From contig CBDAON010000004.1 of assembly GCA_965198065.1 (NCBI GenBank), positions 1,088,001-1,152,000 of the forward strand: a stretch of 64,000 nucleotides of DNA, written 5' to 3'. Under the pieces are notes generated by a model. It had not been told where the DNA came from. It worked only from the letters and a program-made list of their open reading frames with translations, and made no database searches. This DNA comes from Longimicrobiales bacterium. Lineage in GTDB: Bacteria > Gemmatimonadota > Gemmatimonadetes > Longimicrobiales > Gaopeijiaceae. This document shows positions 1 through 64,000 of this stretch, piece after piece. Each line of letters opens with the position of its first letter. The first letter of the stretch is position 1. The position numbers and the translations under genes were made by a program.

Positions 1-792
1 CTGGACGACCGCGTACGGACGGCGGCCCGTCCTCGGATCCTCGAGACCGAGCGGCTTCATGGGGCCGAAGCGGAGGGTATCCTCTCCGCGCCTGGCGAGA
101 ACCTCGATCGGAAGGCACCCCTCGAAGTACGGGACCTGGTCCCAGTCGTGCCCGCCCTCGTGGACGTCCGCTTCCACGATGGCCTGGACGAAGCTCCGAT
201 ACTCTTCCTTCGAGAACGGGCAGTTCAGGTAATCCGGATCCTGTTCGAAGCGCCCCTGCTCGAAGACGACGCTCCGGTCCAGCGTGTCCCCACCCACGAT
301 GGGAGCGATGGCGTCGAAGAAGCAAAGCCCGTCGTCACCGAGCGCTCGTCGGATCGAATCCGAGAGCGCGTCCGACGTCAGCGGGCCGGTCGCGACGACG
401 ACGGGGCCGTCAGGAAGCTCCCTGGCTTCCTCCCGGGCGAGCTCGATCTCCGGACGGCCCTTCACGGCGCGGGTCATCGCGGCCGAGAAGAGGCGACGGT
501 CCACCGCCAGAGCCTGGCCCGCCGGGACCCGAGTCTCTGCGGCCGAGCGGAGGAGGACGGACCCCAGGGCCGCCATCTCCCACTTGAGCTGCCCGTGAGC
601 GGTGGTCGGATCCTCGCTCTTGAACGAGTTCGTGCAAACGAGCTCGCCCAGGTCCCCGGTCTGGTGCGCCGGCGTGGCCCGCCCAGGGCGCATCTCGAGC
701 AGCCGAACCCGGTAACCCCGTTCGGCCAACTGGACCGCAGCCTCGCATCCGGCGAGCCCGCCTCCCACCACAGTCACGCCCTTCTCACCCAC
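1..792 (-). CDS. trmFO: FAD/folate-dependent tRNA m5U54 methyltransferase TrmFO (runs off window start)
   Basis: Manual translation from GTG at 792: MGEKGVTVVGGGLAGCEAAVQLAERG...ELVCTNSFKS, later YFEGCLP; typical topA-trmFO order. Not in the ORF track because it lacks a stop in the window. Confidence 0.92.
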   Translation of the reverse strand, partial: MGEKGVTVVGGGLAGCEAAVQLAERGYRVRLLEMRPGRATPAHQTGDLGELVCTNSFKSEDPTTAHGQLKWEMAALGSVLLRSAAETRVPAGQALAVDRRLFSAAMTRAVKGRPEIELAREEARELPDGPVVVATGPLTSDALSDSIRRALGDDGLCFFDAIAPIVGGDTLDRSVVFEQGRFEQDPDYLNCPFSKEEYRSFVQAIVEADVHEGGHDWDQVPYFEGCLPIEVLARRGEDTLRFGPMKPLGLEDPRTGRRPYAVVQ

Positions 793-802
793 CGACCTCT
801 TT

Positions 803-3502
803 TCAGACACCGGCCTCGTCCTCTCCGGAGCCACCACCCTCGCCCTCGGAAGGGGACGCCTTCCCGGGTCCCTCCCTTCCCTTCGTCTCTCGCCCCTTCT
901 TTCCACCCGCCTTTCCCCCACTCTTCCCGCTCGCCCCCTTCCCCTTCTTCGCGCTGGCTCTCGCCCCGGTTCCCCCACCCGTCCGCCTCGTCCGCGTCCC
1001 CGAGGTCGCGGCCCGCCCGCGGCGCTTTCCACGAGCGCCCCGGGGCCTCTTCCCCGCCGCCTCCAGGAGCTCGACGGCCTGCTCGACGGTGACGGCCTCC
1101 GGATCCGCTCCCTTGGGCAGGCTCGCGTTCAGGTTCCCATCCGTCACGTAAGGCCCGTAGCGGCCCGTGAGCACGTTCAGATCGAGCCCGCTCGCCGGGT
1201 GGGGGCCCAGCGCCTTGAGCACGGTGGGCCCCACCTTCTTTCGGAGGAGCTCGAGCGCCTCCTCGAGCGTCACCGTGAAGACCTCGTCCAGGCTCTTCAG
1301 GTTCCTATAGGTGCGAGCGCTCTCCACGTACGGGCCGTAGCGGCCGAGTCCCGCCGTCACCGGTTTTCCGGTCTCGGGGTCGAGGCCGAGCGTTCTGGGC
1401 AGCGAGAGGAGCCTCAGGGCCAGCTCCATCTCGACCGCGCCCGGCTCCACACCAGCCGGCAGGCTCACGCGCCGCGGACGCTCCCCTTCCGGCCCCTCGT
1501 CACCGAGCTGCACGTAGGGCCCGTACGGTCCGAACCGCGTGCGGACGGGGAGTCCGGTCGTGGGATCGAGTCCGAGCTCCCGGTCCTCGGACTGGTCTCC
1601 CTCGCCGTCGAGGGAGCGTGTGTTCCGGCATTCGGGGTAGGTGGAGCACCCGAGGAACCGGCCAAACCGGTTCCACTTCACAAGCATCGGGCTCCCGCAC
1701 CGGTCGCAGACCTCGCCCTCCGCGGCCAGGATCTCCTTCACGATCTCCTCGGAGGAGACCTTCCCCTCTTCCAGCCGGCGGCGGAAGTTCGGATAGAACC
1801 CCTCGAGCACCTCCTTCCACGGGACCTCTCCGTCCTCGACCCGGTCCAGCTCGCCCTCCATGCGCGACGTGAACTCCGGGTCGAACAGATCCGGAAAGAC
1901 CCGAACGAGGAGCTTCGCGACGGTGTCCCCCAGAGGAGTCGGGAGGAACCGCCGAGCCTCCATGTCCACGTATCCCCGGTCGCGGATGGTCGTGAGGATC
2001 TGGGCGTAAGTAGAGGGACGACCGATCCCGCGCTTCTCGAGCTCCCTCACCAAGCTGGCCTCGGATAAGCGCGGCGGAGGCTGCGTGAAATGCTGCTTGG
2101 GCTCGATCCGCTGGAGGGTGAGGACATCCCCCTTTTGCAGGTCGGGAAGCGGGTCCAGATCCTCAAGGCGCCGGTGCTCGCCCAGCTCCGTCGCTTCGCG
2201 GTAGAGCCGCGTGAAACCGTCGAACTTCATGACCGATCCGGTGGCGCGGAACCGGAACGCTCGCCCGCTCTTCCCGGAGAGATCAAAGTCCGCGGTCGTC
2301 GTATCGTAGACCGTCGGCGACATCTGGCTCGCGACGAACCGCAGCCAGATCAGCTCGTAGAGGCGAGCATCGGGCTCGTTCAGGTATCCCCGCGCGTCGT
2401 CCGGGTGGAGGGTTGGGTCGGAGGGCCGGATCGCCTCGTGCGCTTCCTGAGCGCCCTTCTGCTGCGAGCCCGTCCAGAGCCTGGGGGCGGATGAAGCGTA
2501 CCGGCTCCCCATCTGACCCTCGACCCACCGCCGGGCCGCACCCGCTGCCTCGGCGGCGACGCGAGTCGAATCCGTCCGCATGTAGGTGATAAGCCCCACC
2601 GCCCCCCGGCTTCCCAGCTCCACGCCCTCGTAGAGCCGCTGCGCCGCCGCCATGGTCTGACGCGCCGAGAACCGGAGGCGCTTCGCCGCCTCCTGCTGGA
2701 GAGTCGAGGTCGTGAACGGTGGGGCCGGGTTCTTCCGCCTCTCCCGGCGCTTCACCTCGCTGGCCTCGAACGGGAGCCCGGCGACATCGTCCACCACGGC
2801 GGTTGCCGCGGTCTCGTCCCCCAGCGTGAAGGTCTTCCCATCGATCTGGTGGAGCTTCGCCTCGAACGGCTGGGCGTCCTTCTCCAGGTGCGCCCTGATC
2901 GACCAGTATTCCACCGACCGGAAGGCTCGAATCTCGTCCTCCCGCTCGCAGATCAACCGGAGCGCGACGGTCTGCACCCGGCCGGCCGAGAGCCCCGGGC
3001 GAATCGGCTTCCAGAGGAAGGGGGACACCTGATAACCCACCAGGCGGTCCAGGACGCGGCGCGCCTGTTGGGCCTCCACCTTCTTCATGTCGAGGGTGCC
3101 GGGGGACTTGAGCGCGCGCTCGATGGCGGCCTTCGTGATCTCGCGGAACTGCACCCTGCGGAAGCGGTCGGGTTGCTTGTCCAGGCCCAGATGCTCTGCG
3201 ACGTGGTACGCGATGGCCTCCCCCTCGCGGTCCGGGTCGGTAGCCAGGATCACCGTGTCCACGTCCTTCGCCTTCCGTTTGAGCTCGGAGAGGATCTTGC
3301 CCTTGCCCCGGATCGTGACATAACGAGGCTCGAAGCCACGGTCTACATCTACGCCCAGCTCCTTCTTGGGAAGATCCCGCACGTGCCCCACCGAGGCCGC
3401 GACCTCGAATCCGCGGCCCAGATAGCGCCCGATCGTGCGCGCCTTGGCCGGCGACTCGACGATGACGAGATGCTTGGATCCGTTTCCGCTGCCCTTTGCC
3501 AT
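803..3502 (-). CDS. topA: DNA topoisomerase I with Zn-ribbon, C-terminal repeats and basic tail
   Basis: LVIVESPAKA, ATDPDREGEAIA, SAGRVQ, ITYMRTDS, GIGRPSTYA motifs; start trimmed to ATG 3502. Confidence 0.97.
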   Translation of the reverse strand: MAKGSGNGSKHLVIVESPAKARTIGRYLGRGFEVAASVGHVRDLPKKELGVDVDRGFEPRYVTIRGKGKILSELKRKAKDVDTVILATDPDREGEAIAYHVAEHLGLDKQPDRFRRVQFREITKAAIERALKSPGTLDMKKVEAQQARRVLDRLVGYQVSPFLWKPIRPGLSAGRVQTVALRLICEREDEIRAFRSVEYWSIRAHLEKDAQPFEAKLHQIDGKTFTLGDETAATAVVDDVAGLPFEASEVKRRERRKNPAPPFTTSTLQQEAAKRLRFSARQTMAAAQRLYEGVELGSRGAVGLITYMRTDSTRVAAEAAGAARRWVEGQMGSRYASSAPRLWTGSQQKGAQEAHEAIRPSDPTLHPDDARGYLNEPDARLYELIWLRFVASQMSPTVYDTTTADFDLSGKSGRAFRFRATGSVMKFDGFTRLYREATELGEHRRLEDLDPLPDLQKGDVLTLQRIEPKQHFTQPPPRLSEASLVRELEKRGIGRPSTYAQILTTIRDRGYVDMEARRFLPTPLGDTVAKLLVRVFPDLFDPEFTSRMEGELDRVEDGEVPWKEVLEGFYPNFRRRLEEGKVSSEEIVKEILAAEGEVCDRCGSPMLVKWNRFGRFLGCSTYPECRNTRSLDGEGDQSEDRELGLDPTTGLPVRTRFGPYGPYVQLGDEGPEGERPRRVSLPAGVEPGAVEMELALRLLSLPRTLGLDPETGKPVTAGLGRYGPYVESARTYRNLKSLDEVFTVTLEEALELLRKKVGPTVLKALGPHPASGLDLNVLTGRYGPYVTDGNLNASLPKGADPEAVTVEQAVELLEAAGKRPRGARGKRRGRAATSGTRTRRTGGGTGARASAKKGKGASGKSGGKAGGKKGRETKGREGPGKASPSEGEGGGSGEDEAGV

Positions 3503-3564
3503 ACGACTCCTGATACGTGAATGAACGAGAGTGGCGCCCACCTCCCGAAGTCCGGAGCTCATGT

Positions 3565-4194
3565 TCAGGGAGGCCGCCCGGGTTCCCTCGTCAGCTGCTC
3601 GGTCACGATCCGGACCACGTCGGCGGCGGAGCGCGACTCCGTGTCGATCTGCCAGCGGGCCAGCGCATAGTAGCGCTCCCGTCCCGAGAGGAGATCGCGC
3701 GCTCGGGCCAGCGGATCCGCACCGGTCAGGAGCGGCCGCTCCACTTCCTGGCGCGCGGTTCGTTCGACCGCGGCCTCCGGTGAAATCTGAAGCCAGATCG
3801 TGAGGGTCGCCGGATCGAGCCCCTCCATCCGCCCCTCCCGGCAGGGCCACCCGCCCCCCGGCGTGATGACGACTCGATCCAGCCCGAGGACCTCCTGTCC
3901 GACATCTTCCTCCAGGGCGCGGAACACCTCCTCCCCATCCTCATGGAAGATCCGGGGTATCGGCCGACCCGCCCGCCGTTCGATCTCCTGGTCCAAATCC
4001 ACGTGCCGCCAGCCCAGCCGGGAGGCCAGCTGCGGCCCGACCGTGCTCTTCCCGCTCCCCATGAACCCAACGAGGAGGATCCGCCTGTACGCGGGAACCG
4101 GGGCGCCGGCCACGGCGTCCGCTCGGACCGTCGTGGCCGAAGCCCGCACCGGCGCTCTGGAAGCCCTCGGCGTCTCCTTCGCCGAGCCCCTCAC
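3565..4194 (-). CDS. aroK: Shikimate kinase
   Basis: GFMGSGKSTVG P-loop, DLD, GGG, RPLL; GTG start overlaps aroC stop (GTGA). Confidence 0.9.
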   Translation of the reverse strand: MRGSAKETPRASRAPVRASATTVRADAVAGAPVPAYRRILLVGFMGSGKSTVGPQLASRLGWRHVDLDQEIERRAGRPIPRIFHEDGEEVFRALEEDVGQEVLGLDRVVITPGGGWPCREGRMEGLDPATLTIWLQISPEAAVERTARQEVERPLLTGADPLARARDLLSGRERYYALARWQIDTESRSAADVVRIVTEQLTREPGRPP

Positions 4195-5411
4195 CTCTCC
4201 CCCCAGCCGCGTTCCGACAGATACTGGAGGTACCCGTCGAGGTTCCGGCGCACCTCGGTGAGCGAATCCCCTCCGAACTTCTCGAGTAAGGCGTCGGCCA
4301 GCACGAGCGCGACCATGGCCTCGCCCACCACGGCCGCGGCGGGAACGGCGCAGACGTCGCTCCGCTCCGTCGCGCCTTCCTGAGCGGTGCCGTCGCGGAG
4401 GTCCACGGAAGGGAGGCGGTTCTTCATCAGGGTCGAGATCGGCTTCATCGCGCCCCGCACGACGATTGGCTCCCCCGTCGTGATGCCCCCCTCGAGCCCG
4501 CCGGCTCCGTTCGACGATCTGGCGAACCCACCCGTCCTCGCCGACTCGTCGCGCCTCACGATGGGGTCGTGGACCCTTGATCCGGGGTGGCGCGCCCCCT
4601 CGAATCCGAGCCCGATCTCGACCCCCTTGATGGCGTGAATGGACATGACAGCCCCCGCGAGGCGGCCGTCCAGCTTCCGGTCCCAGGATACGTAGCTCCC
4701 CAACCCCACCGGGACGCCCGTGGCCACGACCTCGAAGACCCCACCCAGGGTGTCTCCCGCCTCTTTCGCGGCATCGATGGCCTCGACCATCTGGGCCCCC
4801 GCCTCGGGGTCCAGCGTCCGGACAGGGGACGGATCCGCGGCGGCGTTCAGATCCTCCGGAAGCTCCTCGGGGGGGGTTGCCTCCACCCCCCCGATCGAGC
4901 GCACCCAGCTCCCGATCCGGATCCCGAACTCGGCGAGAAGTCGCCGCACCACGGCCGCGCACGCCACCCGCGCGGCCGTCTCCCGGGCGCTCGCCCGCTC
5001 GAGGATGTCCCGTGTGTCTCTCCGCCCGTACTTCAGGACGCCCACGAGGTCCGCGTGCCCGGGGCGGGGGAGGTAGAGGGAGCGGAGCGCCTTCGGGTTC
5101 TCGGCAGGATCCGGAGGATCGGGGCTCATCGCGACGGTCCAGTTCTCCCAGTCGCGGTTCCAGACCACCATCGAGATCGGGGAGCCTAGCGTCTCTCCGA
5201 GCCGTACGCCCGAGATCAGCTCGGCCCGGTCGGACTCGATCTGCATGCGCTTGCCGCGGCCGTAGCCCCCCTGGCGGCGGGCGAGCTCGGGGGTCACGTC
5301 CCGCTCCATCTCGAGGGAGAGCCCGGCCGGGATCCCCTCGAGGAGGGCGACGAGCCCCCGTCCGTGGGACTCGCCCGCGGTTCGGAAGGAGAGGGCGCGA
5401 AGGAGGCTCAT
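4191..5411 (-). CDS. aroC: Chorismate synthase
   Basis: TAGESHG, RPGHAD, RASARETA, MKPISTL, ERSDVC motifs. Confidence 0.97.
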   Translation of the reverse strand: MSLLRALSFRTAGESHGRGLVALLEGIPAGLSLEMERDVTPELARRQGGYGRGKRMQIESDRAELISGVRLGETLGSPISMVVWNRDWENWTVAMSPDPPDPAENPKALRSLYLPRPGHADLVGVLKYGRRDTRDILERASARETAARVACAAVVRRLLAEFGIRIGSWVRSIGGVEATPPEELPEDLNAAADPSPVRTLDPEAGAQMVEAIDAAKEAGDTLGGVFEVVATGVPVGLGSYVSWDRKLDGRLAGAVMSIHAIKGVEIGLGFEGARHPGSRVHDPIVRRDESARTGGFARSSNGAGGLEGGITTGEPIVVRGAMKPISTLMKNRLPSVDLRDGTAQEGATERSDVCAVPAAAVVGEAMVALVLADALLEKFGGDSLTEVRRNLDGYLQYLSERGWGER

Positions 5412-5564
5412 GGAATCAGTCAGACCTAGTGGATCGACCGGCGACGGCAGCGGGTGGCGCGGCCGTCGCTGGGGAGGAGCCTTCGGCCACCGAGGCCCCG
5501 AAGGTGACGCCCGGCCCGGAACGTGTCCAGGCCGGGCGTCGGAGACCCGCACGGAGGGTTACGG

Positions 5565-6240
5565 GCCTCACGGACCGGAAGTTACGTCGCCCTTCGTGAC
5601 GTTGACCACGTTGACTCCCCCCCCACCGCTGCGCCCATCAGCTTCACGACGATGCAGCTGTCGGCGGCCGCGGCATCGGTGTAGTCGACGCCCGTATACC
5701 CTCCGGACGTGATCGGTGCCGTAGCTGTGCACGCGGCCAGATTCTCACCGTTCAGCGGCAGCGTGGCGCGGACCGGGCCCACGATCAGCTCCTTCACGTG
5801 AACGCGGCCCAGAAGGGTGAAGTTGAACGTGTCGTAGATCTCGATCGTGTTGTTCCCGACCGGAACGAACGCCAAGCGGCTCCCAACAGGCTGCGTGCCG
5901 TCGTCGTTTACGATGTGCAGCGGATGCAGCGCCACGCCTCCACCCCCCGCGGTGATCGCGACCTCGCCCAAGAGCCTCAGCTCCGGATCAAAGAAGGACA
6001 CGAAGGCGTCTCCTCTAGCCGCCCCCAGGTCCCCGTCCTGGTTCATGGCGAGGCCGAGTACCCGTGTGTTGGCGTTATTCACCAGGTCGACCACCTCAAT
6101 CGCCCTCGAGGGTGTCTGGGTTGCCGCGTTCCAGAGGATGACCCGCCCTGTCTCGAGCGTCGCCCCCTCGCCGACCGCGATTCGGTTGCCAATTCCGGAC
6201 GCCGCTATGAAAGTCGTGTCGCTCAGCCCGAGGTTCTCTT
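5565..6240 (-). pseudogene. C-terminal fragment of a beta-propeller-like exported protein; no own start, frameshift in a G8 run near the end
   Basis: LSDTTFIAASG...VDLVNNANTRVLGLAMN...TIEIYDTFNF beta-strand-rich text; adding one G at the 5617-5624 run gives a natural-looking end GGVNVVNVTKGDVTSGP*. Confidence 0.5.
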
Positions 6241-6676
6241 GGGCAGCGTCTGACACTGCGCGAGGGTGATGCAGGAACCCTGAGCGGCCGCGAGGGGAGC
6301 GACGATCGAGTCCACCCCTGGCAGGAGCAGCGTAAGCCCGGCGGAGATCGATCCCCAGGGCCCGGATGACTTCCCTGCGGTTGTACGATGCCCTCGGCTG
6401 GGGGGCCTCCACGGGACCGGCGAGGAGCCTGGCCCGATCCAAGCCGTGGAGAGCCATCCAAACGACGGCTTCGTCGGCCGGTAGACCCACATCCCCCAGC
6501 TTGGCAGCCACATCCCCGGCGCTGGTCCGGCCGTCGCACGCCCGCCAGACGAGGCGAGCCGCCGGGTTCAGGCAGTGGGCCCGGTCCCGCTCCAGGTCGT
6601 AGACGACCGTCTCGTCGAGGATGTCCTCGATGATGAGCTGATCGGTCCGGGCGTTCGGAAGAGCGGCACGCGCCAT
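6223..6676 (-). pseudogene. PqqD/RRE-domain protein fused to a leader-like segment and Cys-containing tail, broken by a 4-bp GATC duplication
   Basis: ETVVYDLERDRAHCLNPAARLVWRACDG (PqqD-like); removing one GATC at ~6346-6353 gives NRREVIRALGISAGLTLLLPGVDSIVAPLAAAQGSCITLAQCQTLPKRTSG*. Confidence 0.7.
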
Positions 6677-6874
6677 GGCTTGTTCGGCTTCCGTTCGGTC
6701 GTGGCCCGCGGGACGGACGATCCGCCCCCTCCTGCCTACAATGAACCGGTCGCGCGCCGCCGTCAACGGATCAGAACCGTCCGAGCAGCGCCCCGGCCGC
6801 AACCGTACCGGAGCGGCGGGCGCCCGGCGAGCGTCCGCCCCCCCTCGACCCGGCTCCGGCCACGTCTTTGGCGC

Positions 6875-7234
6875 CTACTGACAGACGACCTGGCCGGGCG
6901 TGGCACCACCCGTGTGATCGTAAGCGCAGGTCCAGTTGGCCGTCGAGCTGTGGGTCGCAGCGATCGTGTACGTCGTTGCCGTCTGGCCGGCCACCACGAG
7001 AGCCACGCCCTGGGTCGCGTTGACCAGGCTCTCGTCACACCCCACGTAGGTGAAGCCGCTGTCCTGGTGACACAGCTCCATCGCGGTGCGGAGCTGGTTC
7101 ATGTCGGACTGCATCGTCGCCACGTACGCGCGCTCCCGGCTCTCTCCGAACCTCGGAATCGCGATGGTGGCCAGAATGCCGATGATCACGACCACGATCA
7201 TCAGCTCGATGAGCGTGAATCCTCTCCTGTCCAA
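6875..7234 (-). CDS. Type IV pilin (copy 1)
   Basis: G|FTLIELMIVVVIIGIL prepilin cleavage/methylation motif, 4 Cys, TTG start after GAGGGAGG RBS. Confidence 0.92.
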   Translation of the reverse strand: MDRRGFTLIELMIVVVIIGILATIAIPRFGESRERAYVATMQSDMNQLRTAMELCHQDSGFTYVGCDESLVNATQGVALVVAGQTATTYTIAATHSSTANWTCAYDHTGGATPGQVVCQ

Positions 7235-7352
7235 GGGACGTCCTCCCTCTTGAAGCCAAGAACGATCGGGCGAACGGTGAGGGCTCGCTCCGCTCGGTCA
7301 CCCAGTGTTGGACTTAGCGAGACTCTGGCAGGATGACAGGCCCGAAACGAGC

Positions 7353-7390
7353 GAGGGGCGGGGCGCCCTTCCAAGGCCACCCCACCCCCC
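7353..7390 (-). terminator. GC-rich hairpin between the two pilin genes
   Basis: GGGGGGTGGGGTGGCCTT-GG-AAGGGCGCCCCGCCCCTC; G-U pairs favour the minus strand; weak U tract. Confidence 0.5.
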
Positions 7391-7422
7391 TGTCCTACGC
7401 CCAGCTCAGGCCAGCGTGTCGC

Positions 7423-7782
7423 CTACGAACAGACGATCTGGCCGGGCGAGGCACCAGCCGTGTGATCGTAAGCGCAGGTCCAGTTGGCCGTCGCACTGTG
7501 GGTCGCCGCGATCGTGTACGTCGTCGCCGACTGGCCGGCCACCACGAGGGCCACGCCAGTGCTCCCCTGGATCAGCGTGTCGTCGCAGCCGACGTAGGTG
7601 AAGGCCGAGTCCTGGTAACACATCTCCATCGCGGTGCGGAGCTGGTTCATGTCGGACTGCATCGCCGACACGTACGCGCGCTCCCGGCTCTCTCCGAACT
7701 TCGGAATCGCGATGGCGGCCAGAATGCCGATGATCACGACCACGATCAGCAGCTCGATGAGCGTGAATCCCTTCCTGTTCAT
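7423..7782 (-). CDS. pilA: Type IV major pilin (copy 2)
   Basis: MNRKG|FTLIELLIVVVIIGIL motif; AAGGAG RBS; sigma54 promoter upstream. Confidence 0.9.
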   Translation of the reverse strand: MNRKGFTLIELLIVVVIIGILAAIAIPKFGESRERAYVSAMQSDMNQLRTAMEMCYQDSAFTYVGCDDTLIQGSTGVALVVAGQSATTYTIAATHSATANWTCAYDHTAGASPGQIVCS

Positions 7783-7861
7783 GACGATCTCCTTTCCTTG
7801 CGACCTGGCGGTACAGGCGACGAACGGATTGTTCGACTCGCCACTTCCGAGTGCCCTCTGG

Positions 7862-7877
7862 TGCAAGGCGCGAACCA
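7862..7877 (-). promoter_or_regulatory. sigma54 (-24/-12) promoter of the pilin gene
   Basis: TGGTTCGCGCCTTGCA: GG-N10-GC with TTGCA, 80 bp upstream of pilA; a sigma54 activator gene lies nearby. Confidence 0.8.
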
Positions 7878-8075
7878 GCATCCTCGCAGAACCTCACAAC
7901 TGTCACGCGGACAATAAGTTGCGACTGTTGCCGCTCGTTTCGTAGGCACCGGCGTTGTCGCGGCGGCTCTTGGATTCTGCAAGACTCTCGCAGGATGAGA
8001 GACGGGCGGCTGACGGAAACCGATCGCCCTCGGGGCCGGAGTCCGGCCTTCTGGGGCCTTCGGCAAAGGACCTCG

Positions 8076-10352
8076 TCAGCGAAGCGCCTGGAAGAGGCTT
8101 GAGTACGCGTCTGTCCAGCTCCGACCCCCGGAGGGGGCGAGGGCCTGCCATCGGGGGTCATCCAGCAGGCGGCCCACCCCTACCCCGCCCGGCACCGCCT
8201 CCGCCAGGACCACCCAGCGGGACGGGTAGCGTCCGGCCGGCTCATCCACCACGGAGTCGGTCGCCTCGTATGCGAGCACGCCGGCCTCGGCCGCGATATT
8301 GGCGAGCACGGGTGAAAAGTCGATGAAACGATTCGAGGTGTGGAACGCGATCCACCCGCCCGGGCGGAGGCGGCTCCGGTACAGAGCGACGGCCTCCGCA
8401 GTGAGGAGGTGCACGGGGATCGCGTCGGACGAAAAAGCATCGACGATGATCAGGTCGTACTCCTCCTCGATCTCCTCGAGGGAGAGGCGCGCGTCGCCGA
8501 GCACGATCCGGTAGGGCGCGAACGCGTCGGAAAGGAACCTGAAGTAGGTGGGATTCTCCGCAAGGCGCACGACCGTGGGATCGAGCTCGTAGAAGGTCCA
8601 GCGCTGGCCGGGGCGCGAGTAGGCGATGAGGGAACCCGTCCCGAGGCCGACCACGGCGACCCGAGCATCGCCCGGATCCCCGCGATCATAGAGGGCGCCA
8701 AACAGCGTCCCGGCTGGTCCGTCGGGGTGGTAGTACGTGAGTGGGACCCCGGGCTCCAGCGCGTTCTGCCCCCCGTGGATCGTGGTCCCGTGGCTGAGCC
8801 AGACGTTCTCCTCGTCCCAGTACACGCGGTGGATCCCGTAGAACGTCCGCTCTCTGAAGACGATGTCACCGCTCTCACGCGGCAGCGCGAATCCGACAAA
8901 GACGAGCCCGGCCACGCCCAGGCCGAAGGGAACCGGTCTCCCGGCGACCGCGAGGCAGGCGATGCCCGCGAGCGGCAGCAGAAGGCCCGGCTCGAGCCCC
9001 CAACGAGGAGCGGCCCAGACGATCGCCAGGGCGATTGCACCGGGTATGGCACCGAGAAGCAGATCGCTCGGGCGGACCCGCGTGCCCACGCCCTTCGCCC
9101 CCCATCTGGCCACGAAGGCGAAGAGCGCGAGGGCGAGGGGATACTCAAGGGGATCCTCGAACAGTACCGGCGCCAGGAGAGTGTTGAAGACCCCACCGAG
9201 CGCCCCCCCGAGGGCCAGCCAGAAGTAGAACTCGGCTAGCCGGTCCGGCCCGGGTCGGTCTCTCGCGAGCCTCCCGTGGCAGAGGAGGCCCGCCGCCGTG
9301 AGGATCGCGAGATCTCCGGCAATCAGGAGCCAGCCCGTCTCGCGGATGACCCCTCTGAATATTTCGGGCAGAAACGGGAGGAGGAGGAGGAGGAGAGCAC
9401 CACCCAGCAACCAAAGCCAGCGGCTCCCGAGCACTCCTCGGAGCGCGGCCGAGCGGCGACTCGGCTTGCCGCCGCTCGCCCTAACGACCCTGTGCCTCCC
9501 CGGACCAAACGCCACGACGAAGGTGAGAAGGTAGAGGGCCAAAGGGACCACCCACAGAAGCGGAACCGGGGCGATCTCGCTCGTGATATGCGTCGTCACC
9601 CCCAGGAGGAGGCTCGACGGGAGGAACGCGAAGACGATCCACATGATCCGTCGCTCGGCCGTGACCGGCGCCGTCGGGATCGGCTCGGCGGCCGGTGGTA
9701 CCGGGGTGGGCTCGACGGCCGGTGTCGGCTCGACGGGGCCCGGCGTCGCGCCCGCCGGCGCGCCGCGCGCCCCCCTGAGCATCATGCCCCCCGAAACCAA
9801 AACGAGGAGCCCCACGGTCGCGAACGAGCCCTTCCAGAGCACCTCCTGCTGATCCAGCGTGAGGAGCGGCTCCAACACGAGAGGGTAGGCCGCGAGGGCG
9901 AGAAAGCTTCCCAGGTTGCTCGCCGCGTAGAGGAAGTAGGGGTCTCCCCCCTCCTCGTGCCCCGAGTGGGAGAACCACCGCTGGAGGAGCGGGGCGCCCG
10001 CGGCGAGGACGAAGAACGGGAACCCCAGGCTCAGGGTCAGGAGCCCCGCCAGCCAGAGGACGGGCGCCGTGCCGGTGGGACCGGTCCAGAGGAAGAGGCT
10101 CCAGGGAATCCAAGCGACCGCGAGCGCGACGAGTCCCGCGTGCACCGCGTACTGGCGCGGGGGCCGGAGGCGGTCGAGCAGCAGCACGTAGCCGTACCCA
10201 GCGAGGAGCACGACCTGGTAGAACATGAGGCACGTGTTCCACACGGCTGGTGAGCCGCCCAGCGCCGGAAGGATCCGCTTCCCGTAGAGGAGCTCGACCC
10301 AGAAGATGAGGCCGGCGTTGAGGAGAACAGCGACCGTGAAGAGCGCCTTCAC
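8076..10352 (-). CDS. Fused membrane domain / spermidine-synthase-like SAM-dependent methyltransferase-fold protein
   Basis: Many TM helices then VAVVGLGTGS, YELDP, GDAR, DLIIVDAFSSDAIPVHLLT. Confidence 0.88.
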   Translation of the reverse strand: MKALFTVAVLLNAGLIFWVELLYGKRILPALGGSPAVWNTCLMFYQVVLLAGYGYVLLLDRLRPPRQYAVHAGLVALAVAWIPWSLFLWTGPTGTAPVLWLAGLLTLSLGFPFFVLAAGAPLLQRWFSHSGHEEGGDPYFLYAASNLGSFLALAAYPLVLEPLLTLDQQEVLWKGSFATVGLLVLVSGGMMLRGARGAPAGATPGPVEPTPAVEPTPVPPAAEPIPTAPVTAERRIMWIVFAFLPSSLLLGVTTHITSEIAPVPLLWVVPLALYLLTFVVAFGPGRHRVVRASGGKPSRRSAALRGVLGSRWLWLLGGALLLLLLPFLPEIFRGVIRETGWLLIAGDLAILTAAGLLCHGRLARDRPGPDRLAEFYFWLALGGALGGVFNTLLAPVLFEDPLEYPLALALFAFVARWGAKGVGTRVRPSDLLLGAIPGAIALAIVWAAPRWGLEPGLLLPLAGIACLAVAGRPVPFGLGVAGLVFVGFALPRESGDIVFRERTFYGIHRVYWDEENVWLSHGTTIHGGQNALEPGVPLTYYHPDGPAGTLFGALYDRGDPGDARVAVVGLGTGSLIAYSRPGQRWTFYELDPTVVRLAENPTYFRFLSDAFAPYRIVLGDARLSLEEIEEEYDLIIVDAFSSDAIPVHLLTAEAVALYRSRLRPGGWIAFHTSNRFIDFSPVLANIAAEAGVLAYEATDSVVDEPAGRYPSRWVVLAEAVPGGVGVGRLLDDPRWQALAPSGGRSWTDAYSSLFQALR

Positions 10353-11227
10353 TCCGGCGCTCCAAGCGACCGCCGGGCAGCCGCCCCCTCGACGGACCCG
10401 GGCGGGCGCGGCTCACCGGCCGAGTGCACCTCCCCGGTCGGCTCCCACGGGGCTCGCTCGGGACGCTCCCAGCGTCGGGCCCGCGGGAGGAGGAGGTTCG
10501 AGCGGAGGATGTGCCAGAACGCCGCGATCCCGTCGGTCCACCGGATCTTCTTCCCCTCGGCGTAGGACCGTCCCCGGTACGAGATCGGCAGCTCGTAGAT
10601 CCGGGCACCGGCCTGCGCCAGCCGGGCGGTGATCTCCGGTTCGATCCCGAAGCGATCCTGGACTAGGGGAAGGGTCTGGAGGAGGTCCCCCCGGATCACC
10701 TTGTAGCACGTCTCCATGTCGCTCACGTTCAGGTCCGTCAGAACGTTCGACAGGAGAGTGAGAGTCTGGTTCCCGACGAAGTGCCAGAAGAGATGCACCC
10801 GGTGGGGACCGCCTAGGAACCGGGACCCGTAGACGGCGTCGGCCCATCCCTGGAGGATGGGCTCGAGCATCTCGGGCAGGTGCGCGGGATCGTACTCGAG
10901 GTCGGCATCCTGCACGGCGACGACGTGCCCGGTCGCGATCTGGAACCCCGAGCGGAGCGCCGCTCCCTTTCCACGGTTCCGAACGTGGAGGACGAGCCGG
11001 TCGATCACGCCCCCCTTCTCCAGCTCCGTGAGGAGCTCGTCGCTCCCGTCCGTAGAGCCGTCGTCCACGACGATCAGCTCGACCTTCAAGGGTAGGGATC
11101 GGACCCGCCGGAGCACCCTCTCGATCGTGGCCCCTTCGTTGAACGCGGGCACGACGACGGAGAGCTCGACCCGGTCCCAGGGTAGCTCTGGATTCAGCTC
11201 CGGCACACGCGTCCCGAGGCCCGGCAC
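10349..11227 (-). CDS. Glycosyltransferase family 2 (polyprenol-phosphate GT-like)
   Basis: VVVPAFNE, VVDDGSTD, NRGKGAA, QDADLEYDP, DMETCYK. Confidence 0.92.
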   Translation of the reverse strand: MPGLGTRVPELNPELPWDRVELSVVVPAFNEGATIERVLRRVRSLPLKVELIVVDDGSTDGSDELLTELEKGGVIDRLVLHVRNRGKGAALRSGFQIATGHVVAVQDADLEYDPAHLPEMLEPILQGWADAVYGSRFLGGPHRVHLFWHFVGNQTLTLLSNVLTDLNVSDMETCYKVIRGDLLQTLPLVQDRFGIEPEITARLAQAGARIYELPISYRGRSYAEGKKIRWTDGIAAFWHILRSNLLLPRARRWERPERAPWEPTGEVHSAGEPRPPGSVEGAAARRSLGAPE

Positions 11228-11228
11228 G

Positions 11229-12611
11229 CTACTCGCCCAGCCCGTAGCGGCTGATCTTCCTGTAGAGGGTCGAGGGATCGATCCCCAGCACCTCGGCCGC
11301 TCGGGTCTTGTTGCCCTCCTCGGCCTGGAGAACCCACTGGATGTAGGCTCTCTCGATCACCTCGAGCGTGGGGTTCGCCGGCGCGCCGTCGTTCATGAGG
11401 GTGGGAGCCGGAGGCTCGACCACCTGTTGGGGAAGCGAAGACGCCCCGATCACCGTCCCGGCCGTGAGCACGGCGGCACGCTCGAGGGCGTTCTCCAGCT
11501 CCCGGACATTCCCCGGCCATTCGTAACGCAGGAGCGCCTCCTCGGCCTCCTCGGAGAGCTCCGGGGGCTCGCCCCCTTCCTTCTCGAGCCTGTGAAGGAA
11601 GTGCTGGGCGAGGAGCGGGATGTCCTCCTTCCTTTCCCTCAATGGCGGGAGCGCCATAGCGATCACGTTCAGCCGATAGTAGAGATCGCTCCGGAACTCT
11701 CCTCTCTTGATCAGCTCCTCCAGGTTGCGGTTCGTCGCCGCGATGATCCGGACGTCCACCGGAACCGCCTTCGTTGCGCCTACCGGGATGACCTCCCGCT
11801 CCTGGACGGCCCGGAGCAGCTTCACCTGGGTCTGGGGAACCGTCTCTGCGATCTCGTCAAGGACGAACGTGCCGCCTTCCGCCGCGACGAGGAGCCCGGC
11901 TTTGTCCTTCACGGCCCCGGTGAACGACCCCTTCACGTGACCGAAGAGCTCGCTCTCGAGGAGGCTCTCCGGGAGCGCGCCGCAGTTGATCGAGAAGAAG
12001 GGTCTCTCTCTGCGATCGGAGCACGCGTGGATGAAGCGCGCGACCACCTCTTTCCCGGTACCGCTCTCCCCCGTGATGAGGACCGTCGAGTCGGTCGGCC
12101 CGACCGTCTCGGCGAGATCCAGAATCTTGACGAAGCTCGGGCTCCTTCCCACGGGGCGCCCTCCCCGCTCCCCCTCCCTTCTCCGGATCTCCTGTCGGAG
12201 CGCCCGGTTCTCCACCCTGAGCGCGCGGGCCTCCCCGGCATGCTTACAGATCGCGAGGAGCTCCTCGTTCGCGAACGGCTTCTGGAGATAGTGGAAGGCG
12301 CCCTCGTTCACGGCCCGGACGGCCGATTGGAGCGACGCCTGCGCGGTCATGAGCACCACGGCCATCTCGGGGTCCACCTCGCGGGCACGGGCCAGGATGT
12401 CCAGCCCGGTGGCTCCCGGCATCCGGATGTCCGACACCACCAGATCCGGCTGCTCGCGCTCGACGGCGTCCAGGCCCTCCCGCCCTCCGAGCGCGGTCAC
12501 GACTTCGTAGCCCTCCCCCCGGAAGAGGATCCCGAGAGACTCGAGGATCCCGGCCTCGTCATCCACGACAAGCACCTTGACCCTGCGCTCATCCATGGAT
12601 GCACCGCTCAT
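11229..12611 (-). CDS. pilR: sigma54-dependent response regulator (PilR/NtrC family)
   Basis: REC domain, GESGTGKE, GSFTGA, DLYYRLNV, WPGNVRELEN, Fis-type HTH; next to a PilS-like kinase and pilins. Confidence 0.85.
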   Translation of the reverse strand: MSGASMDERRVKVLVVDDEAGILESLGILFRGEGYEVVTALGGREGLDAVEREQPDLVVSDIRMPGATGLDILARAREVDPEMAVVLMTAQASLQSAVRAVNEGAFHYLQKPFANEELLAICKHAGEARALRVENRALRQEIRRREGERGGRPVGRSPSFVKILDLAETVGPTDSTVLITGESGTGKEVVARFIHACSDRRERPFFSINCGALPESLLESELFGHVKGSFTGAVKDKAGLLVAAEGGTFVLDEIAETVPQTQVKLLRAVQEREVIPVGATKAVPVDVRIIAATNRNLEELIKRGEFRSDLYYRLNVIAMALPPLRERKEDIPLLAQHFLHRLEKEGGEPPELSEEAEEALLRYEWPGNVRELENALERAAVLTAGTVIGASSLPQQVVEPPAPTLMNDGAPANPTLEVIERAYIQWVLQAEEGNKTRAAEVLGIDPSTLYRKISRYGLGE

Positions 12612-14335
12612 TCGGAATGGCCCCCCGGAACCCCGGCCAACGTCTCCGCGCCAGGAAGATAGATGTTGAACTCCGCGCCTCCCCCGTTCGAGCGCTCCAC
12701 CAGAACGACCCCCCGATGGGCCTCCACCGCCCGGTAGACGACCGAGAGCCCGAGACCCGTCCCCCCCTCACGCGTCGTGAAGAAGGGATCGAATATACGA
12801 CCCACCTCGTTATCGGGAACGCCCGGACCGGAGTCTTGGACACGCACTCTCACGGGTCGGGCCACGTCGATCTCCGGCAGCGCCCGACCCGCGCTCACGT
12901 CCTCCACGTCCAGGTGGACGACGCCCCCGACGGGGGAGAACTGCACGGCGTTCAAGATCAGGTTGAAGACGGCGCGGTGGAGCAGGTCAGCGTCTCCCGG
13001 TACGCGCACCTCGCCCGAGCCCGACTCGAACGCGATGCGCACGTTCCTGGCCGTCGTCTCGGGATGCCGGCTCACGACCGCCGCGCACTCGCGGACCAGC
13101 TCGGACAGATCCAGCTCCGCCACCCGGCCGATCCGCATCCGTGAGGAGTTGATGAAATCGGACAGGAGCCGGCTCAGCCGGTCGGATTCCCGGACCACCA
13201 TGCGGGTCAGCGTCTCCCGATCCGGACCCTCGAGCCCCGGGCGCGCGAACTGCTCGACCGCGCTACGGATCGAGGTGAGCGGGTTCTTGATCTCATGCGC
13301 CATGGCGGCGGAGAGCTCCGCGACGGCCTCGAGGCGCTCCGCCCGCCGGTTCAGGAGCTCGAGGCGCTCGAGGTCCGTGATGTCCTGGAAGATGGCCGTC
13401 ACGGTCCGGGGCGTCCCAGGCTCCTCGCGGAGCGTGGTGCTCACGCCGAGTGTGATGCGCTCCTGCCCCCGGATCGCCGAGGCCTTGTGCCGGAAGAGGG
13501 TGACCCCAGCGTCGAGCGAGCGCCTGAGATGTGCCACGAGCTCGGGCGCAGCGTTCTCGATCGCCCCCAGGACCGGCGCGCCTCTCCACCGCCTGGCATC
13601 CATGCCGAGCAGCTGCTCGGCCGCGGGGTTCATGTAGAGGAGGCGCCCTTCCTCGTCCACGGTCACGACTCCGGTGCTGATCGTGGCCAGGATGTCACCG
13701 GTGTCTATCCGGAGTCGCCGGAGCTCGGACTGCACGGCTCCGAGCGCGATCCCCGCGCGACGAAGCCGGTCCCCCAGGATCCCCGTCGCCAGCGCAACGA
13801 GGGCGAAGAGCCCGACCTGGAGGAACATCGGTGGGTTGAAGTTCTCCGAGTGACCCCAGACGAGGTCGGCGAAGTAGAGGATCGCCGCGAGCGCACCGAG
13901 AAGCACTCCACCGGGAAGCGGGAGGAGGAGGGCTCCCTCGCTGATGACCAGGATGTAGATCCAGGCCAGGTTCGATTCGCCTCCCCCCGTGATGTGCACG
14001 ATCCCCGTCACGAGAAGGACGTCGAAGATCACCTGCCCGTAGAGGAAGTTCTCACCCGAGTCGCGCTTGAGGACGTGCGTGTACCAGAAGCCTCCGGCTG
14101 TCACCAGGAGTCCGAGGAGGAACATGCTGGTCGCCATGAACGTCTGTAACGGCGGCACCTCGGTCCACACCACGAGCGCCGCGACCAGCACCCCCGAGAT
14201 CAGCGCGAGCCGTCCGAGGTAGAGCCAACGGAGAACGTCCGCGCGCGCGAACGCAGCCCCTCCTTCACGCCCCTCCAGGAACAGGCGCGCACGCGCCCAG
14301 AACGGTCCGGTGCTGCGGGCGCCCGCGTCGGTCAT
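12608..14335 (-). CDS. pilS: PilS-like membrane PAS histidine kinase
   Basis: ~6 TM helices (HITGGGES), PAS, AHEIKNPL H-box, NLILNA, DSGPG, GTGLGL; start trimmed to ATG 14335. Confidence 0.85.
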   Translation of the reverse strand: MTDAGARSTGPFWARARLFLEGREGGAAFARADVLRWLYLGRLALISGVLVAALVVWTEVPPLQTFMATSMFLLGLLVTAGGFWYTHVLKRDSGENFLYGQVIFDVLLVTGIVHITGGGESNLAWIYILVISEGALLLPLPGGVLLGALAAILYFADLVWGHSENFNPPMFLQVGLFALVALATGILGDRLRRAGIALGAVQSELRRLRIDTGDILATISTGVVTVDEEGRLLYMNPAAEQLLGMDARRWRGAPVLGAIENAAPELVAHLRRSLDAGVTLFRHKASAIRGQERITLGVSTTLREEPGTPRTVTAIFQDITDLERLELLNRRAERLEAVAELSAAMAHEIKNPLTSIRSAVEQFARPGLEGPDRETLTRMVVRESDRLSRLLSDFINSSRMRIGRVAELDLSELVRECAAVVSRHPETTARNVRIAFESGSGEVRVPGDADLLHRAVFNLILNAVQFSPVGGVVHLDVEDVSAGRALPEIDVARPVRVRVQDSGPGVPDNEVGRIFDPFFTTREGGTGLGLSVVYRAVEAHRGVVLVERSNGGGAEFNIYLPGAETLAGVPGGHSE

Positions 14336-14911
14336 GGCGAGGGCGGGCGGTGCTCTGGAAGCTCGGCCACCAGGTCGCGGATCCGCCTCAGCTGGTCCTC
14401 GATGAGTCGGATCGCGGACCCGACCTCCGAGTCGGGTTCCAGGTCCATGAGAAGAAGCTGCACCTCGGCCATCGCGGCGGTCAGCGGATTGTTGATGTCG
14501 TGTCGCACGCGCGATGCCTCTTCCAACGCCAGCCGGAAGGAGAGGCGGGCGGGCCCCTCCTTCCCCCTTCGCTCGAGCCGCCCGGACACCTGCTCGGAAG
14601 AGTAGGGAAAGCCGGGCGAGAGCGGAACGAGATCCAGTCCCGCCTCCCGCTCCAACACGAGGAGGGGCGACCACGGTCCAGGCCGCTCGGCCAGCCACGT
14701 GAGGAGATCCAGCACCGCACCCGGATCGCACCAAGCGGGAATGAAGATCCACCCCGGCGCGGCCGGTCCGGTGCCGGAGCGATCCCGGACCAGCTCCGAC
14801 GGGGAACCCCACGTCCTCGAACGGGCCCAGGTCAGCCAGGCGCTCCCGGAGCGCCGCTCCACCGGCCCCCGGGGGGAGGAAGAAGTAGCGGGGGAGGGTC
14901 GACGACGACAC
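14332..14911 (-). pseudogene. Small HisKA-only protein, apparently frameshifted in a G4 run (~14807-14810)
   Basis: GGGAGG + GTG 14911 gives MSSSTLPRYFFL...FEDV; deleting one G joins it to GSPSELVRD...RHDINNPLTAA; no HATPase domain. Confidence 0.65.
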
Positions 14912-14939
14912 CGTGCCTCCCAGTCTTTGGCCGGGCGCA

Positions 14940-16226
14940 CTATCGGGAGAGGGGGACGTCCAGAACCTGGCCGGCGTAGATTCGCGTGGTGTCCATCCGG
15001 TTCTCCTCCCGGATCCGGTCCACGGTCGTGCCGAGCCGGTTCGCGATCACCCACAGGGAATCGCCGCTCCGGACCGTGTAACGGAGCATCCCGCTTCCGA
15101 GCGCGGACAGGGGAACGAGGAGCGTTTGGCCCGCGAGGATCCGGCTCCCGCGGATCCCGTTCGCGGCCCGCAGCAGGTCCTCCGCCACACCGTAGAGCCG
15201 GGCGATCGTCCAGAGCGACTCGCCCGACCGGACACGGTGGGTCGCGGGTCCGTCGAGGGGTGGCGGTGTGGAAGCCGACGGCGTTGGGCGGGAATCCGCT
15301 ACCGGCGAGGAGGGCGCAGGAGCCACCGAGGCGAGGGCCATCGTCCGGGCCGGCGGATTCGCCCCTCCGCTCCCGGCCATTCGAGCCGCGGGGGGCGCCA
15401 CGTTCGCAGCCGGGATCTCGAGCTCCCGCCCGGCTCGGAGAAAGTCACTCGACATGTCGTTGGCCACCCGAAGTCGAGCCACGGACGTCCCGTAATGCAA
15501 CGCGATCTCCGACAGCGTTTCCCCCCAGGAAACAACGTGCGTGAAGATCCCCACCTCCGGGAGAGAGGTCGCCGGGCCACGGGCGGCCAGCACCCCCACC
15601 TGCTCGGCACCGACTCGCGCCGCCACGTAACGGGCGTACGGTTGCGGATAGACCGCTACGTGGTAGTGGGGTGGGCTCCGCTCGTGCGTCGCCTCGAGCA
15701 CGCCCTGGGCCTCGAGCTGGAGGAGGACCCTCTCGATCCAGGAGCGGCACCGCGGGATCGTGCTCCTCCTGAGGTCCACGGCCATGCCGGTTGGATGCAC
15801 GGATCGGTCCGAGGCGTTTCGCGGCTGAGCCGAGAGCGGGCGCGTGAGGCTCGTCACGACCATCCTTTTGCCACAGGCGGCTCGGTACTGAGACGAGAGC
15901 CGCTCCACGAAGAGCCTCACCTCGGTGCGCGCATACGGAAACGACACCTGGACGAGCTCGAAGTCCGAGCTGGGCACGACCGGAACGATGTACCCCTGCT
16001 CGACGAAGGTTCGGGCGTGGGACGGAGTTCGGAGGAACGTGTAGTCGTGCGCCCGGGCCTGGGCGTTCTGACGATCGAGCGACGCCTGGGAGCCCCCGAG
16101 AGACTGGGCGTGGAGAGCGCCGGCCGAGCCCGGCGGCGTCCAGAGCGAGACAACGACGGCGCCCGCTACGGCAGCGGAAGAAGCACCTCCAAGAAAGCGG
16201 AACCGGTTCTCGCGGGTGCGGATCAT
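14940..16226 (-). CDS. Exported DUF5715/M15-like metallopeptidase domain with three LysM domains
   Basis: TSLTRP, SVHPTGMAVD, PHYH; LysM repeats HVVSWGETLSEIA, HRVRSGESLWTIA, YTVRSGDSLWVIA. Confidence 0.85.
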   Translation of the reverse strand: MIRTRENRFRFLGGASSAAVAGAVVVSLWTPPGSAGALHAQSLGGSQASLDRQNAQARAHDYTFLRTPSHARTFVEQGYIVPVVPSSDFELVQVSFPYARTEVRLFVERLSSQYRAACGKRMVVTSLTRPLSAQPRNASDRSVHPTGMAVDLRRSTIPRCRSWIERVLLQLEAQGVLEATHERSPPHYHVAVYPQPYARYVAARVGAEQVGVLAARGPATSLPEVGIFTHVVSWGETLSEIALHYGTSVARLRVANDMSSDFLRAGRELEIPAANVAPPAARMAGSGGANPPARTMALASVAPAPSSPVADSRPTPSASTPPPLDGPATHRVRSGESLWTIARLYGVAEDLLRAANGIRGSRILAGQTLLVPLSALGSGMLRYTVRSGDSLWVIANRLGTTVDRIREENRMDTTRIYAGQVLDVPLSR

Positions 16227-16336
16227 GGCCGTCCGTGGAGGCGGGGGGCGTGGCCGCGAGTGAAATCGCTTCAACGAATAAACAAATGATTTCGACCACG
16301 CAAGCACGGGGCCCCGAGGCTACTCCCTCCCCGGAA

Positions 16337-16960
16337 TCAACCTCCCTTGGCCGCAGCGTAATTCCCGGCCACTGCGTCCCAGTTCACGACGTTCCAGAAC
16401 GCCGCGAGGTAGTCCGGCCGGCGATTCTGGTACTTGAGGTAGTAGGCGTGCTCCCACACGTCCACACCCAGGATGGGCGTCGCCCCCTGGCTCAGTGGGG
16501 AATCCTGGTTCGGGGTGGCGCTCACCTGGAGCTGGCCCGAGGCGTCCACCGAAAGCCATCCCCAGCCCGACCCGAACTGGCCCGCCGCCGCGGCCGTTAT
16601 CTTCTCCTTCATCCCATCGACGGACCCGAACGCAGCCTGGATCGCGGCCGCGAGCTCGCCCGCCGGCTCCGAGCTCCCGCCCGGGGCCAGGATCTTCCAG
16701 AAGAGGGCGTGGTTCACGTACCCACCCCCATTGTTCCGCACGGCGGTCCGGATCGCGTCGGGGACGGACGAGAGGTTACGGATCAGCTCCTCGGCCGTTC
16801 GGGGGTGGAGGGCGCCGTGGTCCTTTAGCGCATTGTTCACCTTCGTCGTGTATGCGTTATGGTGCTTGGAGTGGTGGATCTCCATCGTACGCGCGTCGAT
16901 GTGGGGCTCGAGGGCGCCGTACGCGTATCCCAGCTCGGGGAGGGAGTGCGGATAGGGCAT
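16337..16960 (-). CDS. sodA: Mn/Fe superoxide dismutase (Mn-type signatures)
   Basis: [37 protein letters not shown]. Confidence 0.93.
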
Positions 16961-17069
16961 CGGGTCGGCTCTCATCGGAAGGGTCGGAGTGGGCGAGGCA
17001 GCGTCCAGACAACCCCTCACGGGGCCCACCGTTCCGCCGACGACTACCCTCCGGGAACGGGCCCTGTCG

Positions 17070-18305
<1,236 letters not shown>

Positions 18306-18429
18306 GACTTGACCTCCTCGGAAGCAGGGCTCGATCTTGCGGGATCCGTGACCGACCCGTAGCCGGCTCGGTGGGACGATCGGGTGGTCGCTCAGCCGAG
18401 TCGCCCGACGCTACTCGTACCGCCGGCCG

Positions 18430-18645
18430 TTACTTGTACCGATAGGTGACCCGGCCCCGGCTGAGGTCGTAGGGCGACATCTCGACCTTCACCCGATCGC
18501 CCTCGAGCACCCGGATGTAAAACTTCCTCATCTTCCCCGAAAGGTATGCTAGGATCTTGTGGCCGTTCTCCAGCTCGACCCGGAAGTTCGCGTTGGGAAG
18601 AACCTCCGTCACCGTACCTTCCACCTCGATCGCATCGTTCGACAC
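18430..18645 (-). CDS. infA: Translation initiation factor IF-1
   Basis: [35 protein letters not shown]...[10 protein letters not shown]. Confidence 0.97.
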
Positions 18646-18788
18646 ACACGACTCCGGTTCGTCTAGGTCGGCCGGACGTGCCGTCAGCCGGCCCCGATCC
18701 GCGATGGCTCGACTAAGCTAATCGGAGGCGGGCCTTTCTGAAACGTGGAAGCCTCTCCGACACACCCACATGAGCCCGGAGCCCCGAG

Positions 18789-19061
18789 ATGAAACCGCTC
18801 ACCATCGCCCTCATCATGCTCGGTCTGGTCGCCTTCGTAGCGGGCGTCGTGTGGATGACCGTCCGGTCGGCGGAAGTGGAGTGCGAGGTCTGCCTCGTCT
18901 TCGACGGAGCCGAGGTCTGCCGAATGGGACGGGGCCCCTCGGAGGCGGAGGCGACGGCCGCCGCGCAGCAGAGCACGTGCGGGGGGAACACTTCCGGGAT
19001 GGCCGAGGCCCTCGCCTGCCTGAGCCGCGCGCCGAGCCGCGCCACCTGCTCGGCCCCCTAG
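18789..19061 (+). CDS. Small membrane-anchored protein with 6 Cys, unknown function
   Basis: N-terminal TM helix then CEVC...C...C...C...C; GC3-rich codons. Confidence 0.7.
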   Translation: MKPLTIALIMLGLVAFVAGVVWMTVRSAEVECEVCLVFDGAEVCRMGRGPSEAEATAAAQQSTCGGNTSGMAEALACLSRAPSRATCSAP

Positions 19062-19168
19062 GGAGCTGCATCGAGAAGGGTTCGGACAGCGCGAGTCCGG
19101 ATACGTCTGACTAGCCGAGCGCGAAACTCTCGGTGCGGTCGCCCCTCGCCGTGGCGAAAGCGACCCCC

Positions 19169-20134
19169 TCACTGCGGCAACCGCTCTGTGAGGAGCGGAG
19201 CTCCCATCCGCACCTCCTCGCCCGGGCGTAGGCCCGGCACCGGCTCGGGGAGCCCATCGCCCCTGGCGCCGAGGAGGAGAACGACGGTCGAGCCCAGGTG
19301 GAACGCCATGATCTCCTCCCCGCGCTCGACCGTCCGGGGCGGATCGTAACGCCGGACCTCCGTCCCCCCTGTGCCCCTCTGGTTCGTGACTCCCCGCCCG
19401 TGCGGCCTGTTCCAAGCCGGATCAAAGGCCGCGGAGATCCGACCCACGTTGAACGCGCCCACCGCGACGAGGGCCAGGTCCAGAGACTCGTGCCCGATCA
19501 CGGCCACGAGCCGTTCGTTCTCCGGGAAGAGATCCGAGACCGAGCGGACCCAGCGGGGCCCCACCGGGAGCAGCCGTCCCGGAATGGCGCGAGCCTCGAC
19601 GAGGCGTCCCGACACCGGGGCGTGCACGCGATGGTAGTGGCGGGGGCTCAAGTAGATCGTGACGAAGAGGCCGGAGCGGAACCGCTCGGCAGCGGATGCC
19701 GCCCCGATCGACGCGGCCGCCGTCCGGCGGCCCGTCCTCTCCCCCAGCAGCGCGGCGATAGCGTAGTCGATCCCCTTGGCCTGGACCGCACGGCCATCCT
19801 CCAGGGAGCCGCACGCCCCAACGATCCCGTCCACCGGGCTCACCGGGACTGACGGGTCCTCGGGAAGCGGACGGGCTCCCGGGTGGAGCGGTCGCACGAA
19901 GAACGCCGAAAGGGACGGATAGTCGGCCGGCCGGCCCTCGCACTCGCTCAGATCGATGCCGAAAGCGCGCGCGAACGCCCGGTTCACTACCGCCTGGAAC
20001 GGTCCGGGGAGCTCCCGCTCGGCCAACCATCCCCACGCCCGAGAGAGACCGGCCAGCGGAAGACGGAGGAGGACTCGAACGGCGAAGGGATGGCGCGAGG
20101 CGTGCCTCGGAGCCCTTCTCCGGTCAGGTGGCAG
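19169..20134 (-). CDS. psd: Phosphatidylserine decarboxylase proenzyme (start uncertain)
   Basis: FFVRPL, SPVDG, YLSPRHYHRVHAP, NER, FHLGSTVVLL autocleavage motif. Confidence 0.88.
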   Translation of the reverse strand: MPPDRRRAPRHASRHPFAVRVLLRLPLAGLSRAWGWLAERELPGPFQAVVNRAFARAFGIDLSECEGRPADYPSLSAFFVRPLHPGARPLPEDPSVPVSPVDGIVGACGSLEDGRAVQAKGIDYAIAALLGERTGRRTAAASIGAASAAERFRSGLFVTIYLSPRHYHRVHAPVSGRLVEARAIPGRLLPVGPRWVRSVSDLFPENERLVAVIGHESLDLALVAVGAFNVGRISAAFDPAWNRPHGRGVTNQRGTGGTEVRRYDPPRTVERGEEIMAFHLGSTVVLLLGARGDGLPEPVPGLRPGEEVRMGAPLLTERLPQ

Positions 20135-20163
20135 AGTAACCGGCGTCAGGCGGCAGAGTAACC
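20123..20163. repeat. 19-bp direct repeat duplicating the end of the HMA gene
   Basis: GTCAGGTGGCAGAGTAACC (20123-20141) and GTCAGGCGGCAGAGTAACC (20145-20163). Confidence 0.8.
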
Positions 20164-20346
20164 CGCGGAGCGGATGGCGGCCACGATCCCTTCGCGGTCG
20201 GTCCGATCCGGATTCCAGGTGACTTCGGCGCCGGTGAGATCGATGGATGCTCGCTCGACGCCGTTCACTCCGTCCAGCGCCTTCTGCACCCGCGCGATGC
20301 AGTGGTCGCAGCTCATTCCGTCGACGGCGAAGCATTCGGACTCCAT
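20146..20346 (-). CDS. Heavy-metal-associated (CopZ-like) chaperone
   Basis: GMSCDHC motif, 66 aa, ends AGY. Confidence 0.9.
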   Translation of the reverse strand: MESECFAVDGMSCDHCIARVQKALDGVNGVERASIDLTGAEVTWNPDRTDREGIVAAIRSAGYSAA

Positions 20347-20541
20347 GGATGCACCCCCCAAGACTCCGTTCGTGAGGTCGGTGAAACCCCCGAGCCCCCG
20401 CGAAGGGTCCGGCGAGAATGGGGCCGATTTCCCCCCGCGCACGAATCCCCGACCCCACTCGCGTGTACGAGCCCTGACCATAGGGGGCGCGCGCGACGGT
20501 CTCGCTCCACGCCGGCCCCTCGCTCCCCAGGAGAAGCCCCG

Positions 20542-21582
20542 ATGCATCGAGTCCCCACCCTGCGGCGACGCTGGCGTGCGGTCGTCACCGTGCTCCCGTG
20601 GATCTTCCCCGCGGGCCTCGTGGCCCAGGCCCCCACCGTGTCGCCCGTGCTCGTCGGACGCGTGAACACGATTCGGGAGCAGACCGTCCGGGAGCACGTG
20701 GCCTTCCTGGCGTCGGACGCCCTCATGGGACGAGACACGCCCAGCCCCGGGCTCGAGAGAGCCGCCGCATACCTAGTGGCGCGATACCGGGAGTGGGGGG
20801 TCTCTCCGGCCGGCGAAGGGCAGGGCTACGTCCAGCGGTTCTCGTATCAGGACGGGAGCGTCCCGAACGTGCTCGCGATGATTCCGGGACGGGACCCGCA
20901 GCTCCGTAACGAATACGTCGTGCTGAGCGCGCACCTGGACCACGTGGGCGTGGGAATCCCGGTCCAGCGCGATTCCATCTACAACGGCGCCGACGACAAC
21001 GCCTCGGGCACGGCAGCGCTGCTGGAGGTCGCGCGGGCCCTCGCCTCGCTCCCGGAGTCGGATCGGCCCCACCGCACGGTGATCTTCGCGCACGTGAGCG
21101 GCGAGGAGAAAGGGCTCCTTGGCTCTGCGTGGTGGGTGGACCATCCTACGGTCCCCATCCAGAACGTCGTGGCCGACGTGAACGTGGACATGGTCGGCGG
21201 CGACGCTCACCCCGACACAGTCGCGGCCCTCGGAGGCGAGTTCTCCTCCCTCGGGCCGCTGATCCGACAGGTAGCCGTGCGGCTTCCGGAGCTCGGGCTC
21301 ACAGTCTCGGGAGACCTGTGGCCGCAGGAGGGGCTCTTCTTCCGCTCCGACCAGTTCAGCTTCATGCGGAGGGAGATCCCGGCGCTATTCATCTTCAACG
21401 GGCTTCACGAGTGCTACCACCGCCCGTGCGACGACATCGACTTCGTGAGCATCCAGAAGATCGTCAGGGTGGCGCGGCTGATCGCGCACACCGTGGTCGA
21501 GATCGCGAACCAGGACGCGGGCCCGAGCTGGAACCCCGGCGCGCTCGACGAGGTGCGCCGGATCACGTCGTTCGGGGGTTAG
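20542..21582 (+). CDS. Exported M28 family metallopeptidase
   Basis: Signal peptide, SAHLDH, GADDNASG, GEEKGLLGS, NVDM, RSDQ, YHRPCD; AGGAG RBS. Confidence 0.9.
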   Translation: MHRVPTLRRRWRAVVTVLPWIFPAGLVAQAPTVSPVLVGRVNTIREQTVREHVAFLASDALMGRDTPSPGLERAAAYLVARYREWGVSPAGEGQGYVQRFSYQDGSVPNVLAMIPGRDPQLRNEYVVLSAHLDHVGVGIPVQRDSIYNGADDNASGTAALLEVARALASLPESDRPHRTVIFAHVSGEEKGLLGSAWWVDHPTVPIQNVVADVNVDMVGGDAHPDTVAALGGEFSSLGPLIRQVAVRLPELGLTVSGDLWPQEGLFFRSDQFSFMRREIPALFIFNGLHECYHRPCDDIDFVSIQKIVRVARLIAHTVVEIANQDAGPSWNPGALDEVRRITSFGG

Positions 21583-24500
21583 GGGGCGCTCGCTGGTACC
21601 GTCCGCCCGGGAACAAGAAACGCCAGCAGGGTCGTGATCCGGTCTCGCGGGACGCCCTCGACGCGGACGAGAGCCCGGGCGTACGCCTCCATCTGCGGTG
21701 AGTAGAAGGCGACCCTCTCGTCGAGGGCGCCCTCGTCCTCTGGGGCTACGTCGTCCGTCTTCCAGTCCACGACCAGGAGCCGATCCCCCGCTGGATCCGG
21801 AATCCGGACGACTCGGTCCACCGATCCTCGAAGGAGGCGGTCGCCGTCCCGCGCCACGAACGGGAGCTCGCGCTCGACGCGCGTGCCCTCGGGGAACGCG
21901 CTCCGGGTCAGGAGAGCCCGGATCTCCGGGGCCTCGAGCCAGCGGCGGAAGTCCGCGAGCAGCGCGTGCGGGTCGCGGAGCGCTGGAGCACGCTCCAAAG
22001 CACAGCCCAGGAAGGTCTTGTCGTCCGGGATCCCGTCCTCGAGCCACCCGATGGTCTCAAGCCACGCGTGGGCGGCCGTTCCCACCTCGAGCACCTCGCG
22101 GCCGGGATTCAGGAGGCGGTCGAGAGCGATCCGGCCACCCCCCTCGAGCTGGGAGGGCGCTTGCCAAGCAAGGTGCCTTCGGCGTGCGGCCCGGGAGAGG
22201 CGGAGCGGCTCCGCCGGGCCTGCCTCGTGCAGCGCCCCGCCGGACCGCTTCCGGAGGAGGGCAGCGACCTTCGGCTCCTTCCACCACTCCGGTACCCCCT
22301 CTTCCATCGGGACGGCTCCCACGGGGGCGGCGGCCCCCGGCGCCACCGCGGCTCGGAGCAACCGTGCGGCCGTCTTTGCCGTCGAGCGGCCCTCGGAATC
22401 CGGCTTCACGTACACGTAGACCGCATACCGGGCCCGGGTCAGACCCACGTAGAGGCTGCTCAGCGCGTCCCTCACGTCCCGCTCGCGGGCCTGCGCCACG
22501 GCCTCGTCCACCTGCGGGAAGAGGGGCAGCGCGGACTTTACGGGACGAGGGAAGACCCGAACCACCGGGCCCGTGCCGTCCGCACGGTAGGGGAGGTAGG
22601 GATCCGTTCCCTCTCCGCCCACCCAGAGGGCGTCCAGCTCGGGCAGGACGACCGCGTCGAACTCGAGCCCCTTCGCCCGCCAGAGCGTCATGACGCGCAC
22701 CGCCGACGCGGCCGGGTCCTCGGCTCGGACTTTCTTCACCATGCGCGCGAAATCGGAGGGTCGGAGGGTCGCCCGCTCCTCCCATCGGAAGGCCTGCTCC
22801 GTGAGCTGGCGGAGCCGCCGGCGATCCCGCTCGGGAAAACGCGGGGAGAGCTCCCTCACCCACCCCGAGATCACCCGGCCGTAACCTTCTTCGACCAGGC
22901 GCTCGCGCACCTCGCGTGAAACCCGGGCGGCCTGGGCGTCGTCCTGCCACGCGTCGGGGCCGAAGCCGACGAGCTCTCCCACCGCGGTCATGGCGACCAG
23001 GTATCTGGAGATCCGGTCCCCCGGATGGTCGGCGAGGCGTAGGAGGGCGAGGAGCGAGAGCACCGGACCCGAGTCGGCCACGGGGACTCCGCCTTCCTCA
23101 CTCGCCTCCAGGCCCAGCTCCCGGAGCCGGGCGATCAGGTGGGCCCCAGCCCGGTTCGTCCGCGTGAGCACCCCAATCGTGGCGTCGGGCGCCTGGTCGT
23201 GCAGCGCCTTTACCCGGGCGGCCGCGTGATCGAGCAACCGGGGGAACTCCTTCCCGCGGCCGCCGGGGTCCTCCTCGGGACCGACCTCGAGGCGAACGTA
23301 GCCCGGGAGGCCGTGTGCGGAGAGATGGGGCTCGAAGGACCGCGCCCAGCTCCGACCGAGCTCCTCCACGCCCTCCAGCACCGGGTTCGAGGCGATCCCC
23401 TCGAAGACGTGGTTCACGACGCCCAGCACCACCGGAGAGGACCGGTAGCTCTTCGCCATAGTCAGGGGCTCGAGCGCGTAGCGGGAAGCGACTGCCTCGA
23501 GGATCCGGGGCTCGCCCCCACGCCAGCCGTAGATCGACTGCTTCGGATCCCCCACCAGGAACGCGGCCTGCTCGCCCTCGTATCCCGACAGGATCTCGCC
23601 CACGATGGGCTCGAGCGCGGCCCATTGGGCGTTCGACGTGTCCTGGAACTCGTCGATCAGGACGTGGCGAACCCTACCGTCCAGGCGATAGAAGAGCTCG
23701 TCCCCGTGGACCAGCGCTCGGGCCCGGGCCAGGAAGTGGATCAGGTCGTCGAAGGAGTAGCGGCCCTCCCCTCGGGCCAGAGCCTCGAGCCGGCGGTCGT
23801 ACTCGGGAAGAAAGCGCCCGAGCGCCCGGAGGCGCCCCTGGTAGGACGCCGCGAGGGCGGCCCGGGCCCCATCGATCAGGCCGCGGTAGACCGCTTGGAG
23901 GGGCACCGGAATCGGCTTTCCTCGGTAGGCATCCCTTCCCTCCATGAGCGCCCTGGCGATCCCGCCCTTCAGGAACTCGCCCCACTCCCGTTTTCGCAGC
24001 CGATCGACGGCCTTGTCCCGAGCCTCATCCCAGAGCTTGTCGGGAATGCCCTTGGCCGTGAGCGGAACCGCAGCCGCCTGAAGAACGTCCACGAGCTCGG
24101 CGACCCCGCGATCCTCCTCCTCCGCGAACGGCGCGACATCTCCCAGAGACCCCCAGGGATCCGCGACCGCGGGATCCAGCTCCCGGTAGATGAGGTGAAG
24201 GGCCTTCACTCCGTCGCGGAGCGTCGAGTGCACGTCACGGTCCGCGTCCCCGCGCCCTACGAGGCGAACCAGCTCGAGGAGCTGCCTGTTGTCCGCGCGA
24301 GCGAGAACGCCCTCGATAGCGTCGGAACGCATGCGATCCTGGTCCGCCTCGTCCGCGACCGTCCACGAGCGGGGCAGGCCCAGCTCGAGCGCGAACGAGC
24401 GGGCCACCCGGTGGAAGAACGCGTCCAGGGTGTGGACGTGGAGCCGGTGGAGCCCCCGCACGGTTCGCTCGAGCAGAGCTCCGAGCCCCTCGGGTCCGAG

Positions 24501-24779
24501 GCCGTCCCGCGGCACATCGGGCGGGAGCGAGCGCACGAGATCCCGAGCGGCCGCGGGGTCCTCGACCGCCTCGGCCAGACGCAGGAGGACGCGTTCGACG
24601 ATCTCACCGGCCGCCTTCCGGGTGAACGTGGACGCCAGGATCTCCTCGGGGGGGATCCCGATCGCGAGGAGCCCGATCAGCCGAGAGGAGAGCCGGTACG
24701 TCTTCCCCGAGCCGGCCGATGCGAGGACCAGCTCCTTTCCCAGGACGGGGCCGGGCGCCACGTCGAAGAGGTCAAGCAT
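21579..24779 (-). CDS. UvrD-type helicase/nuclease (AddA/RecB-like)
   Basis: ASAGSGKT, TFTRKAA, DEFQDT, VGDPKQSIYGWR, AKGLEF, YVGLTRA, C-terminal DR...DWKT nuclease. Confidence 0.92.
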   Translation of the reverse strand: MLDLFDVAPGPVLGKELVLASAGSGKTYRLSSRLIGLLAIGIPPEEILASTFTRKAAGEIVERVLLRLAEAVEDPAAARDLVRSLPPDVPRDGLGPEGLGALLERTVRGLHRLHVHTLDAFFHRVARSFALELGLPRSWTVADEADQDRMRSDAIEGVLARADNRQLLELVRLVGRGDADRDVHSTLRDGVKALHLIYRELDPAVADPWGSLGDVAPFAEEEDRGVAELVDVLQAAAVPLTAKGIPDKLWDEARDKAVDRLRKREWGEFLKGGIARALMEGRDAYRGKPIPVPLQAVYRGLIDGARAALAASYQGRLRALGRFLPEYDRRLEALARGEGRYSFDDLIHFLARARALVHGDELFYRLDGRVRHVLIDEFQDTSNAQWAALEPIVGEILSGYEGEQAAFLVGDPKQSIYGWRGGEPRILEAVASRYALEPLTMAKSYRSSPVVLGVVNHVFEGIASNPVLEGVEELGRSWARSFEPHLSAHGLPGYVRLEVGPEEDPGGRGKEFPRLLDHAAARVKALHDQAPDATIGVLTRTNRAGAHLIARLRELGLEASEEGGVPVADSGPVLSLLALLRLADHPGDRISRYLVAMTAVGELVGFGPDAWQDDAQAARVSREVRERLVEEGYGRVISGWVRELSPRFPERDRRRLRQLTEQAFRWEERATLRPSDFARMVKKVRAEDPAASAVRVMTLWRAKGLEFDAVVLPELDALWVGGEGTDPYLPYRADGTGPVVRVFPRPVKSALPLFPQVDEAVAQARERDVRDALSSLYVGLTRARYAVYVYVKPDSEGRSTAKTAARLLRAAVAPGAAAPVGAVPMEEGVPEWWKEPKVAALLRKRSGGALHEAGPAEPLRLSRAARRRHLAWQAPSQLEGGGRIALDRLLNPGREVLEVGTAAHAWLETIGWLEDGIPDDKTFLGCALERAPALRDPHALLADFRRWLEAPEIRALLTRSAFPEGTRVERELPFVARDGDRLLRGSVDRVVRIPDPAGDRLLVVDWKTDDVAPEDEGALDERVAFYSPQMEAYARALVRVEGVPRDRITTLLAFLVPGRTVPASAP

Positions 24780-27651
24780 CGGGGGGGCTCACCTCCTCGT
24801 CGAGCCGGAGGACGCCCCCGCCCACCACCGGCGCAAGAGGATGGTCGGGATCGATACGGGACGTCCTCGAGTCGTACGGGAAGCGGTTCCGGCGCAGCAG
24901 GCGCACGACCTCCCGGGCGCGCTCGATGGCCTCGTCCAGCTCGGCCGGGGTCCATTCCGCCCAGGACGGGCCCAAGAGCACGGGATCGCGGGGCAGGGCG
25001 AGGTACCCGACCCGGAGAGACCCCAACGCGGAGGTCGGCAGGAGCGGGACGCCGTCCAGCCGGAGAGACGGCGCCAGGTGGCGGTAGAGGGGGAGTTGGA
25101 GGTCGACCCACTCCCTGGCGCTCGCCCGGCCCTTTCGATGGACTTGTTCCGGGGAGCGGGGCCGCTCGCTCGTCTTGTAGTCGAAGATGCACCACTCTCC
25201 CGTCCGCTCGTTCTCGTCTAAACGGTCGACCTTGCCCGTGAGCGTGATCGGACGGCCGTCCACCCCCAGGGTCGCGCCCTCGCCCTCGAGCGGGAGCTCG
25301 GCGGCTCGGATTCGCCAGCCTTCGGCCCACCATTCCGCCTGCCACCGCGCGAACGCGTGCAAGCGGCGGCGGAGCTGCTCCACCTGGACCGCGACGGCGG
25401 GAAGGGGCCGAGCTCCGTACCGCGCCCCTGCCTCCGCGTCCAGCGCCGCGTCCAGGGCCGCTCGGATTCCGGGCTCGTGGGACAGCTCCCTGGTCTCCTC
25501 CCGGCCGTAGCGGCAGAGCACTTCGTGCGCGAGCGTCCCGAACAGGAGCGGATCCAGCTCCCGCGACCCGTCGTCTACTTCGTCCAGCTTCAGGATGCGC
25601 TCCAACGCGTAGAGGTAGGGATCCGCGAGGAGGCCGCGAAAAGCCGTCACGGCGATACGATCGGGAGGCTCGGGAGCCGAGAGGACGGGCTCGGGCGGGA
25701 GCTCGAGCGGCCGGCCTTCCGCGCTCGCGATCGGGCGAACGGGCCGCTCTCCGGCCCTCTCGAGGAACAGCCGGATCCGGCGGGCCGCCACCCGCGGCTC
25801 GTCGGCCAGGAGGAGGCGCGATATGTGGAGCGGGTTTCCATCTCCGTCCTGGAGGCCCGCCACGAAGAGGGCGTCGGGCCGCGTGGCGAGGATCGTCTTT
25901 GCGTAGAGCAGGTCGCGAGCCCAGCGCCTGCGGTTGTCCAGGAGGCCGAGCGCCTCTTGGAGCGCGTGCGGGAGGAACGGATCGAAGGTGACGGACTCCG
26001 GCAGGTGAGGCTCGTTCGCGCCCGTGACCACGAGGACGGGCGCGTCGTCCAGCGCCAGCTCGAGCCAGCCGAGCAGCTCGACGGCCGCCTCGTCCGCCGG
26101 GGGAGGCACCGCCTGCCCCGCCAGCTCCCCCAGGACCGTACGGACCGCCTCGGTCCCCGAGGCCCTCTCGTCCAGCACCCGGGCCACGGCCGGCACCTCC
26201 GCGAGCCCCTCCAGGCCCGCCAGGATCTCGCCGATCCCCTCCATCACCTCGGCCAGCTCCCGGTCCCGTTCGTCCCCGGGCCGGAGGGTCCGATCTGCGT
26301 AGACGGACAGGAGAAACGCCCGGATCGGCTCCGCCCAGGCAGACAGGGGCCGCGTCCCTTCCAGGGAGCGGAGGAGCTTGAGGACGTCGTTCCTGATACG
26401 ACGGAGGGCCGGGGCCGGGCCGTCGCTCACTCGCTCCCCGCCGTCGGGCAGCCGATCCTCCGAACGTCCAGGACGGGACGGCAGGTGAAGGGCGTGGTAC
26501 CGATCCGAGACTCCCCCCGGGGACGCGAGCCCCACGGCTCGCTCCACGTCGGGCTGTCGCAGAAGGTCGGCGAACGCCCGATAGTCCCCCCGCTCGAGGA
26601 GCTCCGCGACCCCCGCCAGGAGGCGGAAGGGGCCCGTACGTTCGACGGGGCGCCCCTCCGCGTAGCGGGTCCGGATCCCCTCCTCCTCCAGGCGCTCGAC
26701 CACGTACGGGATCACGTCCCGATCGGGAACACCGATCGTGACGTCCTCGGCGGACCTGCCGCGGGCCGTACGCCGCAGGTGCTCCATCACCACGTCCGCC
26801 TGCTCGGCGGGGGCGGTCACCACCCGCACGGCCGTGTCCGGAACGCTGGCCCGCTCCTCCTCCCACGCCTCGGGGACGAGACACCCCAGAGAGTCGAAGC
26901 CGGACCCGAGGGCCCGGGGCGCTCCAACGAGGATCCGGACGGGCTTCGTCGTCCGGACGGCGCTGAGGAAGGCCCGCGCTATCGGCGTGAGGTCGGGCGC
27001 GCCGATCACCCAGAGGCTCGCGGCCGTCTCCACCCGATCCTCCCGAAGCGCCGTCCGGCGTGCCGCCTCCCGATCCAACCAGCCCCCGGCCTCGAGGAGC
27101 CGATGGTACTCCCGCTCGGCCCTCGCCAGCACGTCCCAGCGCGCGTCGTCCGCGAAGAGGAGGCCGCTCCGGCACTTCTCCCTGACGTCGCGGAAGGCGA
27201 GACCTGCCGCCGATACCCTCTCGTGGAGATCGCGGACCGTCTCGGCCAGGGAGCGCCGGGCGGCATCCGGATCGAAGCCCGGTTGCGGAGGGGCGAGGAT
27301 CTGGAGCTCCTCGGGCTTGAGCGAGGCCACCGCCCGGCGCCAGGCGGCCCCGGCCACGACCGGGCCGGGCGGAGGGCGACCCGGTGAGTACAGGTGCTCG
27401 GGGAGCCTCCCCACCGTTGTGACCCGCGGGGGCCGGAGCGCCATCCCCCGAGCCTCCGCCCTTTCGAGCAGGATCTCGATCAGCCGGCGAGCGGCGCGGG
27501 CGGCAGGGAGAGCGACCAGGCAACTCGAGAGATCGGCCACCGGCGCGGCCTCGAAGAGGACGTCCGCGGCCGAGTCGAGGATCGGCCCTTCCCACCCGAG
27601 GTACGTGAGGTGGCACTCGGCCCGCTCGGACGTTTCCTTAGATTGGGCCAC
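24772..27651 (-). CDS. AddB-like PD-(D/E)xK nuclease subunit
   Basis: Degenerate helicase region, GKVDRLD...DYKT...LQLPLY; overlaps the AddA-like gene. Confidence 0.85.
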   Translation of the reverse strand: MAQSKETSERAECHLTYLGWEGPILDSAADVLFEAAPVADLSSCLVALPAARAARRLIEILLERAEARGMALRPPRVTTVGRLPEHLYSPGRPPPGPVVAGAAWRRAVASLKPEELQILAPPQPGFDPDAARRSLAETVRDLHERVSAAGLAFRDVREKCRSGLLFADDARWDVLARAEREYHRLLEAGGWLDREAARRTALREDRVETAASLWVIGAPDLTPIARAFLSAVRTTKPVRILVGAPRALGSGFDSLGCLVPEAWEEERASVPDTAVRVVTAPAEQADVVMEHLRRTARGRSAEDVTIGVPDRDVIPYVVERLEEEGIRTRYAEGRPVERTGPFRLLAGVAELLERGDYRAFADLLRQPDVERAVGLASPGGVSDRYHALHLPSRPGRSEDRLPDGGERVSDGPAPALRRIRNDVLKLLRSLEGTRPLSAWAEPIRAFLLSVYADRTLRPGDERDRELAEVMEGIGEILAGLEGLAEVPAVARVLDERASGTEAVRTVLGELAGQAVPPPADEAAVELLGWLELALDDAPVLVVTGANEPHLPESVTFDPFLPHALQEALGLLDNRRRWARDLLYAKTILATRPDALFVAGLQDGDGNPLHISRLLLADEPRVAARRIRLFLERAGERPVRPIASAEGRPLELPPEPVLSAPEPPDRIAVTAFRGLLADPYLYALERILKLDEVDDGSRELDPLLFGTLAHEVLCRYGREETRELSHEPGIRAALDAALDAEAGARYGARPLPAVAVQVEQLRRRLHAFARWQAEWWAEGWRIRAAELPLEGEGATLGVDGRPITLTGKVDRLDENERTGEWCIFDYKTSERPRSPEQVHRKGRASAREWVDLQLPLYRHLAPSLRLDGVPLLPTSALGSLRVGYLALPRDPVLLGPSWAEWTPAELDEAIERAREVVRLLRRNRFPYDSRTSRIDPDHPLAPVVGGGVLRLDEEVSPPDA

Positions 27652-27683
27652 CCCGCCCTCGCACCCTCCGCGCCGAGGCCGCC

Positions 27684-28037
27684 GTGCGTAACCTGATCGT
27701 ACGACTCTTCGTGAACGCCGTGGCCCTCTGGGTCTCCGCGCGCCTGGTGGGCGGCATCGAGCTTGCCGGAAGTTTCTCGGAGGTGCTCCTGGTCGCCGCG
27801 GTGTTCGGGATCGTGAACGCGCTGCTCAAGCCGCTCGTCGTCCTTCTCTCCCTCCCCTTCCTGATCCTCACGCTCGGCCTCTTCGCGCTCGTCATCAACG
27901 CGTCGATGCTGATGCTCACGGCTGCGCTCGTGGATTCGCTCGTGGTCGAGGGGTGGTGGGCGGCGCTGGTGGGGAGCGTGCTTGTCTCGCTCGTGAGCCT
28001 TCTCTTCTCAATCATGCTCCCGGATGCGCGGGACTGA
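27684..28037 (+). CDS. 4-TM phage-holin-family (YvlD-like) membrane protein
   Basis: GIVNALLKP...LSLPFLILTLGLFALVINA. Confidence 0.88.
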   Translation: MRNLIVRLFVNAVALWVSARLVGGIELAGSFSEVLLVAAVFGIVNALLKPLVVLLSLPFLILTLGLFALVINASMLMLTAALVDSLVVEGWWAALVGSVLVSLVSLLFSIMLPDARD

Positions 28038-28053
28038 AGCGCTCGTCCAGGCC

Positions 28054-29442
28054 CTACGCCCGACCCGCCTCCGCAGTCGGTACCGGCTGCGGCTGGACGC
28101 GTTCGTCCTCGCCGTAGTGGCGGTACTTCCAGCCTAGCCACAGCGCGAGCCCGAGCCAGGCCGCCGAGAACGGGACCATCACCCACGCGATAGCCGCCAG
28201 GGAGAGCCCCATCCACGTCATGAGCGCGCTCTGCGACCAGATGCCCACCTGGTCCCCGAAGCGGTAGACCGCCGTGTCGTTGAAGTTCTTCGACTTGAAC
28301 TTGTCCACCCTCGGAACGACCGTGTAGAGGACCTCCCTCGCGGGACGCTGCACCGAGAAGTTCGCGGCCCGTCGGAAGACCTGGAACGCGACCACAACCG
28401 AGAGGACGGAAGCGAACCCCAGGATCCCGAACCCGATCAGGCTCACCAGGGGGAGGAAAGCCAGCGAGAGCCCGATCCCGAACCACTTGAGGATGCGCCC
28501 CGTGAGGAAGAGCTGGGTGATCAGGGTGAGGCTCTGCACCGCCATCTCCATCACAGCGAAGAGGCGGATCGAGCCCTCGGGATTCCCCTCGTAAGCGGTC
28601 TCGACGATCGCGATGAGGTGCACGTAGAGGAACGTGGACACGACCGTGAAGAAGACCATGAGGCCCGCGACTCCGAGCAGGTAGGGGGACTTCGCCACGT
28701 GGCGGATCCCCTCCAGGAGCCCGCCCCCGATCACCTCCTGCTGGCGCTGCTCCGGGGCGACGACCTCCGGCAAGGTTCCCGATACGATCTCGCGGTCTCT
28801 CTCCGCCACGTCGTAGACCTTCTTCTCGTGCCGCTCCAGCATCTTCGACGCCCGCCCCGCTCCCTCGAGTAGGACGGCGGAGACGAGGAGCAGGTTTACC
28901 GGCCCCAGGAACGACACGAAGAACGCAGTGATGGAGGACCCGGTGAGCGCCCCGATCGTGCCCCCCACCGCCACCATCCCAAAGAGCCGCTTCCCCTGCG
29001 CGGGGCGGAAGACGTCCGTGAGGAAGGACCAGAACACGGACACCACGAAGAGGTTGAAGACGCTCGTCCACATATAGAAGAGCCGTCCCACCCAGACGCT
29101 CGGGACGATGTCGGCGGCCCGGAAAAGCAGGAAGAAGACGACCAGGTTCAGGATGAAGAACCGGTAGATCCACGGAACGAACACGCGGCGCGGATAGCGC
29201 CCGACGAGAGCCGTGAAGACCGGGTGGACGAGGAGCATCCCGATGAGCGTGCCCGTGAAGAGCCACGGGAGCGTCGTCGCCCCGCTCTCGACTCCCATCT
29301 GGTCACGGATAGGCCGGATGACGTAGTAGGCCGCGAGAACAAGGAAGAAGTACGCGAACGACCAGAGAAGGGCGGCGACCTCCTCGTCCCGGACGTCGAT
29401 CGTGCGCCGGAGCAGGTTCCCCACGGCGGTGCTCAAGGCCAT
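28054..29442 (-). CDS. NTT/TLC-like (ATP:ADP antiporter family) MFS transporter
   Basis: YYVIRPIRD, FNLFVVSVFWSF, KRLFG, PAREVLYT, KFKSKNFND...RFGD. Confidence 0.85.
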   Translation of the reverse strand: MALSTAVGNLLRRTIDVRDEEVAALLWSFAYFFLVLAAYYVIRPIRDQMGVESGATTLPWLFTGTLIGMLLVHPVFTALVGRYPRRVFVPWIYRFFILNLVVFFLLFRAADIVPSVWVGRLFYMWTSVFNLFVVSVFWSFLTDVFRPAQGKRLFGMVAVGGTIGALTGSSITAFFVSFLGPVNLLLVSAVLLEGAGRASKMLERHEKKVYDVAERDREIVSGTLPEVVAPEQRQQEVIGGGLLEGIRHVAKSPYLLGVAGLMVFFTVVSTFLYVHLIAIVETAYEGNPEGSIRLFAVMEMAVQSLTLITQLFLTGRILKWFGIGLSLAFLPLVSLIGFGILGFASVLSVVVAFQVFRRAANFSVQRPAREVLYTVVPRVDKFKSKNFNDTAVYRFGDQVGIWSQSALMTWMGLSLAAIAWVMVPFSAAWLGLALWLGWKYRHYGEDERVQPQPVPTAEAGRA

Positions 29443-29597
29443 CCTCCCTGGCTGCGGGTTCGACGGGCACGGCCGCGCTCCACGGGCGTCGAACCTACCC
29501 AGATTGTCGATCGGAAGGCGTTCCTGCCAGGGGGAGCCGCGCGGGGAGGAGCAGGCGGCTCTCTACGGGTCCCGAGTCAAGGGCACAGGGCCCGTCG

Positions 29598-30827
29598 TCA
29601 GTACCTCGGAATGGTGGGATCCACCTCACTCTGCCAGGCGCGGATACCGCCCTTCAGGTTCCAGACCTTGCGGAAGCCCGCGTCCTGGAGCCTCTTCAGC
29701 GCCTCCGCGCTCCTGGACCCCGCCTGGCAGTGGAGGACGATTTCCTCCGCGGAATCCAGCTCGGGCATCCGCTCGAGCAGGTTGTCCAGGGGGATCAGCT
29801 CGGCTCCGTACGCCCCTAGGTTCACGATTTCCCACTCGTGCGGCTCACGCACGTCCACGATCCGGAGACGGTCGCCCCGCTCGAGTCGGGCGTGGAGCTC
29901 CTTCGCGGTGACCGTGGGAACGTCCGACTGATCCTCCGCGGCTCCCTCCTCGTAGCCCGGGACACCGCAGAACTCGAGGTAGTCGATGAGCTCGGTGACG
30001 GTCGGGTTCTCGCCGCACACCGGGCACTCTGGGTTCTTGCGGAGCTTCAACGTCCGCCACTCCAGAGTGAGCGCGTCGAAGAGGAGGAGCCGCCCAATCA
30101 GGGGCTCCCCGCGGCCGATGATGAGCTTGATCGTCTCGAGCGCCTGCATGGCTCCGATGATGCCGGGGAGCACGCCGAGCACCCCGCCCTCGGCGCAGCT
30201 CGGCACCATCCCGGGGGGCGGCGGCTCTCGAAAAAGGCACCGGTAGCACGGGCCGTGGCGGGCGTCGAAGACGGACACCTGGCCCTCGAAGCGGAAGATG
30301 GAGCCGTACACGTTCGGCTTGCCCAGGAGAACGCACGCGTCGTTCGTGAGGTAACGCGTCGGGAAGTTGTCCGTCCCGTCCACGACCACGTCGTACGGGC
30401 GGATCACGTCCAGCGCGTTCTCGCTCGTCAGGCGGATTTCGTGAGGCACGACCTCGACGTGCGGGTTCACGTCCTTCAGGCGCTCGGCGGCGGACTCGAT
30501 CTTCGGGCGCCCGACGTCTTTCGTGCCATGGAGGAGCTGTCGCTGGAGGTTCGTCCGGTCCACGACATCGAAGTCCACGATGCCGACCCTTCCGATCCCG
30601 GCCGCCGCCAGGTACAGCCCTAAAGGGGACCCCAGCCCCCCGGCTCCGATCATGAGGACGCTCGCGTTCTTCAACCGGCGCTGCCCGGCCATCCCGACCT
30701 CAGGCATGATGAGGTGCCGGGAGTATCGCTCGATCTCCTCGTTCGACAGGTGGGGAAGCTCCCCCGCAGGAACGGTCCAAGGGGGGAAGCCCACTGGGCC
30801 GGTCGAGTTGCCGCTGGGCTTGCTCAT
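29598..30827 (-). CDS. moeB: MoeZ/MoeBR sulfur-carrier adenylyltransferase with C-terminal rhodanese domain
   Basis: RYSRH, GAGGLG, NLQRQ, DGTDNF, CYRC, CAEGGVLG, CPVC; rhodanese DVREPHE...HCQAGSRS. Confidence 0.93.
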   Translation of the reverse strand: MSKPSGNSTGPVGFPPWTVPAGELPHLSNEEIERYSRHLIMPEVGMAGQRRLKNASVLMIGAGGLGSPLGLYLAAAGIGRVGIVDFDVVDRTNLQRQLLHGTKDVGRPKIESAAERLKDVNPHVEVVPHEIRLTSENALDVIRPYDVVVDGTDNFPTRYLTNDACVLLGKPNVYGSIFRFEGQVSVFDARHGPCYRCLFREPPPPGMVPSCAEGGVLGVLPGIIGAMQALETIKLIIGRGEPLIGRLLLFDALTLEWRTLKLRKNPECPVCGENPTVTELIDYLEFCGVPGYEEGAAEDQSDVPTVTAKELHARLERGDRLRIVDVREPHEWEIVNLGAYGAELIPLDNLLERMPELDSAEEIVLHCQAGSRSAEALKRLQDAGFRKVWNLKGGIRAWQSEVDPTIPRY

Positions 30828-30904
30828 TCGGATAGAGGTTCCCTCTCGGCCGGGCCGAGCGTCATCGTCCCGGGTCGCGTTCTCGGTCGGCCGGGCGGGT
30901 GCCG

Positions 30905-31543
30905 TCAGGCCGCCAGATGCTGGTGGATGTCGCGCGCGGCCTCGATCCGGACCTCGAGGGCAAGCCGGTCTCGGGGGTCGTTCGCGACCCGGGAGACCTG
31001 GACAGGGAGCCCTCCATAGACTGCGGTCACGGCCTCGCGGGCCACGTCCCTCAGGGCCTCGAATCCCGCGTCCGTGTTGGGCGCCCGGAGCCGGTCGTTC
31101 GACTCGATCCGCAGCAGGGAGGCGTCGAAGTCGAGCTTCCCCTGCACGCGCGGGTCGGTCTCAAGAAGCGCCGCCACGCGGAGCGCTTGCTTCAGGGTCG
31201 AGGCGATCGCTTCCGTTGCGTCACCCTCGAGCGGCACCCGTCGCTGGGCGAGGAGGCCGGACCGCCCGTCCGCGCAATCCAGGGCAAAGCTCACCTCCTG
31301 GGAGATCAGCATGATCCCCGGGCTGTCGGGCGCGTGCGCGTAGTCGGCCACATCCAGGAGGACCAGGTCCAGCGCCCCGTCCCGGATCCACTCGTGGAAG
31401 ATCGGGACGAACACCTCCACGTCGTCCTCAATCTCGGGGGGAGCGGACGTGTAGAGCTTCACGCAGATGCGATAGAGGCCCTCCAGGCCGGCCGATCCCA
31501 CGCTGCCCGCGGTCGCGCCCGCTCCGCCGCCGCCTCCGCTCAC
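30905..31543 (-). CDS. Hypothetical protein translationally coupled to sulfite reductase
   Basis: GTG overlaps sir stop; FVPIFHEWIR...LLDVADYAH...PGIMLI. Confidence 0.75.
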   Translation of the reverse strand: MSGGGGGAGATAGSVGSAGLEGLYRICVKLYTSAPPEIEDDVEVFVPIFHEWIRDGALDLVLLDVADYAHAPDSPGIMLISQEVSFALDCADGRSGLLAQRRVPLEGDATEAIASTLKQALRVAALLETDPRVQGKLDFDASLLRIESNDRLRAPNTDAGFEALRDVAREAVTAVYGGLPVQVSRVANDPRDRLALEVRIEAARDIHQHLAA

Positions 31544-33882
31544 AACGGAAACCCCACGCCCAATCCGTTTCCGCCCGTCCCCGCGGCCTGCGCCTCGAGG
31601 AGGCGGCTGTAACACCCGTGCGCCGCCTCGACGAAGAGCTGCGCTTCCTCAACCCGGCGATGGGCTTCGTCCCCGTCCCGGACCCGGCCCCCGGCCTCGT
31701 GCACGCTCTGGAGGTACCCCCACTCCTTCGCGCCCACGAAACGCTCGAAGAACAGCTCCGTATCGATGAACTTCATCTTGAACTCGGGGAACACGAGCGC
31801 AGGATCGCCCTTCTGATCCGGGTTCTCGGCCTTGAGGAGACCCTGGGCCGCGAGGATCATCGCCTGGTAGGCGAGCTGACCGGCTTCGTCGAAGCGCGCC
31901 GGTCCCGCTCTTTCGTCGTCCAGGAGCACCGACGCGTCGAACGCCTTGGACTCCGCGTTCGCAAGGCTGAATTGGGTGAGCGTCACGACCTCCCCAGCGC
32001 ACTCGCCCACGCCGATGTCCCCGATCGAGTACTCGCGCGCGTCGTGCCAGTCGACGTAGAAGGTCGGATCGGTCTCGTAGGCCGGCACGGCGAGGAGATC
32101 CCCGAGCCTCCCCTTGATCTCCTTCTTCCCCACCCGCACGACCCACGAGCGGAACGTCTCGTCCGACTCACGCTCGGTCGTGTAAAGGTCGAGGAGCCGA
32201 TCCACCGTCTCCGGGATCCGCTTGGACGGAACGGCACCCATGGCCAGCCCGTAGCTCCCCGCGTTCTCCTCGAGCGATCCGCCGAGAAGCAGCTGGAAGT
32301 GGGGCACCTTGTAGGCGCCCACGTTCCGGCTCGAGCCGTAGAAGCCGATGTCGGCGATGTGATGCATCCCGCACGAGTTCGGGCACCCGCTCACCTTGAT
32401 GTGCACGTCCTTGAGGACCGGATCCAAATGGAGCTCTCGCTCGTGCAGGCGCTCCCTGAGCTCGGCGCCAAGCCCGCGCGAGCTGGCGATCCCGAGCTTG
32501 CAGGTGTCCGTGCCCGGGCATGCGGTCACGTCGGTGATCGTCGCCGCGCCCGTAGACACGAGCTTCGCCTCGTGGAGCTCGTTGTAGATAGCGACCAAGT
32601 CCTTCTCGTGGATCCAGCGGAGGAAGAAGTTCTGGTCCACGTTCGTGCGGAGCGCGCCGGGAGCGTACTTCCGGACGAGGTCCGCGAGCCTGCGCGTCTG
32701 ACGGGACGTGATGTCGCCCAGGGGAAGGTTGATCGTGACCGCCACGGACCCCTCTTGGCGCTGCCGGTAGACGTTCGTCTTCGACCACTCCTCGAACCCG
32801 TCCGCCGGCACGGTCGACTCGTCGGTGACCGGCTCCGAGCGCCCCTCGATCTGGGGCAGGCGCGCCTCCTCGAGCCAGGCGTCCCAGCGCGGATCGGGCT
32901 CAAGCGCAGACAGCTCCTCCTCCACCACGCACTTGAACTCGTCGATCCCGAGCTTGGCCACGAGGAACTTGATCCGGGCCTTGTTCCGGTTCCGCTTCTC
33001 GCCCAGCCGGGCGAAGACGCGGGCGATCGCCTGTGAGAGCGGGAGCATCTGGGCTTCCGGCATAAACTCGTAGAGCACCTTGGCCACGTGCGGGACGGGC
33101 CCAAGCCCACCGCCCACCACCACCGTGAAGCCCCGCTCCTCCACGCCGTCCACCTCCCGGGTCGCCGCGACGAACCCGAGGTCATGCATCATGACGCGGG
33201 AGCAGCCCTCATGTCCGCATCCGGAGTATGCGATCTTGAACTTCCGCCCGAAGTCCTGGACGTCCGGATGACCGAGGAGGAAGGAGGCCTCGGCCTTCGC
33301 GTAGGGAGAGATGTCGAAGCGCTCGTCCGTGCAGATCCCCGCCTTGGGGCAACCGGTGACGTTCCGGACCGAGTTCCCGCACGCCTCCCGTGTCGTGATC
33401 CCAACAGCGGCCAGGCGCCGGTGCAGATCCGGCGTGTCCTCGATATCGACGAAGTGCAGCTGGACATCCTGTCGGGTCGTGATGTGGAGGACCGCGTTCG
33501 AGTACTCCTCCGCGCAGTCCGCGAGGACCTCGAGCTGCTCGGCCGTGACCTGCCCGTACGGGATCTTGATCCGCTGCATTCCCGGCGCGTCCCATTCGGT
33601 CTCGGGCCCCTTCGTAAGCCCGAGGCGCCGGAAGGGGAGCTCCTGGGTCTTGGTCCCATCGTAGCGCTGACCGTTGTCGTAGCGCTGGCCGTAGGCGCCC
33701 CGCCGGAGGCGAAGCTCGGCGAAGACCTTGTCCTCGATCTTTCCCTGTTTCCGGAGCTCCATCTGCGCCTCGTAGGAGTCGATCTCCTCCGTCACGTGGG
33801 GAGGAATGCTATCCGCGAGCCGCACCTTCCAGCTCCACTGCCCCGGACTAGTCGCGCCGGTGTTCGTCTCGCCTGGGCTCAT
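31540..33882 (-). CDS. sir: Ferredoxin-type sulfite (nitrite/sulfite) reductase, siroheme/[4Fe-4S]
   Basis: HITTRQ, CGNSVRN, RKFKIA, CPGTDTC and SGCPNSCG ligands; downstream of cysH. Confidence 0.9.
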   Translation of the reverse strand: MSPGETNTGATSPGQWSWKVRLADSIPPHVTEEIDSYEAQMELRKQGKIEDKVFAELRLRRGAYGQRYDNGQRYDGTKTQELPFRRLGLTKGPETEWDAPGMQRIKIPYGQVTAEQLEVLADCAEEYSNAVLHITTRQDVQLHFVDIEDTPDLHRRLAAVGITTREACGNSVRNVTGCPKAGICTDERFDISPYAKAEASFLLGHPDVQDFGRKFKIAYSGCGHEGCSRVMMHDLGFVAATREVDGVEERGFTVVVGGGLGPVPHVAKVLYEFMPEAQMLPLSQAIARVFARLGEKRNRNKARIKFLVAKLGIDEFKCVVEEELSALEPDPRWDAWLEEARLPQIEGRSEPVTDESTVPADGFEEWSKTNVYRQRQEGSVAVTINLPLGDITSRQTRRLADLVRKYAPGALRTNVDQNFFLRWIHEKDLVAIYNELHEAKLVSTGAATITDVTACPGTDTCKLGIASSRGLGAELRERLHERELHLDPVLKDVHIKVSGCPNSCGMHHIADIGFYGSSRNVGAYKVPHFQLLLGGSLEENAGSYGLAMGAVPSKRIPETVDRLLDLYTTERESDETFRSWVVRVGKKEIKGRLGDLLAVPAYETDPTFYVDWHDAREYSIGDIGVGECAGEVVTLTQFSLANAESKAFDASVLLDDERAGPARFDEAGQLAYQAMILAAQGLLKAENPDQKGDPALVFPEFKMKFIDTELFFERFVGAKEWGYLQSVHEAGGRVRDGDEAHRRVEEAQLFVEAAHGCYSRLLEAQAAGTGGNGLGVGFPL

Positions 33883-33946
33883 CGTTTGCCGTCCTGACTC
33901 GTCCCGCCGATTCACGTCGAGGTACGGGCTGGGTACCGTACCCTCG

Positions 33947-34732
33947 TCACAAGTTATGGAGCCCGCACTCTGTCCGGGTGCCCCCGCGCCACCGCCCCGC
34001 CCGCTCGTGCTCCCCCGGGAGCGTGGGCGTCGTGAGGGGCTCGTCCCCGATGCTCGCGTAGCCCTCGTCGTGGAGGGGATGATAGAGCACCCGGTTCACC
34101 ATGATGAACTCCCACACTTGGTCCAGGGTCCAGAGCGCGAGAGGGTTCACTTTCGTGCGGCCATTCTTCTCGACGATCGGAATCCCGGCTCGCGACTCCG
34201 ATTGGTCCCGTCGCCGGCCGCTGATCCACCCCTCGAAGCCGTCCAGCGCCCTCCGCATCGGCTCGACCTTCGTGAGCTGGTGGAACAGCTCCTCGTCCCG
34301 TTCCCAGAGGCGCTCCCCGTGCTGGGCCTCTAACGCCTCCCTCGACTTGGCGGCGGGGAACGTGCGGAGGTCGATCCCGTAGTGCTCGCGCACCCGCTCC
34401 GCATGCTCGAGGGTCTCCGGGAAGTGGTAGAGCGTATCCACGAAAAGCACGGGAGTGCGAATCCCCTCCTCCGCCAGCATGTGGATGAGGATCATCCCGC
34501 TGGGACCGAACGTGGACGACATCGCGACCCGGCCCTCGGGGAAGGCGGATGCGGCCCAGCGGAGCACCTCCCTCGGATCGGCTCCCTCGAAGTGGCGGCT
34601 GAGATCCGCGGCTTCCTCGGCGGTGAGAGAAGCCGATACGAACGGAGCCGGCGCCACCACCGGGTCCACCGCCCTGCCGTCCGCAGAGATGCCCATCGTC
34701 TCGACTCCGGCCCCCAGAATGTCCTCTCTCAC
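33947..34732 (-). CDS. cysH: Phosphoadenylyl-sulfate (PAPS/APS) reductase lacking Fe-S cysteines
   Basis: FVDTLYHFPET, KVEP, GRRRDQ, KVNPL, GYASIGD, RAGRW, ECGLH. Confidence 0.92.
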   Translation of the reverse strand: MREDILGAGVETMGISADGRAVDPVVAPAPFVSASLTAEEAADLSRHFEGADPREVLRWAASAFPEGRVAMSSTFGPSGMILIHMLAEEGIRTPVLFVDTLYHFPETLEHAERVREHYGIDLRTFPAAKSREALEAQHGERLWERDEELFHQLTKVEPMRRALDGFEGWISGRRRDQSESRAGIPIVEKNGRTKVNPLALWTLDQVWEFIMVNRVLYHPLHDEGYASIGDEPLTTPTLPGEHERAGRWRGGTRTECGLHNL

Positions 34733-34846
34733 CGCCGCCTCGTCCTTCCAAGCTCCGTTCGCCAGACCTTCGTCCGCCCCCAGCTGCCGCTCCTGTCCAC
34801 CGGCACCGGTCCGCGCTCCACCTTCCGTCCTAGTCCCGCCCCGGCC

Positions 34847-34880
34847 AAATCAAAAGCCCCGACCTCTTGGAGGTCGGGGC
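34847..34880 (-). terminator. Intrinsic terminator (attenuator) between leader ORF and cysH
   Basis: GCCCCGACCTC-CAA-GAGGTCGGGGC-TTTTGATTT. Confidence 0.85.
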
Positions 34881-34905
34881 CGAAGTCCTCTGCGCGATCG
34901 GGCGG

Positions 34906-34989
34906 CTACGCGAAGTGTCTCCGGGACCCACCCCCAGCGGGGGAGGCCGGACAAGAACACATCGCGCAACACATCGCGGTCATAGCCAT
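34906..34989 (-). CDS. Met/Cys-rich leader peptide MAMTAMCCAMCSCPASPAGGGSRRHFA (27 aa)
   Basis: 4 Met + 4 Cys in the first 13 codons; lies between promoter and terminator upstream of cysH. Confidence 0.8.
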   Translation of the reverse strand: MAMTAMCCAMCSCPASPAGGGSRRHFA

Positions 34990-34998
34990 AGCGAGAAG

Positions 34999-35027
34999 AC
35001 TTTAGGCCGAAGGGCGGGGGACGTCAA
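34999..35027 (-). promoter_or_regulatory. sigma70 promoter of the leader-cysH operon
   Basis: TTGACG-N17-TAAAGT; -10 ends 9 nt before the leader ATG. Confidence 0.8.
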
Positions 35028-36700
35028 GGCCCTCCGGAGCCTTCCGGAGCCCCGTGGCCGACCTTCCCCGTCCCCGTCCGCCGGCTCCCGCGGGCAGCTT
35101 CGAGCTCGGTCCTGGCCATGGACATGAACACGGAGCACGGCTCCGGGCAGGGGATCTGGCCCCCGGGACCTGCCTTCTCGCCCGCGGGGTCACCGCCCGC
35201 CCAAGTGGGACGGCGGAGGCACCGCCCCGGGGCACAGCACCGGGAAACGACCCGCTCCACCCCCTTCTCGTCGAGCTCCGCGACGCCCGCATAGATCCCG
35301 GTCTGGCGAGGCGCCGCCCGGGCAAACGGGGTGAGCGCGAGCCGGCCCCGTAGGGCCAGGTGCCGGTGGACGAGCGCGGTCGGGTAGAGATGCGCGTAGG
35401 CCTCCCAGACCTGGTCGGGCGAGAGGTCGGTGAGGCGCCACCCACCGGCCAGGTCCGGCGCGGTCTTGAGTGGCCGATGGACTCCGTTCCCTGAGCGGGC
35501 CGCGACCTCGAGCGCGTCCTCCGGATCGAGGAGTTGCCGGAGCTCGGCCCCGTCCCGACCGCGGTCGTCCACGTGCCGGATTTCGTAACGCCGCTCGTGG
35601 GCGGGGGTCGCCCCGGCACCCCCCGGCTGCGGTGCGAGCGGACGGACTACCGCCTGGAGCACGTCCCACCCATCGGGACCCGCTTCCCCAAGCCAGGCGG
35701 CGAAGGCCTCCCTCGCCTCGCGAACGTCGGAGGGCGTGGGCGGCGACCGGCCTCCGGGACTCTTCTCGTCAGTCTCCCGGCCGGGCGTCCGATCGTCGGG
35801 CCCATCGGTGCGTCCCTCCCCTCCTTCCTCCTCCCGAACGATCCGGTGGACGAGGTCGACCAGCGACGGATGCGTGCCCACCGGCTGCGCGTACCAGATC
35901 GTCGCGCCGCCCCTCTCCGTCCGACCTCCCGAGATGGCCAGCGTCGCCGGAACGGTCGAGCCCGCGTGCCATCCCTCTGACATGAAGAAGGGGACGAGGA
36001 TCACGTTCCCGTCCGCGAGCTGGGGAAGGAGCTGCTCGACGCGGGGATCTTGGTCCAGGAACGCCGCGAGCACGCGGCGGTAGGGGCCACGCGCGCGGAT
36101 GCGCTCGACGACAGCAAGAGTCGTGTCTCCCGAGCGGGAATGGGCGTCCGTCCCGTGCCCGATCACGACGAGCGTCGCGCCGGCCTCGTCCCCCGCATCG
36201 AGCGGGGCCACCTCTCTGGCCCGCTCGCGTACGATCGCCTCCATGTGCGGATGCGCGCCCACCGGCGGACAGAGGCGGAGGACCCGGCCGGAGCGGCGGG
36301 TCACCCGTCCCGCGAGGCCGAGCTCTCGGGGGACGACCGTCTCCGTGAAGTAACCAGTGCTCGTAAACAGGGGAACGACGAGCACCTCGCGACTCTCGAC
36401 CAGGTCGAGCGCGGTGTGGAGGTGCGGGTCCTCCTTCCAGAACCCCACCCGGACCTCGGCGAACGCACGGTCCTCCCTCAGCCGGCAGGCCAGGAGGTGG
36501 ACGGGACGGGCGGAGTCCGAGCTGTGGTGGGAGCCGTGCCCCACGAGAAGCACTCCCGCGGCCGACCCACCGCCCCCGGACGGGCTCCGGCCGGCCCACT
36601 CGGGGCCCTGACTCCCGCCTTCCCGCGTCCTTGACAAGGTTCGAACGCCTCCCCTACGTAAGGCTCCAGCGCCGGAGGCGCGCCGCTCCGAAGGTTCCAC
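35024..36700 (-). CDS. CbiX/SirB-type chelatase fused to a Cys-containing DR2241-like C-terminal domain
   Basis: LLVGHGS, FWKEDP, VPLF...GYF, IGHGT, PFF..GWH; C-terminal RPLKTAPDL, CC...C, PCPEPC. Confidence 0.82.
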   Translation of the reverse strand: MEPSERRASGAGALRRGGVRTLSRTREGGSQGPEWAGRSPSGGGGSAAGVLLVGHGSHHSSDSARPVHLLACRLREDRAFAEVRVGFWKEDPHLHTALDLVESREVLVVPLFTSTGYFTETVVPRELGLAGRVTRRSGRVLRLCPPVGAHPHMEAIVRERAREVAPLDAGDEAGATLVVIGHGTDAHSRSGDTTLAVVERIRARGPYRRVLAAFLDQDPRVEQLLPQLADGNVILVPFFMSEGWHAGSTVPATLAISGGRTERGGATIWYAQPVGTHPSLVDLVHRIVREEEGGEGRTDGPDDRTPGRETDEKSPGGRSPPTPSDVREAREAFAAWLGEAGPDGWDVLQAVVRPLAPQPGGAGATPAHERRYEIRHVDDRGRDGAELRQLLDPEDALEVAARSGNGVHRPLKTAPDLAGGWRLTDLSPDQVWEAYAHLYPTALVHRHLALRGRLALTPFARAAPRQTGIYAGVAELDEKGVERVVSRCCAPGRCLRRPTWAGGDPAGEKAGPGGQIPCPEPCSVFMSMARTELEAARGSRRTGTGKVGHGAPEGSGGP

Positions 36701-36898
36701 GCGCGCGGCCCCGGAGTCGCGCGAGCGCCATCCGCCTCAACCTAACGAAGCCCTTCCGCGACGCCGAAGGAACCGGAGGGCGGGCGAGTACCGGCGATGA
36801 CCCGACGAGCCCCCGACCGCTCTCCAGGCCGGGGGCTCGCGCCCTTTCGGGCGGGAAGCGTCGCCAGGGCGTGGAGGGGAACGCCAGAAGGTGGACCG

Positions 36899-37726
36899 AT
36901 GACCCGAAAGCGACCGGGAACCGTATACCTCGTCGGGGCCGGCCCCGGCGACCCGGATCTTCTCACCCGAAAGGGCGCGCGGCTCCTGGCCGTGGCGGGT
37001 GCGGTCGTGCACGACGCCCTCATTGACTCCAGGCTTTTTACGGAGGTCGCGCCCGGCGCCGAGCTGTACGACGTGGGGCGGCGAGCGGGGACGAAGCGAC
37101 TGGACCAACCCCAAGTGAACGAGCTCCTGATCAAGCTCGCGGGGGTCCATGAGATCGTGGTTCGACTGAAGGGGGGAGACCCGTTTGTCTTCGGTCGTGG
37201 GGGAGAGGAGGCAATCGCGCTCAAGGCCGCCGGCATACCGTTCGAGGTGGTTCCTGGAGTCACGTCAGGGGGTGCGGTCCCCGCGTACGCGGGGATCCCC
37301 CTGACCCACCGGGGAGTGGCCTCGTCGGTGACGTTCCTCACCGGGCACCAAGTCACGTCTGCCCCGGAGGGGGCGGAAGCCTCGAGCCCCATCACCCGGG
37401 AGGGGACGCTCGTGATCTTCATGGGCCTCCTCAGGGTCGAGGAGATCGCGCGGGGACTGATCGAGCGAGGTCTATCGCCGGACACGCCGACGGCGGTGAT
37501 CCAGTCGGGGACCTACGCGTCCCAGCGGACCGTCACGGGAGTGCTGGCGGACATCGGGGAGCGGGCGCGGGCGGGTCGCATTTCGCGCCCCGCGCTCATC
37601 GTGGTCGGGGACGTCGTGGCGCTTCGCGAGGGGATCCGCTGGTTCCCCGAGGCGGGAGTCGAAACAGCGACCGGCAAAGGCCCCCCCGAGCGGGGAGTGG
37701 CTCAGGGCGCGGACAAAGCGAAGTGA
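36899..37726 (+). CDS. cobA: Uroporphyrinogen-III C-methyltransferase (siroheme synthesis)
   Basis: VYLVGAGPGDPDLLT, RLKGGDPFVFGRGGEE, PGVTS, GIPLTHR. Confidence 0.93.
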   Translation: MTRKRPGTVYLVGAGPGDPDLLTRKGARLLAVAGAVVHDALIDSRLFTEVAPGAELYDVGRRAGTKRLDQPQVNELLIKLAGVHEIVVRLKGGDPFVFGRGGEEAIALKAAGIPFEVVPGVTSGGAVPAYAGIPLTHRGVASSVTFLTGHQVTSAPEGAEASSPITREGTLVIFMGLLRVEEIARGLIERGLSPDTPTAVIQSGTYASQRTVTGVLADIGERARAGRISRPALIVVGDVVALREGIRWFPEAGVETATGKGPPERGVAQGADKAK

Positions 37727-37947
37727 GTGTAGTTCTTCTCGATGTAGGCCGTCCACTCCGGGGGCACGTCGGTATCCGGAAAGATCGCCTGAACCGGGCA
37801 CTCGGGCTCGCAGGCCCCGCAGTCGATGCACTCTTCGGGCTGGATGTAGTACTGGTCGTCCGCGTCGTAAATGCAGTCCACGGGGCAGACGTCCACGCAG
37901 CTCGCGTCCTTCGTGCCGATGCAGGGCTCGGCGATGATGTAGGTCAT
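37702..37947 (-). CDS. Ferredoxin (7Fe/8Fe FdxA type)
   Basis: MTYIIAEPC...CVDVCPVDC...CIDCGACEPECP. Confidence 0.93.
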   Translation of the reverse strand: MTYIIAEPCIGTKDASCVDVCPVDCIYDADDQYYIQPEECIDCGACEPECPVQAIFPDTDVPPEWTAYIEKNYTHFALSAP

Positions 37948-38471
37948 AGACCGTCGGCTGAGGTAGTTCTTGCGCTTGAGTACCTCTCCTCCCCCCGACT
38001 CCGTTCTGCCGGAAGCTCCGACACGGGGACCCGCAGGGGCGACCCGGGCGCCGCCGGATTCCAGCGCCACGCCCCCATGGCCGCCCAGTCGTCCGAGGCG
38101 TCCTCCCCCACGATGAGCCAAAGCACTTCGGGCCACAGCTCCATGTATCCCCGATCGATCGAGGACGGAACCGGCCGCCCCACCGGGTGGGAGTGGTAGA
38201 ATCCCACGATCTCGTGCCCCGTTCCCCGGAGCGAGCGTTCCTCCTCGATCACCCGTCGAGGATCGATCGTGAACCGCGTTCGCCTTCGACCCGCCGGAGC
38301 CTCGTTGGGGCACGGGATCGCGCGCGTGACCCAGATGTCCCCGTCCTGGATCCGCCCCACCAAGAGCCCACACGCCTCGTCGGGAGACGCCCGTCTCGCG
38401 TCCTCCACCACGGTCCGCGAGACGTCCGGGGAGAGGTAGGCGCCCTCGGTCCACCCCTCCCCACCGCTCAC
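37944..38471 (-). CDS. JAMM/MPN+ (Mec-like, M67) metalloprotease
   Basis: EACGLL...GFYHSHP...PSSID JAMM motif. Confidence 0.9.
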   Translation of the reverse strand: MSGGEGWTEGAYLSPDVSRTVVEDARRASPDEACGLLVGRIQDGDIWVTRAIPCPNEAPAGRRRTRFTIDPRRVIEEERSLRGTGHEIVGFYHSHPVGRPVPSSIDRGYMELWPEVLWLIVGEDASDDWAAMGAWRWNPAAPGSPLRVPVSELPAERSRGEERYSSARTTSADGL

Positions 38472-38758
38472 CAGTCGGGCCCCACACCCCCCGCGATGGA
38501 GGGAACGATGGATACCTCGTCGCCTTCCTTCACGGGCGTGTCCAGATCCTTCTCGTAACGGACGTCGGTGCCGTTCACGAACACGTTCAGGAACTGTCGC
38601 ACCTCGCCCTGCTCTCCGAGGATCCGGCCGAGGAGATCGGGGTGCGTACTCCCGAGGTCGTCGAACAGCTCCCGCACGGTAGCCCCTTCCGCCTGGAGCT
38701 CCGCCTGTCCGTTCGTGAGCTTACGAAGCGCGCTCGGCACTCGGACGGTAACGCTCAT
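38468..38758 (-). CDS. CysO/MoaD-like ubiquitin-fold sulfur carrier with C-terminal extension after GG
   Basis: VRVPSALR...LNVFVNG..VR....LDT.V..GDEVSIVPSIAGG-VGPDW. Confidence 0.92.
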   Translation of the reverse strand: MSVTVRVPSALRKLTNGQAELQAEGATVRELFDDLGSTHPDLLGRILGEQGEVRQFLNVFVNGTDVRYEKDLDTPVKEGDEVSIVPSIAGGVGPDW

Positions 38759-40032
38759 CCCTCTACCTCCTCGCTCGCGGCCAGTCGCTCCACCTCGGCG
38801 AGCCTCGGCTGGATGGGATCCTCCAGCCGGAACGTGCCGCGCGCGGCATCCGGAGTCTTGAGCCCGTTCCCCGTGATGCAGAGAACGGTGGGTCCGTCAC
38901 GCCGGAGCCGACCGTCCCGGACCAGGCGCGCCGCAGCGGAAACCGTAACGCCTCCGGCCGTTTCCGTGAAGACGCCATCCAAGGTCGCCAGCAGGCCGAT
39001 CCCGTCAACGATCTCCGGGTCGGACACCGCCTCCCCCCAGCCTCCGGTCTCCTGGATCGTCTCCACCGCAAACAGACCGTCCGCCGGATTTCCGATCGCG
39101 AGCGAGCGTGCGATGGTGTTGGGTTTCTGAATCGGCCGCACCTGCCGCTCTCCGGCCTGCACCGCGTTCACGATGGGTGCGCAGCCCGACGCCTGTGCGC
39201 CGAACATCCGGGGCTCCGGACCCTCCTCGACGAGGCCGGTCTTCATGAGCTCGCGGAAGCTCTTCCGAACCTTCGTGATGAGCGACCCGCCCGCCATGGG
39301 GACGACGACGTTCGCGGGCAGCGTCCAGCCGAGCTGCTCGGCGATCTCGTACCCCATGGACTTCGAGCCCTCGCTGTAGTAGGCCCTGAGATTGACGTTC
39401 ACGATTCCCCATCCGAACCGGTCCGCCACCTCCGCACAAAGCCGATTCACATCGTCGTACACCCCCCGTACGCGGACCACCCTCGCCCCGTGCACGCCCG
39501 TCGCAACGATCTTTTCCACCTCCAGGTCCTCGGGAATGAAGATCCAGGCGCGGAGGCCCGCGGTCGCGGCCTGTGCGGCCACCGCGTTCGCTAGGTTGCC
39601 TGTCGACGCGCATCCGACCACGTCCATGCCGAACTCCCCCGCACGTTGGAGAGCGACCGCAACGACTCGGTCCTTGAACGACTGCGTCGGATGGTTCGAC
39701 GAGTCTACCTTGATCCAGAGATCATCGATGCCCAGCGCGGCTCCCAGCCTCGGAGCTCGGAGGAGCGGCGTCCACCCGACCCCGAGCCCGCGGGTCGGCT
39801 CCTCGGCAACGGGCAGGAGCTCGCGGTACCGCCACAGGTCGGTAGGTCGCGATGCGATCCTCTCCCGCGTGAGCCGACCGCGGAGCCGCTCAAGATCGTA
39901 GACGACCTCTAGAGGACCAAAGCACTCCTCGCAGACGTGATGCGGGCCGGCTTCCGTCTCCGTCCCACAAATTCGACATCGAAGCGTGCTCAGCGCCGCG
40001 GGGGCGAGGGGTGCCAAGTTCGTCTCGCTCAT
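38755..40032 (-). CDS. Threonine-synthase-like PLP enzyme (fold type II) with N-terminal Zn ribbon
   Basis: CRIC...CEEC, PTQSFKDR, ASTGNLA, EGSKS, PMAGGSL, ITGNGLK; start ATG 40032. Confidence 0.88.
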   Translation of the reverse strand: MSETNLAPLAPAALSTLRCRICGTETEAGPHHVCEECFGPLEVVYDLERLRGRLTRERIASRPTDLWRYRELLPVAEEPTRGLGVGWTPLLRAPRLGAALGIDDLWIKVDSSNHPTQSFKDRVVAVALQRAGEFGMDVVGCASTGNLANAVAAQAATAGLRAWIFIPEDLEVEKIVATGVHGARVVRVRGVYDDVNRLCAEVADRFGWGIVNVNLRAYYSEGSKSMGYEIAEQLGWTLPANVVVPMAGGSLITKVRKSFRELMKTGLVEEGPEPRMFGAQASGCAPIVNAVQAGERQVRPIQKPNTIARSLAIGNPADGLFAVETIQETGGWGEAVSDPEIVDGIGLLATLDGVFTETAGGVTVSAAARLVRDGRLRRDGPTVLCITGNGLKTPDAARGTFRLEDPIQPRLAEVERLAASEEVEG

Positions 40033-40150
40033 CGCCTCTATCGTCTCCTGCGCGGTCTGGCCCAAGGGCGGCCCACCCGCGCCGTGTCCACCGCCCGGAG
40101 GCGCCGAAAGATCGCGAGAAACGCGTTCCCGGCAACCCGCCGGCCTCCTT

Positions 40151-40197
40151 AGAAAAAGGAAAGAGCCCCGACCTCTCTGGAAGAAGGCCGGGGCTCT
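40151..40197 (-). terminator. Intrinsic terminator (attenuator) between leader ORF and thrC-like gene
   Basis: AGAGCCCCGGCCT-TCTTCCAGAG-AGGTCGGGGCTCT-TTCCTTTTTCT. Confidence 0.85.
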
Positions 40198-40220
40198 CTC
40201 GCTCCGTCGGGTCCGCTTGC

Positions 40221-40328
40221 CTAGCGCCTGGCGCCTCCGGACACGACCGTCCCCGATGCGCCTTCCTCCATGGAGGAAGCCGACATCGAACAACGGCACA
40301 TGCACATGTAGCCGCGAGCGACCCGCAT
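40221..40328 (-). CDS. Met/Cys-rich leader peptide MRVARGYMCMCRCSMSASSMEEGASGTVVSGGARR (35 aa)
   Basis: MCMCRCSM cluster; AGGAG RBS 10 nt upstream; lies between promoter and terminator. Confidence 0.8.
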   Translation of the reverse strand: MRVARGYMCMCRCSMSASSMEEGASGTVVSGGARR

Positions 40329-40375
40329 TATCGTCCGACTCCTCTGCTTCGGATGAGCGGCCCCGACGAGCGCAA

Positions 40376-40404
40376 ACGGTACCGAAGCAGGCCAGAGGCG
40401 TCAA
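40376..40404 (-). promoter_or_regulatory. sigma70 promoter of the leader-thrC-like operon
   Basis: TTGACG-N17-TACCGT. Confidence 0.75.
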
Positions 40405-40610
40405 GTCTCTGACCCACACCTCGGACCGCGTCCAGTTGACCTCGCTGTGTGCCGCGTCTAGTCTCGTCAGGCGCGAACGCCGGGCTCGTCCTCTCCGCCG
40501 AACGAAAGGTACGTGCCGGCCCGACGGACGTGTCCTGTGAGGACATCTCCCATGACCATGTCGCTCTCTCGGTACCCCGCCCACGCCCTGGCGCCGCTCG
40601 AGGAGCGCCC

Positions 40611-41519
40611 GTGAGCGAGCCACTGCCCCCCGTCGGCTTCCTCGGCCTCGGAATTATGGGCGAGGGGATGGCCCGAAACCTCCTCGGGGCCGGCTTCCCG
40701 CTCACCGTGTGGAACCGCACGGCGCCGAAATCCGCCGCCCTGGCGAAGGAGGGGGCGACGCTCGGACGGGGTCCGGCCGACGTGGCCGAGCGCTCCGACA
40801 TCGTCTTCGTCTGTGTGAGCGATACGCCCGATGTCGAGGAGGTCGTGCTCGGGCCGGGCGGTGTACTCGTTGGCGCGCGTGCCGGCAGCCTGGTCGTGGA
40901 CATGAGCACCATCAGCCCGGCGACGACGCGGGAGATCTCGAGGCGGCTCGGTGAGGGCTCTGTCCACATGCTGGACGCTCCGGTGAGCGGAGGGAGCGAG
41001 GGGGCCCGAAAGGGCACGCTGAGCATCATGGTGGGGGGCGATGCCGATCAGGTCGAGCGCGCCATGCCGGCTTTCCGGGCGATGGGAAAGACGATCACGC
41101 ACGTGGGCCCAGTCGGAGCAGGGCAGACCGTGAAACTCGTGAACCAGATCGTGGTCGTCGTGAACATGCTGGCCGCCGCGGAGGGACTGCTCTTCGCGGA
41201 GGCCTCCGGGGTCGACCTGACCAAGACGCTCGAGGCGATCACGGAGGGCGCCGCGGGGAGCTGGATGCTCCAGAACCGTGGCCCGCAGGTCGTCGCGCGG
41301 GACTGGCGCCCCGGGTTCATGGTGGACCTGCAGCAGAAGGATCTCCGACTCGCACTCGAGGCCGCGGACGAGTTGGGAGTCCCCCTGCTCGGCACCGGGC
41401 TGGTGTTCCAACTCTACCGTACGCTCCAGCAAGCCGGGCTCGGGCGCGAGGGGAACCACGCCCTGGCCAAGGCGCTCGAACGACTGGCAGGATTCGAGAT
41501 CGGCACCGGCGGCGTCTGA
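40611..41519 (+). CDS. NAD(P)-dependent beta-hydroxyacid dehydrogenase (3-hydroxyisobutyrate DH/GarR family)
   Basis: GFLGLGIMG, DMSTISP, DAPVSGG, KLVNQ, KDL; AGGAG RBS. Confidence 0.9.
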   Translation: MSEPLPPVGFLGLGIMGEGMARNLLGAGFPLTVWNRTAPKSAALAKEGATLGRGPADVAERSDIVFVCVSDTPDVEEVVLGPGGVLVGARAGSLVVDMSTISPATTREISRRLGEGSVHMLDAPVSGGSEGARKGTLSIMVGGDADQVERAMPAFRAMGKTITHVGPVGAGQTVKLVNQIVVVVNMLAAAEGLLFAEASGVDLTKTLEAITEGAAGSWMLQNRGPQVVARDWRPGFMVDLQQKDLRLALEAADELGVPLLGTGLVFQLYRTLQQAGLGREGNHALAKALERLAGFEIGTGGV

Positions 41520-41618
41520 CGGCTCGATTGCCGGACGGTTTTCGCGCTTGGCGCCGCGCTAGCTCTCTCGCGGACTCGAACGGAGGAGGGCCGTCCCTGG
41601 CTCGAACTGCGCCGCGTC

Positions 41619-42995
41619 TTACGGGTTCGGCGGGGGCGCCGCCGGCCGCTCCCGGAGCCGGACCATGAACGTCAGCTCCTCTCCGTCCCGCACGACAGTG
41701 GCCTCCACCTCGGCCCCCGCCTCGAGCTGGTCGAGCGCGTCCGTCATCACGTAGAGGTCCTCGATCTCGAACGGCCCGAGACGGATCAGGACATCCCCCG
41801 CCCGAAGCCCACCCTCGTCCGCCGGCGAGCCGTCGGTGACTCCGCTCAAGCGGACGCCGAAGTCCACCGGCGCGAAGTCGGGGATCGTTCCCAGGTAAGC
41901 CCGGTTCCCCGAAGACGCCATCGTCTGCGGCGCGCCCGCGCCCGCCACGTGCGTCAGGCGCTCGGGGCGGTCGGCTACCGCGCGGATGGTCGCTTCGACC
42001 AGTGAGGTCACGCGCTCGAGGCCGGCCCGGTCGATCAGCTCCCAGTCGTCCTCCGGTCGGTGGTACTGCCCGTGTACGTTCGTGAAGTAGTGGAGGACCG
42101 GGACGTCCCGGGCGTAGAACGACGTGTGGTCGCTCGGGCCGTACCCTTCGGGGGAGCGAGCGAGCGGGACCCCCTCCGCGCGCTCCACGTTGTCGAGGAT
42201 CTCGTTCCACTCCTCGGCCGTGCCCGTTCCGTTCACGATGAGCGGCTGGCCCGCCAGGCGACCGACCATGTCCAGGTTCACCATCCCCACCGTCCGCTCT
42301 ACCGGCACGGACGGATCCTGGACGTACCGGCTCGACCCGAGGAGACCCGCTTCCTCACCCGAAAACGTCACGAAGACCACGGTCCGCGCCGGCGGGCTCG
42401 CCGCGAGGGCCTCGGCCACCGCGAGGAGCGCACCCACGCCCGAGGCGTTGTCGTCCGCCCCGTTGTGCACCTCTCCAGGCGCGTCGGCCAGCGACCCGAA
42501 CATCTCACCCAGGCCCAGATGGTCGTGATGGGCCCCCAGGACCACTGCCTCCGAGCGGCGCGCTGGATTGGAGCCCTCGAGGATCCCGATCACGTTCGTC
42601 CCGGTGCCCTCCGGCGCGTGGGGGCTCACGGCGCTCTGGAGCTCGACCGTCTGGAAATACCCGCCCCCGGCTCCCTCCGGGGTCACGGGCTCGAGCCCGA
42701 TCCGCGCGAACTCGCGGGCGATGTACTCGGCCGTGCAACGCTCGCCCTCGGTGCCGGCCAGGCGCCCCTGGAGCTGATCGTCCGAGAGATAGCGGACCGC
42801 CGCCAAGGGGTGCTCGAGGTCTCTTACGAGCCCGGCCGGAGCTGGGCAGGTGGTCGTGCCCTGGGCGGAGGGCGGCTGAGGCGGTGCCTGTCCGGAGGCA
42901 GCCGCCGTGAGGACGAGGAAGAGCCCCACCCGGCCCGCCGATGCGATGGCGAGCTCCCTCGGGCCCCGGAGCGGCGAAAGGCGCCCGCTCCTCAT
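41619..42995 (-). CDS. Exported M28 peptidase with C-terminal PDZ domain
   Basis: GAHHDH, GADDNASG, GEEAGLLGS, NLDM, SDH, YHRPED; YLGTIPD...SPA..GGL..GD. Confidence 0.9.
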   Translation of the reverse strand: MRSGRLSPLRGPRELAIASAGRVGLFLVLTAAASGQAPPQPPSAQGTTTCPAPAGLVRDLEHPLAAVRYLSDDQLQGRLAGTEGERCTAEYIAREFARIGLEPVTPEGAGGGYFQTVELQSAVSPHAPEGTGTNVIGILEGSNPARRSEAVVLGAHHDHLGLGEMFGSLADAPGEVHNGADDNASGVGALLAVAEALAASPPARTVVFVTFSGEEAGLLGSSRYVQDPSVPVERTVGMVNLDMVGRLAGQPLIVNGTGTAEEWNEILDNVERAEGVPLARSPEGYGPSDHTSFYARDVPVLHYFTNVHGQYHRPEDDWELIDRAGLERVTSLVEATIRAVADRPERLTHVAGAGAPQTMASSGNRAYLGTIPDFAPVDFGVRLSGVTDGSPADEGGLRAGDVLIRLGPFEIEDLYVMTDALDQLEAGAEVEATVVRDGEELTFMVRLRERPAAPPPNP

Positions 42996-44197
42996 GGGGC
43001 ACCGGCAGGCAGGGGATCCACCCACTCCGCCAGGAATACGTTGATCTCGCCGGGACCCGCGGCTCCCCGATCGGACGAGAACGCGAGGTAGCGCCCGTCC
43101 GGGCTCAGCATCGGGAAGCTGTTGAAGGTGGGCGCCTCCGACGTGGTCACCCGCTCTTCCCCGGTCCCGTCCTCGTTGATCAGATAGAGGGCGAACGTGC
43201 GCCCCGACGGGTCGCCCTGATTCGAGCTGTAGATGATCCGCCTCCCGTCCGGAAGGAACGCCGGTGCGAAGTTTGCGGCCCCGTTCGAGGTCACCTGCCG
43301 CTTGTTCGACCCGTCCACGTCCATCACGAAGATCTCGAGCGCGCTCCCCGCCACAAGGTCCTCGGCCAGGAGGGCCTGGTAGCTCGCGATCTCCTCGGGT
43401 GTCTCGGGGCGGGAGGCCCGATAGACGATCTTGGCGCCGTCCCAGGAGAAGACCGGTCCCCCCTCGTATCCGACGTCGCTCGTAAGCTGTCGGGGATTCG
43501 AGCCGTCCGCGTTCATCAGCCAGATGTCCAAGTCACCGCTTCTGGTCGAGGTGAACACGATCTGGCTTCCGTTGGGAGAGAGCGTCCCCTCCGCGTCGTA
43601 TCCGGGGCTATTCGTCAGCTGCTGGACCTCCCCGGTGCGGACGTCCCGGGTAAAGATGTCGTACTCGAACAGGCCCCAAAGGTAGCCGCGGCTCCGGTCG
43701 GGCGCGGGGGGACAAGCCGGACCGCTCAGATGCGTGGAGCTGAAAAGGAGGATGTCCTGATCCGGGAAGTAGAAGCCGCATGTGGTGCGCCCCTCGCCCG
43801 TCGAGACGCGCTGGAGGTCGGAGCCGTCCAATGCCATCGTGTACATCTGATCGCACTCGCTCACCCCCGGCCACGTTGCCTGGAAGACGAGCCGATCGCC
43901 TTCCGTAGAGAAGTACGCCTCGGCGTTCGTCCCCGCATTCGTGAGCTTCGTGAGGCGGCGAAACCGCGGCTCGTCCGGAAAGGCCTGGACATCGGTCGCC
44001 CCAGTCCAGTCCCCGGCCGGCGCGGGGCCCACCCAGCTCGCCAGCTGAGCCGCCGCGTCCTCCTCCTCCCCGGCGTCGGACCCGGACGTACAGCCAACCG
44101 CGGCCAGCCCGACCGCGAAGGGAAGCGCGAGCGCCACCCCACGCCACCGCGGGTCACGGGTCTCCGGTCCCGCCGGTCGTCGCGTCATCGCCTTCAC
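42992..44197 (-). CDS. TolB-like PD40 beta-propeller lipoprotein
   Basis: LAAVGC lipobox; repeated SPNG/SWDG/SPDG..I.F.S.R. Confidence 0.88.
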   Translation of the reverse strand: MKAMTRRPAGPETRDPRWRGVALALPFAVGLAAVGCTSGSDAGEEEDAAAQLASWVGPAPAGDWTGATDVQAFPDEPRFRRLTKLTNAGTNAEAYFSTEGDRLVFQATWPGVSECDQMYTMALDGSDLQRVSTGEGRTTCGFYFPDQDILLFSSTHLSGPACPPAPDRSRGYLWGLFEYDIFTRDVRTGEVQQLTNSPGYDAEGTLSPNGSQIVFTSTRSGDLDIWLMNADGSNPRQLTSDVGYEGGPVFSWDGAKIVYRASRPETPEEIASYQALLAEDLVAGSALEIFVMDVDGSNKRQVTSNGAANFAPAFLPDGRRIIYSSNQGDPSGRTFALYLINEDGTGEERVTTSEAPTFNSFPMLSPDGRYLAFSSDRGAAGPGEINVFLAEWVDPLPAGAP

Positions 44198-44491
44198 TTC
44201 CCCTCCGTCCGCATGTCGTGGGTGACCGAAACATTAACGTCGTCCTGGCAATGCGGCGAGGCAATACCGCCGCTCTGGCGCGGCGCCTCCGTCGGGCGGG
44301 CGGTCTATACGCCGGCGCGCGATCCCAACCCCGGGGTGCGGCTTTTCTCTCGGGGTACGGTCCTCGTCACGGTGCGGTCACGGCGGGCAGTCTCTGTCAC
44401 GGCGTGCCGTCTTCCTTGCCCCGGCGGCATCGGGGGTCGCACCTTGGGTGGGAGACCCTCTCGAAAACGCCACCTCAGCTGGAGGCCGGAT

Positions 44492-45157
44492 ATGTGTCGT
44501 AGCTCTGGAACACTCATGTTACTCCTGCTCGTCCTGGGCTTCATGGTCGCCCCCAGCGACGTCGCCGCTCAAGCCAATCCCGCCAATCCCGCGCACACGC
44601 ACATCGGGCACGTGCACGCCGGCTTTCCGGCGACGCCCGACGGGCAGGGGCTCCTCCCGACCGCGATCGCGGAAGCCGGGGTCGTAGCCCAGCACATCCG
44701 GCTCGCGGCCAACGACTTGACGAACCTTCAGGGCATGCAGAACCACGCGGGGCACGTGCTCCACGCGCTCGACCCGAGCATCCAGGCCAATGGGCCGGGC
44801 CTCGGGTTCGGGCTCAAGCGGGCCGCCGACGGGATCGCCCAGCACATCGGCCTCGCCGCGGGCTCGGAGGGCGCGTCGCAGGCCGTCCAGACGCACGCCG
44901 GGCACGTGGGGGCGTCCGCGCGCACCGTATCCCAGCGTGCCGACCAGCTCATCGAGATGGCCCAGCGGGTCCGGTCGGCTCCCGATTACACGACGGCGGG
45001 GAACATCATCGAGCAGATGCAGGCTCTGGCCGGGCAAGTCACCACGGGACAGGACGCGGACGGGAACGGCTCGGTGGGATGGCAGGAGGGTGAAGGCGGG
45101 CTCGATCAGATCACCACGCACATGGGTCTCATGACCCGGGCCGAGGGGATCGACTGA
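44492..45157 (+). CDS. Exported His-rich helical protein, unknown function
   Basis: GGAGG RBS, signal peptide, HTHIGH, NHAGHVLH, THAGH, DADGNG. Confidence 0.8.
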   Translation: MCRSSGTLMLLLLVLGFMVAPSDVAAQANPANPAHTHIGHVHAGFPATPDGQGLLPTAIAEAGVVAQHIRLAANDLTNLQGMQNHAGHVLHALDPSIQANGPGLGFGLKRAADGIAQHIGLAAGSEGASQAVQTHAGHVGASARTVSQRADQLIEMAQRVRSAPDYTTAGNIIEQMQALAGQVTTGQDADGNGSVGWQEGEGGLDQITTHMGLMTRAEGID

Positions 45158-45359
45158 GTCACCCTCTCGGGCCGAAGGCCCGGGGGATCTTTCGGACAGG
45201 TCGCTGAAGGACGGGTCGGGCTGCGAGCCCCCCGGTCTCAGCGGCCTGTTCGTTTTCGGTCCTAGGCCCCACGTATGCTAGACCCCACGCATCTAACGCA
45301 CGGCCCCGTACGCCGAAACCCCGCGCACCGAACCGGCCGCTCCGGGGTACGAGCGCGCC

Positions 45360-47245
45360 ATGTCGGACGACGATCCGTCGGCCACCGCCGGGAAGAAGAA
45401 GCCGCGGCTCCAACTCGCGTCAGTGAGAAGGGACGCGCGCGAGCTCCTTTGGCGTCACCGCAGGACGCTGGCCCTCGGCTTCTCCCTCATGCTGGTGAAT
45501 CGGGCTGCGGGGTTCGTCCTCCCCGCCTCGTCCAAGTTCCTCATCGACGACGTCCTCGGGCAGGGTAACGCGGCGCTTCTCCTCCCCATCGCCCTCGCGG
45601 TAGGCGCCGCGACGCTCCTTCAGGCCCTGAGCTCGTTCGGCCTCAGCCAGGTCGTGAGCGTGACTGGGCAGCGGGCAATCGCGGACATGCGACGGCGCGT
45701 CCACGCGCACGTGCTTCGCATGCCCACCTCCTACTTCGATCGCACCAAGAGCGGGGTCCTCATTTCTCGTGTCATGGAGGACGCGGGGGGGATCCGAAAT
45801 CTCGTCGGTACCGGGATCATCCAGCTCGTCGGTGGCTTTCTCACGGCCGGGGCCGCGCTCGCCGTGCTCCTCTGCTCAACTGGAGGATGACCGCGGCGGC
45901 CATCGCCCTCCTCACGATCTTCTCGGGGATCCTCGTCTACTCGTTCCGAACGCTCCGCCCGATCTTTCGGCGCCGGTACGAGCTCTCCGCGGCCGTCACC
46001 GGACGACTGGGGGAGGCACTCGGCGGGGTGCGGACCCTCAAGGTCTATACGGCGGAGCGCCGCGAAGACCTAGTGTTCACGAAGGGTGCGTTCGCGCTGT
46101 TCCGAAACATCGCGAGCACGATCACGGGGACGAGCGCCGTTACCGCCGCCTCTACCGTCATCGTGGGCGGCATCGGCATCCTGATCTTGGTGGTGGGGGG
46201 GCGCGCGGTGCTCTCGGGCGAGATGACCCTCGGCGATCTCGTCATGTACATCTTCTTCGTGGGGCTCATGGCCGCGCCTCTCGTCCAGATGGCGGGGATC
46301 GGAACCCAGATCACGGATGCGTTCGCGGGGCTCGATCGAATTCGCGAGCTCCTAGAGCTTCCCACGGAGCGCGATCGAGACGCCGCGCGGGAGCCGGTGG
46401 GTCCGCTCCGCGGGTCGATCGCCTTCGAGGACGTCTGGTTCGAGTACGAGACGGGCGTGCCCGTCCTGAAGGGGGTGTCGTTCGAGGCACCGGCGGGTAC
46501 GACCACGGCGCTCGTGGGGCCCTCGGGGTCGGGCAAATCCACCCTCGTCTCCCTCGTCCTGGCGTTCGGAGACCCCGGACGGGGGCAGGTCCTGGCGGAC
46601 GATCGGGACCTCTCCACGCTCGCGCTCGAGGATTATCGCTCCCAGCTCGGCGTGGTCCTCCAGGACAACTTTCTCTTCGATGGGACGATCCGGGAGAACA
46701 TGGGCTACTCGAAGCCGGGCGCCACGGACGACGAGATCCGGAGAGCCGCGGCCGTGGCAAACGCGGACGAGTTCATCGACCGCTTTGACGACACGTACGC
46801 CACGGTGGTCGGGGAGCGGGGCGTTAAGCTCTCAGGAGGGCAGCGGCAGAGGATCGCGATCGCGCGCGCGATCCTCGCGGATCCGCGGATCCTCGTCCTG
46901 GACGAGGCCACGTCCTCTCTCGACTCGGAGTCGGAGGCCCTCATCCGGGACGGTCTCAAGGCGCTGCGACAGGGGCGCACGACCTTCGTCATCGCCCACC
47001 GCCTCTCGACCATCGTCTCGGCGGATCAGATCCTCGTGATGGACCGGGGCCAGATCGTCGAGCGGGGCACGCACGCCGAGCTCCGCTGGGCGGGCGGGCT
47101 GTACCAGCGGCTCTACGAGATGCAGCACCGCGTCGAGATGGACGCGTTCGTGAATCCGGGAGAGGAGCTCCGGGACGTGGACGACGCCCCGCCGGAGGAG
47201 GCCGCACCCGTGCGCGTGCGGGTTCCGAACGCGCGACGACTGTAA
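45360..47245 (+). pseudogene. ABC exporter (TMD+NBD, MsbA-like) split by a 1-nt deletion at ~45874
   Basis: CTC TG_ CTC AAC TGG AGG ATG restores VLLWLNWRM; GPSGSGKS, LSGGQRQR, DEATSSLD in the second ORF; may be a sequencing error. Confidence 0.8.
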
Positions 47246-47358
47246 CGGACGAGCGACGGTTGGGACGGGCTGGCCGCCCTTGGTGCCGTCGCACCGGGCT
47301 GGTGATACCTTTCGATCTGGTCGATCTGGACGATTCCCATCCACGGAGGCTTAACCGA

Positions 47359-48564
47359 ATGAGCGCGATGCGAGTCCTCACGTCGGTCACGGGCAGCCTG
47401 GCAGCCCTGGCCCTCCTTAGCGCGGTGCCCCCGGCGGTGGAGTCCCAAACCAACCAGTCGCAGCACCACTCCTTTCGGGTCGTGACCGTCGCGGACAACC
47501 TCGCCAATCCCTGGGCCATGGCATTCCTCCCGAACGGCGACATGCTCTTCACGGAGAGGCCGGGCCGGCTCCGGGTGATCCGGAACGGTCGGCTGCTCCC
47601 CGACCCCGTGCCTGGTGTGCCCGAGGTCCGCGCGCAGGGTCAGGGAGGCCTCCTCGACATCATGCTCCACCCCGACTTCGAGACGAACCGGCTGATCTAC
47701 CTGAGTTACTCGAAGCCCAACAGCGACGAGAGCGTTTCCGGCGCGGCCGGTTCAAGCCAGGCCACGACGGCGATCGCTCGCGCGCGCTTCGAGAACGACC
47801 AGCTCACGAACTTCGAGGAGATCTTCGAGGCACAGGCCTGGGCTACGGGGAACGCCCACTTCGGGTCCCGGATTCAGTTCGACGCCGACGGGTATCTCTT
47901 CTTCACGGTCGGGGACCGGGGTGCGAGCCCGGTCGATGGCCCCAGGGAGGCGCATCCGGCCCAGGACCTCTCGAACCACCGAGGGACGGTGATCCGCCTG
48001 CACGACGACGGGCGGGTCCCGTCCGATAACCCGTTCGTGGGCCGCGCCGAAGCCCGTCCGGAGATCTGGAGTTACGGACACCGGAGCCCCCAGGGCCTGT
48101 TCATCCATCCGATCACGGGGGACATCTGGCAGGGAGAGCACGGACCCCAGGGGGGCGACGAAGTGAACCTCATCGTGAGGGGGGCGAACTTCGGATGGCC
48201 GGTGATCGGGGAAGGCGTCAATTACGGCGGCGGACGGATCCACGACTCGAACCGCAGGCCGGGGATGGAGGCGCCTCGGCACTTCTGGGTGCCTTCCATC
48301 GCCACCTCGGGCATGCTGATCTACCTGGGCGACGTGTTCCCCGAGTGGCGGGGTAGCATGTTCGTGGGGGGGCTCTCCGGCCAGCAACTCGCCCGGCTCG
48401 AAATGGAAGGCCAGCGGATCGTGTCCGAAGAGACGCTCCTCGAGGGCTTGGGACGGGTCCGGGACATCCGTCAGGGCCCGGACGGCTTCATCTACGTCGC
48501 CATCGACGGGCAGGGCGGCGCGCTGACTCCGATCCTGCGCCTCGAGCCGGTCGCGGAAGACTGA
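47359..48564 (+). CDS. PQQ-dependent soluble sugar dehydrogenase (GSDH/YliI family)
   Basis: Signal peptide, PWAMAFLP, GQGGLLD, HFGSRI, YGHRSPQG, EHGPQGGDEVN, RVRD. Confidence 0.9.
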   Translation: MSAMRVLTSVTGSLAALALLSAVPPAVESQTNQSQHHSFRVVTVADNLANPWAMAFLPNGDMLFTERPGRLRVIRNGRLLPDPVPGVPEVRAQGQGGLLDIMLHPDFETNRLIYLSYSKPNSDESVSGAAGSSQATTAIARARFENDQLTNFEEIFEAQAWATGNAHFGSRIQFDADGYLFFTVGDRGASPVDGPREAHPAQDLSNHRGTVIRLHDDGRVPSDNPFVGRAEARPEIWSYGHRSPQGLFIHPITGDIWQGEHGPQGGDEVNLIVRGANFGWPVIGEGVNYGGGRIHDSNRRPGMEAPRHFWVPSIATSGMLIYLGDVFPEWRGSMFVGGLSGQQLARLEMEGQRIVSEETLLEGLGRVRDIRQGPDGFIYVAIDGQGGALTPILRLEPVAED

Positions 48565-48681
48565 TTCGCGGCCGGGGCGCCCCACCCCGTCGGCTCCCTT
48601 CCCGGCCGGCGACCCCCGGGGAAGAGCGTCGCCCGGGAGGCGCGGGCCCGGCCGCGGAGCGCACCTCCGGGGGAAGAACTC

Positions 48682-49269
48682 GTGGGCACTTACGTAACGC
48701 TGGGGTTCACGCTGGCCATGCTCGCCCTCGGCGTGTCCTTGTACAACCGCCTCGTGACGCTCCGTGAGCGGTATCGGAACGCCTTCGCCCAGATCGACGT
48801 CCAGCTCAAGCGGCGCTACGACCTGATCCCGAACCTGGTCGAGGTGGCCAAGGGGTACCTCCAGCACGAGCGCGAGACGTTGGACGCCGTCATCCGGGCT
48901 CGGAACGAGGCGCTGACCGCCGAAGGCGCGGCGGCGGCAGACCCCGGGAACGCGGCCGCGATGAGAGGCCTCGCCGGGGCGGAGCTTGCCCTCGGTCAGC
49001 TCCTGGGCCGGTTCTTCGGGCTCGTCGAGTCCTACCCGGCCCTCAAGGCAAGTGAAAACATGCTCCGGCTCCAGGAGGAGCTGGCCTCCACCGAAAATCG
49101 AATCGCCTTCGCGCGGCAGGCGTACAACGACTCCGTGATGAGGTACAACGCGGCGCGTGCCTCCGCCCCGACAAACCTCGTGGCGAGCGCGTTCCGCTTC
49201 CTACCCGCCGAGTTCTTCGAGATCGAGGAGCCCGGAGAGCGCGAGACCCCCGGGGTCTCCTTCGCCTGA
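48682..49269 (+). CDS. lemA: LemA family protein
   Basis: QIDVQLKRRYDLIPNLV, ESYPALKA, TENRIAFARQAYN. Confidence 0.93.
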   Translation: MGTYVTLGFTLAMLALGVSLYNRLVTLRERYRNAFAQIDVQLKRRYDLIPNLVEVAKGYLQHERETLDAVIRARNEALTAEGAAAADPGNAAAMRGLAGAELALGQLLGRFFGLVESYPALKASENMLRLQEELASTENRIAFARQAYNDSVMRYNAARASAPTNLVASAFRFLPAEFFEIEEPGERETPGVSFA

Positions 49270-49276
49270 GCGGGCC

Positions 49277-51157
49277 TTGGACTTCTTCGAGGCGCAGGAC
49301 CACGCGGTTACGCGAAGCCGAACGCTCGTCCTGTTCTTCCTCGCCGCCGTGCTCTCCATGATTGCCGTGGTCTACGGTGCGGTCCTCGTCCTCCTCGGGC
49401 TCTGGGGGACGGGAGGCACCGGAGCCACTTGGATCCACCCCGAGCTCCTCGCGGCCGTCGCGGGCGGGATGACGTTCGTGATCGGGACGGGTGCTGTCGT
49501 TCGAACCGCGCAGCTCCGAAAGGGTGGCTCCGCCGTGGCCTCGCTCCTCGGTGGCGTGCGGGTGCGGCCGGACACGCGGGACCTGGCGGAGCGTCAGCTC
49601 CTGAATGTGGTCGAGGAGATGTCCATCGCTTCGGGCGTGCCCGTGCCCGCCGTGTTCGTGCTGGGTGACGAGACGGGCATCAACGCATTCGCCGCGGGGC
49701 ACACAATCCACGACGCGGCCATCGCAGTGACACGGGGTACGCTCGAGTCCTTGACCCGGGACGAGCTCCAGGGGGTCGTAGCCCACGAGTTCAGCCACAT
49801 CCTGAACGGAGACATGAGGCTGAACCTGCGTCTGATGGGCCTCCTTTACGGGATCCTGCTTCTCACGATCATCGGACGGGTTCTCGCCCGAAGCGGCGGA
49901 GGCCGACGCGGCCGCAACCGGGGTGCCCAGGTCGCGCTCCTCGGGCTCTTCTTCATCCTGCTCGGATATCTGGGGGTCTTCTTCGGACGGCTGATCCAGG
50001 CGGCCGTCTCCCGCCAGCGAGAGTATCTGGCGGACGCTTCGGCCGTGCAGTTTACCCGGAATCGGGACGGGATCGGAGGAGCACTGAAGAAGATCGGGGG
50101 ATGGCGCGGGAGCCGGATTCGGGACGCTCACGCGGCCGAGGTGGGGCACTTCTTCTTCGCGTCGGGGGTGCGGGGGGCCTTCCTCGGCGCGTTCGCCACC
50201 CATCCCCCGCTCGAGGACCGGATCCGCCGGATCGACCCCACGTGGGACGGCCAGCTTCTCGACATCGAGCGAGGAGCCGAGGCACCGTCCGGCGCCCTCC
50301 GAGCCGGGCTCACGGCCGCGGCGCCCCAGGCGCCCGCTCCCCCGGCCGCCCAGGGCGGTCAGGCAGAGATCGCTCCCACCCCGGCGGCCGTCCTCGCCAG
50401 CGTCGGGACCCTCGCGCCCGCGCATCTCGCGTACGCGAAAGGCGTCGTCGACCGGCTGCCCCCGGAGGTCCTAGCCGCGATCCACACTCCCGCCGGGGCG
50501 TCGGACGTGGTCTCGGCGCTCCTCCTCTCCGGCGACGCGGAGCTCAGGGCTCGACAGCTCGAGATCGTGCGAGCGACGAGGGGACCTGAAGAGGCCGAGG
50601 ACGTCCGCCGGATGTGGGAGGGCATCCATTCGCTCGGGCGCGACGTTCGACTCCCGATACTCGAGCTCACACTCCCCGCGCTACGCGAGCTCTCCCCGGG
50701 AGAGGCGGCGGCCCTCCAGGTCGCGGTGCCCCGGCTCATCCGGGCCGACGGCCGAGTCCTTCCGTTCGAGTTCGCGCTCTTTCACGTCCTCCAGCGTCAC
50801 CTGCCGGGACCGGGCAGCACCACGCCGGGGGCACGGAGGGGGCACCTCGGGCTCGACCAGGTCCGGAGTGAGGCAAAGGTCGTGCTCGCGGCCGTCGCAG
50901 AGGCCGGCTCGTTTCCAGAAGCCACGTCGGACGAGGTCGGCACGCTCGACCTGGAGCGGGTGGACGCGGCCCTCGAGCGGTTGGCGCTCGCCGCGCCCGG
51001 CGTTCGGAGGGGGATCCTCAAGGCCGCCATAGAATCCGCCCTCGGAGACGGCCGCCTCCGGCCCGCCGAGGTGGCGGTGGTCCGAGCCATTGCCGAAGCC
51101 CTGGACGTGCCGCTTCCGCCCCTGACCGGAGCCGCCTTCGTCACTTCCCGTCCGTGA
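49277..51157 (+). CDS. M48 (HtpX-like) membrane metalloprotease with long C-terminal domain
   Basis: TTG start DFFEAQ, INAFAAG, AHEFSH, SRQREYLAD, THPPL. Confidence 0.9.
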   Translation: MDFFEAQDHAVTRSRTLVLFFLAAVLSMIAVVYGAVLVLLGLWGTGGTGATWIHPELLAAVAGGMTFVIGTGAVVRTAQLRKGGSAVASLLGGVRVRPDTRDLAERQLLNVVEEMSIASGVPVPAVFVLGDETGINAFAAGHTIHDAAIAVTRGTLESLTRDELQGVVAHEFSHILNGDMRLNLRLMGLLYGILLLTIIGRVLARSGGGRRGRNRGAQVALLGLFFILLGYLGVFFGRLIQAAVSRQREYLADASAVQFTRNRDGIGGALKKIGGWRGSRIRDAHAAEVGHFFFASGVRGAFLGAFATHPPLEDRIRRIDPTWDGQLLDIERGAEAPSGALRAGLTAAAPQAPAPPAAQGGQAEIAPTPAAVLASVGTLAPAHLAYAKGVVDRLPPEVLAAIHTPAGASDVVSALLLSGDAELRARQLEIVRATRGPEEAEDVRRMWEGIHSLGRDVRLPILELTLPALRELSPGEAAALQVAVPRLIRADGRVLPFEFALFHVLQRHLPGPGSTTPGARRGHLGLDQVRSEAKVVLAAVAEAGSFPEATSDEVGTLDLERVDAALERLALAAPGVRRGILKAAIESALGDGRLRPAEVAVVRAIAEALDVPLPPLTGAAFVTSRP

Positions 51158-51746
51158 ACGGCGAGAGTAGGTCCACTCGCTCCCCCCGCTTCGACACCTC
51201 GATCAGGCGATCGAGCCGCCTGAGCTGGGTGTCCTCTCGTTTCGCCGACATCACCCAGCGCCTCGTGGTCTTCTGATAGCCGGGTGGTTGAGAGGTAAAA
51301 TGCCGCCAGGCTGTGCGGCTCGCCCTGAACCTCCTCTCCAGCTCCGGAGCGAAGGAAGCGATCTCGTCCCGTTCAAGGGCATAGGCCCCGGATCGCTCTG
51401 CCGCGCGCTCCTCGAAGGCTCTAAGCCCAGGAGGCATCATGCGGCCCTCCGCGATGAGGCGCTCGACGCTATTGATGTTCTTCAGGCTCCAGACGCTCGT
51501 CGCCCGCCTCGGGGTGAAGCGTATCTTGTAGCTCTCGGGGTCGATGCCCTTCCGCACGCCGTCGATCCACCCGAAGCAGAGCGCTTCGTCCACGGACTGG
51601 TCCCAAGTCATCGAGGGCTTGCCGGTGGCTACCTTGTAGAAGCCGACCCAGAGCTCGCTGCGGTCGGCGTGGTGCCTGGCGAGCCAGCTTCGGAAGGCCG
51701 CTGGCGTGAGGAAAGAGACAGGTTTTTCCGCTGGACGCCCCAACAT
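51141..51746 (-). CDS. YdeI/OmpD-associated family protein
   Basis: EALCFGWIDG, FTPRR..S.WS..N, WVMSAKREDT. Confidence 0.88.
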   Translation of the reverse strand: MLGRPAEKPVSFLTPAAFRSWLARHHADRSELWVGFYKVATGKPSMTWDQSVDEALCFGWIDGVRKGIDPESYKIRFTPRRATSVWSLKNINSVERLIAEGRMMPPGLRAFEERAAERSGAYALERDEIASFAPELERRFRASRTAWRHFTSQPPGYQKTTRRWVMSAKREDTQLRRLDRLIEVSKRGERVDLLSPFTDGK

Positions 51747-51916
51747 AGATCTACTGATGTCCGATAAACTCGAAGGGCAGCCCGAGCGAACGTGAAGCCC
51801 AAGCCGCCACCAGTTGCTAGCCGGCGTTGAGCTCGCCGTTTCCGACGAGCACCTTGGCGCTCCTCTCGCTACAGCGAGGGAGCCTCACGCGCCTTAGCAC
51901 ATCCGCCCACTCGGGC

Positions 51917-52636
51917 TCAGGCGGGAGGCGCCGGCGGCGAAGGCGTCCCAAACACGATGTCCGTTATCGCCTTGAGGCTCCGACGACCGTAACGGAACGG
52001 AATAATCAACCGGAGTGGCGCACCGTGGTCGGCGGGGATCGGCTCGTCATTCATCATCCACGCGAGCATCACCTGGCGATGCCGAAGCGTCGCTATGTCC
52101 TCGACGACATCGGCCCCGTCGGCAGCGGTCAAGCGGACGTAGTGCGCGCCTGGAATCAACCCCAGCATGTCCGCGAAGTCGCTGAAGCGCACGCCTGTCC
52201 ACTTGACTATACCGCTGGGAAGAGGGGCTCCGCACTGCATGAGGTAGGTGCCCGAGACCCGAGGCAGCCGCTCGAGGTCGGAAAACCGAAGCGTCCCGCG
52301 AAGCCGACCGAGTCCTCTCGTGTCCACACGTATCGCCATGTTTCGGTAGTCATACTCCCCGGGGGGAGGCGTGCGATCTGGTGTTCGCCACATCAACCGA
52401 CCTTCGATCGGGCCCGCCGCGCTCTCGGGATGTTCGGGCGCGGACCCGTCTGGATTGATCGGAAGGGGCGCCGGAAAACCCTCGCGGAGCGCGGTTTCCT
52501 CTAACGTGGCGGGCCATTCCTGCGCTTGCTGGGGCGTAGCCTGCCCGACCACTTGCTCTGCATTGATCATGCGCAGGGACAAAGCCGCCAGGGTGGAGCT
52601 CGACAGAACGAGAGCGTCACGGCGTGTGATGTTCAT
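51917..52636 (-). CDS. Tat-exported molybdopterin oxidoreductase (sulfite oxidase/MsrP superfamily)
   Basis: TRRDAL Tat motif, LMQCG, WTGV, DHGAPLRLIIP..YG. Confidence 0.8.
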   Translation of the reverse strand: MNITRRDALVLSSSTLAALSLRMINAEQVVGQATPQQAQEWPATLEETALREGFPAPLPINPDGSAPEHPESAAGPIEGRLMWRTPDRTPPPGEYDYRNMAIRVDTRGLGRLRGTLRFSDLERLPRVSGTYLMQCGAPLPSGIVKWTGVRFSDFADMLGLIPGAHYVRLTAADGADVVEDIATLRHRQVMLAWMMNDEPIPADHGAPLRLIIPFRYGRRSLKAITDIVFGTPSPPAPPA

Positions 52637-52691
52637 TGGGTGCGTCCGGCTGGAGGGGTGACAAAAGACGCGTCGCGATTACGGAGCTTCC

Positions 52692-53471
52692 CTACTGCGG
52701 CACTCGGCGCTCGGCGATGTTCAGATCCGAGAGGATCTTGACCCGGGAGGTGAGGGCCGCCTTCATCTTCATGGGCGGCTTCATGATCTCGCGGAGCGCG
52801 CCGTCGATCCGGTAGCGGACCCGGATTTCCTTCTCGTACGGCTCGATGTGGATGTCGGAGACACCCTTCATCACCGCGTCCGTCAGGAGGCCGTTGATGA
52901 ACTTTACGACGGGGGCTGCGTCCACCTCCGCCTGGAGGGTGGCGACCGAGACCTCCTCCTCCTTCTCCTCGACGAACTCGACCTCCTCGTCGTCCTCGAC
53001 GACCGAGAGGAGCTCGGCCATGCGGTCGTCCACGACCTCGTAGTAGTTCTCGAGGTGCTTCCGGAGCGTGTACTCCCCTACGATGACGGGCTCGATGTCG
53101 TAGCGCGTCATGAACTTCAGGTCGTCGATGGCCCCGAGGTCCGTGGGATTGGCCATCGCGACGGTCAGCGTCCGCCCCACCCTCCGGAGCGGGAGGACGA
53201 GGTGCTTTAGCGCCACCTCGCTGGGAATGACCTTCAGAATCTTCGCGTCGACGGTGATCTTCTCGAGGTCAACGGCGGGCACCCGGTACTGCTTGGCGAG
53301 CATCCGGGTGAGCTCTTCCTCCTCCACGAACCCTAGCTTCACGAGCGCGTAGCCCACGCGCATCTTGGACTCCTTCGCTTCCACGAGGGCGTCCTTGAGC
53401 TGCTGCTCGGTGACGAGCCCCTCGCGTACGAAGAGGTCCCCGAGGCGGTCCTGGGCTACGTTTGTGGCCAT
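52692..53471 (-). pseudogene. pilB: Truncated PilB/GspE: MshEN + N2 domains, no ATPase domain
   Basis: RLGDLFVREG MshEN-like, SDIHIEP, RYRIDG, stops at IAERRVPQ*; no DGR continuation or Walker motifs in any frame. Confidence 0.8.
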
Positions 53472-53614
53472 TCCTTGGCTTGGAATCCTTTTCCAACTGA
53501 TAAGCGCGTGAGCCGGCGCGGCGGGACCCCCTGGGGCACGGGCGTGCCCGTACCCGGAGAGTCGCCGACCGTGGGCGTCGTGTCCTCCGTGACCGGGCGC
53601 TCAAACCGTGGAGA

Positions 53615-53644
53615 AAGGTAGGTTTCGCCGGGTGCGGTGGTCAA
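53615..53644 (-). promoter_or_regulatory. Possible sigma70 promoter upstream of the pilB fragment
   Basis: TTGACC-N18-TACCTT. Confidence 0.4.
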
Positions 53645-53730
53645 GCGAACGCCCGCAGGGGGGAACGCTTGATACGAAAAGAGCGGCAGGTTGGTTGAGG
53701 GCGTGTTGCGGGGGCGCCCGATGGGGCGCC

Positions 53731-54429
53731 TCAGGGTCCGGCGCGGACGAGTGGACGCAGGCGCTCGAGGGTGACGGGACCGATCCCGGACACGTCGAGC
53801 AGATCGTCGACGCTTCGAAGCCGCCCGGCGCGTGCCCTGTGCTCGACGATGCGGCCGGCCAGCGCGGGCCCGATGCCCGGGAGGGCCTGGAGCTCCGCCG
53901 CGCTTGCTCGGTTCAGGTCGAGCCGCTCGGAGACGGGGGCGGCCGTTGGGACCCGGGTGGAGGAGCCCAAGGCGCCGGACGGGCGCGACGCGGAAACGGA
54001 CGACGCACGAGACGCGGCCGCACCCGAGCCAATCGGAGGGTTCGAGAGGTCCAGGACGGACTCGAACCGGGCGAGGGTCGCGGGGCCGATCCCCGACATG
54101 CGCAGGAGATCCGAGGGACTCCGAAAGGGTCCGTCCTGCTCACGGCTCTCCACGATCCTCTGCGCCAGGGCCGGCCCGATGCTGGGCAAGCGAGCGAGCT
54201 CCACGTCCGGGTCCCGGTTCGGATCCACGCGCTCACCTGGCGCGAGAGGGGTCGCCATCCGCTCCTCCCGCTCAATGGCTGCCCGCGTCTCCTCGACCAG
54301 CTCCACAGGCACGGGGGTGGGCGGGAGGATGGGTGGACCGGGGCGCGCCTCCCACGCCAAGCGGAGGAAGCTCGCGGCCAGGAGGAGGACGCTGGTGACG
54401 ACGACGGTGCGGCGCTCTTCGTCGGACAC
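53731..54429 (-). CDS. ComEA-like DNA-binding protein with two helix-hairpin-helix modules
   Basis: TM anchor; LPSIGPALAQRIV...GIGPAT and LPGIGPALAGRIV...GIGPVT. Confidence 0.88.
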   Translation of the reverse strand: MSDEERRTVVVTSVLLLAASFLRLAWEARPGPPILPPTPVPVELVEETRAAIEREERMATPLAPGERVDPNRDPDVELARLPSIGPALAQRIVESREQDGPFRSPSDLLRMSGIGPATLARFESVLDLSNPPIGSGAAASRASSVSASRPSGALGSSTRVPTAAPVSERLDLNRASAAELQALPGIGPALAGRIVEHRARAGRLRSVDDLLDVSGIGPVTLERLRPLVRAGP

Positions 54430-54545
54430 GTCGTGAGGTTCAGCGCCGCCGTGGGGAGCCGGAATAGCCGGGTGAGTCGCCGGTGTTACAGCCGCGCCGG
54501 CCGCGGGCGTTTACGGGAGCGGCATGGCCGCGCGCCGAGCGCCGC

Positions 54546-57500
54546 TCAGAAGGGATCGGGCGTGCCCTGGAGCTGTCCCACCGGCCCGGCCTCGATCACC
54601 AGCCGTCCCCAGAGTCCCATATGGAGCTGCGTGAACCCAGTCCGAAGCCCCACGAAAGATCGTCGATCGACCAGGCTCACCTGCCCGCCCACCTCCACTC
54701 CCTGGAGCACCGTCTCGAGGGCGAGCTGCACCCCGCGGTTCACCTGATCGATGAATCCGACGCAGCCCGCTCCCGCCACCGCGACCCGGCACTCGAGCAC
54801 CTCGCTGTAGTCCACGGAAAGCGAGATCCGCGGCGCGGTGGCGGCCTGGGCAAGCAGCCTCGCCGCCTGGGGAAGGCGGCTCTCCACGGAGAACCGGTGC
54901 TCGACCTGGGCCCGATCCGTGGTCCCGGTGGGATCCCTAACCTGCCCCCAAACGAGCTGACTCCGGTATCGCGTGACCACGCCCCCCACCCACTCGAGAG
55001 CGACTTCGACCGGGACCCTTCGGTCCACGCGCATCCTCCTCTGGAGGAGCCCGCCCACGTAGCTCGATTCGTCCCGGGTGCGCTGGAACCCCACGCTCGC
55101 CGAAGCCCCCGCGAGCATCCCCTCCCAGGCCGCCGGGAACGGAAGGTCCCCGACCCCGACCCTGAGATCCGGCCAAATCCGCCCCCGACCTTCTCGATCG
55201 GACCTGCGGTCCAGCGACTCCGTGCGCGTCGTCTGGTAGTTCACGTTCACGAAGAACGAGCCGGGTAGCTGGAGCCCAGACCCGGCCGAGAGCCCCCGCC
55301 GGGCGGCCAGCGTCGTGGCCGTGACTTGATCGAGCGCCTCGAAGCTCCCCGTGCTGCCCCATCCGAGCTGGAAGGCGGCCCCCGGGTCCACCCCCTCCCG
55401 GTGGAAGCGGGACGTGATCCCGTCCTGCCAGCTCACCGTGAGGGGGCTCACTGCCCCGGCCACGATGCGCACGATCCCGGCGAGCGTGGACTCCTCGGGG
55501 CCGGGGGTGCCGGCCACCCCGCCCGGCGCAGCGACGCCACCATCCGGTCCCCCACCGCCCGAGCCCGCGGGAGCGGGCCCCAGCAGCTCCACCAAGAACC
55601 CGTCCGGATCCACTGTCAGCGTGGCTCGAAGTTCCCGCTCGCCGCGGGCGTTTCGAAGAAGTCGGGGAATGGAGTCCGGAAGGGTCTCAAAGCGCACGAA
55701 GCCCGGATCCTGCTCCCCCAGATATCTCGTCTGAATCCCGAGGTCCGCACGGAGCCAGGGCGGGAGATCCGGCTGGAAGGTGAGACGCCCTACCACCTCG
55801 CGCCTCGTCTCCCATCCCACGTCGGCGCCTAGGAGCCTCCGGCGCTCGGCCTCCACCGCGGGGCGGACCCGCGGATCCCGGACTCCATCGACGGGATCGA
55901 GCAGGTCCCTCGCCGTGATCAAGTCGACCGAGAGCCCCATCCCCACGAAGGGGCGGAACGCGAGCCGCGCGCTCGTCTCGAGGCGCGCCTCGGGGGCCGA
56001 AGTGCTTCGCGCAGCGGGGCCCTCGGCGTCCACAACGATCTCCTCGAAGCGGTCGAGCGTGAGGCTCCGCCTGTAGAGGCCGCTCCGCACCCCGATCTCC
56101 TCCGGCATCCACCGAAGGTCGGCCTCGAGGAAGCGATCGAGGAGGAAGCCGGGGACAAGGATCCTCACCACGGGCTCGAGGAGGTCCGGCACGAGCGGGA
56201 TCGTGCGACTCTCGGGGCGCCACGTGTACCCCGCGCCTCCGTCCACCTGGGACGAGCGCGTCTCGCCGGTCGGCGTGGTGCCGGACAGCCCCGTGACCGT
56301 GAGTCCTAGGTCGAGCCCCCCGAGGGCACGGTCCACCCACGTCCGACCCGTCGCTCCCTCGGAGCGAAAGGCGAGCGAGACCCGCGTCTCGGTCACCCCC
56401 GGGGTGCGCAGCCCCGGGAGCTCGTCGGCCCGGAGGTCCGTCTGGCTCAGGAACAGCGGGTCCCCGGCCGACTTGAGGTGCGCCACGGAGAACGGGAGGT
56501 CCCACCCCCACTCGGCGGGGACCAGAGCGCCCAGCTGGAGGGTCCCCGACAGGGAGACCGCGCTCTCCGACTGGTACGTTGGGTTCTCCTCCAGCTGGCG
56601 GAAGAAGGGGCCCGTCCCCGTATACCCGAAGCGGGCCTGGAGGAGCTCGCCTCCGTCCAGCTCCATGGTCAGATACCGGGCCGTGCCGGTCGTCCGGATC
56701 CCGCGCCCGAGCCGGAGATCGTTCACCCACACCTCGCCGCTCACGGGTAGGATCGAACGGTTCCACACGCCGATGGAGATCTCCCGCACGGCCGCGAGGT
56801 TCGGGGCTCGTGCACGATCCTTCAGGACGACCGCATACGTCGAGTCCGCGCTCCACTCGATCACGGGCGGGTCGCCAGGACCGGGGGGGTCGTCTAGCAG
56901 CCGCTGCTCGGCTCGCCGACGGAGGCTCGTCCACTCGTGAAAGTGTAGGACCCGCTCCGGCAGCCAGTCCTCCGGGACCACCGCGACCGCGCTCGCAGCC
57001 GGGACCATCCGGGAGCGGTACAGATAGAAGTTCTCGGCGTCCGTCCCCACCTTCACGAAGAAGTCGCTGGGAACGGACTCTCCCCAGGTGCCGGCTCGCG
57101 CGACGGCCCACAGCCGGAGCTCCCCGTAGGCCAGGAAGTTCTGAGGCCTCTGGAGAAACCGGAAGTAGACCTCCGCCCGGTCTCCCGGCGCTACGTCCTC
57201 GTAGCGGAGCGCGAGCGACTTCTCGTTGAACTCGACGCCCCGCCCCGACACGACGGCGGTGGGGTCGTCCAGGAGCTCCAGCACCCCGGGCGGGGCCTGG
57301 TAGGCCGCTTCGGAGACGACGCTCACCGGGGTCACCTCGAGGCGGCCTCCGAGCGCGAGCGTGTCGCCCCCGATCCCGCGGAGCACTCCTCCGACGCTGC
57401 GCTTCACCCACCGGGACCCCACGAGCCGCATGCGCGCAAGCGTGAGGGTCGAGGCGCGCCTTCCCACGACCGTCACCCGCATGACCTGGATGGACCGCCA

Positions 57501-60395
57501 GTCCGCTTCGGTGAAGTCCCCCGCCGACGCGATCGTGTGGGGCCCGCGGAGCGGGATGCGGTACAGGCGGAACCCGGTCCCGGTCGCGGGCCGGTCCCGG
57601 GCCAGGAAGGGCGAGCTTCCATCGAGCCGCACCACGTAGCGCGCGTAGCGCTCCGTCGTGTCCAGAACCCCGCTCCGGTTCAGGTCCTCCGTGTCGAGGC
57701 GACCATTCGCCGCCGTGCAATTCGCGACCGGCAAGCCGGGGGGATGCACCCGACCCGGTATGGCCCTGCAGGTCTCGGCCCAGACCCCCGTCTCGTCGGC
57801 GGTCGGCCCCCAGATCTCGCCCGCCAGGGGGTCGGCCTCCTGGTCCAGAACCCCAATGCCCCAGGGTCGCCCGGTGTCGAGATGGACGCCGCCCGCCTGC
57901 CCGTCGGAGTCCAAAAAGAGGGCGTCCTCGCTCGCGAGGCCCAGGTCCACCACGAGGACGAGCGAATCGCCCCCCGACACGTAGAAGTCCAGGAACTCTG
58001 TGTAGGTGAGGTCCGCCCCCGAGGGCGAGAGGAGCGTCGTGATCGAGCGCGCGAGCGGCGTAAGATAGGGGCCCGGACCGGGGCCACCGAACGTCACCCG
58101 GAGCCCGGCCTCCCGGGTCTGGGTCCCGGTCACGCGGATCTGCCGGTCGATCTCCCCCGGGAAGTAGCCCTCGAAGACGCCGATCGAGTCTCCCGCGGGG
58201 CCCCGCTCCACCCATGTGTGCTGCCAGACGAGAGGCGCGGCGTACGCCTCGTCCAGGGCGGGCGGAAAGATGGTCTCCGCACCCGTCCTGAAGGCCGGAC
58301 TACTCCCCAGGTTCCACGCATTCGTGAGGACGGACACCACGCGCTCGTCCCCCGTGTCGAAGTCGTCCAGGTAAGCGTCGCCGGATCGGTTTGGATCCGG
58401 AACCGAGACCGCGATCTCTCCCTCGACCCGTAGCTCCGCCTCGGTACCGAGCGCGTCGCCCGTGAGCCCTTCCAGCGCCCGCGTCAGCGCCGGGAGCGGG
58501 ACGGCAAGCCTGGAGGTCGCGCCGAAGAGGCCGAGGGTCCCCGGCTCAACGCCGAACCGGGGGCGGTTCACGAGCTCCCGCTCGACCTGGTAGAGCCCGA
58601 TCAGGTCCAGCTCGCCCCACGTCGTCATGGGAACCCGGGCGCTCATCCCCACAACGGACGTAGGCGCAATCTGGAACACCGCCGGCTCCTCCCAGCTCAC
58701 GCGGAGCACGTCGGACGTGCTCCTCGCAAGGAGCGCCCCGGGCTGGAGGAGCGTCACGACGCCCGCCTGGTAGTCGATCACGTAGTCGGTGAGGGGCCGG
58801 AGGACCCGGTCCCCCAGATAGATGCGCTCGCTCCCCGGCCGGAGCCCGAAAGCGCCCAGCGAGAACACGGACGTGACCCCCGAACTCCGGATCTCCGCGG
58901 AGAGGTTCACGCGGTAGAGCCCGCCCGCCTCGCGCTCGAAGGGATCGTCCGCCTCGTAGATCCTGGGGTTCCGGTCCGGTCCCAAGATCACGGCCACCTC
59001 GGCGGCCGAGAGGCCCTCCGAAGGAATCGGGGGCGGATCCAGGAACGGTCGGAGCGTCGGGAACACCACGAACGTTCCCTGGAGGCCGCCACCCCCCACG
59101 AGCTCCTCCGCCGGCTGGAAGACGGCGGCCGGATCGACCGCCTCGAGCGGGGCCTGTTCGTCCACTCCGAAGAGCCGGAGGAAGGGCACGGTCCGCCCGT
59201 CCGGGAGGATCCGGAACGTCCGGCCCCAGCTCTCCTCGCCGAGCGAGATCGAGACCTGGAGCGAGCGCCGATCCACGTCATCCGACCCCGACACACGGTA
59301 GACCTGTTTGATCTCGAGGTCCCACGTTGGGCGGCCGGGCTGATGCTGGGGCCGGGTGGCCCGGACGAGCCTCAGGGTCGGGATCCTCCCGGCGTTGTGG
59401 ATGGCCTCGGGGTTGTAATGCCCGATCACGTCTCCGTTCTGGGCCACATAGGTGACGGCGAGCGCCTCGTCGGGGGCGAGCGGAGCCCGGAGCGCCACCC
59501 AGAGCCCCGACGGGTGCAGGTAGTAGTCCTCCCCCGGACGCAAGTAGCGGAACCACCCGGATTCCCGGACCACACCGGCGCCCGAGGGGAGCGTCGCGTC
59601 CGCCTGGATGTACCCCTCCACCTGCTGGCGGAGGACCGGGTTCCGCTCCATGCGATAGAGCTGGATGGGAGGGGCTCCCGGGGCGAGCCCGGGCGGCGCA
59701 TCTCCCGGTCGGAGCGAGAGGATGTCCAAGTGCGGGGCTTCTGCGATCTGGGCAGGGTCCACGAGGAAGAAGAACTGGCCCTTCACGTAATCGGCGTCGT
59801 CCAGCTCGAGGGTGTCCCGGTAGATGACGCCCGCTTCTGCGCCGAGACCCTCCAGGCGGAACTCCCGCGTGCGGCGGGCGCCGCGCTGTTGGGCGAACAC
59901 GGTCTGGAGCTCGACCCCGCTCACGTTCCCTCGCGCGAGCATCCCGAAGTTCCCCACCGGGATCCCCCGGGTGAGGAAGCGCGTCTCGGGCAAGGCGAAG
60001 CTCACGTCCCCGATCTCGAGGCGCTGGAGCGGCTCCCCGGCCTGACCTTGGTAGTAGACCTGAAAGCGGTTCGACCCGGAGAACTCGCGGGTCTGGTCGT
60101 AGTCCACGTCCATGAAGAGCCGGTCGGAGACCGACCCCAGGGCGAGGAGCCCGAACTGGAGCTCGGGCTGGAGCTCTGGCACAAGCCCGGGTCGGCAGGT
60201 GAGCTGGAAGGACGCGTCGCAGGGGCGGAACACCGTCCAGTCCCCGTCGAAATCTCCCCGGACCCCGAAGCGGACCGCCAGGTCCGACAGGGGAGAGGGT
60301 GCCTGGGCTACCTCGACCGTGTCCGGCGCGGCCCCCGGCGCGCCGACCTGGAGCGCCGTGACGGCCAATCCAAGGAGGACCGGGACCGGGGTCAC
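54546..60395 (-). CDS. SprA/Sov-like large outer-membrane protein (~1950 aa)
   Basis: SERIYL....L....DYVIDYQAG, YLDDFD, DTEDLNRSGVLD, GEVWVNDLRL, beta-strand-rich C-terminus; start chosen at GTG before a signal-like segment. Confidence 0.72.
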   Translation of the reverse strand: MTPVPVLLGLAVTALQVGAPGAAPDTVEVAQAPSPLSDLAVRFGVRGDFDGDWTVFRPCDASFQLTCRPGLVPELQPELQFGLLALGSVSDRLFMDVDYDQTREFSGSNRFQVYYQGQAGEPLQRLEIGDVSFALPETRFLTRGIPVGNFGMLARGNVSGVELQTVFAQQRGARRTREFRLEGLGAEAGVIYRDTLELDDADYVKGQFFFLVDPAQIAEAPHLDILSLRPGDAPPGLAPGAPPIQLYRMERNPVLRQQVEGYIQADATLPSGAGVVRESGWFRYLRPGEDYYLHPSGLWVALRAPLAPDEALAVTYVAQNGDVIGHYNPEAIHNAGRIPTLRLVRATRPQHQPGRPTWDLEIKQVYRVSGSDDVDRRSLQVSISLGEESWGRTFRILPDGRTVPFLRLFGVDEQAPLEAVDPAAVFQPAEELVGGGGLQGTFVVFPTLRPFLDPPPIPSEGLSAAEVAVILGPDRNPRIYEADDPFEREAGGLYRVNLSAEIRSSGVTSVFSLGAFGLRPGSERIYLGDRVLRPLTDYVIDYQAGVVTLLQPGALLARSTSDVLRVSWEEPAVFQIAPTSVVGMSARVPMTTWGELDLIGLYQVERELVNRPRFGVEPGTLGLFGATSRLAVPLPALTRALEGLTGDALGTEAELRVEGEIAVSVPDPNRSGDAYLDDFDTGDERVVSVLTNAWNLGSSPAFRTGAETIFPPALDEAYAAPLVWQHTWVERGPAGDSIGVFEGYFPGEIDRQIRVTGTQTREAGLRVTFGGPGPGPYLTPLARSITTLLSPSGADLTYTEFLDFYVSGGDSLVLVVDLGLASEDALFLDSDGQAGGVHLDTGRPWGIGVLDQEADPLAGEIWGPTADETGVWAETCRAIPGRVHPPGLPVANCTAANGRLDTEDLNRSGVLDTTERYARYVVRLDGSSPFLARDRPATGTGFRLYRIPLRGPHTIASAGDFTEADWRSIQVMRVTVVGRRASTLTLARMRLVGSRWVKRSVGGVLRGIGGDTLALGGRLEVTPVSVVSEAAYQAPPGVLELLDDPTAVVSGRGVEFNEKSLALRYEDVAPGDRAEVYFRFLQRPQNFLAYGELRLWAVARAGTWGESVPSDFFVKVGTDAENFYLYRSRMVPAASAVAVVPEDWLPERVLHFHEWTSLRRRAEQRLLDDPPGPGDPPVIEWSADSTYAVVLKDRARAPNLAAVREISIGVWNRSILPVSGEVWVNDLRLGRGIRTTGTARYLTMELDGGELLQARFGYTGTGPFFRQLEENPTYQSESAVSLSGTLQLGALVPAEWGWDLPFSVAHLKSAGDPLFLSQTDLRADELPGLRTPGVTETRVSLAFRSEGATGRTWVDRALGGLDLGLTVTGLSGTTPTGETRSSQVDGGAGYTWRPESRTIPLVPDLLEPVVRILVPGFLLDRFLEADLRWMPEEIGVRSGLYRRSLTLDRFEEIVVDAEGPAARSTSAPEARLETSARLAFRPFVGMGLSVDLITARDLLDPVDGVRDPRVRPAVEAERRRLLGADVGWETRREVVGRLTFQPDLPPWLRADLGIQTRYLGEQDPGFVRFETLPDSIPRLLRNARGERELRATLTVDPDGFLVELLGPAPAGSGGGGPDGGVAAPGGVAGTPGPEESTLAGIVRIVAGAVSPLTVSWQDGITSRFHREGVDPGAAFQLGWGSTGSFEALDQVTATTLAARRGLSAGSGLQLPGSFFVNVNYQTTRTESLDRRSDREGRGRIWPDLRVGVGDLPFPAAWEGMLAGASASVGFQRTRDESSYVGGLLQRRMRVDRRVPVEVALEWVGGVVTRYRSQLVWGQVRDPTGTTDRAQVEHRFSVESRLPQAARLLAQAATAPRISLSVDYSEVLECRVAVAGAGCVGFIDQVNRGVQLALETVLQGVEVGGQVSLVDRRSFVGLRTGFTQLHMGLWGRLVIEAGPVGQLQGTPDPF

Positions 60396-60509
60396 GAGCT
60401 GCGCCGACCCCGGGCGGGGACCGCACGCGGCGCGAGCGGGTAGGAGACCCGACCGTTCGAGCGGGGCCTCCCCGCCTTGGCGCACCGTTTCCGCCAGCCC
60501 ATTCGGCGC

Positions 60510-61946
60510 ATGACGATCCTCACGCGTTACGTGATCCGGGCCCACATCGGCCCGTTTCTCTTCGCGTTCACGGCGGTGACGGGGCTCCTGTTCCTGAACG
60601 CCGTGGCGCAGCGCGTCGAGGACCTCGCGGGCCGTGGGCTCGAGCTCGCCGTGATCGGCGAGTTCATGCTCCTCTCGCTCCCCCACATCGTGGCCCTCAC
60701 CCTCCCGATGTCGCTGCTCGTGGCCGCTCTCTACGCGTTCTCCGAGCTCACGGTGCACAACGAACTCGCCGCCATGGCGGCCGGCGGCATCCATCCGGCT
60801 CGCTTCATGGCTCCGGTCGCGGTCGTGGGCCTCCTCTTCTCGGGCGTCATGTTCGTGTTCAACGACCGGATCCTGCCCGAGGCGAACCACCGCCTAAGTT
60901 CCCTGCTGGCCGACGTGGGAAGCAAGAGTCCCACGCTCCAGCTGCGCGAGGACATCATCAACACGGTCCACACCGGGGACGATTCGCGTTACTTCCTGAG
61001 GGCGCGCTCGATCAATACTCAGGAGAACGTCCTGGAGGAAGTCACGATCTACGACCTGACGGACGTGATGGGGAGACGCACGATCGTCGCGGACCGCGGG
61101 CAGATGAGCTTCACGCCCGATGGACGCGACCTCTATCTCACGCTCTACGACGGGATGGTCTTCGAGGTCACGGACGAGCGTCCCGGAGCCTTCCAGCGGG
61201 TCGCCTACGATACGCAGATCCTCCCCTTCCGGGGCGTCGGAGACGAGCTGGAACGGCAAGGGGCGGGCGCGCCGAGCGACCGCGAGATGGACATTGCGGC
61301 GCTCAAGGACCGGGTGGCGATCAACCTCGCCGACATGGAGCGGATGGAATCTGAGGGCGAGCGACGGTCCCTCGAAGCTCTCGACGTGGCGCTGGGCTCC
61401 GTGCTTCCCCCCGGAGGTCCCGGGCCCGAGCGCAATCCGTCCATCTCGGAGGCGGATCGGCGGGCCTCGTTCACCGACGACGACATGACCGCCGGCGTAG
61501 CGAACGCATACCGCGCCAACGTGACCCGGTGGGAGGTCCGACTCGAGCAGAACTTCCGGTACATGGTCGAGATCCACAAGAAGTACGCGATCGCGTTCGC
61601 GTGCCTCATCTTCGTCCTCCTCGGCCCCCCGCTCGCCATCCGCTTCCCCCAGGGAGGCGCCGGCATGGCGATCGCCGCCTCCGTCACGATCTTCTTCTTC
61701 TACTGGATGGGGCTCATCGGGGGTGAGCGGTTCGCCGACCGGGGGCAGATCGACCCCTTCGTCGCCATGTGGGCGCCGAACGTGATCCTCCTCGTTCCGG
61801 CGCTCTACCTCCTCTTCAAGATGCCCCGGCAGATCTCTACGAACCGGGGAAGCACGTGGGAAGACCTCCGGCTTCGCGTCGGGTGGCTGGCAGGCGGGGT
61901 CGCCGAACGGATCCGCGGACGCCGCGGGGAGGCCCACGGGACATGA
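60510..61946 (+). CDS. lptF: LPS export permease LptF
   Basis: ILTRYV, LPMSLL, NELAAMAAGG, EIHKKYAI. Confidence 0.85.
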   Translation: MTILTRYVIRAHIGPFLFAFTAVTGLLFLNAVAQRVEDLAGRGLELAVIGEFMLLSLPHIVALTLPMSLLVAALYAFSELTVHNELAAMAAGGIHPARFMAPVAVVGLLFSGVMFVFNDRILPEANHRLSSLLADVGSKSPTLQLREDIINTVHTGDDSRYFLRARSINTQENVLEEVTIYDLTDVMGRRTIVADRGQMSFTPDGRDLYLTLYDGMVFEVTDERPGAFQRVAYDTQILPFRGVGDELERQGAGAPSDREMDIAALKDRVAINLADMERMESEGERRSLEALDVALGSVLPPGGPGPERNPSISEADRRASFTDDDMTAGVANAYRANVTRWEVRLEQNFRYMVEIHKKYAIAFACLIFVLLGPPLAIRFPQGGAGMAIAASVTIFFFYWMGLIGGERFADRGQIDPFVAMWAPNVILLVPALYLLFKMPRQISTNRGSTWEDLRLRVGWLAGGVAERIRGRRGEAHGT

Positions 61947-63019
61947 GACTCGGGACGCTGGACCGGTCCGTGCTCTCGAGCTTCCTCCGCCTGTTTGCAA
62001 TCTTTGTGCTCGGGGCGCCCCTCCTCTTCGTCCTGGGCGACGTAACCGAGAACCTCGACCGCTACCTCGAGCAGGGAGTCCCCTTCGAGAGCGTGGCGCT
62101 CTCGTACGTGTTCACGTACCCGCAGTTCATCTTCTGGTGCTTCCCCATCGCGGGGCTGCTCGCGACGATCTTCACGATCCACCCGATGACGATCCACAGC
62201 GAGATCATGGCCGCGAAGGCAGGAGGGATCTCGTTCCGCCGGCTCGTCATGCCCCTTCTTGTGGCGGGCGCGATCCTCTCGGGGGTGGGCATCGTGCTGG
62301 CGGACATTGCCCCGAGATCGATGGAGATCGCCTCGGAGCTCCGCGGGGAGAGGGAGCGGCGGCAGGCGTGGCGGAACAACTTCGTGTACGTGACGGACGC
62401 CGGCGAATCCCTCACCGCTCGCCGACTCACCGTGAACGACGGCGTGATCCTGGGAGCGGCTCTCCAACGCTTCCCACAGGAGCCAGACGAGCCCGTGCGT
62501 TACATCTTGGCGGACGAAGTCCGCTGGGTGGAAGGGACTGGGTGGTTCTTCGAGGACGGATACCGGCGGGAGCTCCACCCGGATGGGCGAGAGGTGACGG
62601 TCCGGTTCGAGAGCTCGCTCGTGCGGAACCTGGAGGAGAGTCCTGAGGAGCTCCTCGCGACGTTTCGGGAACCGGACGAGATGACCTACGCCGAGCTGTC
62701 GCGGTTCGCGGATCGGCTGCTGCGCTCTGGAAGCGAGGTCGGGGAGATCCTTACCAAGCGTGGGCAGCGCATCGCGATCCCGGCGGCCACGCTCGTGATC
62801 GTGCTCTTCGGCGCGCCTCTAGCCACATCCTCCAAGCGCGGCGGCGCGGCCTACGGGATCGGGATCTCGCTCGCCACTACGATCCTCTACCTTCTGCTCT
62901 TCCGGGTTTCCGGCGCGTTCGGGTACGCGGGGACCCTCGATCCCACCGCGGCGGCGTGGATTCCGAACGTCGTCTTCCTGGGCGCCGGCCTCGTCCTTTT
63001 GGGCAGGGTACGCACGTAG
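61943..63019 (+). CDS. lptG: LPS export permease LptG
   Basis: LDR, SEIMAAKAGGIS, AAWIPN; ATGA overlap with lptF. Confidence 0.85.
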   Translation: MRLGTLDRSVLSSFLRLFAIFVLGAPLLFVLGDVTENLDRYLEQGVPFESVALSYVFTYPQFIFWCFPIAGLLATIFTIHPMTIHSEIMAAKAGGISFRRLVMPLLVAGAILSGVGIVLADIAPRSMEIASELRGERERRQAWRNNFVYVTDAGESLTARRLTVNDGVILGAALQRFPQEPDEPVRYILADEVRWVEGTGWFFEDGYRRELHPDGREVTVRFESSLVRNLEESPEELLATFREPDEMTYAELSRFADRLLRSGSEVGEILTKRGQRIAIPAATLVIVLFGAPLATSSKRGGAAYGIGISLATTILYLLLFRVSGAFGYAGTLDPTAAAWIPNVVFLGAGLVLLGRVRT

Positions 63020-63141
63020 GGGGCGGGCTGCCCGGGCGCGACGGGTACGCACGGTCGGCCCCGGCCGCGCTCCGTCAGCTCAGCTGTGCGGCCGGTTCGG
63101 CCCTCGGCCGACAGTACGCCGGGCCGCCGAGGCGACCTCCT

Positions 63142-64000
63142 TCAGGTAATCGATTCCAGGAACCCCGGGGCGAGCCGACCGCGGGCCACCTCCTCGACCG
63201 GCCCCCGGAGCGTGATCTCCAGCCCGTCCGAAACCGACACCTCTAGGGTGCCTCCCTCCATCTCGACCGCGATAGACCCCTGGGAGAGCCGGCCCGTAGC
63301 CACTGCGGCGGCGGCGGCCGCGCAGGAGCTCGTCCCCGAGGCGCTCGTGCGCCCGACCCCGCGTTCCCAGATCCGGATCCGGAGGCGCCCCGGGGAGAGC
63401 TCGTCTACCAGCTGGACGTTGGTCCCGTCCGGAAACGCGGGGTGCGTGGCCAGGAACGGACCGAGCTCCTCCAGCGCGCGGGAGCGGTCCCCGTCGAGCA
63501 CGACTGCGTGCGGGTTTCCAACCGAGACGGGAACGAACTCCACCGGGCCGAGCGCTGGGTGGAGGGCCCGCCCCTCCGGATCGAGCTCGGAGGCGACGAG
63601 GCGGACGGCGCCCCTCCCCACGACGGCCTTCCCCATTTCCACGGACACATCGAAGCAGCCGTGGCGCGGACCTCCGTGCACGGTCATCGGAATCACGCTC
63701 CCGCTGCTCGTCACCTCGAAGCTCTCCCCCGTGTCGACCAGCCCCTCGCCGTGGAGGTACGACGCCAGGACGCGGAGCCCGTTTCCGCTCCGCTCGAACT
63801 CAGATCCGTCGGGGTTGAACATCCGGAGTGGAAAGACCCGGTCTGCGGGGGTCCGGTCGAGGAGGACGACGACTCCGTCCGAGCCTACGCCTCGCCAGCG
63901 GTCGCAGACCCTCCGGATGGCCGCCGGCCCGACCGACCACCCCGGCACCATGGGAGGAACAGCCTCGAACACCAGGTAGTCGTTTCCGAGGCCGTGCGCG
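63142..64000 (-). CDS. dapF: Diaminopimelate epimerase-family protein with Ser in place of both catalytic Cys (5' end outside window)
   Basis: HGLGNDY, GSDG, NPDGSEFERSGNG, VGNPH, NVQ, WERGVGRTSASGT. Confidence 0.85.
   Translation of the reverse strand, partial: AHGLGNDYLVFEAVPPMVPGWSVGPAAIRRVCDRWRGVGSDGVVVLLDRTPADRVFPLRMFNPDGSEFERSGNGLRVLASYLHGEGLVDTGESFEVTSSGSVIPMTVHGGPRHGCFDVSVEMGKAVVGRGAVRLVASELDPEGRALHPALGPVEFVPVSVGNPHAVVLDGDRSRALEELGPFLATHPAFPDGTNVQLVDELSPGRLRIRIWERGVGRTSASGTSSCAAAAAAVATGRLSQGSIAVEMEGGTLEVSVSDGLEITLRGPVEEVARGRLAPGFLESIT

Follow-up and report, generated by a model that had tools for sequence, protein, structure and literature searches.

Gene content and layout of the island

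The window (i.e., the whole stretch of 64,000 nucleotides of Longimicrobiales DNA analyzed here) contains an island of ~11 kb in which metM-, metO-, mec- and moeZ-like genes are found together with cysH, sir, ferredoxin and siroheme genes. The named genes are all present within positions 29598..40032, on the minus strand except for cobA. Together with the leader features associated with them, they are as follows.

40221..40328, minus strand: leader ORF 1, 35 codons, with Met/Cys codons at 8-11, 13, 15 and 20 (4 internal Met, 3 Cys)
40251..40280, minus strand: two predicted pairing segments within leader ORF 1, namely segment 1 (protector, about 40280-40272) and segment 2 (antiterminator strand, about 40269-40251)
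40151..40200, minus strand: terminator-like hairpin (segments 3:4) with T-run, stem 40200-40159, upstream of the enzyme gene
38755..40032, minus strand: PLP enzyme of ThrC fold (425 aa), taken as MetM ortholog from its tree position and context
38468..38758, minus strand: sulfur-carrier protein, MetO-like, ThiS/MoaD family, 96 aa
37944..38471, minus strand: JAMM/Mec-like metalloprotease (Prok-JAB), which likely trims the carrier tail
37702..37947, minus strand: FdxA-like ferredoxin, putative electron donor for sulfite reductase
36797..37726, plus strand: CobA/CysG-C-terminal uroporphyrinogen-III methyltransferase, true start probably about 36899
35024..36700, minus strand: CbiX-type chelatase with DR2241 and 4Fe-4S domains, putative sirohydrochlorin ferrochelatase
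34999..35027, minus strand: sigma-70-like promoter match immediately ahead of leader ORF 2, weak by itself (1 found compared to 0.5 expected by chance)
34906..34989, minus strand: leader ORF 2, 27 codons, with Met/Cys codons at 3, 6-8, 10, 11 and 13 (3 internal Met, 4 Cys)
34847..34881, minus strand: terminator-like hairpin with T-run after leader ORF 2, stem 34881-34855
33947..34732, minus strand: CysH (P)APS reductase, above the TIGR00434 and PRK02090 cut-offs
31540..33915, minus strand: member of the nitrite/sulfite-reductase family with ~190 additional aa at its C terminus, assigned to sulfite from context
30905..31615, minus strand: hypothetical protein, conserved, encoded between sir and moeZ and probably starting at about 31486
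29598..30827, minus strand: MoeZ-like adenylyltransferase with rhodanese domain, putative maker of the carrier thiocarboxylate

Given that cobA (36797-37726) is on the plus strand, the island is not a single operon, and about four transcription units are suggested by its layout. The stop codon of the enzyme gene overlaps the start codon of the carrier gene by 4 nt, in line with a preliminary description of this DNA that regarded the two genes as translationally coupled, and the carrier/JAMM and JAMM/ferredoxin junctions overlap likewise. The CysH, ferredoxin, MoeZ, carrier, JAMM and ThrC-like proteins named in that description were each located, and no further match to PALP (PF00291) or Cys/Met-metabolism (PF01053) families was found in the window, which leaves the ThrC-like enzyme as its only PLP candidate. 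The "siroheme genes" hold for cobA and the CbiX-type chelatase, but the span showed no precorrin-2 dehydrogenase. The "sulfite reductase" belongs to the nitrite/sulfite-reductase family but scores below every NCBIfam cut-off, so that its assignment to sulfite comes from context. The lack of cysK, cysM, metY and metZ is correct for the window, but cysK, a CBS-like gene and two cystathionine-lyase-like genes are found elsewhere in the genome. Missing from the earlier inventory were the two leader ORFs with their terminators and the hypothetical protein (31615-30905), which matched no family and has an equivalent position in 6 related loci.

Identity of the ThrC-fold enzyme

In family HMM searches, the enzyme scored above the cut-offs of TIGR00260 and PRK08197. 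Among solved structures, threonine synthases come nearest to it (TM 0.72-0.83, relative to query length), and the ThrC structures of T. thermophilus (1uim), A. aeolicus (2zsj), M. tuberculosis (2d1f) and B. subtilis (6cgq), with which it shares the fold and the PLP lysine (Lys120, aligned to ThrC Lys61), are about 31-36% identical to it. These matches favor the reading that the enzyme is a threonine synthase, possibly bifunctional, that merely lies beside sulfur genes or supplies both threonine and homocysteine. The thrC of the thr operon is also frameshifted in this strain, and the same frameshift was found in two short-read contig sets. The residues Thr88, Arg160 and Asn188 of T. thermophilus ThrC, which we take to be the contacts of the substrate phosphate, are, however, replaced by Leu147, Tyr219 and Gly248, of which Leu147 and Tyr219 are invariant in 38 homologs, as is Arg216 three residues before Tyr219. 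Unlike ThrC, the island enzyme also has an extra N-terminal four-cysteine segment, linkage to a carrier gene and a Met/Cys-rich leader, while the leader of the thr operon is rich in Thr. Moreover, the genome has two other thrC genes, including a plant-type thrC with an open frame on contig C3. Being the sole thrC of the genome was among the features that, in the preliminary description, would count against the proposed role of the enzyme; instead, a second thrC-family gene is found in 27/27 ortholog genomes, each with at least two TIGR00260 matches. A Microcystis homolog that is 51.6% identical to MetM is reported in PMC12172450 to make threonine in vitro, with threonine synthase and deaminase activity and incomplete MetM function in cells. 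On balance, we regard a threonine synthase as very unlikely.

The enzyme is 50-57% identical to 19 actinobacterial homologs, whose genes are flanked by a SAM riboswitch and a carrier gene, and 29-36% identical to four canonical ThrC. A quick tree of 67 rows, in which long-branch meetings were flagged and no cysteate synthase was included, places the enzyme and these SAM/carrier-linked homologs on one branch (SH-aLRT 99), which is separate from the hom/thrB-linked ThrC and far from the CysM of Streptomyces mec-carrier-cysM loci, which falls in the outgroup. Thus, in the comparison with true ThrC and CysM suggested in the preliminary description, the enzyme groups with neither. The orthology to MetM is by proxy, via 80 actinobacterial loci of the same layout, mostly of Streptomyces, which stood in for S. 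albulus MetM. A carrier gene follows the enzyme gene in 78/80 of these loci, and no JAMM match was found near any of the 80.

The alternative of the preliminary description, a CysM-like cysteine synthase acting on O-phosphoserine and carrier thiocarboxylate, would fit the absence of cysE from 26/27 ortholog genomes and the Cys codons in the leaders, and the CysO/CysM/Mec system, too, includes a carrier, JAMM and MoeZ. The island enzyme, however, reached only 32 bits with CysM models (and 57.9 of the 324.9 bits required by the cysteate synthase model TIGR03844), and lies outside the cysteine-synthase branch to which CysM belongs. Its homologs are under SAM riboswitches, the same type of leader is found before metY, and cysteine supply is explicable by CBS and cystathionine lyase. 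We give this alternative almost no credence; of the two carrier-thiocarboxylate reactions considered earlier, the one from O-phosphohomoserine to homocysteine is retained and the one from O-phosphoserine to cysteine is not.

Further analyses revealed that thrB and metH are above cut-off in the genome, which contains thrA-thrB, while metA, metX, metY and cysE were not found; because the genome is 87.6% complete, these absences are provisional. Among the 27 ortholog genomes, strong metX was found in 2, metY in 3 and cysE in 1, and metX-metY is retained beside the ortholog in 2 relatives. The presence of thrB, metH and other thrC and the apparent lack of metA, metX, metY and cysE suggest that homocysteine rather than cysteine is the likely product. 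As cysK exists, cysteine may come by another route. In structure prediction, support for the enzyme-carrier complex was weak: it scored 0.40 compared to 0.00 for the best control, with contact agreement of at least 68% and partner pLDDT of at least 83; it should be noted that passes at 0.60 or under comprised 18/157 solved complexes and also both of the mismatches that passed (2/215).

Carrier, JAMM protease and proposed route to homocysteine

In the carrier, Gly-Gly (residues 90-91) precedes a tail of 5 residues; the protein shares 49% identity with the carrier that follows the Nonomuraea homolog. Carriers of actinobacterial MetM loci, in contrast, have no tail or a single Cys. The JAMM gene is the only Prok-JAB match in the genome, and its sequence context suggests that the protease likely trims the tail: an adjacent JAMM gene accompanies 15/16 tailed but 1/10 untailed carriers, although the related genomes are not independent. 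The preliminary description had proposed instead that the protease frees the product, here homocysteine, from its carrier adduct. Such release is performed by Mec and HcyD in the CysO and HcyS systems, a Prok-JAB gene is present in 25/27 ortholog genomes, including most of those with an untailed carrier, and in one genome (G140) JAMM is the first gene of a sulfur operon that has a Met/Cys leader of its own even though the carrier ends in Gly-Gly. In three untailed genomes (L236-L238), however, JAMM adjoins a different carrier gene, and GapMind gives Mec the role of MetO maturation (10.1101/2024.10.14.618325). Given that adjacency follows the tail, release as the main job of the protease appears rather unlikely, and tail trimming is preferred.

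In the route that we propose, sulfide would be made by CysDN (encoded elsewhere), CysH and the siroheme reductase with the support of cobA, CbiX and ferredoxin. The JAMM protease would remove the 5-residue tail to expose Gly-Gly, and the carrier would be adenylated by MoeZ and loaded with sulfur, directly or via the rhodanese cysteine, to give the thiocarboxylate. The ThrC-fold enzyme would then eliminate phosphate from O-phosphohomoserine (from ThrA/ThrB) and attach the carrier sulfur to the gamma carbon rather than water to the beta carbon. Homocysteine might be released either by this enzyme or by the JAMM protease, and would yield methionine via MetH and cysteine via CBS and cystathionine lyase. 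Synthesis of both amino acids from the same homocysteine would account for leaders that read both Met and Cys.

Parts of this route resemble known systems. In Wolinella, HcyS, HcyD, HcyF, Sir and MetY (among them a tailed carrier, a JAMM protease, an E1-like enzyme and sulfite reductase) lead to homocysteine; the island likewise ties sulfite reductase to such components, but it has a ThrC fold in place of MetY acting on O-acetylhomoserine, and metY and metX were not found. The mycobacterial and streptomycete CysO/CysM/Mec/MoeZ system, which makes cysteine via a carrier thiocarboxylate, has the thiocarboxylate, Mec and MoeZ in common with the island. The closest likeness is to MetM/MetO/Mec/MoeZ of Streptomyces albulus, reported to convert O-phosphohomoserine to homocysteine (Hasebe et al., 2024, as described in PMC13759103 and PMC12172450), in which a MoaD-like carrier comes directly after a ThrC-fold enzyme, Mec and MoeZ take part, regulation is of the methionine type, and canonical metA, metX and metY were not found. 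Unlike the Streptomyces system as described there, all four genes are joined with sulfate-reduction and siroheme genes in one island of a Gemmatimonadota host. The pathway is already in print (PMC13759103, Table 2; 10.1101/2024.10.14.618325), and the main claim of the preliminary description is thus a rediscovery. The locus nevertheless extends MetM/MetO to Gemmatimonadota, and the MetM route resolves the Met and Cys auxotrophies that these genomes appear to have. The locus also puts right a "threonine synthase" annotation. GapMind, which describes MetO, Mec, MoeZ and MetM, reports that MetM is often misannotated in this way (10.1101/2024.10.14.618325).

Leader ORFs and their predicted role in regulation

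The enzyme chemistry is known already; the predicted regulation by Met/Cys leaders is the new, and more interesting, part. Leader ORF 1, before the enzyme gene, is predicted to encode the regulatory peptide of an attenuator, and leader ORF 2, before cysH, is a predicted attenuator of cysH-sir-moeZ. Both tie for the highest Met+Cys count among 92 candidates. A counterpart of leader ORF 1 was found in 20/26 orthologous loci having upstream DNA, while leader ORF 2 was refound by a model built solely from enzyme-gene leaders (E=3e-4) and has counterparts before cysH in relatives. Percent paired and covariation score were above 500/500 shuffles for helix 1:2, counted like helix 2:3 on 20 homologs, and for helix 3:4, a test in which related sequences can beat shuffles without structure. 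The antiterminator helix 2:3 was 81% paired, above all slid registers, and its covariation was not above shuffles (120/500). Folding results were mixed, and with the window's own first leader neither simulated stall yielded the full 2:3 helix.

If these leaders are attenuators, a ribosome stalled on the Met/Cys codons in starved cells would cover segment 1, segment 2 would pair with segment 3 and no terminator would form; with charged tRNAs, the ribosome would reach the stop codon and the terminator would form. It is also conceivable that the assignment of the enzyme is right but that the leader ORFs are by-products of structured RNA or respond to another signal. The weak covariation in helix 2:3, two leader homologs that lack a Cys cluster and have just 2-3 Met/Cys codons, and internal Met codons that may be alternative starts are consistent with this explanation, as are the attenuator-like leaders of Streptomyces ilvB and leuA, which are reported to have failed mutational tests (PMC1262725). 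The Met/Cys codons are, however, kept amid changing sequence across two families and immediately precede segment 1, and the share of Cys, by eye in the loci seen, is greater before cysH than before the enzyme gene. Moreover, the genome has cognate leaders, Thr-rich at its real thr operon and His-rich at hisG, which demonstrates that leaders of the classical type exist in this lineage. We consider the explanation by a by-product or another signal improbable. From their sequences, the two Met/Cys-rich leaders are likely ribosome attenuators.

Methionine genes are usually controlled by SAM riboswitches, T-boxes or repressors, and classical leader-peptide attenuators include those of trp, his and thr. 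The island leaders resemble the latter in that a short ORF with cognate codons precedes predicted alternative hairpins and a T-run, and differ from them in combining codons for both Met and Cys with an intrinsic terminator. No description of a terminator-based attenuator that reads Met and Cys codons was found in the open literature searched. Actinobacterial Cys leaders, which are also the subject of 10.1101/834739, are described in PMC1262725 with no conserved terminators, and no RNA element upstream of methionine operons is reported there. A SAM-I riboswitch, in contrast, was found before 16/16 actinobacterial loci scanned and before the Nonomuraea locus, where the island has its predicted leader-peptide attenuators. 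Apart from two chance-level matches, Rfam gave no match at 27000-42000, and no SAM riboswitch upstream of the island, while a SAM-II riboswitch is upstream in 5/27 orthologous loci of Longimicrobiales. If they are attenuators, the leaders would put the ribosome in place of the usual SAM riboswitch and turn the island on when sulfur amino acids are scarce.

Taken together, we propose, with a probability of about 0.8, that the cluster encodes a MetM/MetO route to homocysteine that is linked with sulfate-reduction genes of its own and regulated through two ribosome attenuators that sense Met/Cys. As all parts and two leaders lie within a compact island, it could offer a simple setting in which to study both the release of the product and the sensing of methionine codons. 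We give slightly better than even odds to a broader proposal, in which the sulfur-amino-acid regulon of Longimicrobiales (metM-metO-mec, cysH-sir-moeZ, cobA-cysD and metY-metX) is run by Met/Cys ribosome attenuators of a family not described before, either by themselves or following a SAM-II riboswitch, and reduced sulfur enters both Met and Cys solely through MetM in genomes like this one. Related leaders are also found before true metY in 3 genomes without MetM.

Composition and neighbourhood of the sulfur island

Annotation and profile matches together located ten genes in the island, and the gene names assigned to this span in the preliminary description were borne out. These genes, and a promoter-like site, are arranged as follows.

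40032-38755, minus strand: ThrC-fold PLP enzyme of 425 aa, probable MetM ortholog
after the enzyme gene, minus strand: ThiS/MoaD-family carrier of 96 aa, MetO-like
after the carrier gene, minus strand: Prok-JAB (JAMM) protease, Mec-like
after the Prok-JAB protease gene, minus strand: ferredoxin
beyond the ferredoxin gene, plus strand: cobA
between cobA and cysH: CbiX-type chelatase
35027-34999: promoter-like site
33947-34732, minus strand: cysH
after cysH, minus strand: nitrite/sulfite-reductase-family gene (sir)
30905-31615, between sir and moeZ, minus strand: hypothetical gene
after the hypothetical gene, last of the island, minus strand: moeZ

The enzyme, carrier, Prok-JAB and ferredoxin genes overlap by 4 nt at each of their junctions. 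That cobA is on the opposite strand, together with the promoter-like site at 35027-34999 and a pair of terminators, suggests a division into about four transcription units. Among homologs with a named source, the nearest were labelled Gemmatimonadota or Longimicrobiales.

The position of the hypothetical gene between sir and moeZ is kept in relatives, and its product matched only unnamed Atlas clusters from Myxococcota, Acidobacteriota and Chloroflexota (score 0.95); speculatively, it could be a sulfide hand-over partner. By eye, the CysH protein is devoid of the cysteine pairs typical of 4Fe-4S APS reductases, and it may therefore need an APS kinase. A cysD gene lies outside the window at C4:2247443 on contig C4 of the source genome, where it adjoins a cysQ-like gene. 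Directly after moeZ is an MFS-family transporter gene (28054-29442), found in the same place in a relative (G104, locus L230), which may be part of the moeZ operon. Translation alone also indicated an AddA/AddB-like helicase-nuclease pair at 21579-27651.

The ThrC-fold enzyme and the MetM/MetO pathway

In Streptomyces, a thiocarboxylate pathway consisting of MetO, Mec, MoeZ and MetM converts O-phosphohomoserine to homocysteine, as tabulated for GapMind (10.1101/2024.10.14.618325; PMC13759103, Table 2), whose account describes MetM as "often misannotated" as threonine synthase. UniProt A0A059WBP2 and A0A059W7F4 are the MetM and MetO entries named in that table. The chemistry proposed for the window island is thus already published and is not new. 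In the features that could be compared, apart from binding of the carrier by the enzyme, for which support is weak, the window pathway fits the MetM/MetO kind, with the SAM riboswitch as the one exception. Use of a carrier thiocarboxylate would be shared with the Wolinella and CysO systems, but the window pathway is a member of neither.

The window enzyme is 50-57% identical to the 19 actinobacterial homologs used and 29-36% identical to canonical ThrC. GTDB genomes were scanned for relatives, of which there are at least 597; the best 80 were all actinobacterial, and in 78 of these a carrier gene came next after the enzyme gene. A SAM-I riboswitch was found upstream in all 16 actinobacterial loci scanned, and the gene of the Nonomuraea homolog (51% identity) is flanked by a SAM-I riboswitch on one side and a carrier gene on the other. 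In a quick IQ-TREE analysis of 67 rows, in which long-branch meetings were flagged, 26 Longimicrobiales orthologs and the 19 actinobacterial homologs formed one branch (SH-aLRT 99), separate from hom/thrB-linked ThrC, plant-type ThrC, a Gemmatimonadota paralog group and CysM/CysK/CBS. The tree excluded one truncated ortholog, three duplicate actinobacterial rows, one weak partial match and 13 of the 25 paralogs, as well as, save six kept as outgroup, the Streptomyces and own-genome PALP loci that had no tblastn match. When compared with ThrC and CysM, the enzyme stands apart from both and groups with carrier-linked actinobacterial homologs. The paralogs (loci L020-L044; 34-40% identity, strong PRK08197 match) are a second ThrC-like group common in Longimicrobiales; they were considered as MetM orthologs and rejected, given their separate branch.

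The AlphaFold model of the window enzyme (pLDDT 89) had threonine synthases as its best structural matches; the solved sequences and folds listed in these comparisons included none for MetM. Alignment with T. thermophilus ThrC showed that the PLP lysine is conserved and that Thr88, Arg160 and Asn188, presumably phosphate-binding residues of that protein, correspond to Leu147, Tyr219 and Gly248. Prediction of the enzyme-carrier complex (contact agreement at least 68%, partner pLDDT at least 83) scored 0.40, compared with 0.00 for the best of three controls, and lends weak support. Benchmark passes this low took in 18 of the 157 solved complexes and, of 215 mismatches, the only two that passed.

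The source genome (3.05 Mb, 87.6% complete) carries a plant-type thrC besides the one in its thrA-thrB-thrC operon, together with metH, cysD, cysK, a CBS-like gene and two cystathionine-lyase-like genes; searches of this 87.6% complete assembly for metA, metX, metY, cysE and sat gave none of them. An ortholog of the window enzyme (E<=1e-90) was present in 27 of the 401 genomes of the order, and all 27 had a second thrC-family match. Among these 27, which are kin and several of which are incomplete, metX was strong in 2 and weak in 2 more, metY occurred in 3, cysE in 1 and the JAB protease in 25.

The separate thrC that the preliminary description had left to be sought is thus present twice in the own genome. 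The thr-operon copy is, however, split by a frameshift near C4:2468463 (G000:C4:2467967-2470175, L048). Contigs from sequencing runs X3 and X5 match the assembly at this site, and those of X6 and X8 are shorter there by two bases; the break therefore looks real and strain-specific. This break counts against the MetM reading and for the window enzyme being a threonine synthase, as does a Microcystis homolog that, according to PMC12172450, makes threonine and is not fully MetM-like in cells. The preliminary description had the ThrC-like enzyme condense the carrier thiocarboxylate with O-phosphohomoserine or O-phosphoserine. The enzyme's clade with carrier- and SAM-I-linked homologs supports the first of these, so that the interpretation is half right, and we assign a probability of roughly 0.8 to homocysteine formation via MetM. 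In the same assembly ilvA (threonine deaminase) also lies in two frames (G000:C4:1568711-1570349), and a group II intron fragment (RF02003; L005:855-1065) adjoins the plant-type thrC on contig C3.

A SAM riboswitch is reported upstream of metM (PMC12172450). Rfam searches of the window region and of nine further loci turned up no riboswitch; a SAM-II riboswitch lies upstream in five orthologous loci, in four of which it directly precedes a leader ORF. In L019, L068, L071 and L072, a SAM-II riboswitch and a Met/Cys leader stand in tandem before the ortholog. The segment C4:1952480-1952560 before metH appears SAM-II-like by eye and is below the Rfam threshold.

Carrier tails and the role of the JAMM protease

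In the window carrier, a tail of five residues masks the Gly-Gly. In a set of 26 Longimicrobiales loci, from which one more with a truncated carrier was excluded, a JAMM gene was seen beside the carrier gene in 15 of 16 with a tailed carrier vs. 1 of 10 with an untailed one, two of the untailed loci ending within 600 bases and one having the carrier in a different order. The C-terminus of most Streptomyces carriers is Gly-Gly or Gly-Gly-Cys, which fits the name "MetO-L-cysteine hydrolase" in GapMind, which gives MetO maturation as the role of Mec (10.1101/2024.10.14.618325; PMC13759103). The co-occurrence of JAMM and tail and the Streptomyces carrier ends make carrier maturation better supported than the product release proposed in the preliminary description. 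Release may also be a role, as JAB genes lie elsewhere in most genomes with untailed carriers and one is the first gene of a sulfur operon with a Met/Cys leader (L219). Two genomes with MetM have, besides, a distinct CysO/CysM-type locus (L236, L237), in which a cysK/CBS-like gene, JAMM and the carrier adjoin one another.

Met/Cys-rich leader ORFs

Two short Met/Cys-rich ORFs, absent from the preliminary description, precede window genes.

40328-40221, upstream of the enzyme gene: leader ORF 1, 35 codons, four internal Met and three Cys codons, hairpin and T-run downstream
34989-34906, upstream of cysH: leader ORF 2, 27 codons, three internal Met and four Cys codons, similar hairpin

The new-looking part of the locus is the proposed Met/Cys attenuation and not the pathway. 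The window leaders would work much like classical attenuators. Met codons were reportedly predicted in 2004 in some proteobacterial thr leaders. No publication on a Met/Cys attenuator was found in the literature searched, whose coverage leaves out most subscription journals. Cys leaders of Actinobacteria are described, where PMC1262725 treats them, without conserved terminators, and are also treated in 10.1101/834739. Attenuation at the window leaders is probably real; that it is also new to the literature and linked to one sole sulfur gate is only somewhat favoured.

Enrichment was judged by rank among the 92 leader candidates that a genome-wide scan gave, along with 255 terminator-like sites: three had seven Met and Cys codons, two of them the window leaders, and the next highest had four. 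The third, with its terminator (G000:C4:1740357-1740580), precedes a dicarboxylate/amino-acid symporter-like gene, possibly for a sulfur-amino-acid transporter, and was not rematched by the leader covariance model. The same genome has a Thr-rich leader before thrA (G000:C4:2472866-2472756) and a His-rich one before hisG (C4:1280963-1280880), both on the minus strand and each with a terminator; these are classical-type attenuators in a Gemmatimonadota genome. By eye, an ORF with 2 to 10 Met and Cys codons and a hairpin was present in 20 of the 26 orthologous loci (of 27) with upstream DNA; at least two of the six loci without a leader are inside an operon.

In the alignment of these 20 leaders, from which the helices were also picked, which favours them, the predicted protector (1:2) was 81% paired with 16 double changes and the terminator (3:4) 86% paired, neither being equalled in 500 shuffles; the antiterminator (2:3) was 81% paired, above all slid registers, with covariation within the shuffled range (120/500). 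In blocked-ribosome folding, with about 13 of 21 examined whole, 2:3 pairing was obtained for the nascent transcript of the cysH leader and for those of several homologs and was partial in leader ORF 1, and the terminator formed in most full-length folds. RNA runs contributed only short fragments of low depth. A covariance model built on these 20 leaders matched in 26 of 43 genomes and rematched the window cysH leader (E=3e-4). It also matched thr leaders and some sites with no visible leader. Its matches included Met/Cys leaders before cysH, cobA-cysD and a JAMM-led sulfur operon and, in three genomes without MetM, before true metY.

Follow-up and report, generated by a model that had tools for sequence, protein, structure and literature searches.

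The DNA directly upstream of the cysH-sir-hyp-moeZ operon of a Longimicrobiales bacterium (genome G000) is very likely an amino-acid attenuator. Its leader probably reads both methionine and cysteine, by way of an antiterminator that opens the operon. We regard it as a real and conserved element which works like the classical leader-peptide attenuators and probably belongs among them. Throughout, the window denotes the whole stretch of DNA that was analysed, 64,000 nucleotides in length.

The focal leader and the operon behind it

The focal leader is encoded on the minus strand and contains a promoter-like site, a short ORF and a terminator-like hairpin, as follows.

34999..35027, minus strand: sigma70-type promoter-like site TTGACG-N17-TAAAGT (-35 box 35027-35022, -10 box 35004-34999)
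34906..34989, minus strand: leader ORF of 27 codons, MAMTAMCCAMCSCPASPAGGGSRRHFA followed by a stop codon, with orthologous leaders in relatives
34951..34989, minus strand: control region, codons 1-13, with four Met and four Cys codons (three TGT, one TGC), delimited by sequence and composition statistics
34847..34881, minus strand: intrinsic terminator-like hairpin and U-rich tail, with 12 pairs at 34881-34855

The promoter named by the first-pass annotation is present at 35027-34999 and is the sole promoter-like site between 34000 and 36000 (shuffle mean 0.1). Its -35 box shares bases with the stop codon that ends the cbiX-like gene upstream. The description of the ORF was borne out in both its parts: it begins 9 nt past the -10 box, and 8 of its first 13 codons are Met or Cys, in a genome where these residues make up 1.6% and 0.69% of the codons of long ORFs, respectively. 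The further description of the ORF as near-leaderless holds for this locus, but such starts (within 12 nt of the -10 box) are a minority among its relatives (14 of 67). Two of the four Met codons may have a role as start codons, and the segment AMCC-AMCS is a 12-nt tandem duplication. Two independent DNA runs cover the entire focal stretch, with one base change within the ORF. The hairpin had been called a perfect terminator with a U tract; it does lie at the place given, 115 nt before cysH, and is conserved in relatives, but the last of its 12 pairs is G-U and it is followed by TTTGATTT, which is an interrupted U tract.

This arrangement is rare in G000, which contains 382 terminator-like hairpins and 306 short-ORF ends located 40-80 nt before one. 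Three of the 306 have at least five Met or Cys residues in 12 codons, and two of these are leaders in the window, both standing at sulfur genes. The third candidate (C4:1740357-1740500) was set aside as chance; the next ORF in the sense direction encodes a dicarboxylate symporter about 540 nt past the U tract. No Rfam aptamer reached its gathering score in 33000-37000, where the focal leader was tested for a SAM riboswitch or T-box, and sub-threshold matches to anti-hemB (E 0.17, over the terminator) and msiK were discarded. The genome has another leader of the classical type, a His-rich ORF with a terminator directly upstream of hisG (C4 about 1280830-1281000, minus strand; L179) in the classical his layout, which suggests that the organism uses leader-attenuator devices. 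A His-rich match elsewhere in the window (about 45140-45250) and a Thr-rich match (C4 about 436840) were rejected, as no cognate gene was shown behind either.

The genes behind the leader and its upstream neighbors are listed below.

33947..34732, minus strand: cysH, APS/PAPS reductase (NCBIfam PRK02090 and TIGR00434 above cut-off)
31540..33915, minus strand: sir/NirA-like sulfite reductase (top NCBIfam matches PRK09567 and CysI-type, all under cut-off)
30905..31615, minus strand: conserved hypothetical protein of 236 aa, without a Pfam or NCBIfam family, overlapping the end of sir
29598..30827, minus strand: moeZ, E1-like adenylyltransferase with rhodanese (profile match)
35024..36700, minus strand: CbiX-like chelatase gene, upstream neighbor of the leader, divergent from cobA
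36797-37726, plus strand: cobA, divergent from the cbiX-like gene

The MoeZ product is likely a sulfur-carrier ligase. The hypothetical protein matched unnamed Atlas clusters only, from Myxococcota and Acidobacteriota (scores 0.91-0.92). The CbiX-like protein, in which CbiX domains are fused with DR2241-type and 4Fe-4S domains, likely takes part in siroheme synthesis for sulfite reductase. Downstream of moeZ are an MFS-like transporter gene (28054-29442, minus strand) and a small membrane-protein ORF (27684-28037, plus strand).

Occurrence of the leader across Gemmatimonadota

Across the order Longimicrobiales, cysH was found in 64 of 401 genomes. The order survey covered 62 of these together with G030, and in 57 of the 63 the cysH operon is headed by a Cys-rich ORF whose stop codon is followed by a terminator 40-80 nt on. 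Fifty-two of these leaders came from a script, two from a separate step and three, with weaker U tracts or fewer Cys residues, were recognized by eye; in the six misses the operon head lay outside the DNA examined. Some leaders are located 2-4 kb upstream of cysH, with other genes in between. For two other Gemmatimonadota families, 47 genomes have cysH and 29 of them were surveyed; a script recovered the leader with its terminator in 19 of the 29, while Cys-rich ORFs were identified by eye in three more genomes and SAM-II was present instead in two. The survey was run without G180 and G109. Among 35 cysH loci from other phyla, none had a Met/Cys cluster with a terminator. The conserved Met/Cys-rich uORF that had been proposed as a check is found in orthologous cysH leaders (57/63 in the order and 19/29 in other Gemmatimonadota), and the trp/his-type layout ascribed to the focal leader is conserved across the phylum.

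Shared features were measured in 98 distinct leaders, drawn from 38 genera after removal of duplicates and one doubtful match (the first at L098); leaders found by eye, along with the G157 and G099 leaders, stand outside this set and the 70-genome table. A promoter-like site lies at most 260 nt upstream in 69 of the 98, relative to a background of 4.1%, and 92 have an in-frame ATG. The distance from stop codon to U tract is held at a median of 54 nt (5-95%: 48-67) while the peptides diverge: from clade to clade the codon runs and the spacing persist, but the peptide tails do not. The leader Cys codons are predominantly TGT (279/415, 67%) compared with those of G000 genes (656/3185, 21%), a bias that may slow decoding or help in pairing.

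Variants of the arrangement were also observed. Paired Cys-rich leaders, each with a terminator and mostly in direct tandem, precede cysH or sir at L018, L020, L021, L081, L099, L101, L108, L111, L112, L121, L122 and L123. In some g10 and g75 leaders a single ORF is followed by two terminators. At L025, L092 and L094, extra Cys leaders, each followed by a terminator, lie downstream of cysH and some 670 nt ahead of cobA.

Methionine as a likely second input

Upstream of the focal leader, on the same strand as cysH, are three further sulfur genes preceded by a second leader; cobA and the cbiX-like gene complete the island.

38755..40032, minus strand: ThrC-family PLP enzyme (PRK08197 above cut-off)
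38468..38758, minus strand: MoaD/ThiS-type sulfur carrier, MetO-like (profile match)
37944..38471, minus strand: JAB-domain protease, Mec-like (profile match)
40376..40404, minus strand: second promoter-like site, TTGACG-N17-TACCGT, from sequence
40221..40328, minus strand: second leader ORF, MRVARGYMCMCRCSMSASSMEEGASGTVVSGGARR followed by a stop codon (four internal Met, three Cys), with orthologues in relatives
40152..40200, minus strand: second-leader terminator-like hairpin and U-rich tail, from sequence and folding

With moeZ, the ThrC-family enzyme, sulfur carrier and JAB hydrolase make up the MetM/MetO/Mec/MoeZ gene set, as its components are listed in Table 2 and S1D of PMC13759103. 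MetM is frequently misannotated as threonine synthase, according to S1D of the same source. Based on its family and neighbors, the ThrC-family enzyme is likely a MetM-type homocysteine synthase, a reading to which its orthologues under SAM-II lend indirect support; a cyanobacterial MetM homologue is described in PMC12172450 as not behaving fully like MetM. G000 also encodes a second ThrC homologue, cysK and metH. Near this second homologue are a group II intron reverse transcriptase/maturase (G000:C3 41867-43270; L181:1868-3271, minus strand) and a short MmeI-like ORF.

Met is likely a true second input besides Cys, since sulfide from the operon would go to the thiocarboxylate homocysteine route as well as to CysK. 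Genes for this route are adjacent and have a Met-richer leader of their own (40404-40152, minus strand), missed in the first-pass annotation, which has its own promoter-like site and terminator and precedes the MetM-like gene. In the order, a Met/Cys leader (at least three in 14 codons, one case being weak) is located directly upstream of 16 of 22 MetM-like loci, and in all nine genomes in which both leaders entered the count, representing six genera, the MetM-like leader has a higher Met fraction than the cys leader of the same genome. A seventeenth MetM-like locus, L150, has a leader with Met and without Cys in front of a panB-like/MetM-like/carrier/moeZ operon. The antiterminator predicted for this leader holds through the last Met codon and then falls away. 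Among full-length metY loci, 10 of 22 likewise had leaders with both Met and Cys, at 4-9 such codons in 14; one of these leaders is weak. The earlier proposal that both amino acids are inputs gains support from the comparative evidence.

Other members of the phylum have SAM-II at the same genes. It scored above the gathering threshold in 10 of 20 MetM-like loci scanned, which were chosen for having no leader directly upstream, and the panB-like/MetM-like operon of L147, L201 and L207 carries SAM-II, not a Met-only leader. At L239 (L273) SAM-II, identified by Rfam, is followed by a Met/Cys leader and then metY; L227 is arranged likewise, by motif only. SAM-II at L189 (L272) precedes a Cys-alternating ORF that reaches cysH and has no terminator of its own. 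In G000 itself neither SAM-I (RF00162) nor SAM-II (RF00521) was matched, with 150 candidates scored for each in a genome that is 88% complete.

In 9 of 48 loci the gene directly ahead of the MetM-like one belongs to the PanB family and lies behind SAM-II or a Met-only leader (L150 (2805-3749, minus strand), L147, L148, L151, L199, L201, L207, L209 and L221). Its product possibly has a role in the methionine pathway or one-carbon metabolism, not in pantothenate synthesis.

The presence of Met in cys leaders also follows the gene content of the genome. Where a genome has a MetM-like or MetY gene (G365 being counted as having MetY, though under the curated cut-off), its cys leader has a Met after the first Cys in 36 of 44 cases. 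Where neither gene was found, this holds for 3 of 26 genomes, although absence was scored in draft genomes and hence is no proof of absence. By genus, the proportions are 20/24 and 3/11. Eighteen of the 23 genomes that lack both the route and Met form one supported clade in the CysH tree, which leaves about five independent places in support of the correlation, against 3 plus 8 exceptions.

It is also conceivable, although unlikely, that the attenuator senses Cys only and that the Met codons of the focal leader are alternative starts or by-products of duplication which carry no signal. Cys does prevail in the leaders of cys operons (394 Cys to 134 Met in 81 leaders), Cys alone suffices in 23 genomes, and the AMCC unit of the focal leader is duplicated. 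Against this, Met accounts for 19% of non-Cys residues inside the clusters and 2.1% in the tails (69 leaders, not dereplicated by genus), and Met-rich and Met-only leaders precede Met-pathway genes. Slippage of (TG)n repeats was rejected as an origin of Met, since Val, the expected product, makes up only 2 of 141 cluster residues.

The predicted RNA switch and its relation to known systems

Two further structures were predicted within the focal leader.

34893..34978, minus strand: predicted 1:2 (anti-antiterminator) hairpin, from folding, forming when the Met/Cys run is free of the ribosome
34868..34936, minus strand: predicted antiterminator, ORF tail 34936-34908 with 34895-34868, including the 5' arm of the terminator

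The transcript was folded as far as the terminator loop, with the bases under the ribosome masked, as had been suggested in the first-pass annotation. In the ribosome-free fold, the tail of the ORF is paired to the Met/Cys run; the 1:2 hairpin is strong in folds of the focal leader and weak or absent in many relatives. When the A site is placed on codons 6-14, the predicted antiterminator appears, with the tail pairing to the 5' arm of the terminator (-32.6 to -34.3 kcal/mol), and both Met6 and Met10 fall inside this predicted stall window. Once the ribosome is past codon 17, the antiterminator helix is lost; in this state, as in the ribosome-free one, the arm is available for terminator formation. 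The register originally proposed, GGGGGTGGGTCC with GGACTTCGGCCCC, had to be replaced: its -20.3 kcal/mol falls about 12 kcal/mol short of the -32.6 obtained for the best one (34936-34908 with 34895-34868).

In the stalled state, the native tail outperforms shuffled tails at capturing the terminator arm in 84 of the 98 leaders and outperforms tails of other genera in 84 of 98, and 41 of 43 genus-by-gene groups favor the native tail against each control, on a measure with a high baseline (0.72 vs 0.55 and 0.53). Pairing was greater in the stalled than in the ribosome-free state in only 66 of 98 leaders, and g137 leaders form little antiterminator. At equilibrium, the full transcript keeps its terminator in every ribosome position (P 0.92-0.99), so the switch would have to be kinetic. 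Covarying stems, which had been proposed as a check, were found for the terminator, where 97.2% of alignment cells are paired and five pairs change on both sides in 12 close relatives. For the antiterminator (91.5% of cells paired, 12 relatives) such support is thin, consisting of two pairs changed on both sides (five cells) in related sequences, and one column changes along with both its antiterminator and its terminator partner. Two RNA runs (X1 and X2) had a small word share, with contigs inside cysH only.

Control without any antiterminator helix is improbable. Ribosome position or uncoupling would then act through the terminator or Rho, or the nascent peptide would arrest on a sulfur metabolite. 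The prevalence of the terminator at equilibrium and the weak antiterminator in one genus are in line with such control, and Rho dependence has been suggested for Actinobacterial Cys leaders in PMC1262725. However, native tails outdo both shuffled and swapped ones, and conservation between clades lies in codon runs and spacing, not in peptide tails. Finally, it is hardly credible that the hairpin merely terminates the cbiX-like gene, with an ORF that arose by chance or that encodes a small Cys-rich peptide of the metal-binding or RiPP-precursor kind. It is true that there is no further terminator-like site between the cbiX-like stop codon and the hairpin and that the -35 box overlaps that stop codon. 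Against this, the layout recurs at loci without cbiX upstream, and it also stands ahead of sir, cobA, jab, metY and the MetM-like gene; Met/Cys-rich ORFs are as scarce among the terminator-linked short ORFs of G000 as given above (3/306, two at sulfur genes), and the peptides are not conserved.

In the antiterminator model that we favor, transcription would start near 34992 and the near-leaderless ORF would take up a ribosome. As long as Cys- and Met-tRNA are in good supply, this ribosome would reach the stop codon and cover the tail, and the terminator would end the RNA near 34850. Should charged tRNA-Cys or elongator tRNA-Met run short, the ribosome would stall on codons 6-13, the tail would capture the terminator arm, and cysH-sir-hyp-moeZ would be transcribed. 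We infer translation of the ORF, stall-dependent read-through by RNA polymerase and kinetic switching.

The focal family shares with the classical attenuators (trpL, hisL, thrL, leuL, pheL and ilv) end-product codons in a uORF, an intrinsic terminator and, by prediction, competing hairpins; its uORF is enriched in end-product codons and its terminator stands at a conserved distance. The thrL and ilv leaders respond to more than one amino acid. Unlike the classical cases, the family has Met and Cys as its cognate amino acids and sulfur assimilation and homocysteine synthesis as its targets, its Met:Cys ratio varies by gene, and tandem copies and pairing with SAM-II occur. The classical model is set out in PMC1183508.

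Several leaders already described come close to this one. The leaderless metL ORF before metNIQ in Streptomyces lividans has a mixed Met/Cys run and is a proposed Met-dependent attenuator (PMC8079986, Table 4), but as described there it is a prediction at one transporter locus, with the run at the end of the ORF and no typical Rho-independent terminator. In Deinococcus deserti, leaderless Met-rich or Cys-containing ORFs with predicted attenuation precede metG and cysS (PMC4007540, Table S9); by that account they belong to tRNA-synthetase genes, use one amino acid each and come with no structure analysis. A Cys-codon uORF with an intrinsic terminator, uORFC-8-2, is predicted to govern cysS of Rhodobacterales by ribosome-mediated attenuation, but it is given with two Cys and no Met, at cysS only and in another phylum (PMC8632094). 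The mycobacterial 'Cys ribulon' consists of polycysteine leaderless sORFs at several sulfur operons, with a tested Cys response (10.1101/834739), and resembles the focal family in its Cys runs in short 5' ORFs and its multiple sulfur operons per genome. It differs in translational control by SD masking at the tested locus, and the portions of the two sources that treat these leaders describe no conserved terminators and no Met codons (10.1101/834739; PMC1262725); the focal leader has a conserved terminator. Actinobacterial Cys leaders are likewise given without terminators in PMC1262725, and Streptomyces metM has a SAM riboswitch upstream (PMC12172450). In other Gemmatimonadota, SAM-II (RF00521) stands with a terminator in front of the same genes (MetM-like, metY and cysH); it senses SAM directly and is absent from the focal leader.

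In the mostly open-access literature searched, which did not include the surveys of the Lyubetsky group, nothing was found on leader peptides in Gemmatimonadota, nor, in mostly open-access sources, any experimentally tested Met-codon attenuator; the available portions of PMC2965389, PMC4833913 and PMC545781 contain no Met or Cys leader. Within that literature, the statement that no mixed Met+Cys attenuator has been described in the lineage stands, and attenuation by Met codons occurs there only in two predictions of one line each. The mechanism is textbook, and predicted leaders of the Cys, the Met and the mixed Met/Cys type have been published before. What appears to be unpublished is the Met+Cys version with full terminator and antiterminator on sulfur-assimilation genes, as well as the tuning of the codon mix to gene function and the exchange with SAM-II.

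The controls usually described for methionine genes are SAM riboswitches, T-boxes or repressors. With about a hundred natural variants, a swap of SAM-II for the leader on the same operon and a Met-only case, attenuation by Met codons becomes directly testable in a reporter. The codon mix of a leader also predicts gene function, flagging 'threonine synthase' genes as likely MetM. We are modestly inclined to view the Gemmatimonadota leaders as a tunable two-amino-acid sensor that replaced SAM-II in much of one order, with the Met:Cys mix set by the destination of the sulfur. If so, leaders would have Cys alone where cysteine is the sole product, a mixture where part of the sulfide goes into homocysteine, and mostly or only Met before homocysteine synthase, and charged elongator tRNA-Met would serve de novo methionine synthesis as a primary signal at the level of transcription.

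Follow-up and report, generated by a model that had tools for sequence, protein, structure and literature searches.

Candidate ribosome-stalling attenuators before two sulfur operons in a Longimicrobiales genome

The window, a stretch of 64,000 nucleotides from a Longimicrobiales bacterium (Gemmatimonadota; GenBank assembly GCA_965198065.1), contains two sulfur operons, each preceded by a short open reading frame (ORF) rich in methionine and cysteine codons. The initial annotation had proposed that the two leaders form one attenuator family and that this family defines a sulfur regulon free of transcription factors. This raises the question of what the leaders share, how they could control the genes behind them and how far such control extends. 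Leaders 1 and 2 are probably classical ribosome-stalling transcription attenuators, built on a scaffold that was likely copied between amino-acid operons and retuned by its control codons.

Layout of the two leaders and their operons

In both leaders a promoter-like box is followed by a short ORF rich in Met and Cys codons and then by an intrinsic terminator, all on the minus strand. The pattern TTGACG-17 nt-TAnnnT precedes both ORFs (35027-34999 and 40404-40376) and occurs 13 times in the genome. At leader 1 it reads TTGACG-17-TAAAGT (34999..35027), a layout that recurs in a congener (8 nt, locus L032). The −35 box overlaps the stop codon of cbiX, which encodes a CbiX-family chelatase of the DR2241 type (35024..36700, minus strand; PF01903, PF18069) and ends at this promoter. 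As 9 nt separate the −10 box and the ATG, leader ORF 1 would be nearly leaderless. This ORF has 27 codons and a TAG stop (34906..34989), with its Met/Cys cluster at codons 3-13. Met occupies positions 1, 3, 6 and 10 (three internal) and the four Cys lie at 7, 8, 11 and 13. The G-rich tail of the ORF (34919..34936), which ends in CCGGAG (34924-34919), is the predicted 5′ strand of an antiterminator and pairs with the 5′ arm of the terminator when the 5′ part of the leader is masked in the fold. Terminator 1, located by a terminator scan at 34845..34881, has a 12-bp stem followed by a U-rich tail; a compensatory change from A-U to G-C is seen in the stem in 3 of 10 homologs. The first gene behind it is cysH, for APS/PAPS reductase (33947..34732; PF01507, NF002537). 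Further along the minus strand are genes for a ferredoxin-type sulfite/nitrite reductase hemoprotein (31540..33915; PF01077, PF03460), a hypothetical protein with no Pfam or NCBIfam match (30905..31615) and a MoeZ/MoeB-type ThiF-rhodanese sulfur-carrier activating enzyme (29598..30827; PF00899 and PF00581).

Leader 2 begins with TTGACG-17-TACCGT (40376..40404), boxes that are repeated in loci L040, L041, L068 and L069. The −10 box lies 47 nt from the ATG, and most homologs likewise have long 5′ UTRs. A Shine–Dalgarno-like AGAGGAG (40339..40345) is read in the sequence before leader ORF 2, which has 35 codons and a TAG stop (40221..40328). Its cluster spans codons 8-20, with Met at 1, 8, 10, 15 and 20 (four internal) and three Cys at 9, 11 and 13, and CCGGAG is found at 40240-40235. 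Terminator 2 (40150..40200), from the same scan, has a 17-pair stem and a U-rich tail. The operon behind it encodes a ThrC-like PLP enzyme (38755..40032; PF00291, NF006050), a ThiS/MoaD sulfur carrier resembling MetO/CysO (38468..38758; PF02597), a Mec-like JAB protease (37944..38471; PF14464) and a ferredoxin (37702..37950; PF00037), all on the minus strand. HMMs label the first enzyme threonine synthase. A separate ThrC is encoded elsewhere in the genome, with 30% identity to it, and the sulfur carrier, the JAB protease and MoeZ are all present in the cluster by profile matches. The ThrC-like enzyme is presumably a MetM-type homocysteine synthase.

The shared −35 box, 17-nt spacing, Met/Cys cluster, CCGGAG, TAG stop and 12-mer to which the initial annotation had drawn attention are all present in the sequence. 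The 12-mer, GAGGTCGGGGCT, lies at 34866-34855 and 40175-40164 and is repeated exactly nowhere else in the 3.05 Mb assembly. Of 64 related leaders, 36 stop with TAG, 13 contain CCGGAG and 3 have the 12-mer, so that these details, like the promoter pattern, are no family signatures. The hairpins taken alone are not above chance either, since the scan of 13 kb returned 4 terminator-like sites against 4.0 in shuffles. The fold z-scores for the leader pair are −4.1 and −5.5. A Met/Cys-cluster ORF lies just upstream of 3 of the 412 terminator-like sites in the genome, and leaders 1 and 2 are two of these. The third ORF (C4:1740357, before a dicarboxylate-type symporter gene) was set aside as a leader, since a TTGACA box lies across its stop codon and both covariance-type models miss it. 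The leader region was recovered in independent DNA samples (sequencing runs); the single RNA run consists of contigs at low depth.

Leader homologs in the Gemmatimonadota

The proposal of a single family is supported by models built from either type, each of which detects the other. With a model from 10 cysH-type leaders only, the best full-length match in the genome, leader 1 aside, is leader 2 (19.4 bits, E 0.006), and the reverse model recovers leader 1 (27.3 bits, E 3e-4). Most of the likeness lies in the final 45 nt (z 7.2; remainder z 2.3). The peptides had been described as otherwise dissimilar, and the alignments agree, with no conservation outside Met/Cys. The hairpin does not behave as a generic dispersed repeat: there are two exact 12-mers and few model matches in the genome (5 and 3 for the two models at E up to 1), and of 27 motif strand-hits a U-rich tail follows solely those at leaders 1 and 2. 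The suggested link to sulfur genes holds as well, with 20 of 26 model matches that carry a strong Met/Cys cluster preceding such genes. No Rfam model reached its gathering score in the window or an E of 1 or below in the loci that contain the two leaders, and no model of a SAM riboswitch or T-box matched leader 1 or 2.

A Met/Cys ORF with a terminator precedes cysH in 27 of the 35 cysH loci examined, and in 2 of the 8 loci where cysH has no leader of its own a Cys leader stands at the operon head (L247, L248). Leaders of this kind recur in the phylum before cysG, cysJ, cobA, moeZ, metY and the MetM-like gene, and where gene order differs they shift with the operon head. In the leader alignment the stop column is kept as TAG or TAA, and gaps within the ORF measure 3 or 12 nt. 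Met-only versions are found in loci L004 and L041, and in the alignable homologs L070 and L071 the cluster is nearly gone (2 in 10 codons). A SAM-II locus (L047) and two loci of Verrucomicrobia (L073, L079) passed the ORF rule and were excluded before counts were made; L140, whose gene is cut by a contig end, was left out.

In distant orthologs of the MetM-like operon from other Gemmatimonadota, a SAM-II riboswitch is found at 19 of the 34 loci scanned. The attenuator would thus occupy the place that SAM-II holds in these relatives, and in three loci (L005, L006, L059) SAM-II and a leader ORF stand in tandem. This swap, together with the codon bias of leader 2, supports reading many "threonine synthase" genes of the phylum as probable homocysteine synthases.

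On the plus strand, a further hairpin of this terminator type (36807..36838) lies before cobA/sumT, the gene for the uroporphyrinogen-III methyltransferase of siroheme synthesis (36899..37726; PF00590, TIGR01469). It has neither a U tract nor a Met/Cys ORF. The site keeps its U tract in genomes G001 and G622, and full Met/Cys leaders precede cobA in L291-L293. The hairpin is likely to be a decayed third copy of the leader. A DNA search of 201 genomes with the cobA leader found the congener, all other matches being short and at chance level, and Rfam scans of the cobA and metH leaders gave nothing near gathering score.

Tail–arm pairing and the proposed switch

The leader ORFs are presumably translated. 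A shortage of charged Cys- or Met-tRNA would make the ribosome stall on the Met/Cys cluster. This would leave the G-rich tail of the ORF free, and in the computed pairing the tail captures the 5′ arm of the terminator. With the terminator blocked, transcription would continue into the sulfur genes. With ample supplies of both, translation would run to the stop codon, the ribosome would cover the tail, and the terminator would form.

The spacing of the leaders is regular: in 58 of 65 the stop follows 14-21 codons after the last codon of the cluster, and the median spacer to the hairpin is 26 nt. In 64 of 65 leaders, a ribosome placed on the cluster gives more computed sequestration of the terminator arm than one placed at the stop (0.77 vs 0.35). 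Shuffled tails yield 0.67, and the real tail is higher in only 49 of the 65. Across 24 sequence clusters, a tail paired with its own arm beats swapped pairs by −4.0 kcal/mol against a null of 0 ± 0.74; L228, which meets a contig end, was left out of this cross-test and of the comparison of duplexes with shuffles. Against shuffles, the antiterminator duplexes of leaders 1 and 2 show no advantage (z −0.7 and −1.1). An antiterminator alignment of 10 close homologs has 89% of its cells paired and yields no covariation (191 of 500 shuffles score as high). Protector pairing is not significant in the family-level test (p about 0.07). In equilibrium folding, terminators 1 and 2 form at all ribosome positions (about 1.0 and 0.88), and the switch must therefore be kinetic.

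The weak specificity of the antiterminator in leaders 1 and 2 leaves room for the view that the ORFs sense Cys and Met by another route, be it arrest by the nascent peptide, Rho-dependent termination or translational control of the mycobacterial kind; the hairpin would then be a fixed leaky terminator. The Cys residues could additionally report redox state. Such a different route is very unlikely, as the peptides are conserved at Met/Cys alone and the family-level cross-test favours specific tail–arm pairing. Each terminator is also separated from the next start codon by more than 100 nt, and thus cannot cover a ribosome binding site.

The initial annotation went further, with a sulfur-specific RNA family that defines the whole of a factor-free sulfur regulon. 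This proposal is contradicted in its strong form and is very unlikely, even if the two models do cross-detect the leaders. Terminators of this type also stand behind Thr-, Arg- and Leu-rich ORFs, in front of aspartate kinase, argC and leuA, so that the family cannot be said to define sulfur genes. Scaffold matches before aspartate kinase number six in relatives and one in this genome. Two sulfur operons are indeed covered, and leaders 1 and 2 are the only intact sulfur leaders found in this genome. The claim of a regulon is overstated, as no such ORF was found within 4 kb upstream of the cysD/cysNC, cysK, CBS-like, cystathionine lyase-like and metH genes. As for regulators, Pfam and NCBIfam annotation confirms that the cluster encodes no CysB, CymR or MetJ, and no Rrf2, MetJ or CysB-like regulator was found in the genome, which is 88% complete; its single LysR gene adjoins glutamate synthase, on the upstream side. 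An ArsR-methyltransferase protein (SahR architecture) is encoded directly before ahcY, and the palindrome at this gene, even with 3 mismatches allowed, is absent from the promoters of leaders 1 and 2. Freedom from transcription factors thus holds for the two promoters as far as tested, and not for the genome, which encodes a methionine-cycle regulator of the SahR type.

Among Cys codons, TGT accounts for 186 of 299 in the leaders and 9 of 67 in 14 window ORFs. Codon content in the leaders follows the pathway of the genes behind them: the Met share is 0.67 in 17 leaders before methionine-route genes and 0.17 in 42 leaders before sulfate-reduction and siroheme genes, where related leaders are not independent counts. 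A role of the leaders as small RNAs or as small peptides that bind metals, with the operons served by promoters further downstream, is extremely unlikely: each leader does have a full promoter-ORF-terminator layout and Cys clusters are able to bind metals, but codon content tracks the downstream pathway, Met-only versions are known, SAM-II sits at the equivalent place in orthologs and the leaders follow the operon head through changes in gene order.

Ribosome-stalling attenuation is thus the preferred reading of leaders 1 and 2. The scaffold is a clade-wide attenuator design, likely copied between amino-acid operons, with its specificity reset through the control codons. A broader reading is about evenly balanced. 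It holds that one portable Gemmatimonadota scaffold passes from one amino-acid operon to another with exchange of its control codons (for Cys, Met, the two mixed, Thr, Arg or Leu) and provides sulfur assimilation with a tunable ribosome sensor of two inputs. This sensor would replace SAM-II or stack on it, with tandem copies in some species and decay in others, all of it visible in living genomes, and would include Cys- and Met-sensing attenuation with an intrinsic terminator.

Comparison with known systems

In the literature searched, mostly outside subscription journals, there was no report of Cys leader-peptide attenuation in a Gemmatimonad. The same searches gave no experimental description of Cys- or Met-sensing attenuation with an intrinsic terminator and no Met/Cys transcription attenuator beyond the systems cited here; a search for a leader peptide at Campylobacter metY was likewise empty. 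With its dozens of naturally occurring candidate attenuators of Cys, Met and mixed type, its SAM-II swaps and its tandem and decayed copies, the family makes the mechanism and the evolution of its specificity testable with simple reporters.

thrL is a multivalent leader-peptide attenuator. The classical leader-peptide transcription attenuators include trpL of E. coli and hisL of Salmonella, as summarized in one report (bioRxiv 10.1101/834739). Leaders 1 and 2 resemble these, as far as described there, in having a short ORF rich in end-product codons, a terminator between this ORF and the first gene, and a predicted antiterminator formed from the tail. They differ in using Cys and Met control codons together and in belonging to the Gemmatimonadota.

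The same 2020 paper on mycobacteria states that uORF-mediated attenuation for cysteine was previously undescribed, and that the polycysteine leaderless sORFs act on translation, through pairing that covers the ribosome binding site (bioRxiv 10.1101/834739). Polycysteine sORF attenuators without terminators had been predicted earlier in mycobacteria, according to the section cited (PMC1262725). Runs of Cys codons before sulfur genes are common to both systems as described, and leader 1 would be nearly leaderless. Unlike the mycobacterial sORFs in these accounts, the present leaders have a conserved terminator and mixed-in Met codons, leader 2 has a 5′ UTR, and pairing over a downstream ribosome binding site in place of a terminator is found in neither.

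In Campylobacter jejuni, the Met-codon leader ORF MetL is proposed, in the passage cited, to control termination before methionine genes (PMC3847290), and its translation start has been shown in a later report, cited here for that point (bioRxiv 10.1101/2022.11.09.515450). MetL has Met codons only, and antitermination is proposed for it. The SAM-II riboswitch (Rfam RF00521, SAM_alpha), absent from leaders 1 and 2, differs in that it senses SAM directly and not charged tRNA. For the genes under control, the nearest parallel cited is the MetM/MetO/Mec/MoeZ methionine route of Streptomyces, as listed in Table 2 of PMC13759103; the same four gene types are present in the cluster.

Sulfur cluster leaders and their conservation

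The source assembly is 3.05 Mb and 88% complete, and the window corresponds to G000:C4:1088001-1152000 (contig C4 of source genome G000). The sulfur cluster within it falls into three segments: leader 2, a ThrC-like PLP enzyme, a ThiS/MoaD carrier, a JAB protease and a ferredoxin on the minus strand; cobA on the plus strand; and cbiX, leader 1, cysH, sulfite reductase, a hypothetical gene and moeZ on the minus strand. Leader 1 (34845-35027) carries an ORF of 27 codons and leader 2 (40150-40404) one of 35. For the gene that leader 2 directly precedes, the nearest named relatives come from Gemmatimonadota assemblies and are 76-77% identical. A 236-aa protein (30905-31615, minus strand), encoded between sulfite reductase and moeZ, has no Pfam or NCBIfam match.

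The initial annotation proposed that two related attenuators define a transcription-factor-free sulfur regulon, and every feature it named was found in the sequence. The 12-mer common to the 3′ arms of both terminators has two exact copies genome-wide, one per leader. The genome contains 412 terminator-like sites, and at 13 of them a short upstream ORF bears some amino-acid cluster; this is a Met/Cys cluster at three, two of which are leaders 1 and 2. An Rfam search of the window and the leader loci gave no match. Elsewhere, locus L240 (G000:C4:1740500-1740590, plus strand) combines a TTGACA box, a short AT-rich stretch and a strong terminator some 250 nt ahead of a locus for a dicarboxylate-type symporter; this element, without an Rfam match, is possibly a small RNA or riboswitch.

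In the genomes searched, cysH was matched at 65 places, 35 of which, given as loci, were examined. At 27 of the 35, a Met/Cys-rich ORF precedes a terminator, and four of these loci (L162-L165) have a tandem pair. In these four, two differing Cys leaders stand in series, with an extra U-tailed hairpin between them in three. As for the eight loci without a leader, a contig end cuts one, two (L247, L248) have a Cys leader further upstream at the operon head, and one (L249) has no leader in 20 kb.

The analysis also covered 115 loci of the ThrC-like gene; the ORF and terminator rule was passed by 14, three of which were then dropped: L047, a SAM-II locus, and L073 and L079, both from Verrucomicrobia. 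At the 14 loci of at least 65% identity, a leader is found at ten, two (L070, L071) retain a leader that still aligns but keeps few control codons, and two are operon-internal. More distant Gemmatimonadota orthologs mostly carry a SAM-II riboswitch instead (19/34 ThrC-like loci scanned versus 0/6 cysH loci), and at L005, L006 and L059 SAM-II is followed by a Met/Cys leader. Swaps between riboswitches and leader peptides are a known theme (PMC2965389). The two Verrucomicrobia assemblies likewise have Met/Cys-rich ORFs with terminators ahead of the region of the ThrC-like gene (L079:5763-5901, L073:5567-5705).

Three features of the leaders are signs of coding selection. In the leader alignment, the stop column is kept as TAG or TAA and gaps are in-frame. 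Cys codons are TGT in 186 of 299 cases in leaders versus 9 of 67 in window ORFs, and the only tRNA-Cys has anticodon GCA. The Met share is 0.67 before methionine-route genes (17 leaders) versus 0.17 before sulfate-reduction and siroheme genes (42), kin among these not being independent. We infer that the leaders are translated and regulatory. The window pair is near balance, with 3 Met and 4 Cys in one and 4 Met and 3 Cys in the other; both leaders would therefore respond to either amino acid.

Family membership beyond sulfur genes

Models were built from ten cysH-type leaders (R1) and 12 ThrC-like-gene leaders (R2). In the source genome R1 matched leader 2 (19.4 bits) and R2 matched leader 1 (27.3 bits), which upholds the proposal of a single family. 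Likeness between the two is concentrated in the final 45 nt (z 7.2; remainder z 2.3). Within the family, R2 has matches in 36 of 151 genomes; within the class, in 8 of 151. Among 52 matches examined, 26 had at least four Met/Cys in ten codons. Sulfur genes lie downstream of 20 of these (ten cysG, four MetM-like, two cysJ, two metY, one cobA, one moeZ); the other six comprise three before TonB-dependent receptors, one before a protein without a Pfam match and two at a contig end. The receptors, at L200, L204 and L208, may import organosulfur compounds.

Restriction of the family to sulfur genes did not hold, as the same terminator type follows Thr-rich ORFs before aspartate kinase (six matches), an Arg-rich ORF before argC (L217) and a Leu-rich ORF before leuA (L223). 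To our knowledge, an arginine leader of the L217 kind is unusual. The source genome has its own Thr-rich leader with this terminator type (L241, G000:C4:2472686-2472866, minus strand) before aspartate kinase, with homoserine kinase next; similarity over the final 45 nt of this leader reaches z 5.3 with leader 1 and z 2.9 with leader 2. Some relatives' aspartate kinase leaders (L211, L219, L226) also contain Met, Ile or Cys codons. The details stressed initially are not a sulfur signature, because each is found in part of 64 distinct leaders (12-mer in 3, CCGGAG in 13, TAG stop in 36), the promoter pattern TTGACG-17 nt-TAnnnT occurs 13 times in the genome, and the terminator type is shared with Thr, Arg and Leu leaders.

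A hairpin of the same type, without a U tract, lies before cobA (36807-36838). It belongs to a conserved non-coding stretch (36625-36850, plus strand) that is 73% identical in a congener and includes a promoter box. Two other genomes (G001, G622) keep the U tract at this site, but have no Met/Cys ORF. Full Met/Cys leaders precede cobA in 3 of 19 matched relatives (L291-L293), and two-Cys versions in two (L296, L298). The element is likely a third, apparently decayed, attenuator copy.

Predicted switching and other regulators

The ribosome was modelled as a mask, with the RNA cut before the 3′ arm of the terminator. With the A site on the Met/Cys cluster, the G-rich ORF tail would pair with the 5′ arm of the terminator, to be released a few codons later. 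In leader 1 the predicted antiterminator strand is 34936-34919, with CCGGAG at its end. In 64 of 65 leaders, predicted sequestration of the arm is greater with the ribosome on the cluster than when it has reached the stop codon (0.77 versus 0.35). It is still 0.67 with a shuffled tail, and much of it is therefore explained by G-richness. When every tail was tested against every arm, using one leader for each of 24 clusters, own pairs outdid expectation by 4.0 kcal/mol (null 0 ± 0.74). Four results count against the switch reading. Taken alone, the antiterminator duplexes of leaders 1 and 2 do not exceed shuffles (z −0.7, −1.1). Their terminators win at every ribosome position in equilibrium folding. 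No antiterminator covariation was found among ten close homologs, and protector pairing was not significant.

The results fit two attenuated operons whose promoters show no evident regulator, rather than a sulfur regulon free of transcription factors. No Rrf2 regulator (CymR type) or MetJ was found in the 88% complete genome, and its sole LysR gene is positioned before glutamate synthase. Within 4 kb upstream of cysD/cysNC, cysK, the CBS-like, cystathionine lyase-like and metH genes there is no Met/Cys ORF. A SahR-type regulator is also encoded: an ArsR-methyltransferase fusion, whose domain architecture we take to be that of SahR, lies directly before ahcY (L307, G000:C4:360998-361973, minus strand), and this is the SahR arrangement. 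Its promoter has a 22-nt palindrome that occurs nowhere else in the genome when up to one mismatch is allowed, and that has no match in the window within three. The SahR core regulon is given in PMC4239095 as sahR, ahcY, metH, metF and metK. SAM-I and SAM-II models matched nowhere in the genome, and the SAM-II control also matched nowhere. Before metH (L261, G000:C4:1952486-1952580, plus strand), a SAM-II-like core is seen by eye, with a hairpin and a U tract after it; Rfam gave no score.

Comparison with known systems

In a search that took in few subscription papers, no literature was found on attenuators in Gemmatimonadota, and none on transcription attenuators that pair Met/Cys control with intrinsic terminators. 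The mycobacterial polycysteine family is described as translational and without terminators (bioRxiv 10.1101/834739, PMC1262725); the window leaders are not members. For Campylobacter jejuni, a Met leader has been proposed (PMC3847290) and its translation start shown (bioRxiv 10.1101/2022.11.09.515450). The window cluster has the same gene set as the Streptomyces MetM/MetO/Mec/MoeZ route (PMC13759103). Gene context, the SAM-II swap and a separate ThrC in the genome, at 30% identity to the ThrC-like enzyme, suggest that the latter is MetM. Leaders 1 and 2 are real, conserved elements. They are most likely two attenuators of the classical type that read Met and Cys and would work like those of trpL and hisL.

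Follow-up and report, generated by a model that had tools for sequence, protein, structure and literature searches.

A predicted attenuator with methionine and cysteine control codons upstream of a likely metM operon in a Longimicrobiales bacterium (Gemmatimonadota)

The minus strand of the window that we analysed (64,000 nucleotides of contig CBDAON010000004.1, positions 1,088,001 to 1,152,000) carries at 40153-40404 a leader that is, by its anatomy, a classical ribosome-mediated transcription attenuator, the regulation itself being predicted. Judging from the sequence and from folding models, it would probably switch on the predicted metM-metO-mec-fdx genes when charged Met-tRNA, and secondarily Cys-tRNA, is short. 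Classical leader-peptide attenuators include trpL, hisL, thrL, pheL, leuL and ilvL, and methionine genes are normally under the control of SAM riboswitches, T-boxes or repressors; the element described here is of the classical type and its unusual part is the Met with Cys specificity that we infer for it on a likely metM operon. The leader is composed of:

40376-40404, minus strand: putative sigma-70-type promoter (-35 at 40404-40399, 17-nt spacer, -10 at 40381-40376)
40339-40343, minus strand: putative leader ribosome-binding site, a pentamer 10 nt 5' of the ATG, which is a long spacing
40221-40328, minus strand: leader ORF, 35 codons and a stop
40284-40307, minus strand: control codons 8-15, with 3 Met and 3 Cys
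40254-40288, minus strand: hairpin 1:2 (pause / anti-antiterminator), -20.9 kcal/mol
40179-40269, minus strand: antiterminator 2:3, in which 40269-40251 pairs with 40193-40179
40153-40200, minus strand: predicted intrinsic terminator 3:4 with its U-rich tail (helix 40200-40159, U tail to 40153)

A previous reading of these letters alone, hereafter the sequence-only reading, had named a promoter, an RBS-like pentamer, an ORF, a hairpin, alternative pairings, a terminator and a U tail, and all of these are present on the minus strand as named. The two promoter hexamers with their 17-nt spacer match the consensus at only 8 of 12 positions, below the reporting threshold of the consensus scanner, which remained silent, but the assignment is supported because the hexamers are conserved in homologous leaders: the same two at 17 nt are found in 10 of 23, and close variants in the remaining 3 of the 13 nearest. 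In two homologous leaders the start follows the -10 box by 7 nt, and these two are probably leaderless. The folding of the leader has a z of -4.46, none of 200 shuffles being equally stable. Among the genome's 16,019 small ATG ORFs, 4 have at least 6 Met/Cys within 12 codons, and the terminator scan also caught two of these, the metM leader and a leader before cysH; a loose genome-wide attenuator scan returned 220 candidates and was too noisy. The leader combines clustered Met/Cys codons in a short ORF, a predicted terminator and a mutually exclusive antiterminator that is kept in homologs.

To describe the conservation of this arrangement we used an order-wide set of 401 genomes, in which the first gene of the operon is present in 27 at E <= 1e-120. 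A Met/Cys leader with a terminator lies directly upstream in 20 of the 27; in the other seven, the gene is inside an operon (6 genomes) or is a broken, truncated match (1), so that in the 20 genomes where it heads an intact operon the leader and terminator are found in all 20. Two genomes from a class search and one metagenome locus bring the set to 23 leaders, the counts of which are not independent because the genomes are kin. The metagenome scan gave a Met/Cys leader at 1 of 80 loci, while at the other loci the homologs were distant and many of them showed a SAM-I-like motif, recognised by pattern only. Taking as the sensing zone the 9 codons before the antiterminator (starts from the swap-test positions given below, one adjusted by eye), we counted 58 Met, 40 Cys, 13 Thr and 4 Ile among the 207 zone codons of the 23 leaders, for backgrounds of 1.5% Met, 0.8% Cys, 5.2% Thr and 4.2% Ile in 11 ORFs of the window. 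The zone has Met in 23/23 leaders and Cys in 20/23, and 14 of the 23 have Met at position -5 from the antiterminator. Outside the Met/Cys cluster the peptide is unconserved, while the start, frame, stop and codon-to-antiterminator spacing are conserved. These comparisons support Met as the conserved control codon, with Cys common yet dispensable, and they also favour the sulfur-amino-acid rather than threonine signal that the sequence-only reading had proposed.

The relative weight of the two amino acids could be the reverse, with Cys-tRNA, reporting the sulfur supply, as the working signal of the same attenuator and the Met codons minor. Cys accounts for 3 of the 6 control codons, of which codons 11 and 13 are inside the predicted switch window, one homologous leader has 5 Cys and 1 Met, leader initiation might also slow under Met shortage, and Cys-codon attenuators have precedents in the parts available of bioRxiv 10.1101/834739 and PMC8632094. 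We nevertheless consider this unlikely, as the zone is without Cys in three homologous leaders and without Met in none, one leader being almost purely Met, and as Met recurs at position -5, the same gene is under SAM control in other lineages and the cysH leaders are, by eye, visibly more Cys-rich than the metM leaders. Met-tRNA, with Cys-tRNA second, remains the signal that we retain.

In the RNA, segment 2 (40269-40251) can pair either with segment 1 (from 40288) or with the terminator 5' arm (40193-40179), with duplex energies of -26.0 (1:2), -26.4 (2:3) and -28.7 kcal/mol (3:4). The sequence-only reading had not named the main antiterminator, a 9-bp helix formed by 40269-40261 and 40187-40179; the 6-bp pairing that it did name exists but is only the second half of this helix, and the inner 9-10 bp pairing that it also named is present but shows no compensatory pair, its covariation score being lower than that of every one of 500 shuffles. 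Among the 13 nearest homologs, hairpin 1:2 has compensatory changes at 4/8 pairs and two column triplets change jointly across 1:2 and 2:3. Covariation of the antiterminator in fixed columns is modest (21/500 shuffles as high) because its registers slide. Using an alignment-free swap test, we obtained a mean of -24.9 kcal/mol for the leaders' own antiterminator duplexes versus -21.6 kcal/mol for swapped ones, and 0 of 20,000 permutations were as good (2 of 20,000 in a 13-leader subset with roughly one leader per genus).

In the proposed mechanism, a ribosome held at codons 11-16 would cover segment 1, which would free segment 2 for pairing with the terminator 5' arm and let RNA polymerase read through, and a ribosome past about codon 19 would cover segment 2, so that the terminator would form. 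Equilibrium folding with the RNA masked up to 13 nt past each codon placed the antiterminator in the nascent chain only at codons 11-16, and it was gone from codon 19; a reach of 10 or 16 nt moves this codon window by one codon. The permissive zone overlaps the Met/Cys cluster in the 23 leaders (in some, its last codons only) and ends a few codons past the cluster, and Thr, His, Phe and Arg leaders from these genomes show the same placement. When the mask is limited to the footprint, most states also have the 5' UTR segment 40367-40360 paired with the terminator 5' arm, and the antiterminator forms only at codons 15-16. The terminator always wins in full-length equilibrium folding, and read-through therefore depends on kinetics. 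The hypothesis that, when no ribosome is present, Met leaders read through by default was dropped as unsupported, the ribosome-free read-through probability ranging from 0 to 0.91 among the 23 leaders and being equally wide among the Thr/His/Phe/Arg control leaders. The RNA run X1 (0.09 share, as low-depth contigs of a related strain) was uninformative on expression or on the 3' end.

We judge it improbable that the element is something other than codon-read, such as an undescribed riboswitch, a protein-binding leader, a general translation-stress sensor or a functional Cys/Met-rich peptide. Translation of the leader is predicted, with a long RBS spacing, and a stretch in the 3' half of the ORF that is well conserved among the 13 nearest homologs, without covariation, might be a binding site. 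On the other hand, no Rfam family reached the gathering threshold across the whole window and the leader gave only chance-level matches (none with E < 0.17), by a covariance-model check that detects SAM-II in relatives and that agrees with the sequence-only reading in finding no known riboswitch; moreover, what is kept in the ORF is its Met/Cys cluster, start, frame, stop and spacing rather than its peptide, and similarly built Thr, His, Phe and Arg leaders are found in front of the corresponding genes.

Two such control leaders are found in the same genome, one Thr-rich before thrA-thrB-thrC and one His-rich before hisG:

G000:C4 about 2472700-2472870, minus strand: Thr-rich leader before thrA, classical-looking
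G000:C4 about 1280830-1281000, minus strand: His-rich leader before hisG, classical-looking

Other leaders were observed in relatives. An Arg-rich leader before argC that has both a terminator and an antiterminator (L280:140-300; G003:C349:3134-3293) is a candidate arginine-codon attenuator, and a Phe-rich leader before pheA (L006, in G056) and a Thr-rich leader before thrA (L004, in G003) are each divergent from a metM leader. Leaders before aspartokinase/thrA genes mix Thr with Met and/or Cys in L277 (G485:C134:3137-3319), L267 (G024:C21:46827-47011) and L285 (G306:C1:3146561-3146751), which fits Thr and Met drawing on one common supply of O-phosphohomoserine.

A covariance model built from the leaders and searched over 70 chosen genomes gave matches in 31. 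We inspected 32 further match positions, which were mostly Met/Cys leaders with some of Thr, His and Arg type and about 6 that were noise or reverse-strand echoes. Reading the target gene names from translations, related Met/Cys leaders precede cysH, cysJ, cysG/cobA, cysNC, moeZ, mec, metY, a Met-type ABC transporter, a sulfite exporter, an ATP-grasp gene and a panB-like gene. The ATP-grasp gene is under a Cys/Met leader in L291 and L292, in tandem with SAM-II in L292, and a panB-like gene lies directly 5' of metM in many Gemmatimonadota, often under SAM-II (L120, L123, L132, L135, L008, L272).

The genes downstream of the leader, and the neighbouring operon with its own leader, are:

38755-40032, minus strand: thrC-like PLP enzyme (PRK08197/PALP), likely MetM homocysteine synthase
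38468-38758, minus strand: ThiS/MoaD sulfur carrier, likely MetO, with Gly-Gly then 5 extra residues
37944-38471, minus strand: JAB/JAMM protease, likely Mec
37702-37944, minus strand: 4Fe-4S ferredoxin, last gene of the operon, with cobA convergent on the plus strand
34856-34989, minus strand: sister attenuator, a 27-codon Cys/Met leader with terminator before cysH-sulfite reductase-orf-moeZ
29598-30827, minus strand: MoeZ/MoeB-rhodanese, likely sulfur-carrier activator, closing the neighbouring cysH operon

The gene order given in the sequence-only reading (thrC-like, carrier, JAMM, ferredoxin) is thus correct, but the head gene is likely to encode a MetM homocysteine synthase and not a threonine synthase. 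According to the parts available of PMC13759103 and PMC12172450, the MetM/MetO/Mec/MoeZ thiocarboxylate route was characterised in Streptomyces albulus by Hasebe et al. 2024, and in the same portion of PMC13759103 GapMind 2026 lists these four proteins as a homocysteine route and MetM is described as often misannotated as threonine synthase. As in S. albulus, the thrC-like gene, which adjoins the ThiS/MoaD carrier, the JAB protease and MoeZ are all in the window; the S. albulus metM differs in having a SAM riboswitch before it (PMC12172450, as far as available) where an attenuator is predicted here, and the route here is predicted from the genes. The thrC-like protein has 52% identity to the product of a Nonomuraea (actinomycete) gene that is flanked by a SAM-I riboswitch and a ThiS-type gene, compared with 29% identity to the threonine-synthase homolog on contig C3 of its own genome; a PDB search with it returned threonine synthases only. 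The carrier gene follows the thrC-like gene in 23/23 leader loci. On this indirect basis the operon is likely metM-metO-mec-fdx and its end product therefore homocysteine/methionine. MetH is present in the genome, and MetX gave no match in the genome search, an absence that is unproven because the assembly is 88% complete.

Three further observations concern these genes. A 236-aa ORF between the sulfite reductase gene and moeZ (window 30905-31615, minus strand) has no Pfam/NCBIfam match. The mec gene tends to accompany carriers with residues past Gly-Gly and is mostly missing where the carrier ends at Gly-Gly. Carriers of Acidobacteria have extensions past Gly-Gly yet no mec in the locus.

The genome also holds the following genes related to threonine synthesis:

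G000:C4:2467900-2469210 (L308, about 2298): thrC of the thr operon, with a 2-bp frameshift
C3:44037-45473: third threonine-synthase homolog

The frameshift is seen in DNA runs X2 and X4, one of which may be the source of the assembly, and is absent in X5 and X7, which come from other strains; the frameshifted thrC is a strain-specific pseudogene. That the thrC-like gene of the window is a working threonine synthase under a threonine-responsive leader is very improbable, since, although its protein scores above thrC cut-offs, the strain's thr-operon thrC is frameshifted in 2/4 DNA runs and several homologous leaders have Thr codons directly past the last Met, the leader is not of the thrL type with a Thr/Ile cluster before thr genes (the single Thr codon and absence of Ile reported by the sequence-only reading were confirmed, the Thr codon being no. 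27, outside the zone, where a stall would favour termination), Thr and Ile together make up 17/207 zone codons, which is about background, thrABC carries its own Thr leader, the runs of two other strains show an intact thr-operon thrC, as do 3 of the 4 relatives that were checked (no output was obtained for the fourth), a third homolog exists on C3, and the sulfur-carrier gene is present in every leader locus. By analogy with a cyanobacterial homolog of the thrC-like enzyme, which is a threonine synthase/deaminase according to the available part of PMC12172450, the window enzyme could moonlight.

In other lineages, the leader's place in front of this gene is taken by SAM-I (RF00162) and SAM-II (RF00521) riboswitches, although these differ from the leader in binding a ligand and needing no translation, and neither matches it. 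SAM-I precedes the gene in 13/14 tested loci, a count that is biased because the 14 were picked from 67 non-leader loci for short length or a visible motif. SAM-II precedes it in 15/20 class-level loci, directly or at the head of the operon, and lies upstream in tandem with the leader in 6 of the 12 leader loci tested, where a hairpin and a U-run are visible by eye between the two. A search of the genome gave no match to SAM-I and none to SAM-II, the absence of SAM-II not being established as control genomes likewise gave none. A SAM-II-like sequence with a terminator, recognised by eye and unmatched in Rfam, lies before metH (G000:C4 about 1952480-1952570, plus strand) and is possibly a divergent riboswitch. 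We infer that the attenuator stands in for a SAM riboswitch or is stacked behind one; the leader is conserved at the site that a SAM riboswitch takes in other lineages, and the cells therefore probably sense their methionine supply via stalled ribosomes. Swaps between riboswitches and leader peptides are described in general terms in the available part of PMC2965389.

The open-access literature that we searched contained no Met-codon attenuator and no report of attenuation in Gemmatimonadota. The leader resembles classical attenuators (as in the accessible portion of bioRxiv 10.1101/834739) in its short control-codon ORF, its 1:2, 2:3 and 3:4 helices, its terminator and its amino-acid operon, and thrL in having two amino acids read together, and differs from them by its Met and Cys control codons, its lack of a match to Rfam leader families, its occurrence in Gemmatimonadota and its capacity to be stacked behind SAM-II. 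The closest Cys-codon case is uORFC-8-2 before cysS of Rhodobacterales, which likewise has a Cys-codon uORF and an intrinsic terminator, predicted in both, but which, in the part of PMC8632094 available, has two Cys codons and no Met, precedes a synthetase gene and belongs to another phylum. As excerpted from bioRxiv 10.1101/834739, the polycysteine leaderless sORFs of mycobacteria also control sulfur operons by stalling at codons for a sulfur amino acid, shown experimentally there for Cys, but they are translational, hide a Shine-Dalgarno site, have no intrinsic terminator switch and read Cys only. The mycobacterial Cys-codon element was predicted earlier in PMC1262725, the available part of which places no such element upstream of Met operons of Actinobacteria, and a speculative initiator-tRNA uORF before fthC is mentioned in the accessible text of PMC11109978.

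With somewhat less assurance than for the metM leader itself, we favour the view that Gemmatimonadota may have their whole sulfur-amino-acid regulon on Met/Cys attenuators, with more Met ahead of Met genes and more Cys ahead of sulfate-reduction genes, some of these attenuators being stacked behind SAM-II to form a gate with two inputs (low SAM and low Met-tRNA), and with the riboswitch dropped in the present lineage. The occurrence on one gene of SAM-I, SAM-II, SAM-II with an attenuator or an attenuator alone would be a clean case of regulatory replacement, and the leaders would give independent regulatory support for re-annotating such "threonine synthases" as MetM. If the reading is true, methionine would join the amino acids read by classical attenuation, although every leader starts with Met, and a Met attenuator would raise the question of how an element that needs initiator Met-tRNA can report a shortage of elongator Met-tRNA.
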